In this document: positions 1 through 35,913 of the stretch, one piece after another
Position numbering within the stretch: the first letter of the stretch is position 1
How the letters are laid out: every line of letters starts with the position of its first letter
Notes under the pieces: model-generated
What the model was told of the DNA's origin: nothing
The model's database searches: none
The model's input: only the letters and a program-made list of their open reading frames with translations
Translations under genes and position numbers: made by a program
Source of the DNA: Chloroflexota bacterium
GTDB lineage: Bacteria > Chloroflexota > Anaerolineae > Anaerolineales > UBA11858
DNA: 35,913 bases
Direction of reading: 5' to 3'
Assembly: GCA_039714275.1 (NCBI GenBank)
Contig: JBDLJO010000003.1
Coordinates: 1-35,913, forward strand

Positions 1-204
1 CAGTGGTCTGACAATATAAACCAAACTGGTCACGAAAATTGGCAGTCGGAGTGGGAAGTTTTAGAATGGGATTTAAACAAAATTTCGGATGAGCTCGATT
101 TTTCCGAAGTAGTAAAGCTCAAAAAAGTCGATAAAACTGCCTGGGCAACCGGGCAGCGAGTACTCTATGTACCTACATTTTATGCAGTGGGAAAAGTTAG
201 ATGA
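1..204 (+). CDS. 3' end of a truncated CDS, possibly a class I SAM-dependent methyltransferase
   Basis: Frame 1 is open from base 1 to TGA at 202-204 (QWSDNINQTGHENWQSEWEVLEWDL...GQRVLYVPTFYAVGKVR*). Absent from the ORF track because it has no start. The product is a guess from the C-terminal strand pattern only. Confidence 0.5.
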   Translation, partial: QWSDNINQTGHENWQSEWEVLEWDLNKISDELDFSEVVKLKKVDKTAWATGQRVLYVPTFYAVGKVR

Positions 205-280
205 TGTAACTAAAATTGGGGCAAAATTAATTTGGAGGTGCTGCCAAAATCATACTCAGCTAAAAAGCTGTGCTAATAAG

Positions 281-628
281 TTAATCTTTTGGTAAGCCAA
301 CCTCAATTTGATCATTTCGAACCTGGACCGGATAAGCGGGAATGTCTTCAACGGCAGGTAGAGTTAATGCTGCACCGGTGCGTAAATCAAAACGAGCGCC
401 ATGCCGCGGGCAAATAATAACATGACCATCTAATGTGCCGTCATCCAAGGGTTCTTGATCATGACTGCAAAGGTCGGCGATGGCATAATAATCCCCTGCA
501 ATATTAAATACGATCACGTCAAGATCTCCAATTTCGAGATATAAACGTTCCCCGTTAGGCAGTTCATCTAACGAGGCAACAGCAATAAAATCGCAGTTCT
601 CGGAATCAAGTTCTTTATAGTTCATCAT
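281..628 (-). CDS. Rieske [2Fe-2S] ferredoxin (dioxygenase ferredoxin-subunit-like), last gene of suf operon
   Basis: CSH...CPRHGARFDLRTG Rieske motif; ATGA overlap with the sufU stop. Confidence 0.93.
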   Translation of the reverse strand: MMNYKELDSENCDFIAVASLDELPNGERLYLEIGDLDVIVFNIAGDYYAIADLCSHDQEPLDDGTLDGHVIICPRHGARFDLRTGAALTLPAVEDIPAYPVQVRNDQIEVGLPKD

Positions 629-1020
629 GCCACCAAATCATCGCTGGCTTCGCCAAGTCCATATACACCAGCTTTTAATACCTTCAGCGAGAGCAAAGCA
701 CACTTCAGGCGTACGGGGCCCAAATCTATACCCAGGAGTTCAAGTAAATCATCTTTGGTGAGTGCCTTCACTTCTTCCAGGGTTTTACCTTGGATGTGCT
801 CCAACAACAGGTCTGCAGAGGCCAGTGAAATTGAACAACCCTGACCGCTAAAAACAGCCTCGGTGACGATATCATGCTCATCGAGACGCAAATCCACACG
901 GATATGATCGCCGCAATATGGGTTATCATCTTCAAAGCTAATATCGGCAGGGTCAAGTTCGCCTTTATGCTGGGGATTCTTATAACGTTCAATAATCTGT
1001 TCGCGGAAGAGATCGTCCAT
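625..1020 (-). CDS. sufU: SufU/IscU-family Fe-S scaffold / sulfur-transfer protein
   Basis: NPYCGD, GQGCSISLASA and RLKCALL carry the three conserved Cys; directly follows sufS. Confidence 0.92.
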   Translation of the reverse strand: MDDLFREQIIERYKNPQHKGELDPADISFEDDNPYCGDHIRVDLRLDEHDIVTEAVFSGQGCSISLASADLLLEHIQGKTLEEVKALTKDDLLELLGIDLGPVRLKCALLSLKVLKAGVYGLGEASDDLVA

Positions 1021-2261
1021 TAGGCAAAGATTTCCTTTACTCGATAAATACCATCAACCAACTGGTCAACTTCTTCAAGGGTATTATATAAATAGAAACT
1101 GGCCCGAGCGGTAGCAGGGATTTGATATTTCGTATGCAGCGGCATGGCACAGTGGTGACCGGCACGCACAGCAATCCCAACTTCATCTAACATTTGGGAA
1201 ATATCGTGAGCATGGATGCCGGATAAGGTAAATGAAGCTACTGCACCCTTGTACTTGGCAGCCGGCCCAAAAATCGTGACGCCAGGAATTTCTTCCAAAC
1301 GGTCCAATAAATATGCCCCGATCACCTGCTCGTGCTGCTCAACATTTTCCATACCAAGGGCAGCAAGATAATCTACTGCCGCACCAAACCCAATCGCCTC
1401 AGCAATTGCGGGAGTACCTGCTTCAAATTTAAAGGGAAGCTCATTAACAGTAAACGAGCGTAATTCCACTCGCTTAATCATATCGCCACCACCCAAGAAA
1501 GGCGGCATCGATTCTAGTAAGGATTGGCGACCATATAAAATGCCAATCCCATTTGGGCCACACATTTTATGACCAGAGAAAGCCAGAAAATCGGCATCCA
1601 AGGCTTGAACATTTACAGGGATATGGGGGACAGACTGCGCAGCATCAACTAAGGCCAGGGCACCAGCTTCATGAGCCATTCGAATTATCTCAGCCGCAGG
1701 TGTGATCGTCCCCAGGACATTCGACATTTGTGTGAAAGCCACCAATTTTGGGTCCAGCTTTAATAATTGATCATAAACATCGAGATCCAAAAGTCCATCA
1801 GGTGTTGTTGGGATGAATTCTAAACGTAAATCCATCTCTGCCGCTAATATTTGCCAGGGCACCAAATTAGCGTGATGTTCCATCTCGGTCAGGATAATGA
1901 GGTCATCTTTTTCGAGATTGGCTCTACCCCATGTTTGGGCCACAAGGTTGATCGATTCTGTGGTATTGCGAGTAAATATAATTTGTCGATGGGAGGGCGC
2001 ACCAATAAAAGCGGCTATGCGAGCCCGAGCCGCCTCATAAGCTGCAGTAGATTCCTCGGCTAAGGCATGAATTCCACGATGGATGTTAGCATTTGACTGC
2101 CTGTAGTACTGATTCATCGCTTCAATCACCTGGCGCGGCTTTTGACTGGTAGCAGTAGAATCTAAATAAACTAAAGGCACGCCAGGACGTACTTCCCGCT
2201 CTAAAATCGGGAAATCCGCTCTAATTTTTAGCAGATCAAGAGAGGATGTTTTTTGTTTCAT
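1020..2261 (-). CDS. sufS: Cysteine desulfurase SufS (group II)
   Basis: YLDSTATSQKP, FSGHKM (PLP Lys), VRAGHHCA (catalytic Cys). Start moved to ATG 2261, which has AGGA upstream; the longer ORF start lies inside a hairpin. Confidence 0.96.
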   Translation of the reverse strand: MKQKTSSLDLLKIRADFPILEREVRPGVPLVYLDSTATSQKPRQVIEAMNQYYRQSNANIHRGIHALAEESTAAYEAARARIAAFIGAPSHRQIIFTRNTTESINLVAQTWGRANLEKDDLIILTEMEHHANLVPWQILAAEMDLRLEFIPTTPDGLLDLDVYDQLLKLDPKLVAFTQMSNVLGTITPAAEIIRMAHEAGALALVDAAQSVPHIPVNVQALDADFLAFSGHKMCGPNGIGILYGRQSLLESMPPFLGGGDMIKRVELRSFTVNELPFKFEAGTPAIAEAIGFGAAVDYLAALGMENVEQHEQVIGAYLLDRLEEIPGVTIFGPAAKYKGAVASFTLSGIHAHDISQMLDEVGIAVRAGHHCAMPLHTKYQIPATARASFYLYNTLEEVDQLVDGIYRVKEIFA

Positions 2262-2275
2262 TGATATCCTAGACC

Positions 2276-2311
2276 AAGAATGTGGCTTTATCTTACTCAA
2301 GCCACATTCTT
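2276..2311. terminator. 13-bp perfect hairpin between the small ORF and sufS
   Basis: AAGAATGTGGCTT (2276-2288), 10 nt loop, AAGCCACATTCTT (2299-2311). The U-tract on the transcribed (-) strand is weak. Confidence 0.5.
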
Positions 2312-2328
2312 TATATTACAGTATTAGA

Positions 2329-2601
2329 TTAGCGACGCCGCTTCTTTGGACGTCGGATGTTTGCTGATGCTTTGGGACACCAGAGCACGTGGTCTGGCAC
2401 CATCCATCCGTTGGTTAAATAAACATTTCTATGAAATTGAACTGCAACTAATTTTGCATCGACCTGGACAACAACACCATCCAGCCAATCACGCACACGT
2501 TCTTCGTGTTCATTTTCATGGTCACAGTTGACTTCAACAACATCACCAACTTTATATTCCCGTTTTAATTCGGGAGGGGATGTAAAGGGAAGACTTGCCA
2601 A
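2329..2601 (-). CDS. Hypothetical 90-aa protein, SH3/Tudor/KOW-like beta-barrel pattern, basic C-terminal tail
   Basis: TTG start with GGAGG about 5 nt upstream; YKVGDVVEV...WLDGVVVQVD..LVAVQF pattern; ends RRPKKRRR. Confidence 0.75.
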   Translation of the reverse strand: MASLPFTSPPELKREYKVGDVVEVNCDHENEHEERVRDWLDGVVVQVDAKLVAVQFHRNVYLTNGWMVPDHVLWCPKASANIRRPKKRRR

Positions 2602-2740
2602 TTCGACCTCCGTAAAACCTTTATATACTTTTTATCGAGTGCTTTTTTTACAGATTCCAGGGTATTGAGTAGGATATCCGACGATAAGGATTCTTAAAAA
2701 AAGCTCAAATTAATAATAGCGAATTATACGCTAAAAAATG

Positions 2741-4081
2741 CTACCGCGCCGCCATCTTTTTCGTGATTGCATCCTGGAAACGGGTCCGAACGCCCTCAAA
2801 GGGAATGCGCGCCATAATCGGATCAAAGAATCCCTCAACAATGATGCGCTCGGCCTCTTTTTTGGAAATGCCTCGGCTGCGCAAATAAAATATCAATTCC
2901 GGGTCAATCTTGCCAATCGTTGCTGCGTGTGTACAGCGCACATCATCAGCAAGAATCTCTAATCCGGGGATCGCATCCGCACGAGCATCATTGCTCAAGA
3001 CCAGGTTGCGGTTGGCTTGAAAGCCATCGGTTTGCTGAGCCTTGGGATCAACAAAGATCATGCCCTGCCAAACGGAACGACTGTCCTCAGATAAAGCACC
3101 TTTAAAAAGCAAATCGCTGGTGGTGTGATCAGCCATATGATTTTGTTGGGTATCATGATCCAAATGTTGCTTTCCATCTGTAAAATAGAAACCGGATACA
3201 CGCCCGTAAGCGCCGCTGCCTACCAAATCGAGATCAGTGAAGTTTTTGGTCAGCTGTGTTCCAATAGCGCCAAAAATCCAATCGAGATGCCCATCTTTTT
3301 CAACGCGGGCTCGTTCGTGTGTAAAGTTCCAAACATTATCACCCAACGATTGCAATTCAACAAAGCGTAAATTAGCATTTTTCCCAACATGAATCTCAAC
3401 AATGCCGTTATGCAAGGTTTGCCCACCGACACCATCTGGAGATGCGGTTTCATGCACGTAGGTCAATGAAGCACCATCTTCCAACCAAATAATAAGGTGA
3501 GAGAAATACGCTAATTCTTGACCCGCACCCCAAAGCACACTATGAAGCGGACGCTCGACCTGTACGCCGCGCGGCACATAGACAAAAACACCATTTTCAG
3601 TCAACGCGCCAGCCAGGGCTGCAAATTTACCCTCGGAAACCTTGACCACTTGACCTAAGGCCTGGCTAACTTGATCGGGGTAGGTTTGTGAAGCGGTTGC
3701 GAGGTCAGTAAAAATCACACCCTGATCCGCGAGATCAGCATCCAATGATTTTTTCATCCCATCTGGTAGGAGAGTAATTTGTCCTCCAGGATGATCATCT
3801 GTTAGAGGCTGCAGCAAATAATCTGGAATCGCTGGAAGGTCATTTGCATCGCCATCATTGGGAATGCGAAAGTTATTTTTAAGTCCGCGTAAATCCGTTC
3901 GACGCCAGGGCTCATCTTTGGTTGTGGGGTAAGGCAATTGTTCAAATGCCTTCCAGGCCTGGGCGCGGTAATCTGCCAAAACGCGACTGCCGTTAGAATC
4001 CGGAATCATTTCACCGGTGAAGGAAAACCCTTCAAATTTTTGCCTTGCTCTTGATTTTCGTTTTACTACTTTTGTGGTCAT
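2741..4081 (-). CDS. sufD: Fe-S cluster assembly protein SufD
   Basis: EPWRRTDL, PGLEILADDVRCTHAATIG, FYLRSRGI; follows sufB. Confidence 0.95.
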   Translation of the reverse strand: MTTKVVKRKSRARQKFEGFSFTGEMIPDSNGSRVLADYRAQAWKAFEQLPYPTTKDEPWRRTDLRGLKNNFRIPNDGDANDLPAIPDYLLQPLTDDHPGGQITLLPDGMKKSLDADLADQGVIFTDLATASQTYPDQVSQALGQVVKVSEGKFAALAGALTENGVFVYVPRGVQVERPLHSVLWGAGQELAYFSHLIIWLEDGASLTYVHETASPDGVGGQTLHNGIVEIHVGKNANLRFVELQSLGDNVWNFTHERARVEKDGHLDWIFGAIGTQLTKNFTDLDLVGSGAYGRVSGFYFTDGKQHLDHDTQQNHMADHTTSDLLFKGALSEDSRSVWQGMIFVDPKAQQTDGFQANRNLVLSNDARADAIPGLEILADDVRCTHAATIGKIDPELIFYLRSRGISKKEAERIIVEGFFDPIMARIPFEGVRTRFQDAITKKMAAR

Positions 4082-4083
4082 GA

Positions 4084-5493
4084 TTAACCTATCGACCCTT
4101 CCATCTGTAACTGAATCAGACGGTTCATTTCAATTGCATATTCCATTGGCAATTCTTTAACCAGCGGTTCAATAAAGCCGGAAACAATCATTGAGGTGGC
4201 TTCCTCTTCACTGAGACCGCGGCTCTTGAGATAGAAAAGTTGCTCTTCTCCTACTTTGGATACGGACGCCTCGTGTCCAATATCAACATCCTGATCGTCA
4301 ATTTCGATATAAGGATAAGTGTCTGAGCGAGAAGCTTCATCGAGTAAAAGGGCATCACAAACTACATTAGAGCGCACGTCCCCCTTTTCTTTATGAACCT
4401 TCAACAAACCACGATAAGAGGCGCGGCCGCCATCTTTACTGATTGATTTAGATACAATTTTGCTGCTCGTGTGCGGTGCAAAATGAATGATCTTGCCACC
4501 CGTGTCTTGATGTTGTCCTTTACCAGCAAAGGCCATTGAGAGAATTTCACCATGCGCCCCAGGTCCCATCAGATAACAGGAAGGGTATTTCATGGTCAAT
4601 TTTGAACCTAAATTTGCGTCAACCCACTCCATTGTGCCGCCCTCAGCTACTATTGCCCGCTGGGTTACTAAGTTATAAACATTATGAGACCAGTTTTGAA
4701 TAGTCGAGTAACGCACACGGGCATTCTTTTTGACAATGATCTCAATCACACCGCTGTGAAGTGAATCGGTAGTATAGGAAGGGGCAGTGCAGCCTTCAAC
4801 ATAATGAATTTGCGAGCCTTCATCGGCGATGATCAGCGTGCGTTCAAACTGCCCGATATTAGCTACATTGAGCCGGAAATAGGCTTGCAAAGGCAAATCG
4901 ATTTTCACGCCAGGGGGTACATAAACGAAAGAACCACCTGACCAGGCCGCGCTGTTCAGGGCTGCCAGTTTATTATCTTCAATGGGTACGACTGTGCCAA
5001 AATACTCACGGAAGAGCTCGGGATGTTTGCGCAGTCCATCTTCAATACTTACGAAAATTACGCCCTGCTCTTCAAGATGCTCCAAGATATTATGATAAAC
5101 CATCTCGGATTCGTATTGGGCACCTACACCGGCCAGGAATTTTTGCTCTGCTTCCGGGATGCCTAATTTATCAAAAGTATTTTTAATCGCATCCGGAATA
5201 TCATCCCAGGTCTGTCCCTCTCCATCTGTAGGTTTAACATAATAATAGATATCATCAAAATCGAGCGCTTCCAGATCGCCGCCCCAGTTGGGCATTTCGC
5301 GCTGCTGATAATGGGTTAAGGCTTTGAGACGAAAGTCCAACATCCATTCAGGTTCCCCTTTCATTTCAGAAATTTGTTTAACAATTTCCTCATCTAAGCC
5401 TTTGCGAGCTTTGAAAACATACGTCTCTGGGTCGCTAAAACCCCATTTATACTCGCCAACACCGTCCAGAATCTTAGCATCTGATGTGGTCAT
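4084..5493 (-). CDS. sufB: Fe-S cluster assembly protein SufB
   Basis: [48 protein letters not shown]; normal length, no intein. Confidence 0.97.
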
Positions 5494-5549
5494 ACTCTAC
5501 TCCAAGAAACACACTATCATTTAGATAGGTGAAATATTTATATCTCAAA

Positions 5550-6323
5550 TTAAACAGCATCGGCCGCGTATTTCTCGCGCACCCAATCATAGCCTTGCTC
5601 TTCAAGCACCAATGCTAAATCAGGGCCGCCGGATTCAACGATACGTCCATTTAACATGATGTGCACAAAATCGGGTTTGACATAATTTAGTATTCGCTGA
5701 TAGTGGGTAATGACAACAGCTGAAAAATCAGGACCCCGTAATGCATTAACCCCTTCAGCGACAATACGCAGAGCATCAATATCAAGTCCAGAGTCAGTTT
5801 CATCTAGGATTGCTACCTGCGGTTCTAATGTCGCCATTTGCAATACTTCGGCTCGTTTCTTCTCACCGCCAGAAAAACCTTCATTGAGGTAGCGTCCGGC
5901 AAAAACATGATCCATCTTAAGTAAATCCATTTTCTCTTTAAGTTTCTTGCGAAAAGCAGGAATCGGGATTCCTTTACTCTCAGGATTTTGGGCTTTTTCA
6001 CGGGCGTTTAATGCTGTACGCAAGAAATTCGCTACCGTAACCCCGGGGACTGCAACTGGGTATTGGAAAGCCAAAAATACGCCTAAATGGGCTCGTTCTT
6101 CTGGCTCTAATTCCAATATATTCTGGCCGTTAAACATCGCCTCCCCACCATTAATATCATATGTTGGGTGACCCATTAAAGCATATGCCAGGGTAGATTT
6201 TCCGGTTCCATTGGGACCCATAATGGCATGTATCTCCCCTGGGCGTACAGTGAGATCAAGTCCGCGTAAAATATGATTACCTTCTACGCTCACTTGTAAA
6301 TTTTTAATCGCTAACTCGGACAT
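5550..6323 (-). CDS. sufC: Fe-S cluster assembly ABC ATPase SufC
   Basis: GPNGTGKST Walker A, FSGGEKKR, LDETDSGLDIDAL, ITHYQRIL; AAGGAG RBS. Confidence 0.97.
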   Translation of the reverse strand: MSELAIKNLQVSVEGNHILRGLDLTVRPGEIHAIMGPNGTGKSTLAYALMGHPTYDINGGEAMFNGQNILELEPEERAHLGVFLAFQYPVAVPGVTVANFLRTALNAREKAQNPESKGIPIPAFRKKLKEKMDLLKMDHVFAGRYLNEGFSGGEKKRAEVLQMATLEPQVAILDETDSGLDIDALRIVAEGVNALRGPDFSAVVITHYQRILNYVKPDFVHIMLNGRIVESGGPDLALVLEEQGYDWVREKYAADAV

Positions 6324-6406
6324 CAGAGTAACTCCTTCTTGATGAAATTACGCACCAAAAATAATTTCATTTTTATATGCAATGTCTACTAAATTGAACG
6401 CCCGGC

Positions 6407-6435
6407 ATTATAGCAAGAAAGGTGGATTTCGTCAA
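6407..6435 (-). promoter_or_regulatory. Sigma70-type promoter of the suf operon
   Basis: Minus strand TTGACG (6435-6430), 17 nt spacer, TATAAT (6412-6407). Confidence 0.8.
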
Positions 6436-6462
6436 TATTTTATATATTTTTCATATATATTA

Positions 6463-6491
6463 TTGACATGATTTTTCGCGGATGGTATACT
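6463..6491 (+). promoter_or_regulatory. Sigma70-type promoter of sufR-sufT
   Basis: TTGACA (6463-6468), 17 nt spacer, TATACT (6486-6491) with extended TG. Confidence 0.8.
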
Positions 6492-6527
6492 GGCAGCATT
6501 ACCCAGGAAATAAATCAGGGTTCATTT

Positions 6528-7175
6528 ATGAGCAGTACTCGCGAAAAAGTTCAAAAAATACTCCTATCCCATCAACGCAGCACTATTAACGAATTGGCTG
6601 AAGCTGTTGGAATCAGCCCTATCTCAGTGCGTCACCACATCAATAAGCTTGAAGCCCTGGGTTTTGTAAGCTCTGAAGAGGAAAGGCATGGCGTTGGACG
6701 ACCGCGCAATGTTTATTTCCTCACAGAGAAAGGCCTTGAACAATTCCCTACTCGCTATTTGCGGTTAACAATACGGTTGCTGCAGCAGCTTAAGGAGACT
6801 CTACCTGAAAAAATGGTGGGGGAACTTTTTTCACAAATGGCCGGGGATATTGCCACAGATTTCGCATCTGAACTTGATCTTGATGAACTCTCGATAGAGA
6901 AGCGTCTTGATATTACAAGGGATTTGCTGAACGCAGAGGGCTTCACAATGGAGTGGGAAACCAAAGATGACGGTTACCACATCCACGAAGTAAATTGTCC
7001 ATACCATCATGTGGGGCAATCGCATCCCGAAGTGTGCGCAGTAGATGAAACCCTGATCTCAACCTTATTATCCGTCCCCGTCGAAAAAGTTAAATGTATC
7101 CTGGATGGGGATTCATTCTGCACATACGTTGTGCAAAACCTTAAAAATGAAGATGAAGAAAGGTTAGAAGCATGA
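6528..7175 (+). CDS. sufR: SufR-like Fe-S-sensing wHTH transcriptional regulator
   Basis: N-terminal HTH (TINELAEAVGISPISVRHHINKL...GVGRP..YFLT) and C-terminal C-X12-C-X19-C-X7-C; divergent from sufC. Start set to ATG 6528 because 6468 lies within the promoter. Confidence 0.85.
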   Translation: MSSTREKVQKILLSHQRSTINELAEAVGISPISVRHHINKLEALGFVSSEEERHGVGRPRNVYFLTEKGLEQFPTRYLRLTIRLLQQLKETLPEKMVGELFSQMAGDIATDFASELDLDELSIEKRLDITRDLLNAEGFTMEWETKDDGYHIHEVNCPYHHVGQSHPEVCAVDETLISTLLSVPVEKVKCILDGDSFCTYVVQNLKNEDEERLEA

Positions 7176-7519
7176 GCATTGTCCGCCCTCGCCCGGTTTG
7201 GAAAGTAACCCAAACACACCCCGAATTAGTAAGTCCACTTGACGAAGCATTTCGTCAAGTGATGGATCCAGAACTTGGTCTAAATATCATGGAGATTGGT
7301 CTTATTCGAGATGTTTCCATTGATAATGAAAATAACAGCTGCCATGTAATTATGATTATGACGACCCCCTTTTGCCCCTATGCTCCAGCACTACTTGAAA
7401 GTGCGCGCTCAAAAGCAGAGGGCGTGAGCGAAAAAGAAACCACCATTGAAATGGGTATGGAGCCTTGGGATCCCACTTATATGGAAGATGGGGTTGGCGC
7501 TGATTGGGGTTTATTCTAA
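7172..7519 (+). CDS. sufT: DUF59 / SufT (PaaD-like) metal-sulfur cluster assembly factor
   Basis: DPELGLNIMEIGLI...MTTPFCPY...EPW DUF59 motif; ATGA overlap with sufR. Confidence 0.85.
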   Translation: MSIVRPRPVWKVTQTHPELVSPLDEAFRQVMDPELGLNIMEIGLIRDVSIDNENNSCHVIMIMTTPFCPYAPALLESARSKAEGVSEKETTIEMGMEPWDPTYMEDGVGADWGLF

Positions 7520-7553
7520 CCTCAACCAACCAAATCAGGTATTCATAGATTCA

Positions 7554-7584
7554 ATAAAGCCCCTACCCAAAATAGGGGCTTTAT
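7554..7584 (+). terminator. Putative intrinsic terminator after sufT
   Basis: ATAAAGCCCCTA / TAGGGGCTTTAT 12-bp perfect inverted repeat. Confidence 0.7.
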
Positions 7585-7622
7585 GTTATCCTACGCCGTT
7601 GATCTTAAGAAAATTTGAAGAT

Positions 7623-7675
7623 CTTTCCGCTCTTTTTGTGTTCGCGGCATCAAGGGCAATCCCGAGGAAAGGAGG
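7623..7675 (+). promoter_or_regulatory. Putative S6:S18-binding leader RNA of rpsF
   Basis: CTTTCC (7623-28) pairs with GGAAAG (7666-71) next to the SD; GCTCTT pairs with AAGGGC; unpaired CCCG (7661-64) on the 3' side, as in the S6:S18 motif. Confidence 0.65.
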
Positions 7676-7681
7676 TAAAGT

Positions 7682-7969
7682 ATGCGCGATTATGAACTCG
7701 TTTTCATTATTCACCCTGATCTTGATGAAGCTGCAACTAACGAAGCAGTAGAAAAAGTAAAGGGTTGGATTACGGAAGCTGGGGGATCTGTGCTCAAGGT
7801 TGATCCTTGGGGAAAACGCAAGCTAGCGTATCCCATTCGCAAACAGAATAATGGCCAGTATTTCCTATTTGAAATACAAGTCAGCCCTAGTTTTATCACC
7901 GAGCTAGAACGCAATTTACGGTTCTTAGAACCTGTAATGCGTTTCTTAGTGGTAGCTATTAACCAATAA
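7682..7969 (+). CDS. rpsF: 30S ribosomal protein S6
   Basis: MRDYELVFIIHP...WGKRKLAYPIRK; GGAGG RBS. Confidence 0.98.
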   Translation: MRDYELVFIIHPDLDEAATNEAVEKVKGWITEAGGSVLKVDPWGKRKLAYPIRKQNNGQYFLFEIQVSPSFITELERNLRFLEPVMRFLVVAINQ

Positions 7970-7989
7970 TAATATCGTTGGAGGTTGTT

Positions 7990-8382
7990 ATGAGCCGGGG
8001 CTTAAATAAAGTGATGATCATTGGTCACTTAGGACGCGACCCTGAAATGCGTTATACACCTTCAGGCCGCCCAGTTACTACTTTTAGTGTCGCCACCAAT
8101 CGTAGTTGGACTACATCCGATGGCGAGCGGCAAACTGAAACCGAATGGTTCAATATCGTCGCCTGGAGTAAGTTAGCGGAAATTTGCAATCAGTATCTAA
8201 GCAAAGGCCAACAAGTCTACATCGAGGGGCGCTTGCACTCCCGACAATGGGAAGATAACCAAAACGCAAAGCGCACTTCAGTAGAAATTGTAGCAAATGA
8301 AATGATCATGCTCAATGAGCGCCGTGCTGAGCAAGATGATGCTGCTGATGTTGCCCCTGAAGAGGATGAATTTCCCTTCTAG
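7990..8382 (+). CDS. ssb: Single-stranded DNA-binding protein
   Basis: LNKVMIIGHLGRDPEMRYT, TEWFNIVAW, acidic tail EDEFPF; start at ATG 7990 after GGAGG. Confidence 0.98.
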   Translation: MSRGLNKVMIIGHLGRDPEMRYTPSGRPVTTFSVATNRSWTTSDGERQTETEWFNIVAWSKLAEICNQYLSKGQQVYIEGRLHSRQWEDNQNAKRTSVEIVANEMIMLNERRAEQDDAADVAPEEDEFPF

Positions 8383-8447
8383 GTTCCTTCCCAACAACTG
8401 GCTGTATACAACACAACGATAAGATTTTTTAATTTAGGAGTATAAGC

Positions 8448-8696
8448 ATGAATAAAGGTTTTCGACGACGGCGAAAATTTTACCGTCCTCAAAATTGCAA
8501 ATTCTGCGGAGACAAAAGCATCGTTATCGACTATAAGAATAAAGATCTGCTGCGTCAATTCGTATACGGTGATGGCAAAATTCGTCCTCGCCGCCAAACA
8601 GGCACTTGCGCAAAACACCAACGTGCCGTTACGCAAGCCGTTAAACGAGCTCGCCATATAGCGCTGCTGCCCTTTGTTGGTGAAGTTCTGCGCTAA
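8448..8696 (+). CDS. rpsR: 30S ribosomal protein S18 (Zn-binding C+ type)
   Basis: CKFC...IDYK...[17 protein letters not shown]...[11 protein letters not shown]. Confidence 0.98.
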
Positions 8697-8718
8697 ATTT
8701 TGTCTTAGTAATTAAGTT

Positions 8719-8801
8719 GGGGCATAGTATGATGTTCGTTTTCCACTAAGAGGGCACCAAAACCTTTGAAGTGAATGGACATTACCCTATGCCCCTTTTT
8801 T
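8719..8801 (+). terminator. Long imperfect hairpin followed by T6 after rpsR
   Basis: GGGGCATAG / CTATGCCCC outer stem, extended inner pairing with G-U pairs, then TTTTTT. Confidence 0.55.
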
Positions 8802-8821
8802 ATCAGAAAATTGAGTGAACT

Positions 8822-10108
8822 ATGGCTGAAAAAAAGAAACCATTTATTTCCAATCGTAAACATGTGGCCCGTTTTGAACGTGAAGCGTTACAAAAACGCA
8901 GGCTGATGATTGGATTTTCAATTGTTGCCATCCTGGTAATATCGCTCTCCGTTTACGGCATTGTTAAAGAGCGCGTGCTGGATCCCAAAAAACCCCTCGT
9001 CACAGTCAATGAAACTGAATACACTGTCCGAGACTTTCAAGTTTGGGGTCGTTTTAAACGTTATCAGCTTGTTAACCAATATGGCAATTATCTTAACATC
9101 ATGCAAAGCTATAATGATCCCGAAACCCAAGGCTACTTTAAAACAAATCTGCAGCAAATAGAATATCAGCTAGAACCAACATTTTTGGGTGCCGAGATTT
9201 TAGGGGAGCTAACTGAAGACGCGCTAATCCGCCAGGAGGCTGAGAGATTGGGTATTAGCATCAGCCAGGAGGAAGCCGAAAGCTATATCGCCAACGCATA
9301 CTTTAATTACTATCCTGAAGGCACACCAACTCCTGAACCAACAAGTGCACCGCTGCCAACTTCAACGCTTTCCGCGATTCAAATGACTCTTGTACCGCCA
9401 ACAGCGACACCGGAGGGGTCGGTTGATGAAGTTGAGACTGTACCAACTGAGGTGGTAGAAACCGAATCCAGTGAAGAACTGCCCAGCCCAACCCCCTACA
9501 CGGAAGAAGCTTTCCAAGGGCAATTTAATGAATTTCTAGAAATTCTGAACAGCTATGCCGAAGTTACTCACGAAGATCTGATTTGGCTTATCCAGAGCGA
9601 TCTGTATCGCGACCGGGTAGTTAAAGCTGTTACAGCAGATATGGAAACAACTGAAGATCAAGTTTGGGCGCGGCACATTCTTGTTGAAGATGAAGAAACC
9701 GCAAACGAAATTCTGGCTCGTCTTGAAGCTGGTGAAGATTTTGCCGATCTAGCGGTAGCGTTATCAACCGATACCGGCAGCGGCGCCAATGGTGGTGATC
9801 TAGGCTGGTTCAGCCCTGGTTCAATGGTTTTACCTTTTGAAGAGGCTGCTTTTGGTCTAGAGATTGGCGAGATTAGTGAAGCAATTGAAACTCAATTCGG
9901 GTGGCATATTATTCAAACTTTGGGTCATGAAACCCGCCCTATCAGTGCTTCTCGATTGAACACTTTGCAGGTAGAAGTTTTCCAAGCCTGGCTTGAGGCG
10001 CAGCGTGCCGATGCCATTATCGATATTGAACCAAACTGGATGGAGTTTGTTCCTATGGACCCAGCCATCCCGGCACAATATTTACAGCAAAACCAGCAAA
10101 CGCCCTGA
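8822..10108 (+). CDS. Membrane-anchored parvulin-type peptidyl-prolyl isomerase (PrsA/SurA/PpiD-like foldase)
   Basis: N-terminal TM segment, Pro/Thr-rich linker, VWARHILV...FADLA..LSTD.GS..NGGDLGWF...FEEAAF...ETQFGWHII rotamase domain. Confidence 0.9.
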   Translation: MAEKKKPFISNRKHVARFEREALQKRRLMIGFSIVAILVISLSVYGIVKERVLDPKKPLVTVNETEYTVRDFQVWGRFKRYQLVNQYGNYLNIMQSYNDPETQGYFKTNLQQIEYQLEPTFLGAEILGELTEDALIRQEAERLGISISQEEAESYIANAYFNYYPEGTPTPEPTSAPLPTSTLSAIQMTLVPPTATPEGSVDEVETVPTEVVETESSEELPSPTPYTEEAFQGQFNEFLEILNSYAEVTHEDLIWLIQSDLYRDRVVKAVTADMETTEDQVWARHILVEDEETANEILARLEAGEDFADLAVALSTDTGSGANGGDLGWFSPGSMVLPFEEAAFGLEIGEISEAIETQFGWHIIQTLGHETRPISASRLNTLQVEVFQAWLEAQRADAIIDIEPNWMEFVPMDPAIPAQYLQQNQQTP

Positions 10109-10131
10109 TCTGATCGCGATTTTGTAGGCAA

Positions 10132-10178
10132 AATTAAAAAAAGAGATGGATCTTATCGAATCCATCTCTTTTTTAATT
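10132..10178. terminator. Bidirectional intrinsic terminator between the convergent PPIase gene and rph
   Basis: A7-GAGATGGAT / ATCCATCTC-T6. Confidence 0.85.
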
Positions 10179-10197
10179 TATTTAAGTAAAATCGCGA

Positions 10198-10920
10198 TCA
10201 CCGTTTGGATAAAACTTCCTGCTGTATCACCAATAACTCCGCGATGCCGCTCTCGGCTAAGTTCAACATAGAGTCCAGGTCTGCGCGTCGAAATGGCGCT
10301 CCCTCAGCTGTACCTTGAACCTCGATCAATTCCCCTGCTGCGTTGATAACAATATTAACGTCTACATCTGCAGCGAAATCTTCCTCGTAGCATAAATCCA
10401 ATACAGGTGTCCCAGCAATCATACCCACGCTAATCGCGGCCAGCGGAGATATAATCACATTCGGAGGAATCTCCCCTTTCGCAATTAATTTATTCAAGGC
10501 AAGGGCCAAAGCTACATAACTTCCGGTAATCGAGGCTGTACGTGTGCCGCCATCAGCCTGAATTACATCACAATCAATCGTACATGTACGTGGACCTAAT
10601 TTTTCTAAATCCACAGCAGCACGCAAACTGCGACCAATCAGGCGTTTTATCTCTTGAGTACGGCCTTTTAATCCACGAGTCTCGCGAGACGTACGCGTGT
10701 GGGTTGATCTTGGCAGCAAGGCATATTCGGCAGTTACCCACCCTCCGGGCAATCCCTGAGCTTGCTTCCAGCGCGGCGCACCTTCTTCAATGGTGACATT
10801 GCAAAGTACTTTTGTGTTACCCATTTCAAATAATACAGATCCTTCTGGGTAAGCAACATAATCAAGTGTCATGCGCACGGGGCGCATTTGGTCCAATTGG
10901 CGGCCATCACTGCGTTTCAT
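10198..10920 (-). CDS. rph: Ribonuclease PH
   Basis: MKRSDGR, GWVTAEYALLPRST, GRTQEIKRLIGRSLRA, CDVIQADGGTRTASITG, EVQGTAEG; start at ATG 10920 after GAAGGA. Confidence 0.97.
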   Translation of the reverse strand: MKRSDGRQLDQMRPVRMTLDYVAYPEGSVLFEMGNTKVLCNVTIEEGAPRWKQAQGLPGGWVTAEYALLPRSTHTRTSRETRGLKGRTQEIKRLIGRSLRAAVDLEKLGPRTCTIDCDVIQADGGTRTASITGSYVALALALNKLIAKGEIPPNVIISPLAAISVGMIAGTPVLDLCYEEDFAADVDVNIVINAAGELIEVQGTAEGAPFRRADLDSMLNLAESGIAELLVIQQEVLSKR

Positions 10921-11010
10921 CGAATATCCTTCATATAAATTATCCAACACTTTTTCAAAAAAGGAATTGAAACTCACCTGTAAACGTGAGTTCTCACATC
11001 CTGATCATTT

Positions 11011-14000
11011 TTACGACTCCATCACTTCTGCAACTTGATCCAATTTCAAACTGATCACCTGACTGGCGGTATCACGTCCCATTGTGACGCCATAAATAAC
11101 ATCGGCTACTTGAACGGTATTGCGATTATGCGTGATCACGATGAACTGTGTATTCTTACTCAATTCACTGAGCAAATCACGAAAACGCCCAACATTAGCC
11201 TCATCAAGCATAGCATCAACTTCATCCAGGACACAGAATGGCGTGGGTGACACTTTTAATAACGAGAACACCAGTGCGGTAGCGGTAAGACTTCTCTCAC
11301 CCCCTGATAACAGCGACAGGTTTTGCGTACGACGCCCGGGCAAACGTGCATCGATATCAATACCCGTATCCGTTAAATTTTCTGGATCGGTTAAAACCAA
11401 ACGGGCAGAACCACCACCGAATAAACGCGTAAATATCTCTCGGAATTCTATGGCCACGGCATCGAAAGTTTTACGAAATTCGCGTTCCATTAATAAATCT
11501 AACTCTGCAATCACTTCCTTGACATCCGTCTCAGCACGCTTCAAATCATCAACTTGTGTGTTCATAAAGGTGAAACGCTGATTCACTTCTTCATACTCTT
11601 GCTGCGCTTCGGGGTTAACAGCCCCCATGCGGCGCAATTGGGCTCTTTGTTGTTTAATCGTTTCACCCATACCTTTGGGCAATTCCAACACGGTGGGCAG
11701 CTGTTCAACAAAATCACCCAGGGGCAGCGGTGTAGGACCCGAGACATCTTCTGCGTAAGAAAATGACACTAAACCAAAATCGGCTTCAACCCGCTCTCGT
11801 AAACGATCCAACGATTCTTGACGCCTTGACAAAGTTAATTGTGCTTGAGCATGGCGACGATCTGATGCGCTCAGTGATTGTCGGGCTGCTGCTTCATCTT
11901 CTTGCAAGTCCATTTGCTGGTTTTCAGAGCTCTCCAATTCATCTTCGGCCGGATCAATCAAAGCCATCAAGGTTTTTACTTGCTCGGTAACTTTTGATTC
12001 CTGTTCGCGAAGACCAGTCATTTTTTGATCAAGCTCATCAGCTTCGATACCCAACGCCGACAAGCGCCTGGTCAATGATAATTTATCTTGCTTTGCTTGA
12101 TCAAATGCTGTTTGCCTTTCATGATGCCTTGTTTGGGCGTCACCTAGAGCCCGTTCGGCTACTGCAGCCTGTGTGTTCCAATGGCTAACTTGGGTTTGAA
12201 AAGATTCTGATGATAAGCCAATCAAAGCATTTTGATACTTTTGAAGGTTCTGATCACTTTGGGAAATCGCAATTGTTAATTCCGAAAGCTGGTTTTGAAT
12301 ATCTTTTGTTTCTATTTCTCCATCGGCAATATCAGCGCTTAATTTATTGTGCTGTGAGCGCTGCCACTGTACCTGACGCTCGGTCTGTTTATGGGTCAGG
12401 TCGATTTCAGCTTGCTTTTGCGCAGCAATAATTTTGGCGGAATGGCTGGCTTCTACATCGCGCTTAAGTTTTTCAGTTTCAGCAGCCATCTTTTCCAGGC
12501 TTTTATCAAGTTTTTTGATACGAGTCTGAATATCAGCAACCAGCTGCTGGGCATTTTTTATTTGGGCATCCATTTCTTTGCGCTGACGCGGACGACTGAG
12601 CGTACTCACAGCTGCATCTAAGCCGGCAGTGATCGGACCGCTGGCATGAAATACTTCCCCTCGTAGGGTCACAGCTCGGGCTGTGCTTGGTTTCCCAACC
12701 AAGACACGGCGCGCGGTTGCGTGATCATGGACAATCAAGGTTTGACCGAGCAATAAATCCACTGCTGGTCGCAGCGCTGCCGGCGCTTGGACCAAGGACG
12801 CGGCAACGCCTTCCACACCCTGGGCTGGTTTAACCGAAAGCGGAGGCAAGGGGGCCAGAGCATCCAAAGGAAGCAAAGCTCCTCGGGTGGTTTCTTTGCT
12901 CAAAAGATCCAAAGCCTGGCTTGAGGAAGTTTCATCATGCAGTAAAACCGCATCCAGATATTCACCTAAGGCTGCAGCGATGGCCGTTTCAAACGCTTTA
13001 GGAACTTCTAATTGGCTGCTCAAAGCACCTTTAGCACCTTTCAAACTGCCCTTCTGAGAGGATTTTAACAGCAGCTGTGTTCCACTGGCATAGCCCGCCA
13101 GCGCTTTCTCTGCCTGATCAAGTACCTCTAGTTGGGCTTCTAATCGCGCCAAATCGGCTTGATTTGTGCTGCGCACCTCCAATAGATCTTTTTTCTCACT
13201 CTCAACTGCAGTAAAATGTTGACGATGCGTTATTAGGGTTTGCTCAGCATCTATTTCTGCAGCAGCAGCTTTTTTAGTATCGGCGGCGGCAGCAGACAAG
13301 CGTTGAGCAACCTGTTTGAAAGTTAATTCAGCGTCCTTTACTGCTTGCTCGGTATTCAAAAGTTCTTCACGTTGATGAGTATCTCGTGCACTGCGTTCCG
13401 TTAAACGCGCCTGCAAGCGATTTTGCTGTTGGGTAAACGAAGCTAATTTTGTACTTGCCTGCTGGTGCGAGGTTTCTAAATTTTCGCGTTCAGTTTGGCG
13501 CTGTGCTAATGTTTCCTGTGCCGATTTGACCTGCTGCTGTGCTTCTTCTAATTCCAAACGTAAACGTTTAACATCGGTATCAGTTTCTGCCAGGCGTTCG
13601 GAAAAAGCGATCATTTGCTCATCAAAGCGAGCGCTTTCATCTGACACATTTTGCTGCTGCATGACTAAAGACCGGCGGCGTTCATCGGAAACCGCCAATT
13701 CACGGGTCATTGTTTCACGCTGGGCGTGAAGATGAGACAATTCTCGGTGCCAGGATCCCAGGCGCGCTCGCACTCCTTGAATGTGGACCCGGAATTCTCC
13801 TAATTTCTCATCAAGGATCAATTGTTCTTGACGTGCTTGATCCCAAATAGATTCTTGGGATTTGGCTGCGCTGCGCGCTTCATTAAGCTCACGCTGTGTT
13901 CGCTGCCAATGAAAGCCATACCAATCACGCAGCAGCATACGCAGGTCGTCACGAACTTGTTCATGCTCTTGTGCACGTCGGGATTGACGTTCCAAGCTGC

Positions 14001-14607
14001 GCAAACGCGGTTTTAATTCAGCAAGAATATCTTCTACTCTTTCTAAATTTCTCAGTGTGGTATCCAATCTACGCTGCGCTTCATCGCGACGAGATCGATA
14101 CAAGCCTATCCCGGCAGCTTCTTCAAAAAGCTTGCGACGTTCCTCAGCCCGTAATGACAAAGCTGAATCGACCAATCCCTGTCCAATAATGGTATACGTT
14201 CGTTCAGAGAGTCCTGAATTTCCTAGCAATTCAGCGATATCTTTCAAACGTACTTTTTGTCCATTTAAGCGATATTCATTACTACCATCACGGTAAGCTC
14301 GCCGACCAATGGAAACTTCTGTGAAATCCACCGGGAGCCAACCATTTGCATTATCAAAAATAATTTCTACGGAAGCCATTCCGGCTTGCGATCGTTGATT
14401 CGAACCGTGAAAGATCATATCCACGGTCTTTTTTCCCCGCAGCAGGCTGTAGGATTGCTCCCCTAATACCCAACGGATGGCATCTGCAATGTTCGATTTT
14501 CCTGATCCGTTTGGGCCAACGATACAGGTAACCTGCTCTGCCATTTTAAAAGATGTTTTTCCGGCAAATGTTTTGTAACCTTGTAATTCAATGGTTTTTA
14601 AACGCAT
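11011..14607 (-). CDS. smc: Chromosome segregation protein SMC
   Basis: MRLKTIELQGYKTF, GPNGSGKSN, coiled coils and hinge, LSGGE, LDEVDAMLD, VITHN; start moved to ATG 14607. Confidence 0.97.
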   Translation of the reverse strand: MRLKTIELQGYKTFAGKTSFKMAEQVTCIVGPNGSGKSNIADAIRWVLGEQSYSLLRGKKTVDMIFHGSNQRSQAGMASVEIIFDNANGWLPVDFTEVSIGRRAYRDGSNEYRLNGQKVRLKDIAELLGNSGLSERTYTIIGQGLVDSALSLRAEERRKLFEEAAGIGLYRSRRDEAQRRLDTTLRNLERVEDILAELKPRLRSLERQSRRAQEHEQVRDDLRMLLRDWYGFHWQRTQRELNEARSAAKSQESIWDQARQEQLILDEKLGEFRVHIQGVRARLGSWHRELSHLHAQRETMTRELAVSDERRRSLVMQQQNVSDESARFDEQMIAFSERLAETDTDVKRLRLELEEAQQQVKSAQETLAQRQTERENLETSHQQASTKLASFTQQQNRLQARLTERSARDTHQREELLNTEQAVKDAELTFKQVAQRLSAAAADTKKAAAAEIDAEQTLITHRQHFTAVESEKKDLLEVRSTNQADLARLEAQLEVLDQAEKALAGYASGTQLLLKSSQKGSLKGAKGALSSQLEVPKAFETAIAAALGEYLDAVLLHDETSSSQALDLLSKETTRGALLPLDALAPLPPLSVKPAQGVEGVAASLVQAPAALRPAVDLLLGQTLIVHDHATARRVLVGKPSTARAVTLRGEVFHASGPITAGLDAAVSTLSRPRQRKEMDAQIKNAQQLVADIQTRIKKLDKSLEKMAAETEKLKRDVEASHSAKIIAAQKQAEIDLTHKQTERQVQWQRSQHNKLSADIADGEIETKDIQNQLSELTIAISQSDQNLQKYQNALIGLSSESFQTQVSHWNTQAAVAERALGDAQTRHHERQTAFDQAKQDKLSLTRRLSALGIEADELDQKMTGLREQESKVTEQVKTLMALIDPAEDELESSENQQMDLQEDEAAARQSLSASDRRHAQAQLTLSRRQESLDRLRERVEADFGLVSFSYAEDVSGPTPLPLGDFVEQLPTVLELPKGMGETIKQQRAQLRRMGAVNPEAQQEYEEVNQRFTFMNTQVDDLKRAETDVKEVIAELDLLMEREFRKTFDAVAIEFREIFTRLFGGGSARLVLTDPENLTDTGIDIDARLPGRRTQNLSLLSGGERSLTATALVFSLLKVSPTPFCVLDEVDAMLDEANVGRFRDLLSELSKNTQFIVITHNRNTVQVADVIYGVTMGRDTASQVISLKLDQVAEVMES

Positions 14608-14660
14608 AGTTTCTAATTGTCTTTCAATGGTAATTTTAAAATTATAAATTGAACCTGGAT

Positions 14661-15377
14661 TTATGGCACTTTCCAAGCAGTTAATACTTCTAATGCTGCA
14701 GCTTTGGTGGCAGCCTGTTTACTGTGTCCTGTTCCACGACCATAAATCTGACCGTTTATTTCAACCTCAACTTCAAATATCTTAGCATGGTCTGGCCCGG
14801 TTGTAGAAACAGTACAGTAAGTAGGAGCACCATGACCGTGTGCCTGTGTCCATTCCTGCAAACGGCTCTTAGGGTCTTGCATTTTCCCTGAAGTGTAGAT
14901 TGAATCAGCCACTGATTCTAAAAATGGTTCCATAAACTCTTGTACTGCTGGAAGGCCAATATTCAAATAAATTGCGCCCACAAGGGCTTCAAACGCAGCG
15001 CAGAGCAACGCCGGGCGGGTGCGACCACCCGAATCTGCCTCACCACGACCCAAGAGCATTGCCGCGCCTAAGTTTATCTGCGAGGCAAAATCTGCCAACT
15101 GCTCTGTACGTACTAAAGCAGAGCGCATACGCGTTAGCTGCCCTTCAGCCATTTCAGGGAAATGGCTGTAAAGCCACGCGCCAACTAAAAAATCAAGGAC
15201 AGCATCCCCTAAAAACTCAAGACGCTCATTGTCCTTGAGAACGTCAGGATTTTCATTCAAATAAGAACGATGGGTTAAAGCACGGTGCAGTAACTTAAGA
15301 TCAGAAAATTGAATCTCCAACCGCTGCGCTAAGTCACGCGGTGATTCAATTCCTGAGGCACCCCGAGTGATTGCCAT
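14661..15377 (-). CDS. rnc: Ribonuclease III
   Basis: ALTHRS, NERLEFLGDAVL signature, dsRBD (DPKSRLQEW...GPDH...G.SKQAA); GAGGAGG RBS. Confidence 0.97.
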   Translation of the reverse strand: MAITRGASGIESPRDLAQRLEIQFSDLKLLHRALTHRSYLNENPDVLKDNERLEFLGDAVLDFLVGAWLYSHFPEMAEGQLTRMRSALVRTEQLADFASQINLGAAMLLGRGEADSGGRTRPALLCAAFEALVGAIYLNIGLPAVQEFMEPFLESVADSIYTSGKMQDPKSRLQEWTQAHGHGAPTYCTVSTTGPDHAKIFEVEVEINGQIYGRGTGHSKQAATKAAALEVLTAWKVP

Positions 15378-15522
15378 ATTGATCCTCCTCAGAACTCAGG
15401 GAGCGAGAAATACCCCATCAGGACATCGAGTATCTCGCGTTCCATTAGTTCCAATTTTTTTATTTTAAGCGACACAAAATATACGTATCATGCTATATCT
15501 AATTCGTGTCAAATTTCAATTT

Positions 15523-16761
15523 TTAACCTACGTACTCCTTAATCACCAAAACTGCATTGTGCCCGCCAAATCCAAAAGCATTGCTGACAGCTGCACGGAC
15601 CGGCAATTCCCGAGCCTGATTGGGGACATAATCCAAATCACATTCGGGGTCGGGCGTTTGATAGTTGATGGTCGGTGGGATCACATTATCCCGGATGGCT
15701 TGCACACAGAAAACAGCCTCGAGTGCACCAGTTGCACCCATCATATGCCCGGTCATCGACTTGGTTGAGGAGACGGGTATATTATAAGCCAAGTCCCCAA
15801 AAACCGCCTTAATTGCCTTGGTTTCAGCTGCATCGTTCAGGGGAGTAGCTGTACCATGTGCATTTATATAATTTATCTGATCAGCGTTTACACCTGCAAA
15901 AGTAAGCGCTAGTTCAATTGCCCGAGCACCACCTACCCCATCTTCTGAAGGTGCGGTTACGTGAAAGGCATCTGCCGTGTTTGCATGACTGAGCAATTCT
16001 GCCAGTATCTCTGCGCCGCGAACCTTTGCATGGCTCTCACGTTCTAAAACTAATATGCCAGCGCCCTCACCCATCACCAAACCATCACGATTTTTGTCAA
16101 AGGGCTGAGGAGTCATCGAGCCGTCATTACACCGGGACATTGCTCCGATACGGTCGAAGGCCGCCACGCCCATCTGGGTAATCGTGGCTTCTGCGGCACC
16201 TACTACCGCAGCATCCATTAAACCGGCTCGCATCATCATCCAGGCAACACCAATACCATCAGCGCCCGAAGCGCAGGCCGAAGCAACAGAAAAGGAGGGG
16301 CCTTTTAGATTATGGGCAATCCCAATCATACCAGCCCCGCCATTGGACATCATTTTTGGAATGATGAAGGGGCTGATTTTTCGAGGCCCATCTTGTGCTA
16401 CAGTGATCGCCGCTTCACCAAATGCATCCAAACCCCCAACGGAGGACGAGACAATTACACCAATGCGCTCAGCATTTTCATCGGTAATAATTAAGCCCGA
16501 TTGTTCCACTGCCTCTTGTGCCGCCGCAATGGCAAATTGCTCATATCTATCAGATCGGCGCGCATCACGGGCGTGCATATATTTTTTGGGATCAAAGTTT
16601 TTAACTTCGCAAGCAATATGGACTAAATAATCAGAAGTATCTATGTGCGTAATTGGGCCCACGCCAGAAACACCATTGAGGATATTCCCCCAACTCTCAT
16701 TGGTTGAGAGCCCCAAGGGACTGATCGCGCCCAGACCTGTAATGACGATCCGTTCTGCCAT
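15523..16761 (-). CDS. fabF: 3-oxoacyl-ACP synthase II
   Basis: RIVITGLG, ACASG (catalytic Cys), INAHGTAT, STKSMTGH, SNAFGFGGHN; start at ATG 16761 after GGAG. Confidence 0.96.
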   Translation of the reverse strand: MAERIVITGLGAISPLGLSTNESWGNILNGVSGVGPITHIDTSDYLVHIACEVKNFDPKKYMHARDARRSDRYEQFAIAAAQEAVEQSGLIITDENAERIGVIVSSSVGGLDAFGEAAITVAQDGPRKISPFIIPKMMSNGGAGMIGIAHNLKGPSFSVASACASGADGIGVAWMMMRAGLMDAAVVGAAEATITQMGVAAFDRIGAMSRCNDGSMTPQPFDKNRDGLVMGEGAGILVLERESHAKVRGAEILAELLSHANTADAFHVTAPSEDGVGGARAIELALTFAGVNADQINYINAHGTATPLNDAAETKAIKAVFGDLAYNIPVSSTKSMTGHMMGATGALEAVFCVQAIRDNVIPPTINYQTPDPECDLDYVPNQARELPVRAAVSNAFGFGGHNAVLVIKEYVG

Positions 16762-17017
16762 TTTTCTCTCCAATCTATTGTTAAATAAATTATGTAAATT
16801 ATTGATAAGAAGGCAATACTTGTACTGCCATTTTTGGCACTCAATAAAATGCCCGTAAAAATGGCAGCAATTTCCATAAATAACCCCCAACGAACAAGCT
16901 GGTCGCGTGAAAAACGATCCAGATCACTAGATTAGCGATCGAGTAAACAATACGCTTAATTTCTCTAGCGTGTCATGCGATATGATTTTTAAAAATATAT
17001 TTTGGTTAAATAACCGA

Positions 17018-17482
17018 TTATTCCCCTGCCTGAGGTGAATAATCCCCCTCCACCCATTTCTGCTTATCCGGACCCATTTCTTTCTTCCATACCGGGACAA
17101 TTTGCTTTAGGCGATCAATACCGTAATGTGCGGCTTCAAAAACGCCGGTATCACGATGAGCTGCTGTACAAGCAATCATTACTGTTGGCGTACCCGGAAA
17201 TAAGCGGCCCACCCTTTGAATCATGGCAATTCCCTCAACGGAAGGCCAACGTTCCCGAATTTCAACAGCAATTTGCTTCATCTTGGATTCTGCCATTGGA
17301 GCATATGCCTCGTATTCCAAGTAATCCGTTTGATATGGCTCCCCGCGCGTGGTTTTGGCACGCACCATTCCTGTAAAAAAGCACGCTGCTCCGGTAGATG
17401 GCAAAGTGATTTGCGATAATACATCGTTGAGATTTAGTTCATCTTCTGTGATTGAGAAAATCGTTGGAAAAACGGTCATCAA
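17018..17482 (-). CDS. moaE: Molybdopterin synthase catalytic subunit
   Basis: GAACFFTGMVR, LEYEAY.PMA, AHR, IDRLKQIVPVWKKE. Confidence 0.95.
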   Translation of the reverse strand: MMTVFPTIFSITEDELNLNDVLSQITLPSTGAACFFTGMVRAKTTRGEPYQTDYLEYEAYAPMAESKMKQIAVEIRERWPSVEGIAMIQRVGRLFPGTPTVMIACTAAHRDTGVFEAAHYGIDRLKQIVPVWKKEMGPDKQKWVEGDYSPQAGE

Positions 17483-17490
17483 TGATTCAA

Positions 17491-17751
17491 TTATCCTCCG
17501 CTGACCTGAGGAAAGATCGCCACTTCAGCACCATCAGGTATCAATGCTTCATCAGTAGCAAATTCACGATTGATTGAAAATAACGTTGCCTTCAGGGCTT
17601 GAGCCGCATGCGGGTATTGGGCACTTAATTGAGCACGCAAATCACGGACATGGCTACCTGGTTGAATTTCAAGATCCATTTTCCGTTCTCCAATCAGCGC
17701 TCGCATGGTGGCAAAAAGCAGCAAGGTAATCATATTCATGGATTCACTCAT
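17491..17751 (-). CDS. moaD: Molybdopterin synthase sulfur carrier subunit
   Basis: LLFATMR...IN.EF...[14 protein letters not shown] with terminal GG; lies between moaC and moaE. Exact start uncertain (17751, 17739 or 17733). Confidence 0.92.
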
Positions 17752-18226
17752 TAATGATATCTCCACTCTGCCCACCATGCTTCTTTAATACCCTGATGTT
17801 TGAAATACGCATTGTTTTCTCAACGGCTTTGGCCATATCAATAACGGTCAACGCGGCTGCAGAAACGGCGGTTAAAGCTTCCATTTCGACACCCGTTTTT
17901 GCAGTAGTGCGTACAGTAGCAGTAATGATGACACCAGGTAAATCATCATTGGGTTCAACAGTCACAAGTACCTGGTCAATTGGCAGCGGGTGACATAAAG
18001 GAATCAAATCTGCGGTGCGTTTTGCAGCCATGACACCAGCCAGCTGTGCCACCGTCAGCAGATCTCCTTTTTTAAGCGTGCCAGCCTGGATCAATGTTAA
18101 GGTCTCTGCACGCATATGAACTTCCCCCCTGGCAACAGCCATGCGCTCCGTAACTGGTTTGTGACCAACATCAACCATACGAGCGTGGCCAGACTCATCG
18201 AGGTGAGATAATTTATGGACAGTCAT
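17744..18226 (-). CDS. moaC: Cyclic pyranopterin monophosphate synthase accessory protein MoaC
   Basis: [44 protein letters not shown]. Confidence 0.97.
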
Positions 18227-18233
18227 GGTCTGA

Positions 18234-18263
18234 ATTATACCGCGCTAATCTTGAAATTGTCAT
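18234..18263 (-). promoter_or_regulatory. Promoter of moaCDE, probably giving a leaderless transcript
   Basis: ATGACA, 18 nt spacer, TATAAT (18239-18234), 7 nt, ATG; no SD sequence. Confidence 0.55.
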
Positions 18264-18431
18264 TGATCATCAAAAAATAACTGTTTAGTACTGTAGAAAA
18301 GAGCGTATTGGATATATAACAAAGCTGTAAGTTACCCATAATTGATTTTATTCCCCATAACTGAATATCATAGACTATAATTAGGAGAATTATTTTCTCG
18401 CCAGCAGGAACAGCCTATCAAGACCTGACAA

Positions 18432-19130
18432 ATGAAACCCGATAAACCTATTGCAGGTTGGGCCTTCAAGAAATCTCATGATGGTTCAATCCGTATAACC
18501 ACCCTAATTTTAATATTAATGATTATGGTTGCGCTCAAGCAGCCAAATTTATTGAACATCGTGCTTTTGATCATTATCTTGGCAATCTGGCTGCTGGTGC
18601 TATATTTTTTCCGAAATCCTGATCGTGCCGTGCTTGATAAACCCGGGCTGATTATTGGACCCTGTGACGGTACTGTCGCTGATATTTCACAAATTAGAGA
18701 AGAGCAGTTTTTGAAGGCTGATACCATTCGCATCGGAATCTTCCTTTCAGTGTTCAATGTGCATGTGCAGCGAGCACCCATTGAAGGAGAAGTTACCCTG
18801 GTACAGCACCAGCCCGGGAAATTTCTTCCGGCGTTCAATCCCAAAGCATCAGAGGAAAATGAATATATAGCTATGCGCATTGCGACCGAGTACGGTACAA
18901 TGCTGGTCAAACAGATTTCTGGGATTCTCGCTAGACGCTGTGTCAATTATGCAAATTTGGGGGATAAATTATTAACCGGGCAGCGCTTTGGGCTGATAAA
19001 ATTTGGCTCGCGCGTTGAATTGTTCCTGCCCCCTGAGGCTGAAATTTTAGTTTCAGTGGGGGATATTGTTGAAGGCGGTCTGACAAAAATTGCCCAAATG
19101 TCAAACCCGCGGAGTAACCATGAAAAATAA
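18432..19130 (+). CDS. psd: Phosphatidylserine decarboxylase proenzyme
   Basis: FFRNPDR, PCDG, IFLSVFNVHVQRAP, GLIKFGSRVE self-cleavage (GS) motif. Confidence 0.93.
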   Translation: MKPDKPIAGWAFKKSHDGSIRITTLILILMIMVALKQPNLLNIVLLIIILAIWLLVLYFFRNPDRAVLDKPGLIIGPCDGTVADISQIREEQFLKADTIRIGIFLSVFNVHVQRAPIEGEVTLVQHQPGKFLPAFNPKASEENEYIAMRIATEYGTMLVKQISGILARRCVNYANLGDKLLTGQRFGLIKFGSRVELFLPPEAEILVSVGDIVEGGLTKIAQMSNPRSNHEK

Positions 19131-19836
19131 AATTCGTTATGTGGTACCCAATTCTATTACTTTTATGTCTTTGGCTTGCGGTTTGGGTTCGATCCTACTT
19201 TCATCGCAGGGACACTTGATCACAGCTGGCATCCTGGTGCTGGTCAGCTATACTTTGGACATTTGGGATGGATTCACGGCTCGCAAGTTGAATGCTCAAA
19301 CTAGTTTTGGTTTACAGCTTGATTCGCTTGTTGATATGGTCAGTCTCGGTATCGCGCCGGCTGTGCTTGTTTTCCATCACCTGATGGCGCGCGGTCTAAG
19401 TATTTACTGGATCCTGCCTTTTGTAATGTTGACTGCGCTGGCAGGCGCTTTTCGCCTGGCTCGTTTTAACTTGCTGCCTCCGAAGACATCTAATCCCAAA
19501 GACTCGGTTGGACTACCCATCACACAATCCGGCGGCACAATGGCCTTGGCTGTACTCTCCGACCTCTCCGTTAAAGGACTGGTTCTCTCCACAGGACTTT
19601 ATATCCCACTTTTGTTGATCCTGAGTGTATTCATGGTCAGCACAATCTCTTTCCCACCAAGCTCTTGGTTTTTCCTCACAAAAGTACGCATCAGCCTTTT
19701 TGTAATTTACCTGATTGTTTTCCTGCTGATCCTGCCCTTCTTTACGACCTGGTTTATTCTTTACCTGGGTTATCTGGCGATTTCCACCAGCCGGGCTTTT
19801 GTTATGAAACTTAACCAAAATCAGCTCAGCGCCTGA
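19120..19836 (+). CDS. pssA: CDP-alcohol phosphatidyltransferase, probably phosphatidylserine synthase
   Basis: PNSIT, DIWDGFTARKLN..TSFGLQLDSLVD motif, RLARFN, GLP; overlaps psd. Start at ATG 19120 after GGAG. Confidence 0.85.
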   Translation: MKNKIRYVVPNSITFMSLACGLGSILLSSQGHLITAGILVLVSYTLDIWDGFTARKLNAQTSFGLQLDSLVDMVSLGIAPAVLVFHHLMARGLSIYWILPFVMLTALAGAFRLARFNLLPPKTSNPKDSVGLPITQSGGTMALAVLSDLSVKGLVLSTGLYIPLLLILSVFMVSTISFPPSSWFFLTKVRISLFVIYLIVFLLILPFFTTWFILYLGYLAISTSRAFVMKLNQNQLSA

Positions 19837-19848
19837 ACAACAACCATC

Positions 19849-20517
19849 ATGACCAAAATTGCAGATAGAATTAATGGGACCGTGCTGTATTGGGTAGCTA
19901 CCCTCGCATATAGAACCGGTCGTTTCCAAATTACGGGGATGGAGAATCTTAAAACTGCGCTTGACAGAGAGAAACCAATGATTACCGCCAGCTGGCACGG
20001 CATGACCATGATGCTGGCTCCCTTCATTCGACGACATCTTGATATTAGATCTTTTATTGTGCTGATGCCTGATGATTGGCGCGGTAATGCGCTAGAGGTA
20101 TTCACCAATCTAATGCGTGGAGAACCCTACCCAATGGACTTGCACGGTGATTCTACCCTTGGCATGGGTCGTAAATTAATCCAGTTGATTCGCAAAATCA
20201 AGCCTGGGAAAAATTTATTGCTCCACCCCGACGGTCCATCCGGGCCAGCTTATATCGTAAAGCCAGGTCTTTCCTTTATTGCCCAGAAAACTGATGCTGC
20301 TATTGTCCCAATAGGGGCTTACTGCCGGCATGCTTATCGCGTACCGCGTTGGGATTTGTATGCGCTTCCCTACCCCTTTAGCAAAATATCCCTACATATC
20401 GGAAAACCGATCATTATCCCCAAAAATACCAAAAATTTAGCAGAAAAGAATCAGGCATTAACCGACATCCTCAACCGTGTCACGGCTCAAGCCACAGCTA
20501 ATTATTACGAAGCATAA
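19849..20517 (+). CDS. Lysophospholipid acyltransferase-like protein (DUF374-like)
   Basis: WHG, PDGPSGP, VKPG...AQKT...IVP, WD...LPYPFSK pattern. Confidence 0.75.
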   Translation: MTKIADRINGTVLYWVATLAYRTGRFQITGMENLKTALDREKPMITASWHGMTMMLAPFIRRHLDIRSFIVLMPDDWRGNALEVFTNLMRGEPYPMDLHGDSTLGMGRKLIQLIRKIKPGKNLLLHPDGPSGPAYIVKPGLSFIAQKTDAAIVPIGAYCRHAYRVPRWDLYALPYPFSKISLHIGKPIIIPKNTKNLAEKNQALTDILNRVTAQATANYYEA

Positions 20518-20526
20518 AAGTTACTT

Positions 20527-21249
20527 ATGATGAAAGTTGGCATTTTGGATGCTTTCCCTCCGGGAAAAAGTGTCGTTAATTGGTATGACACACCTATCGA
20601 CACCTATATTCGCTTTTTAGAGAGTGCCCATGCACCATTTGAATACCAGGGTTACATCGTTTCGCAAGGGGAGTTTCCGGAGTCTGTAGATGCTTGTGAT
20701 GCATATTTAATTACCGGGAGTCCAAAGGGGGTTTACAATAACGATGTTTGGATTGCCAATCTTGAGCGCTTTATCCAGGTAAGTTATCGAGCTGGTAAAA
20801 AATTAGTTGGCATCTGTTTTGGACATCAAATATTAGCCCAAGCTTTAGGAGGGCGCGTAGAGAAATCAGAAAAAGGTTGGGGGCTTGGATTGGATACATT
20901 CAAACTAAGCGCTCACATGCCCTGGATGACCGAAACACCCGATCATTGCGCCCTATATTTCGTACATCAAGATCAGGTCATTGAACTGCCGCCCGGTGCC
21001 GAACTGCTCGGCGGTAACGATTTCTGCCCAAATCTCATTTTTACGATCGACAACCAGGCCTTAGGCATTCAGGGACATCCCGAGTTTGGTTTGGAAATCA
21101 TGGGGGATATTATGCTAGCACGGAAAGATACTGTGGGTGAAGATGTATATCAAAAAGCCTTGGACTCGCTTGATAATGGCAAGCCAGACAATCAGCTTTT
21201 TGCAGAATGGATTGTAAATTTTTTTACTGGCTCCACTATAAGTCATTAA
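20527..21249 (+). CDS. Stand-alone type 1 glutamine amidotransferase / gamma-glutamyl hydrolase-like protein
   Basis: ITGS, GICFGHQ (Cys nucleophile), HQDQV, QGHPEF (His-Glu). Confidence 0.88.
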   Translation: MMKVGILDAFPPGKSVVNWYDTPIDTYIRFLESAHAPFEYQGYIVSQGEFPESVDACDAYLITGSPKGVYNNDVWIANLERFIQVSYRAGKKLVGICFGHQILAQALGGRVEKSEKGWGLGLDTFKLSAHMPWMTETPDHCALYFVHQDQVIELPPGAELLGGNDFCPNLIFTIDNQALGIQGHPEFGLEIMGDIMLARKDTVGEDVYQKALDSLDNGKPDNQLFAEWIVNFFTGSTISH

Positions 21250-21370
21250 AATTCTTTTCAAACCATTCGTTATTAATTCCCATTAAAAGATAAAAATAAT
21301 AAGTGACCTTGAATTGCAGATAATCAAGCTGTTTCTTAAGTAATTGATAATCTTTCAATCCAGCATGTTC

Positions 21371-21421
21371 TTGACAAAATTAATGTTATGTAATATTCTA
21401 GTGCTAGAATATTACATAACA
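21371..21421 (+). promoter_or_regulatory. Promoter and palindromic operator of padR-gyrI-like
   Basis: TTGACA (21371-76), 17 nt spacer, TATTCT; perfect 18-2-18 palindrome at 21384-21421 covering the -10. Confidence 0.8.
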
Positions 21422-21432
21422 AGGGAATACTG

Positions 21433-21966
21433 ATGACCAATGCAAAACTAGCTATTCTAAGCCTGATCGCCGAATCCCCGCGGCATGGTTATGAGATCGA
21501 ACAGATCATTGAAGAACGCGGTATGCGCGAGTGGACAGAGATCGGTTTCTCCTCGATCTACTATATATTAAAACAACTAGAAAAATCATCTTTGATTGAT
21601 AGTCAGCTGCGCCCGGCTGAGGGCCGCGGCCCCGCGCGGCGAGTATATCAAATCACACAAGAAGGGTGGAAAACGCTCGAAGAAACGACTTTGGAAGCTC
21701 TCACTACACCAAAGCAAAGCTTCCCGTCTATCTTATTGGGAATGGCAAATTTGCCTATTTTATCCCAGAAACAATCCCTAGCCGCATTGAGAACCTACCA
21801 AGACGGGCTAATTAAACGTTTGACCCATGTCGCGCTGCAAGCTGAATCACAACACCCGCTGCCAGATCATGTTGAAATGCTTTTTGATTACAGCTTGAGG
21901 ATGCTAGAAGCTGAAAAAGGATGGGTTGAAAATGTGATACAGCATTTAAAGGAGAAACAAAAATGA
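21433..21966 (+). CDS. PadR-family transcriptional regulator
   Basis: ILSLIAESPRHGYEI...SSIYYILKQLEK...GPARRVYQITQEG, plus a C-terminal helical domain. Confidence 0.93.
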   Translation: MTNAKLAILSLIAESPRHGYEIEQIIEERGMREWTEIGFSSIYYILKQLEKSSLIDSQLRPAEGRGPARRVYQITQEGWKTLEETTLEALTTPKQSFPSILLGMANLPILSQKQSLAALRTYQDGLIKRLTHVALQAESQHPLPDHVEMLFDYSLRMLEAEKGWVENVIQHLKEKQK

Positions 21967-22577
21967 CTAAAGTAGATTTCAAGAAATCCATGAAACCGTT
22001 CTTTAATCCCCCCAAGAAATTTACGATCATTGACGTGCCTGAGATGCAGTTCATCATGGTTAACGGTCACGGCGACCCAAACTCAGCCCAGGAATACAAG
22101 GATGCCGTCGAGGGCCTCTACGCGGTAGCATATAAAATGAAATTCATCAGCAAAAAGTCTTTAGAAAAGGATTACGTCGTGCCGCCATTAGAAGGACTCT
22201 GGTGGGCGGAGGATATGAATACTTTCCTGACCCGTGAAAAATCTGCCTGGGATTGGACGATGATGATCATGACCCCAGATTGGATTACAACCAAAATTTT
22301 TAACGACGCAGTCGCAGCAGTTCGCAAGGCAAAGAATCCCGCTGCGCTAGATAAAATCCGGTTGGAAACATTCCATGAAGGATTATCAGTGCAGATCATG
22401 CACATCGGCTCTTATGATGATGAGGGCCCCATCCTGGCAGAGATGCACGATGAATTCTTACCAGAAAACGGATTCCTGGAAAATGGTAAACACCATGAAA
22501 TCTATCTCAGCGACCCACGCCGCGTATCGCCGGAGAAGCTGAAAACTGTGTTAAGACAGCCCGTACGCAAAGGTTAA
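21963..22577 (+). CDS. GyrI-like small-molecule-binding domain protein
   Basis: G.GDPN, PPLEGLWW, WTMMI, HIGSYDDE, HHEIYLSDPRR; 4-nt overlap with padR. Confidence 0.85.
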   Translation: MTKVDFKKSMKPFFNPPKKFTIIDVPEMQFIMVNGHGDPNSAQEYKDAVEGLYAVAYKMKFISKKSLEKDYVVPPLEGLWWAEDMNTFLTREKSAWDWTMMIMTPDWITTKIFNDAVAAVRKAKNPAALDKIRLETFHEGLSVQIMHIGSYDDEGPILAEMHDEFLPENGFLENGKHHEIYLSDPRRVSPEKLKTVLRQPVRKG

Positions 22578-22649
22578 GATTGATACCCGTACAAATTCAG
22601 ATGGTAACTCCATAACCCAAATTTCAAAGAATTAAATTTCTATTCCCGT

Positions 22650-22709
22650 TTGACATATCGACATTTATCTTTTAGTATACAGGCAGTCATATAGAAGGAT
22701 ATCGATATG
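22650..22709 (+). promoter_or_regulatory. ars promoter with two candidate ArsR operator sites
   Basis: TTGACA (22650-55), 17 nt spacer, TAGTAT; CATATCGA-N6-TCTTTTAG (22654) and CATATAGA-N6-TCGATATG (22688). Confidence 0.65.
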
Positions 22710-23012
22710 TCCAAGACATCTGTTAACCCAATTATTTTTGCAAAAGCCCTGGCCGATGAAACCCGTCAGAAAATTATGAGTCTTTGCTGCTGCAAATGGC
22801 TCAGTGTCAGCGAGATCGTTGAAGCAACCCATGTTTCTCAGCCCACTGTTTCGCATCATTTGAGCATTTTACGGGCTGCTAACCTGGTCAATTCGAGGCG
22901 CGATGGAAAGCAAGTATTCTACTCCCTCAATCAAGAGGCGATTGCTGCATCTTGTTGTCAATTGGCTGACGATTTTGCTCCAGAGATCGATCTTATCCTA
23001 AGCTCTCAATAA
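22707..23012 (+). CDS. arsR: ArsR/SmtB-family metalloregulator
   Basis: [11 protein letters not shown]...VSEI....[25 protein letters not shown]; CCC and CC clusters; upstream of acr3. Confidence 0.92.
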
Positions 23013-23077
23013 AAGGGGTCTTTTTTTACTCAAACACATCGAAATATATCTATGTGTCCATTCAGGAGAATTGCCAT

Positions 23078-24163
23078 ATGAACCAAACACAAACCAAAAG
23101 CCTGTCTTTTCTTGATCGCTTTCTTACCCTGTGGATTTTTCTGGCAATGGCCGTCGGGGTTGGCTTTGGCTATTTCTTCCCTGCCGCAGTCAGTGGTTTC
23201 AATAAAGCTGTTTCTGTAGGAACCACCAACATTCCAATTGCAGTAGGGTTGATCTTAATGATGTACCCTCCTCTGGCAAAGGTGCGCTATGAAGAACTTG
23301 GAGATGTCTTCCGAGATTGGAAAATTCTTGGCGTCTCTCTTTTACAAAACTGGGTCATTGGTCCGATGCTAATGTTTATATTGGCCATCCTGTTACTAAG
23401 AGATACGCCGAGTTATATGGTCGGCCTGATCTTGATTGGATTGGCACGCTGTATCGCGATGGTGATTGTCTGGAATGACCTGGCAAAAGGGGATACTGAA
23501 TATGCTGCCGGTTTGGTAGCTTTCAACAGTATTTTCCAGGTGCTCTTTTACAGTCTCTATGCTTATGTGTTCATCACTGTGCTGCCAACCTGGTTTGGGA
23601 TGGAAGGATCCCTGGTCGAAATCACCATCGGCGAAATCGCAAAAAGTGTATTCATTTATTTAGGAATCCCATTTATAGCCGGGTTCCTGACCCGCACCGT
23701 TCTGGTACGGATCAAAGGGAAAACATGGTACCACGAGAAATTTGTACCTAAAATCAGCCCCATCACTTTGATCGCATTATTGTTCACGATAATGGTTATG
23801 TTCAGCTTGAAAGGTGACTTGATCGTCGCTATTCCAATGGATGTTGTAAAAATAGCCATACCACTTGTGATCTACTTTGTTTTGATGTTTTTAATCAGCT
23901 TTTGGATGGGGCACAAACTTAATGCCGGTTACAAGAAATCAACAACCCTCTCTTTCACTGCTGCAAGCAATAATTTTGAGTTAGCGATTGCCGTAGCGAT
24001 TGCTGTTTTTGGAATCAATTCTGGAGAAGCATTTGCAGCTGTGATCGGACCGTTGATTGAAGTACCGGTCATGATCGGTTTGGTCAGTGTGGCGTTCTGG
24101 ATTCAACGGAAATATTTTGGGTTGGAAGTGAAAGGGATAGAAATTGATTGCCCGGCAGATTGA
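23078..24163 (+). CDS. acr3: ACR3-family arsenite efflux transporter
   Basis: [57 protein letters not shown]; start at ATG 23078 after AGGAG. Confidence 0.96.
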
Positions 24164-24220
24164 TTTTGAAACTGGAAGGTGGTGCACTGGTGTTATTGAA
24201 TTTATGAAGGAGAATTCCAT

Positions 24221-25078
24221 ATGAGCAGCGAGAAAATCTCGTTGGATATCCGCACGGCTGTGCGTGACCGTTATAGCAAAATCGCAGAAACCTTCGAACC
24301 TGGATCACATGCGGAACCCTGCTGCGGCACATCTCCGTGTTGCGGCGATGATAAAGATGCGTCTGTGCAGTTAGTGTCAGTTGAAAAACTATATCTAACC
24401 AAGGACGCAGCCGCCCTGCCTGATGATGTTACTGGACTATCATTAGGGTGCGGTGACCCGATCACGTTGGCAGCATTAAAACCTGGAGAAACTGTACTTG
24501 ACCTCGGTTCCGGCGGGGGCATTGACTGCTTTCTGGCTGGTCAGCAAGTTGGCCCGGAGGGCCGAGTGGTCGGCGTCGATATGACCCCCGCGATGATCAA
24601 AAAAGCGCGCGCTAACAAAGATAAATTAGGGGTGGAAAATGTTGAATTTCGATTGGGTGAGATCGAGCACCTCCCCATCCCTGATGGGTGTATAGATGTT
24701 ATCATTTCAAACTGCGTGATCAATCTCAGTCCAGACAAACCGCAGGTTTTCCATGAGGCCTGGCGCGTGCTGCGCCCCGGCGGCAAGTTGGCAGTCAGCG
24801 ATATGGTCACAGATGGACCACTGCCCGATGCAATTAAATCCAGTATAAGTGCCTGGGCTGGATGTGTTGCTGGGGCGCTGGACATCGGTGATTATCTGTC
24901 GGGAATAGAGGCGGCTGGATTCGTGGATGTTAAAATAGTCCCCGTATATTTGGATCACGAATTCATCGATGAAGCGGTACAGGAGTTGGGAGGAACGATC
25001 AATTTAAGTGGTATGCCGCAAGATACGATTTATAAAGCGGTATTCAGCGCAAAGATCACAGCATATAAACCAGCTTAA
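24221..25078 (+). CDS. arsM: Arsenite S-adenosylmethionine methyltransferase
   Basis: N-terminal CC, SLGCGDP, VLDLGSGGGIDC, ISNCVINL, WAGCVAGA (conserved ArsM cysteines). Confidence 0.93.
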   Translation: MSSEKISLDIRTAVRDRYSKIAETFEPGSHAEPCCGTSPCCGDDKDASVQLVSVEKLYLTKDAAALPDDVTGLSLGCGDPITLAALKPGETVLDLGSGGGIDCFLAGQQVGPEGRVVGVDMTPAMIKKARANKDKLGVENVEFRLGEIEHLPIPDGCIDVIISNCVINLSPDKPQVFHEAWRVLRPGGKLAVSDMVTDGPLPDAIKSSISAWAGCVAGALDIGDYLSGIEAAGFVDVKIVPVYLDHEFIDEAVQELGGTINLSGMPQDTIYKAVFSAKITAYKPA

Positions 25079-25081
25079 GGC

Positions 25082-25124
25082 ACAAAATTCCCCCGTTCTG
25101 TGCGAAGTAACGGGGGAATTTTGT
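25082..25124. terminator. Bidirectional terminator between arsM and the convergent three-gene operon
   Basis: ACAAAATTCCCCCGTT / AACGGGGGAATTTTGT 16-bp perfect inverted repeat. Confidence 0.85.
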
Positions 25125-25152
25125 AACATCTATCTAGGGTTCGCATATTTTC

Positions 25153-25329
25153 CTAAGGCAATTTCTCCACGATAAGTAGAAAATCGACATGAGCATGCAA
25201 GGAGAAAAGCACGGGAGCAACATTGGGCGTAATGGATACCACTTCTCCGCGCAAATTGTTCAAAAATTCTTCAAGCCTGTGTTGATCTTGGGTCATTTTC
25301 AAGGGGAACCGGTGCACTTTGTATTTCAT
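25153..25329 (-). CDS. Small hypothetical protein, 58 aa (not in ORF track)
   Basis: AGGAG RBS, then ATG 25329: MKYKVHRFPLKMTQDQHRLEEFLNNLRGEVVSITPNVAPVLFSLHAHVDFLLIVEKLP*. Co-oriented with the upstream genes and followed by a terminator. Confidence 0.8.
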   Translation of the reverse strand: MKYKVHRFPLKMTQDQHRLEEFLNNLRGEVVSITPNVAPVLFSLHAHVDFLLIVEKLP

Positions 25330-25372
25330 TTTTATCTCCTACTATCTGCTAATGAGAACGATTACAAATCTC

Positions 25373-25975
25373 CTAATCGGAATTTGGTGTTTCTATAACA
25401 TCATATTTCGCTAAGTGCTGAATGATATCCAAGATTTCTGGGGCGAGTTCTTCAGATACATTTGCTTTACGCATAATGGCCGCGATGTGAATTGGATCAG
25501 CATTGGGGAACGGCAAATGATAGAGGAACAAACCTTGCGGTCGTGTCAAACTGATTTTGCGCTCTTTGCGATCTCGCCCTTTTCCAGTCCAAACCGAAAC
25601 ATGGCTGATATATTCACCACCGCGAGCCAGCGAGAAATTTGCTCCAGCATTCGACTTTTCTCGTATTTTTAAGGTCAAATCTTCGGGCATTTGCTCGCCC
25701 TGGATTTGGGTCAAGTCAATATCCATACGGATGTGCTCAACCTTAAGCGTGTAGCGGAAATAGGGGCGTTTTTTCTCGTAGACTTCTTGTTTTTCAAGGA
25801 TATCGAGAGCGGCTAACCCTTCAAGAAAATCTTGAGCAGTGCGGATATGGAGACCCAGGCGGGAAGCGGCTTCGGATGCAGAAATATCTTGATAATTAAC
25901 TAACAAGGTAAAGAAATCCTGTGCATAGTCTTTGGCAATGTAGCTGCCTAATTTCGCGGCTTTCTTGAAATCCAT
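25373..25975 (-). CDS. Hypothetical protein with N-terminal winged HTH and second C-terminal domain
   Basis: DISASEAASRLGLHIRTAQDFLEGLAALDIL..QEVYEKKRPYFRYTL wHTH pattern; GGAGG RBS. Confidence 0.8.
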   Translation of the reverse strand: MDFKKAAKLGSYIAKDYAQDFFTLLVNYQDISASEAASRLGLHIRTAQDFLEGLAALDILEKQEVYEKKRPYFRYTLKVEHIRMDIDLTQIQGEQMPEDLTLKIREKSNAGANFSLARGGEYISHVSVWTGKGRDRKERKISLTRPQGLFLYHLPFPNADPIHIAAIMRKANVSEELAPEILDIIQHLAKYDVIETPNSD

Positions 25976-25984
25976 GTCATCCTC

Positions 25985-26797
25985 CTAAGAAAACGGTCCA
26001 ACACGGACATCGTTCATACGATCGATAATTCGGACGCCCTCACCACGATGATAAGTTTCGATAAAATCAACAAAAAGGTTACCGAGTGAGGCACAAAGCT
26101 GGTCGAAAGAGAGCGCTTCTTTATATTCAAGATAATCACGATGTGAAATATTGACTGTGACATCCCCATCAAAACCGAAAGAAACCCAGGTTTCATCAGT
26201 ATAGTCATTTTTCAAACCCATCATAAATCCAAACTCTCGCCCCATCATAACGGGAACAAAGATAATTTTATCTTTGCCAAGATAGGAGACAGCGATCAAG
26301 TTTCGGCGAGCAAAATCGGAGAATTCCATGATTTGCTGTTTGCTAAATTCTACCTTGCCGCTGGGAAGTGGGCGAGGAGTGTACCCGTTGCCAGTCTCCT
26401 CAACAGGGACAGCGGCTAGTTCGAGGACCTCACGCCCACGCCACTTAAGTTTTTTAGTAGCAAAAATATAGATCAGCCAAACCAGAAAGATCACCAGGAG
26501 TAGTATTACAAACTTCATCATCGCTGGGGGATTGCCGCGATAGGCTGGATCCTCGAAATAAATCACGATACCAGCGAAGAAGAGATAAAGCACCGAGACC
26601 ATGAAATTGATATTCCCAGTCCGGAGCAGCGTAATAAGCATATAAACTGCAAATGCCCAAAAAAAGATCGCCAGAAAGGTGAATGCGGCTTCTTTGCCAA
26701 AGAAAATCCCCAAAAGCGCTGCGGTGATCAACGAGCTTATAGCAGGGATGAGGCCAGTAATCGATCGATCTGGTTTGAGTTTGTGGATGGTGAACAT
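25985..26797 (-). CDS. Hypothetical membrane protein (about 4 N-terminal TM helices plus a soluble C-terminal domain)
   Basis: Four hydrophobic segments in the first ~113 aa followed by KKLKWRGR; AGGAGG RBS. Confidence 0.8.
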   Translation of the reverse strand: MFTIHKLKPDRSITGLIPAISSLITAALLGIFFGKEAAFTFLAIFFWAFAVYMLITLLRTGNINFMVSVLYLFFAGIVIYFEDPAYRGNPPAMMKFVILLLVIFLVWLIYIFATKKLKWRGREVLELAAVPVEETGNGYTPRPLPSGKVEFSKQQIMEFSDFARRNLIAVSYLGKDKIIFVPVMMGREFGFMMGLKNDYTDETWVSFGFDGDVTVNISHRDYLEYKEALSFDQLCASLGNLFVDFIETYHRGEGVRIIDRMNDVRVGPFS

Positions 26798-26846
26798 GGT
26801 AACGCCTCCTACTTGGTGCTATTTCTGTATACTTCAATTTATATAT

Positions 26847-26875
26847 AGTATATAGAACATGAATGCTTTTGTCAA
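26847..26875 (-). promoter_or_regulatory. Sigma70-type promoter of the three-gene operon
   Basis: Minus strand TTGACA (26875-70), 17 nt spacer, TATACT (26852-47). Confidence 0.75.
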
Positions 26876-26954
26876 GAGGGAATTCACTAATTGATAAAGC
26901 AACCATAATTTGATGCAAATCCCCATTTTACGGGATGGTTTTCTGGTTTTATTC

Positions 26955-26983
26955 TTGTGCAACCAATTAATTCGTGCTATAGT
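26955..26983 (+). promoter_or_regulatory. Putative promoter of the Ubl-AOR unit
   Basis: TTGTGC, 17 nt spacer, TATAGT with extended TG. Confidence 0.5.
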
Positions 26984-27031
26984 GTATATGTCACAAAAAA
27001 GGGGACGACTTCAAGGATTCCGATCATCAAT

Positions 27032-27382
27032 ATGTCCTCGATCACCGTTAATGTTACATTATATGGACCTTTGGCCAAATTTGCAGGTGGCAAATATATT
27101 GCACAAAAGGATGTGGAATTAAAGGCTGATGTTAAAATTAGGGATCTGATGGATCACTTCAAAATCCCTTATGACCAAAAAAGCTATTTATTTATCAATG
27201 CTGTCTTATGTGATATGCCCGGGCTGCTGGCATCCCTGAATGAAGAATTGGAAAGCGGCGACCATGTAGGCATCTTTTCACTGCAGCACATGTGGCCTTA
27301 TCAATATCGTGACGGGATTCGTATGTCTGAAACACTCACAGAGACTTTACGAAATCACGGCGCGATGCACAACGTCTACTAA
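27032..27382 (+). CDS. MoaD/ThiS-like beta-grasp protein with C-terminal extension, no Gly-Gly
   Basis: VNVTLYGPLAKF...IRDLMDHFKIP...LFIN...LESGDHVGIF, then about 34 extra residues. Start moved to ATG 27032, downstream of the predicted promoter. Confidence 0.75.
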   Translation: MSSITVNVTLYGPLAKFAGGKYIAQKDVELKADVKIRDLMDHFKIPYDQKSYLFINAVLCDMPGLLASLNEELESGDHVGIFSLQHMWPYQYRDGIRMSETLTETLRNHGAMHNVY

Positions 27383-27414
27383 TTTATTAAAATAATCAGT
27401 TGATAAAGGAGCGT

Positions 27415-29175
27415 ATGATGGCAAAAAAGATTCTTCGTATCAATATGACCAACCTCAAGGCGACCTACGAGGACGTTCCCGAAAAATGGGCACGTTGGGC
27501 AGGCCGAGGATTGACCTCCGCGATTATTGTTGATGAGGTAGACCCCACCTGCCATCCACTAGGGCCAAATAACAAACTGGCCATCGCTCCTGGTTGGGTA
27601 TCGGGCAGCCCTGCGGCCCCCAGCAGCGGGCGCACCTCCTTTGGCGGTAAAAGTCCCCTGACGGGCGGCATCAAAGAAGCCAACTCAGGCGGCCTTTCCA
27701 GCCAAAAAATTGCAAAACTTGGCCTAGCTGCGATCATCCTTGAGGGGAAGCCCAAAGATGATAAATGGTACAGCCTATTCATCAATAACGATGGTGTGCA
27801 ATTTGAAGATGCCGCCGGCCTTATGGGTAAGGGTATGTATGAGATTGATACCCTGATGTGGGAGAAATACGCTAACAAACCTGCTGTCGTCGGTATCGGA
27901 CCTGTTGGTGAGATGAAACTCTCCAACGCCGGCATCTCTGTAAACGACCCCGAAAATGAGCCTGGCCGCTACGCTGGACGCGGCGGTCTCGGAGCCGTAA
28001 TGGGGGCTCGGGGTGTCAAAGTTATGGTAATCGATGATAAAGACGGTCCAGGCGTAGAAGTTGCCAATAAAGAACTCTTTACTGAGGGACGCAAAAAACT
28101 AACCGCAGCGATTGGTGCACACGACCTGACCAAGAAAGACGGTGGTCTGTGGACTTTTGGCACCAACGTTTTGATGAATATCATCAACGAGGCTGGTGGT
28201 TTGCCTACCCGGAACTTTAGCGCTGGTCAATTTGAAGGCGCGGCAAAGATCTCGGGAGAGGCTGTGGTAGAGAATATTGAAGCCCGCGGCGGTGTCGGCG
28301 CAATCCATCATGCCTGCCATCCGGGCTGCATTATGCAGTGCTCCAGTATTTACCCCCACGAGGACGGCACGCCTTTTGTTTCAGTTATTGAGTATGAAAC
28401 ATCCTGGGCGCTGGGCGCGAACTGCGGCATTGATGATATCGAGTATATTGCCCAGGCTACCCGCGAGTGCAACGACATCGGTCTAGATACCATCGAAGCC
28501 GGTAACACGATTGCCATTGCGATGGACGGTGGTTATATCGAATTTGGCGACACAAAAGGTGCGCTAAAAACCTTCGATGAAATTCGCAATGGAACGCCTC
28601 TTGGGCGTGTGCTGGGTCAGGGCGTAGAAGCGACCGCCAAAGCCTTTGGTGTGTATCGCGTCCCCACTGTGAAGGGACAATCGATGCCCGCCTATGAGCC
28701 AAGGGCGATCAAAGGTATCGGCGTGACCTATGCTACAACAGCGATGGGTGCAGACCATACATCGGGTTACACGATCGCGCCAGAGATTGCTGGGGTAGGC
28801 GGTAAAGTTGATCCGCTGACTGATGCCGATAAAGCAGGTCTTTCGCTGACCTTCCAAGCTGCGACTGCTTATATTGACAGCACAGGCTACTGCCTCTTCA
28901 TCGCATTCCCAATTCTTGACATTGCTGAAGGTTGGGCTGGAATGGCTGAATCCGTTGCAGGTGTGACTGGTCTCAATATGACTGGCGATGATGTGATCGA
29001 TATTGGCAAAGAGATACTCAAGATGGAGCGTCTCTTCAATGAAGCGGCTGGCTTTACTCCCGCTGATGATCGTCTACCAGAATTCATGCGTGATGAGGCT
29101 TTGCCTCCACATAATGTAAAATGGACCATGTCCAATGAAGATCTGGATGATGTTTATGCCTGGGTACACGAATAG
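27415..29175 (+). CDS. aor: Aldehyde:ferredoxin oxidoreductase family (tungstopterin, 4Fe-4S)
   Basis: KSPLTGGIKEANSGG, GRGGLGAVMG, LPTRNF, C-X3-C-X3-C (CHPGCIMQC), EYET, DIGLD, PAYEPR, GADHT, DSTGYC, DDRLP; AAGGAG RBS. Confidence 0.93.
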   Translation: MMAKKILRINMTNLKATYEDVPEKWARWAGRGLTSAIIVDEVDPTCHPLGPNNKLAIAPGWVSGSPAAPSSGRTSFGGKSPLTGGIKEANSGGLSSQKIAKLGLAAIILEGKPKDDKWYSLFINNDGVQFEDAAGLMGKGMYEIDTLMWEKYANKPAVVGIGPVGEMKLSNAGISVNDPENEPGRYAGRGGLGAVMGARGVKVMVIDDKDGPGVEVANKELFTEGRKKLTAAIGAHDLTKKDGGLWTFGTNVLMNIINEAGGLPTRNFSAGQFEGAAKISGEAVVENIEARGGVGAIHHACHPGCIMQCSSIYPHEDGTPFVSVIEYETSWALGANCGIDDIEYIAQATRECNDIGLDTIEAGNTIAIAMDGGYIEFGDTKGALKTFDEIRNGTPLGRVLGQGVEATAKAFGVYRVPTVKGQSMPAYEPRAIKGIGVTYATTAMGADHTSGYTIAPEIAGVGGKVDPLTDADKAGLSLTFQAATAYIDSTGYCLFIAFPILDIAEGWAGMAESVAGVTGLNMTGDDVIDIGKEILKMERLFNEAAGFTPADDRLPEFMRDEALPPHNVKWTMSNEDLDDVYAWVHE

Positions 29176-29188
29176 GCACTAAAGTTTA

Positions 29189-29228
29189 ACAGAGAGGCTT
29201 TCGTAATAAAATACGAAAGCCTCTCTGT
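29189..29228 (+). terminator. Hairpin / terminator after aor
   Basis: ACAGAGAGGCTTTCGTA / TACGAAAGCCTCTCTGT 17-bp perfect inverted repeat followed by AT-rich sequence. Confidence 0.8.
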
Positions 29229-29287
29229 ATTTAATTTATGCTTTCTCAAGCATCGCCGTCTGCGGAAATTTGTGATATAAAACAGCC

Positions 29288-29527
29288 ATGAAAGTTGAAG
29301 TGCGCGTCTTTGCCACCCTAAGAAAATATATGCCCGGATTTGGCATTGGGGAGCCAAAAATCGTTGAACTCGCTGATGGGACAACCTTTGCCGAGTTACG
29401 AGATCAGCTTGCGCTTCCTGCGGAGGAAGTGAAAGTGATCATGCGAAATGGACTGCAAGCAGACCTAAATGAACTGATCGCGGATGGCGACCGCATCGCC
29501 TACATCCCGGCTGTAGCAGGGGGATAG
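29288..29527 (+). CDS. MoaD/ThiS-family sulfur carrier with C-terminal GG
   Basis: MKVEVRVFATLRKY...DGDRIAYIPAVAGG. Confidence 0.92.
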   Translation: MKVEVRVFATLRKYMPGFGIGEPKIVELADGTTFAELRDQLALPAEEVKVIMRNGLQADLNELIADGDRIAYIPAVAGG

Positions 29528-29532
29528 GGAAG

Positions 29533-30318
29533 ATGGCCATCTTCCAACATTCGCTTTGGGGATTCGAGCTGACCTTCCCTGATGATTGGGCTCATCAAAA
29601 CAATGCTGACGCGGATGGATTTGCTAAAAACTCGGCAGTTTTCGATCAGGTTGACAGCGCGAATCAAGAAGCCGCACATTTGCTCGTGCGCGGCGAGTGG
29701 AATGGTTTTCGAGAACCCATCGCGCCACGCTGGAATCAACATATCACCAAATTATCCATCATGGTGGGTGCCAAGAAACTCGGCTCGTCACCCTTTAGTA
29801 TGGCCGGCGCTAACGGCTTTGAAGCTGAAATTCAAATGCCACAGCGTGAGAACCGCCGGCTGTGGACGGCCATCTTGGCGCGGGACACCGTAATCTTACA
29901 TCTAATGGTCTCGCACCCCAGAGAAGAACGTGATGATTTTGAGCCGCTGGCAACTCAGATCATTGCCAGCCTGCGCTTTGTGGATCGAATCGATAATCTC
30001 GCTGCAACCGCAGAAGGCATTCCACTGCCGCCGGGTTATTCCCCTGTGGACCCCGCCAGTATTATTCCGGACGCACAAGATGGTAACAATTGGAGTGCCT
30101 ATGATGGGAAAAGCGGGATCGGCGCATTGCAAGCTTTTTTCTATCGAGAACTGCCCCATTACGGTTGGGATATCCAGGAATTTATCCCCTACCCAAATCA
30201 TGTTGATATCCATTTTGGCCGTCTGCGCATCCATAAAGACGACCTGACCGCCACACTTGGCATTATCCCCAATGGAGAAAAGGAAAAACTAGGGGAGCTT
30301 GTCATTAAGTTTGAGTAG
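29533..30318 (+). CDS. Hypothetical 261-aa protein, N-terminal PsbP/Mog1/DcrB-like pattern
   Basis: Long ORF 5 nt after the Ubl gene; starts F.H..WGFELTFPDDW and the domain ends ..QIIASLRF; second domain IPLPPGY...FFYRELPHYGW. The fold is an inference. Confidence 0.7.
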   Translation: MAIFQHSLWGFELTFPDDWAHQNNADADGFAKNSAVFDQVDSANQEAAHLLVRGEWNGFREPIAPRWNQHITKLSIMVGAKKLGSSPFSMAGANGFEAEIQMPQRENRRLWTAILARDTVILHLMVSHPREERDDFEPLATQIIASLRFVDRIDNLAATAEGIPLPPGYSPVDPASIIPDAQDGNNWSAYDGKSGIGALQAFFYRELPHYGWDIQEFIPYPNHVDIHFGRLRIHKDDLTATLGIIPNGEKEKLGELVIKFE

Positions 30319-30345
30319 AAATTCTCTAGTCTTTGGAAAATTCTT

Positions 30346-30666
30346 ATGATCACCATTCACCTGTACGGAAAACTGCGGCGATATGCTGCCAACAACAGCC
30401 CCTCGGCTAACAGCATTATTGAACTTGAAGCGATTGAGAATGAAACACTGCAAATGCTGCTGGGACGCGTCGGGATCAATATCAGCGAACTTTATACCAT
30501 TTTCTTAAATTCCAAACTGCTTACTTCGCGCACAAAGATAGCTCCATTTTTAGGATATCAGCAAGTCTGCGAGGAAAATTGCCAGACCTGGGATTTAAAT
30601 ATCGTGATCTCAGATGGTGATCGGGTAGGGTTGTTCGGACCAGATATGCCTGCATTGGTTGCATAA
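30346..30666 (+). CDS. MoaD/ThiS-like beta-grasp protein with internal insertion, no Gly-Gly
   Basis: ITIHLYGKLRRY...ETLQMLLGRVGI...IFLNSKL...ISDGDRVGLFG; ends PDMPALVA. Confidence 0.75.
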   Translation: MITIHLYGKLRRYAANNSPSANSIIELEAIENETLQMLLGRVGINISELYTIFLNSKLLTSRTKIAPFLGYQQVCEENCQTWDLNIVISDGDRVGLFGPDMPALVA

Positions 30667-30824
30667 CGGATCATTGGACGGAATTGGCTGAGTTTTATTA
30701 TTATCAGTCTCCTTCCTAGGGGAAAATCTAATAAATCGTATTCATTGTAATTCGTATCTAAATACTCTTTTTAGTGTTACTTGGATTAGCAGATTAATAT
30801 ATTCAAGTATGCAACAGGAGATTA

Positions 30825-31037
30825 ATGATGAAATTCAATAAGAATATGGGAAAGCTTGATCGCACGCTGCGCTTGATTGCCGCGGTTGTTTTTGGATATC
30901 TGTATTTCAGCAATACCGTTGCTGGTACGTTAGGCCTTGTGCTGCTGGTGTTAAGTGTAGTTTTTCTATTGACCAGTTTTGTCAGCTTTTGCCCACTTTA
31001 CCTGCCCTTTAAGTTTTCTACCCGGAATAAAGAATAA
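30825..31037 (+). CDS. DUF2892 (YgaP-like) small membrane protein
   Basis: KNMGKLDRTLR, two TM segments, TS...FCPLY...FST; AGGAG RBS. Confidence 0.88.
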   Translation: MMKFNKNMGKLDRTLRLIAAVVFGYLYFSNTVAGTLGLVLLVLSVVFLLTSFVSFCPLYLPFKFSTRNKE

Positions 31038-31071
31038 TACTTCGAAAGAGTTCCAAAAATTTCCAATACTA

Positions 31072-31110
31072 GAAACCAAAACCCGTGAGTAAATCACGGG
31101 TTTTGGTTTC
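31072..31110. terminator. Bidirectional terminator
   Basis: GAAACCAAAACCCGTGA / TCACGGGTTTTGGTTTC 17-bp perfect inverted repeat between convergent genes. Confidence 0.85.
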
Positions 31111-31156
31111 ATCATAAGTCTTGTTTACATTGACTACATCTTCAATCTTACAATCA

Positions 31157-32341
31157 TTAGAATATTGCCAGAGCTTGTTCCAAATCCGCTATCAAGTCAT
31201 CAACATGTTCAATTCCTACAGAGTAGCGAATCAAACTTTCGGGGATACCCATTGCGGCCCGCTGCTCAGCAGTCACTTCGACATGACTGGTGGTACGCGG
31301 TGGTCCAACCACAGTTTCTACGGGGCCTAAATTTGCAGCTATGTGGGCATATTGCAAACGCGGCAATAATTTACGCACGGCATCAAAATCACCATCCAGG
31401 AAAAAGCTCAGCATGCCGCCAAAACCGCGCATTTGCTGTTTAGCAATTTGATGATTTTCGTGTGACTCCAGCCCAGGGTAAAAGACATCCTTCACTATGG
31501 GATGAGATTTCAAAAAACGTGCGACTTTCATCGCGTTCTGATTTTGGCGTTCAATGCGTAATGCCAGGGTTTTCAACCCGCGAATCATCAAATAGGCTGC
31601 CGTAGGATGAAGCGTGGCGCCGTTGATCTCCCGATAAGCAAAAGCCTTTTCGACCAGTTCAGTCGAGCCGCAAAGCACGCCTCCCAGCGCATCGGCATGA
31701 CCGCCTATATATTTGGTCGCGCTATGAACGACCAAATTCGCGCCCAGTGCTAAGGGGTTGGTATTGATGGGTGTCGAGAAGGTGTTATCAACGATCACGA
31801 TGGCTCCGGCGGCATGACCTGCAGCTGCCAAACGAGCGATATCAACCACTTTCAATGTGGGGTTGGTTGGTGTTTCCAGGTACAGCACCTGGCAGCCTTT
31901 TTTAATCTCATCTTCAATAACCTCATGATCCGTGGTCGGGCAAAGCTGTGTTTCGATGCCCAGGCGGGGCAAAAAACGAGTGAAAATCTCATTTGTACCA
32001 CCGTAGGTATCTTTGATTGAAACCACCCGGTCACCAGGCTTGAGCAAGGCGTAAAGCGTGTTAGAAATCGCAGCCATGCCAGTCGAAAAACTGGTCGCGG
32101 CCTCGGCCCCTTCGAGTTGGCGCATTTTCTCTTCAAATACATCTACCGTAGGATTGGTATTGCGGCTGTAAATATGGCCATCCTCTTTTCCCAAAGCAAC
32201 ATCATACCAATGATCCAAATCGTTATAACCATATGAAACACTGTTTACCACGGGCACTTGCGTTGCCCGCAGCCAGCCATCTTTATTACCTTCACCCGCC
32301 CAAACAGAGAGTGTGCCTAAGTGTGGTTTTCTGGTATCCAT
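31157..32341 (-). CDS. Cystathionine gamma-synthase / trans-sulfuration family PLP enzyme
   Basis: YSRNTNPT, FSTGMAAI, ETPTNP, VDNTF, HSATKYIGGH (PLP Lys), IRYSVGIE. Confidence 0.92.
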   Translation of the reverse strand: MDTRKPHLGTLSVWAGEGNKDGWLRATQVPVVNSVSYGYNDLDHWYDVALGKEDGHIYSRNTNPTVDVFEEKMRQLEGAEAATSFSTGMAAISNTLYALLKPGDRVVSIKDTYGGTNEIFTRFLPRLGIETQLCPTTDHEVIEDEIKKGCQVLYLETPTNPTLKVVDIARLAAAGHAAGAIVIVDNTFSTPINTNPLALGANLVVHSATKYIGGHADALGGVLCGSTELVEKAFAYREINGATLHPTAAYLMIRGLKTLALRIERQNQNAMKVARFLKSHPIVKDVFYPGLESHENHQIAKQQMRGFGGMLSFFLDGDFDAVRKLLPRLQYAHIAANLGPVETVVGPPRTTSHVEVTAEQRAAMGIPESLIRYSVGIEHVDDLIADLEQALAIF

Positions 32342-32420
32342 TTTTTCTCCTTATTCTTCAAAAACCATGAACCGAAACAATTTTATCGTTGATAATCATG
32401 AAGAATCATTATTGTATTTT

Positions 32421-33590
32421 CTATTGACAATAGTTGATCGCAGTTTCTGCCAACACATAGGTAAGATCTACAACGGAATCTAAATCAACCCATTCTATTG
32501 CACTGTGCAGCCCTTTTCCCTTGGGTCCAATCAATACCGTTTCCATCCCCGCATCCGCAAACAAGGCCGCATCCGTCCAGAAAGTTTGACCTGTGTGCTT
32601 TGGATGATGTCCAAGACGATTTCCTAAAGCGTGATCCAGCGTCTCTACGATAGGAGTATCAGGTGCGGCTTCGAAGGGATGGCGCCAAAATGTGGGTTTT
32701 ACGGTTCCCTTGAAAGTTGAGTCTTGCTCCCCAAGTTGATCCATAATGGCCTGCAATTCAGCTGTGGCCTGCTCAACGGTTTCCCCCGGAACAGTACGAC
32801 GCTCCATTTTCAGCAAGCAGTTGGCAGCATAGATACTGACTTCTTTGCCTCCCCGCAAAAATGCGGCATGAAGCGAAGGCGGACCGGCTAACGGATGTCC
32901 TGGGCGCTTCAATAATGCCTGTTCCAGCTTATCCAGCTCTGCGAGAAAACGTCCCATGCGCATATTGGCATCAACGCCTTCTGCGTAACGGCTGCCGTGT
33001 GCAGCACGGCCGATGGTCTCTACATCGTACCAAATAAACCCGCGGTGGGCACGGCAGATATGCATATCGGTAGGTTCGGTAACGATAGCCGCGTTGGCAG
33101 AAAATTCACGTACCAAGGCTTCGGTACCGATGCTGCTGTGCTCTTCATCAGCTACTGCCGTAATCAGCAGATCCCCTGCTAAGGTGATACCTGCATCCAC
33201 CAATGCTTTGGCAGCGGCGATCATGGCCCCCAAACTGGCTTTCATATCCTGCGAGCCGCGTCCAAAAAGGCATCCATCCCGAATTTCTGCGCCAAAGGGA
33301 TCAATGGTCATCCCTTCGACACCAACGGTATCCATGTGGGCGTTGAGCAGCAGTGAACGTCCTCCACCAGAGCCTTTGAGTACACCAACAACATTAAAAC
33401 GTCCTGATTCAATTTCCGTTGTGGTGACATCCAAACCAAGACGGTTAAGCTTACCTGCGACATAATCAGCAATTTCTGCTTCACCCTTCCCTTCCGGTGT
33501 CAGCAGGGGATTGATGGAATTGATGCGTACCATTTCTTCAATGGTCTTAATAAGATAGGTTTCGTCAATTGAGAAATTAGTTTTTGCCAA
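32421..33590 (-). CDS. M20 ArgE/DapE-family deacylase
   Basis: NAHMDTV, GRGSQDMK, DEE, EPT, GRAAHGS, GLHS..EWV; start set to TTG 33590 with GGAGG 5 nt upstream. Confidence 0.92.
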   Translation of the reverse strand: MAKTNFSIDETYLIKTIEEMVRINSINPLLTPEGKGEAEIADYVAGKLNRLGLDVTTTEIESGRFNVVGVLKGSGGGRSLLLNAHMDTVGVEGMTIDPFGAEIRDGCLFGRGSQDMKASLGAMIAAAKALVDAGITLAGDLLITAVADEEHSSIGTEALVREFSANAAIVTEPTDMHICRAHRGFIWYDVETIGRAAHGSRYAEGVDANMRMGRFLAELDKLEQALLKRPGHPLAGPPSLHAAFLRGGKEVSIYAANCLLKMERRTVPGETVEQATAELQAIMDQLGEQDSTFKGTVKPTFWRHPFEAAPDTPIVETLDHALGNRLGHHPKHTGQTFWTDAALFADAGMETVLIGPKGKGLHSAIEWVDLDSVVDLTYVLAETAINYCQ

Positions 33591-33850
33591 GGGAACCTCC
33601 AATCTTTTTCATTGGTTGAACCTCCGTATTATAGAACATTCTAAAAAAATAGCCGCGTTAATTCCCAATATAAATGATTCAAAGAAGGCTTAGGGGTACT
33701 CTTCGGTCTGCAAAAAGCTGGTAAAATCAAGCCCGCTGTAGAACGGCGCATGAACTGATCGAGGCTGCAGCAGTGATGGGGCGAAATGTATTTGTAGTAA
33801 GCGAGCAGTGAAGAAATAAATTCAACCACCAATCTAGGAAAAAAAGGCCA

Positions 33851-35185
33851 ATGACATCCAGACCATTGCAAAAGAAATCCTTTAGTGCCTGGGAGCAAGC
33901 AGCCCGACTGGCGGAAAAGACCCCAGATTCTCGCAACCGCTATGTAGATTTCCTGCGAGCGGTGTCGATCATCACCGTTATTCTGGGGCATTGGCTGGTT
34001 GCGGCCCCTTATGTAGATTCCGGCCAGTTAGTGCTTTCCGATATTCTTTCCCTCATGCCCTGGACCCAATGGCTGACTTGGCTTTTGCAGGTGATGCCGA
34101 TCTTTTTCATCGTCGGCGGATTCTCCAATGCCATCTCCTGGCGATCCGCTCAAGGTCGCGGGGAAGGCTATAATATTTGGCTGGCTGCCCGTCTTCGGCG
34201 TTTGATCACCCCTGTCCTACCGGTGCTGATCATCTGGGGGCTGATTGGGGTTATAGCAAATTACCTCCATGCCGATCGTGCGGTTGTACAAGCCGCATCT
34301 CAATTTGCACTTCTGCCGGCATGGTTTTTGGTTGTGTATATTGTGGTTGTTAGTCTGGTTCCAGTAGCTTTCCAGGCCTGGGAGAAATACAAACTTAGCT
34401 CTTTTTGGGGGCTTACAGCCTGTGCAGTCCTGGTGGATACTGCCGCCTTCGCGGCTGGTTGGAAGTCTCTTGGCTGGCTAAACTACCTTTTCGTTTGGTT
34501 GGCAGTTCACCAATTAGGGCTGGCCTGGCAAGACGGGTACCTGACCGGCATACGAAAAAGCCTGCCCTGGGCGATAGGCGGCATCGGGGTATTGGTTGGA
34601 CTGGTAAAATTCGGACCGTACCCCATCAGCATGGTTTCCGTTCCGGGAGAAGAGATCAGTAACACGCTGCCGCCCAACTTGACCATGCTGGCACTGGGCG
34701 TTTTCCAGGGTGGAACACTGCTCTCATTAGAGAAACCAATTCGGAAGTGGTTGGATAAAGCAGAAATCTGGACTGCGACCGTGCTGATCAATGGGATGAT
34801 CATGACTCTCTTCCTCTGGCATGTCACCGCGCTGACCCTGGGGACTGGCCTGTCTTTATTATCTGGAGGCATAGGTCTGAGGTTAATTCCGGGAACGGGA
34901 ACCTGGTGGCTGACACGCCCCATCTGGCTCCTTACCCTAGGTGCAATTTTAATACTCTTTGTCCCCATTTTTGTGCGGTTTGAACGTTCACGCTCATCCA
35001 AGGACGCCGCTCCTATCCCAACCTGGCGGCTGCTTGTGGGCGGACTGATGATCTGTTTTGGGCTGGCAATTTTAACGCTGAAAGGCGTTACTTCAGAATA
35101 TTGGCCGGGCATCCGCCTGTTAGAATTAGGCACCCCCTTTGTCGGGGCGGCTGCAGCCGGGTTTAGTTTATTTCAAAAACGTTGA
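33851..35185 (+). CDS. Acyltransferase-3 family integral membrane protein
   Basis: RNRYVDFLRA......GHW, QVMPIFFIVGG, RLRRL, WFL..Y; multiple TM helices. Confidence 0.87.
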   Translation: MTSRPLQKKSFSAWEQAARLAEKTPDSRNRYVDFLRAVSIITVILGHWLVAAPYVDSGQLVLSDILSLMPWTQWLTWLLQVMPIFFIVGGFSNAISWRSAQGRGEGYNIWLAARLRRLITPVLPVLIIWGLIGVIANYLHADRAVVQAASQFALLPAWFLVVYIVVVSLVPVAFQAWEKYKLSSFWGLTACAVLVDTAAFAAGWKSLGWLNYLFVWLAVHQLGLAWQDGYLTGIRKSLPWAIGGIGVLVGLVKFGPYPISMVSVPGEEISNTLPPNLTMLALGVFQGGTLLSLEKPIRKWLDKAEIWTATVLINGMIMTLFLWHVTALTLGTGLSLLSGGIGLRLIPGTGTWWLTRPIWLLTLGAILILFVPIFVRFERSRSSKDAAPIPTWRLLVGGLMICFGLAILTLKGVTSEYWPGIRLLELGTPFVGAAAAGFSLFQKR

Positions 35186-35206
35186 GCATTGTACAAGGAA
35201 ATCAAT

Positions 35207-35913
35207 ATGACGAAAGCCCCCACGCTAGGTGATATTTATGCCGCTCGGGAGCATGTTTACCAATATCTAAAACCTACCCCCACCCACCACTATGCGACAT
35301 TGAGTGCGCTAATTGGGGCGGAGATTTATATCAAGCATGAAAACCACCAACCTGTTGGCGCTTTCAAGGTGCGCGGTGGTTTGAATTTGGCTGCTCACTT
35401 GACCCCCGAGGAGCGGGAAGGCGGATTGTATACCGCCTCCACAGGCAATCATGGGCAGAGCATCGCCTTTGCGGCCAGAGCTCACGGCATCAAGGCTACC
35501 ATTGCGGTACCTGAGGGCGCTAACCCCGGCAAAGTGGCGTCGATGCGCGCTTTGGGTGCTGAGGTGATATTCCACGGGGCAGATTTTGACACAGCCCGCG
35601 AGTGGATCACCAGCGTTGCGGAACAGAAAGGCGGTGTCTTCGTCGGTCCGACCGATGAGCCCTTGATCGAGGGTGTGGGGACTTACGCACTGGAAATTTT
35701 AGAGCAGCTTCCCGATGTGGATGTGATCATCGTCCCCGTGGGTGCCGGCAGCGGAGCCTGCGGCACCAGCATTGCGGCTAAAAATATCAATTCCGAAATT
35801 GAGGTCATTGGGGCACAATCGGCTCAGGCTCCGGCGATGAAACTGAGCTGGGAAAGCGGTGAGTTAATCACAGGAAAAATGGCAACTTTCGCTGAAGGCG
35901 TGGCCACGCGGGT
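35207..35913 (+). CDS. Threonine/serine dehydratase-family PLP enzyme (truncated by window end)
   Basis: Translated by hand from ATG 35207: MTKAPTLGDIYAAR...KHENHQPVGAFKVRGG...ASTGNHGQSIA...VPVGAGSG. Not in the ORF track because it has no stop. Confidence 0.92.
   Translation, partial: MTKAPTLGDIYAAREHVYQYLKPTPTHHYATLSALIGAEIYIKHENHQPVGAFKVRGGLNLAAHLTPEEREGGLYTASTGNHGQSIAFAARAHGIKATIAVPEGANPGKVASMRALGAEVIFHGADFDTAREWITSVAEQKGGVFVGPTDEPLIEGVGTYALEILEQLPDVDVIIVPVGAGSGACGTSIAAKNINSEIEVIGAQSAQAPAMKLSWESGELITGKMATFAEGVATR

Follow-up and report, generated by a model that had tools for sequence, protein, structure and literature searches.

Genes for MoaD-like proteins next to aor, the gene for oxidoreductases of the AOR family, are known as a "tungsten cofactor biosynthesis" neighbourhood (Iyer, Burroughs and Aravind 2006, PMC1779556; PMC2948915), in which the MoaD-like gene strictly adjoins aor and lies apart from the housekeeping moa cluster. 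The operon aorABCDE of Aromatoleum aromaticum encodes the MoaD-like proteins AorD and AorE, which are absent from the purified enzyme (PMC6365974) and are termed putative maturation factors (PMC6365974, PMC9295118). With aorD and aorE the activity of the recombinant enzyme increased from 4.5 to 16 U/mg, whereas its tungsten content fell from 1.06 to 0.39 with aorDE alone; a rise was seen only when tungstate was supplied as well (PMC9295118). In Thermococcus kodakarensis the gene TK1065 is flanked by aor on one side and a radical SAM gene on the other, deletions of ubiquitin-like proteins (Ubls) lower AOR activity, and the link of specific Ubls to specific apo-enzymes is stated as unknown (PMC11323500). 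Tungsten AORs are sought-after biocatalysts that can reduce unactivated acids (PMC9295118).

Here we report that two small, strongly conserved genes for predicted Ubls that lack the terminal Gly-Gly (GG-less) flank aor in sediment-type Anaerolineae bacteria.

Organization of the aor locus

The window, i.e. the whole stretch of 35,913 nucleotides analysed here, contains the following features, the order of which had been proposed in a first-pass annotation and is borne out:

27032 to 27382, forward strand: Ubl-A, 116 aa, GG-less beta-grasp protein, based on family, fold, linkage and selection evidence
27418 to 29175, forward strand: aor, 585 aa, AOR-family oxidoreductase, based on domain profiles, PDB sequence matches and invariant residues
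29189 to 29228, forward strand: hairpin of 17 pairs, based on its stability relative to shuffled sequences
29288 to 29527, forward strand: Ubl-B, 79 aa, MoaD/ThiS-family protein with the C-terminus VAGG, based on its PF02597 match
29533 to 30318, forward strand: 261-aa ORF, conserved protein without assigned function
30346 to 30666, forward strand: Ubl-C, 106 aa, GG-less beta-grasp protein with the C-terminus ALVA

The three Ubls are stand-alone ORFs of 79 to 116 aa. The presence of more than one MoaD-like gene in the aor operon is shared with Aromatoleum as described in these papers; the Aromatoleum enzyme has Fe-S and FAD subunits, whereas the window's operon encodes neither. It also has no radical SAM gene, and the aor - Ubl - radical SAM cluster of T. 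kodakarensis (PMC11323500) resembles operons of relatives. Ubl-B fits the published tungsten cofactor neighbourhood (PMC1779556), and relatives likewise have moeB, moaA and moaE nearby. In contrast, the accessible parts of PMC1779556 and PMC2948915 describe ordinary MoaD carriers and mention neither GG-less families with invariant substitute tails nor the 261-aa protein. We found no description of GG-less AOR-linked Ubls in the literature searched, mainly open-access text.

The AOR matches AFOR_N (193.8 bits) and AFOR_C (277.2 bits), both above the cut-off, as well as the PDB chains 9mqx_D (E 1e-96) and 1aor_A (E 1.6e-81). Across 80 aligned relatives there is no variation in Cys300, Cys304, Cys308, Cys492, the EYE motif (325-327) or His447. 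These residues align with 1aor_A, and the first cysteine spacing is CX3CX3C as against CX2CX3C in 1aor. We take the four cysteines to be ligands of a [4Fe-4S] cluster and the Glu and His residues to belong to the active site. Judged from these features, the window's AOR is likely a tungsten-pterin enzyme; tungstate transporter genes are found near relatives.

The 17-bp stem-loop downstream of aor is followed by an AT-rich tract and is more stable than all shuffled versions (z -7.1; 0/200 equally stable), and it is likely a terminator or an mRNA-stabilising element. Strong hairpins are common downstream of aor (42 of 67 loci) and rare downstream of Ubl-A (2 of 80).

Ubl-B scores 41.3 bits with PF02597 (cut-off 22.5) and ends in Gly-Gly, as befits a MoaD/ThiS protein; with the canonical MoaD equivalog model TIGR01682 it reaches 21 bits, below the cut-off of 66.15. 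The canonical moaD that had been noticed at 17.5 kb is present in a moaC-moaD-moaE cluster (17018-18226); its product, with the C-terminus VSGG, also stays below this threshold (57.9), yet the gene lies between moaC and moaE. Profile and VAGG end together predict that Ubl-B is the expected AOR-linked sulfur carrier, and a GG-ending Ubl is found in 69 of 80 Ubl-A loci. Ubl-B additionally matches Ub-Mut7C (PF14451) with 26 bits (cut-off 23), as do short Ubl-C relatives with 34 and 45 bits, whereas Ubl-A and Ubl-C are unmatched; none of the window's Ubls is fused to a Mut7-C RNase, and a length-free homologue search returned nothing over 206 aa.

The 261-aa protein is typical of the window's AOR subclade (61/80 Ubl-A loci). 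It showed no PDB sequence match at E 5 and no consistent Pfam match in 36 members; a weak PsbP/DcrB-like similarity (Atlas DcrB score 0.82) serves as a lead only.

Two conserved GG-less families with a predicted ubiquitin fold

The first-pass annotation had assigned the MoaD/ThiS pattern to all three Ubls, which the profiles sustain for Ubl-B but not for Ubl-A and Ubl-C. Neither of the latter matches PF02597, TIGR01682 or TIGR01687, a Pfam model at E 0.01 or an NCBIfam model at E 1. The reported motifs are nevertheless recognizable in Ubl-A and Ubl-C (LYGPL/LYGKL, FINAVL/FLNSKL and SGDHVGIF/DGDRVGLF), and both proteins are homologous (hhalign 98.2%), with an identity of just 23%. Relative to Ubl-B, Ubl-A contains an insertion of about 7 aa and Ubl-C one of about 23 aa. 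The two proteins therefore represent separate families instead of the products of a recent duplication. Of the sulfur-carrier hallmarks, both have the predicted beta-grasp fold but neither the Gly-Gly nor the profile score.

The AlphaFold2 model of Ubl-A (pLDDT 87.8) and the fold searches predict a beta-grasp fold, as had been anticipated, and MoaD chains rank first (1vjk_A: VIA Z 9.7, rmsd 2.0, 73 aligned). The model of Ubl-C (pLDDT 87.5) also retrieves MoaD chains first (best Foldseek E 6e-3, probability 1.00), and for both models no AOR-family entry chain is among the matches listed. In several MoaD/ThiS matches (1fm0_D, 2q5w_D, 1f0z) the carrier's last residue aligns to residue 91 of Ubl-A, which in the model places the invariant tail at the Gly-Gly position. 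This tail, F82-S-x-x-H-M-W-P-Y-Q-Y-R-D-G95, is near-invariant and followed by a predicted helix, with WPYQYRDG standing where MoaD has Gly-Gly. The wider GG-less family of Ubl-C is distinct from that of Ubl-A and has a hydrophobic C-terminal end, F-G-x-D-M-x-x-L-V-[AVI]. Ubl-A thus appears, on the fold model, to be a conserved GG-less protein with a ubiquitin fold.

As proposed, Ubl-B is the only one of the three that ends in GG; Ubl-A and Ubl-C have none past the last strand. The same holds for their homologues, since no GG end occurs in 120 Ubl-A homologues, 89 Ubl-C homologues and 141 Ubl-A locus ORFs. Exposure of a hidden GG by JAB-protease trimming is rejected on these counts, in agreement with the earlier proposal; an internal YRGG is located within the tail of two of the 141 locus ORFs. 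Some natural proteins combine a GG-less with a GG-ending domain in one chain (P0335, P0391), and both orders occur.

The lack of Pfam and NCBIfam matches could also be expected of decayed MoaD copies without function, but the probability of this explanation is next to nil. Ubl-A has 389 homologues and Ubl-C 89, tail residues are invariant, and pN is low (0.11-0.33) at near-saturated synonymous sites (pS 0.58-0.94) in seven of seven locus comparisons of Ubl-A and Ubl-C. Both genes are under purifying selection, which together with the conserved residues refutes the degenerate-copy reading.

An Fe-S electron-transfer subunit of the beta-grasp ferredoxin type was considered as well and rejected, because Ubl-A and Ubl-C have no conserved set of Cys ligands. 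Ubl-A has no invariant cysteine (Cys60 is kept in 86/120 homologues); in Ubl-C, Cys75 is kept in 52/89 and Cys79 in 70/89.

Gene linkage and genome co-occurrence

In 78 of 80 genome loci the gene that immediately follows Ubl-A is aor, and Ubl-A is present in every tree locus of the window's AOR subclade except L187, whose contig ends inside aor. One Ubl-A locus (L019) belongs to a genome labelled archaeal; it is a 3.7-kb contig and is not counted as an archaeal occurrence. The suggested linkage of the homologues to aor is hence confirmed for Ubl-A and looser for Ubl-C, where it applies to close homologues (aor or the 261-aa gene in 23 of 27 metagenome loci) and to 3 of 53 distant loci within the fetched DNA. 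Among 301 Anaerolineae genomes, GG-less Ubls occur in 80 of 85 with the AOR subfamily versus 13 of 216 without, counts that ignore kinship; the five AOR-subfamily genomes without a complete GG-less Ubl are incomplete. Ubl-A is found in about a quarter of the genomes (72/301), 63 of which also have the AOR subfamily. In paired alignments of AOR and Ubl-A the top mutual information (z 6.9) lies within the range of five shuffles (6.5-7.9; 80 pairs, effective number 30).

A second subtype of Ubl-A accompanies moaA or the gene for a radical SAM maturase of the tungsten cofactor. It comes last in operons with the order aor - radical SAM - GG-Ubl, or adjoins moaA away from aor. The 59 further Ubl-A loci contain aor (38), a radical SAM gene (24) or moaA (9), with at least one of them in 48, and three of three scanned radical SAM proteins exceed the TIGR04317 cut-off. 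The idea of a maturation module is strengthened by this survey, because relatives are linked to the TIGR04317 maturase, moaA, moeA, moeB and tungstate transporters; the original interpretation as a whole is supported in part.

Related radical SAM/SPASM enzymes modify peptides, and the Ubl-A tail is rich in invariant W, Y and R. It could be imagined that this aromatic tail is the substrate of the TIGR04317-type enzyme, with the beta-grasp domain as leader, and that AOR uses the resulting cross-linked peptide or a cofactor derived from it. A maturase above 355 bits is present in 45 of 72 Ubl-A genomes versus 11 of 229 others, and in 24 of the 59 loci the two genes belong to one operon. Nevertheless, we regard this as very unlikely: a radical SAM gene is missing from the operon in the window, a relative occurs in just 18 of 80 loci of its subclade with the two scanned scoring under the TIGR04317 cut-off, and the AOR-linked radical SAM gene of Thermococcus pairs with one of three MoaD/ThiS-type Ubl genes (PMC11323500). 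A long shot of the same kind would combine this modification of the W-P-Y-Q-Y-R tail, yielding a cross-linked peptide or cofactor needed by AOR, with GG-less ubiquitin-fold proteins as enzyme-specific address labels for tungsten-cofactor delivery.

The second subtype directly adjoins a GG-Ubl gene in 31 of 59 loci, which together with the fusions in both orders and the Ubl-A tail at the MoaD tail position could place the GG-less proteins on the sulfur relay instead of AOR. They would pair with Ubl-B or act as unreactive mimics at MoeB/MoaE, thereby shielding or steering the thiocarboxylate to the tungsten branch. We consider this unlikely: aor and the hairpin separate Ubl-A from Ubl-B in the window's subclade, and the co-occurrence follows one AOR subfamily, whereas MoeB and MoaE serve all pterin enzymes.

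The distribution of Ubl-C raises the question of a role outside AOR maturation, e.g. in partnership with a SAM methyltransferase or, via its hydrophobic end, as a protease-targeting adaptor that is sometimes recruited to aor operons. No aor was found near 50 of 53 distant homologues and in 19 of 20 hand-picked genome loci; methyltransferase genes are recurring neighbours (7 of 20 scanned from the latter loci), and the C-termini ALVA, ALVV and ALVI resemble ssrA-type degradation tags. Such a role is improbable in view of the AOR subfamily in 34 of 41 Anaerolineae genomes with a Ubl-C-family gene, of short family members directly beside aor and of the three distant loci with aor, and it is silent on Ubl-A.

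Ubl-A as a candidate adaptor for cofactor insertion

Our tentative preference, somewhat short of an even chance, is that Ubl-A is a putative non-covalent, AOR-dedicated adaptor for cofactor insertion, a reading drawn from sequence, fold models, the absence of GG, selection, gene linkage and the placement of the hairpin. The pterin would be made by the housekeeping MoaC/MoaD/MoaE pathway, and the Gly-Gly of Ubl-B would be activated by a MoeB-type E1 to supply sulfur as thiocarboxylate. Ubl-A, in which adenylation at a terminal glycine would be impossible, may bind cofactor-free AOR during the last steps of making and inserting the predicted tungsten-pterin cofactor. Its WPYQYRDG tail would dock on apo-AOR and/or the Ubl-B machinery, resulting in enzyme-specific cofactor loading, and Ubl-C and its relatives may be similar adaptors, alternative or additional, that differ in the tail.

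Ubiquitin-fold proteins that do not conjugate include TmoB. The Rnf chain 8ahx_H and UBL5/Hub1 (PMC8431670) are further examples without a reactive Gly-Gly end and with non-covalent binding, as proposed for Ubl-A. These proteins differ in having other partners and in the absence of a sequence-level match, and MoaD chains outrank them in the fold searches. The Ubls of T. kodakarensis are presented as sulfur carriers and protein modifiers of the di-glycine type (PMC11323500), whereas Ubl-A and Ubl-C have no terminal Gly-Gly.

Some redox complexes contain a beta-grasp protein as a subunit, and the Rnf chain 8ahx_H is among the fold matches. In the next-best reading, Ubl-A would likewise remain in the mature AOR as a small subunit whose aromatic tail and helix pack against the large one. 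The rare hairpin between Ubl-A and aor and its usual position after aor point in this direction, as do the private surface-type residues of the window's AOR subclade, including several Trp, and the consistent presence of Ubl-A in that subclade. Indeed, a permanent subunit in stoichiometric amount would be just as compatible with the position of Ubl-A, which in the window's subclade shares one side of the hairpin with aor. We still rate a subunit role as rather unlikely and favour maturation, because the second subtype ends aor operons, often after radical SAM and GG-Ubl genes, or adjoins moaA far from aor, and because the GG-less type varies between AOR subclades, sometimes with several at once. 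The lack of an invariant cysteine argues against an Fe-S electron-transfer subunit, and the MoaD-like gene products of Aromatoleum are absent from the purified enzyme (PMC6365974).

Several observations speak against the adaptor reading. No AOR-subfamily match was obtained in 9 of 72 Ubl-A genomes, which are incomplete, and neither aor, radical SAM nor moaA lies in the fetched DNA of 11 of the 59 further loci. Ubl-C relatives are often located away from aor, and in Aromatoleum the tungsten content was lower with aorDE alone (PMC9295118).

No Pfam or NCBIfam model covers Ubl-A, which is annotated as MoaD/ThiS or hypothetical despite its occurrence in about a quarter of the sampled Anaerolineae genomes. 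The Ubl-A and Ubl-C families are small candidates for delivering the tungsten cofactor to a particular apo-enzyme. They may exemplify a reuse of the ubiquitin fold in which the reactive end has been swapped for an invariant, putatively binding tail.

Organization of the aor locus

The aor locus of the window (27032..30666) comprises five ORFs and a hairpin in the order proposed by the first-pass annotation, namely, the gene of the ubiquitin-like protein (Ubl) Ubl-A, aor, the hairpin, Ubl-B, the gene of a 261-aa protein and Ubl-C; the names are unrelated to UblA/B/C of Thermococcus. The following features are referred to below:

281-7519: SUF-type Fe-S assembly cluster (sufC, sufB, sufD, sufS, sufU, Rieske ferredoxin), accompanied by an HTH regulator gene in divergent orientation and by a gene of PF01883
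17.0-18.2 kb: moaC-moaD-moaE cluster, confirming the separate canonical moaD
22707-25078: genes for arsenic resistance (ArsR regulator, ACR3 efflux transporter, arsenite methyltransferase), each scoring over its NCBIfam cut-off
25373-26797: gene pair in divergent orientation to Ubl-A, for a 270-aa membrane protein without family assignment and a 200-aa protein with a weak HTH match
26875-26847: sigma-70-like promoter (11/12 matches), facing the two divergent genes
29533-30318: gene of the 261-aa protein
30655-30666: Ubl-C end, ALVA

The two divergent genes were found in none of the 80 Ubl-A genome loci (retained from 99 found) and are therefore not part of the module. The aor product is an AOR-family protein: it contains the two AFOR domains, four Cys that are invariant, and the motifs EYE and His; we infer its tungsten content and substrate. 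A MoaD/ThiS pattern had been claimed for all three Ubls. It was recovered by profile for Ubl-B, which matches PF02597 above cut-off and with its VAGG terminus appears to have what a thiocarboxylate carrier needs, but not for Ubl-A and Ubl-C, with zero matches in Pfam (E 0.01) or NCBIfam (E 1).

The stability of the post-aor hairpin is far above shuffles. Within the same distance of 90 nt from each stop codon, strong hairpins follow aor in 42/67 loci, the GG-ending Ubl in 25/64, the 261-aa gene in 7/60, Ubl-C in 2/13 and Ubl-A in 2/80, where these 90 nt often extend into the aor coding sequence. This placement suggests that Ubl-A and AOR would be made in similar amounts, and the products encoded downstream in smaller ones. 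The 261-aa protein belongs to a conserved family without Pfam model (151 homologues; invariant E55, N57, W67, R109, W111, H128), with a weak DcrB/PsbP-like lead (Atlas 0.82).

Fold and conservation of Ubl-A and Ubl-C

AlphaFold2 models based on 120 (Ubl-A) and 85 (Ubl-C) homologues reached mean pLDDT values of 87.8 and 87.5, and MoaD chains are the top fold matches of both (Ubl-A: 6jbz_B, E 4e-4; Ubl-C: 1nvi_D, E 6e-3, probability 1.00). A VIA fold comparison of Ubl-A with a MoaD chain gave Z 9.7. In several matches the carrier's last residue aligns to Ubl-A residue 91, the end of the aligned range; the motif W88-P-Y-Q-Y-R-D-G95, followed by a predicted helix, therefore starts at the position of MoaD's reactive tail. 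Ubl-A and Ubl-C are homologous according to hhalign (98.2%), but share just 23% identity and differ in insertions and tails.

The statement that only Ubl-B ends in GG extends to the families: no GG terminus occurs among the best 120 of 389 Ubl-A homologues or the 89 of Ubl-C, nor among 141 Ubl-A ORFs of the fetched loci, two of which contain an internal YRGG. Residues F82, S83, P89, Y92, R93, D94 and G95 do not vary among the best 120 of 389, a set biased towards close relatives by the search patterns and the ranking. Invariant Cys is lacking among the examined homologues of both families. Ubl-C homologues end in ALVV, ALVI or GLVV; these termini and ALVA presumably resemble ssrA-type degradation tags. 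All seven locus comparisons gave pN 0.11-0.33 versus pS 0.58-0.94. Ubl-A and Ubl-C are real, selected families, and decay can practically be dismissed. The 80 titled Ubl-A loci comprise 79 from Chloroflexota and one short contig from an archaeal bin.

Gene neighbourhood of Ubl-A and Ubl-C

The gene next to Ubl-A is aor in 78 of the 80 loci. These loci also contain a GG-ending Ubl (69), the 261-aa gene (61), moaA (21), a radical SAM gene related to the tungsten-cofactor maturase model TIGR04317 (18, of which the two scanned score under cut-off) and Ubl-C (16); moeA, moeB and TupAB/WtpAB-type tungstate transporters also recur. A wider Ubl-A profile, strongly matching in 72/301 Anaerolineae genomes, revealed a second Ubl-A subtype, whose tail reads SMWPFQYRHG, and two natural fusions of GG-less and GG-ending domains (P0335, P0391). 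Among 59 further loci, mostly of the second subtype, aor occurs in 38, an adjacent GG-ending Ubl in 31, a radical SAM gene in 24 and moaA in 9, and 11 are devoid of aor, radical SAM gene and moaA; all three radical SAM proteins scanned from such loci pass the TIGR04317 cut-off. That Ubl-A is itself a radical SAM substrate is quite improbable.

One operon contains, besides ordinary Ubl-A, a divergent second copy without WPYQYR between the GG-ending Ubl and moaA (L037:11346-11714). Upstream of the module, loci of one subclade repeatedly contain a DUF6976 gene (L030:952-2244, plus 10 further loci), alongside a sensor histidine kinase that accompanies the module in 20 loci.

Ubl-C is less tightly tied to aor, which is present in 18 of 80 metagenome loci (retained from 209 found): 15/27 close loci, with 8 more being short contigs with the 261-aa gene, and only 3/53 distant ones. 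Of 20 genome loci chosen for being away from known aor positions, one contains aor. The proposed undescribed maturation module gains support for Ubl-A, and the evidence speaks against a single fixed module comprising Ubl-A and Ubl-C; an altogether separate role of Ubl-C is improbable. A SAM methyltransferase is a recurring Ubl-C neighbour (7/20 proteins scanned, of 73 listed). A class I enzyme often adjoins stand-alone homologues (L292:3253-4347, L293, L297, L303, L307, L308, L309, L239), matching NF051855 weakly, under cut-off.

Association with one AOR subfamily

The AOR subfamily (matches of at least 52% identity) occurs in 63/72 Ubl-A genomes versus 22/229 others, in raw counts from incomplete genomes that ignore kinship; G200 and G295, with partial Ubl-A matches only, were left out of the positives. 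Most of these 22 have different GG-less members of the Ubl-C family, frequently encoded immediately beside aor; their tails include FPDDMQLLYKWYF and FPRNMGMLYC. The subfamily occurs in 34/41 genomes with the Ubl-C family, and GG-less Ubls of either family in 80/85 subfamily genomes versus 13/216 without it (kinship ignored, genomes incomplete). The AOR tree places the window's enzyme in a subclade characterized by an upstream Ubl-A gene and, in most cases, the 261-aa gene. The distribution of Ubl-A follows that of a single AOR subfamily and of its cofactor genes.

A tandem pair of GG-less Ubl-C-family proteins, followed by a GG-ending Ubl, was found in L170:6841-7725, L174, L176, L177, L178 and L189, directly 3' of aor except in the short L189 contig, which shows no aor. 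One tandem type ends in Leu-Tyr-Cys (Val in L189), possibly a terminal thiol; the GG-ending partner has additional residues beyond GG, except in L189. Another GG-less beta-grasp type (L207:3464-3835, tail IPEDVAALWRYL) lies ~1.2 kb downstream of an opposite-strand aor gene.

Proposed role of the GG-less proteins

MoaD genes adjoining AOR were catalogued in 2006 (PMC1779556; PMC2948915). In Aromatoleum, two MoaD-like aor-operon genes increase activity (PMC9295118) and their products are not in the purified enzyme (PMC6365974). Thermococcus has an aor-Ubl-radical SAM cluster, whose specificity link its authors call unknown (PMC11323500). The GG-less Ubls, of which the literature searched gave no description, are a real, conserved accessory system built on this already known neighbourhood.

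Ubl-A lacks what a thiocarboxylate carrier needs, yet retains an invariant tail in the corresponding position. The simplest reading, which we favour tentatively, is a candidate adaptor that would bind apo-AOR non-covalently while the cofactor is finished and inserted. A permanent AOR subunit is consistent with the window's gene layout, but is harder to reconcile with the placement of the second subtype next to moaA or behind the radical SAM gene and with the exchange of GG-less types between AOR subclades, and it seems unlikely; an action on the sulfur relay is slightly more doubtful still. Ubl-A very probably has some role in the tungsten-AOR pathway, and Ubl-C more likely than not has one as well.
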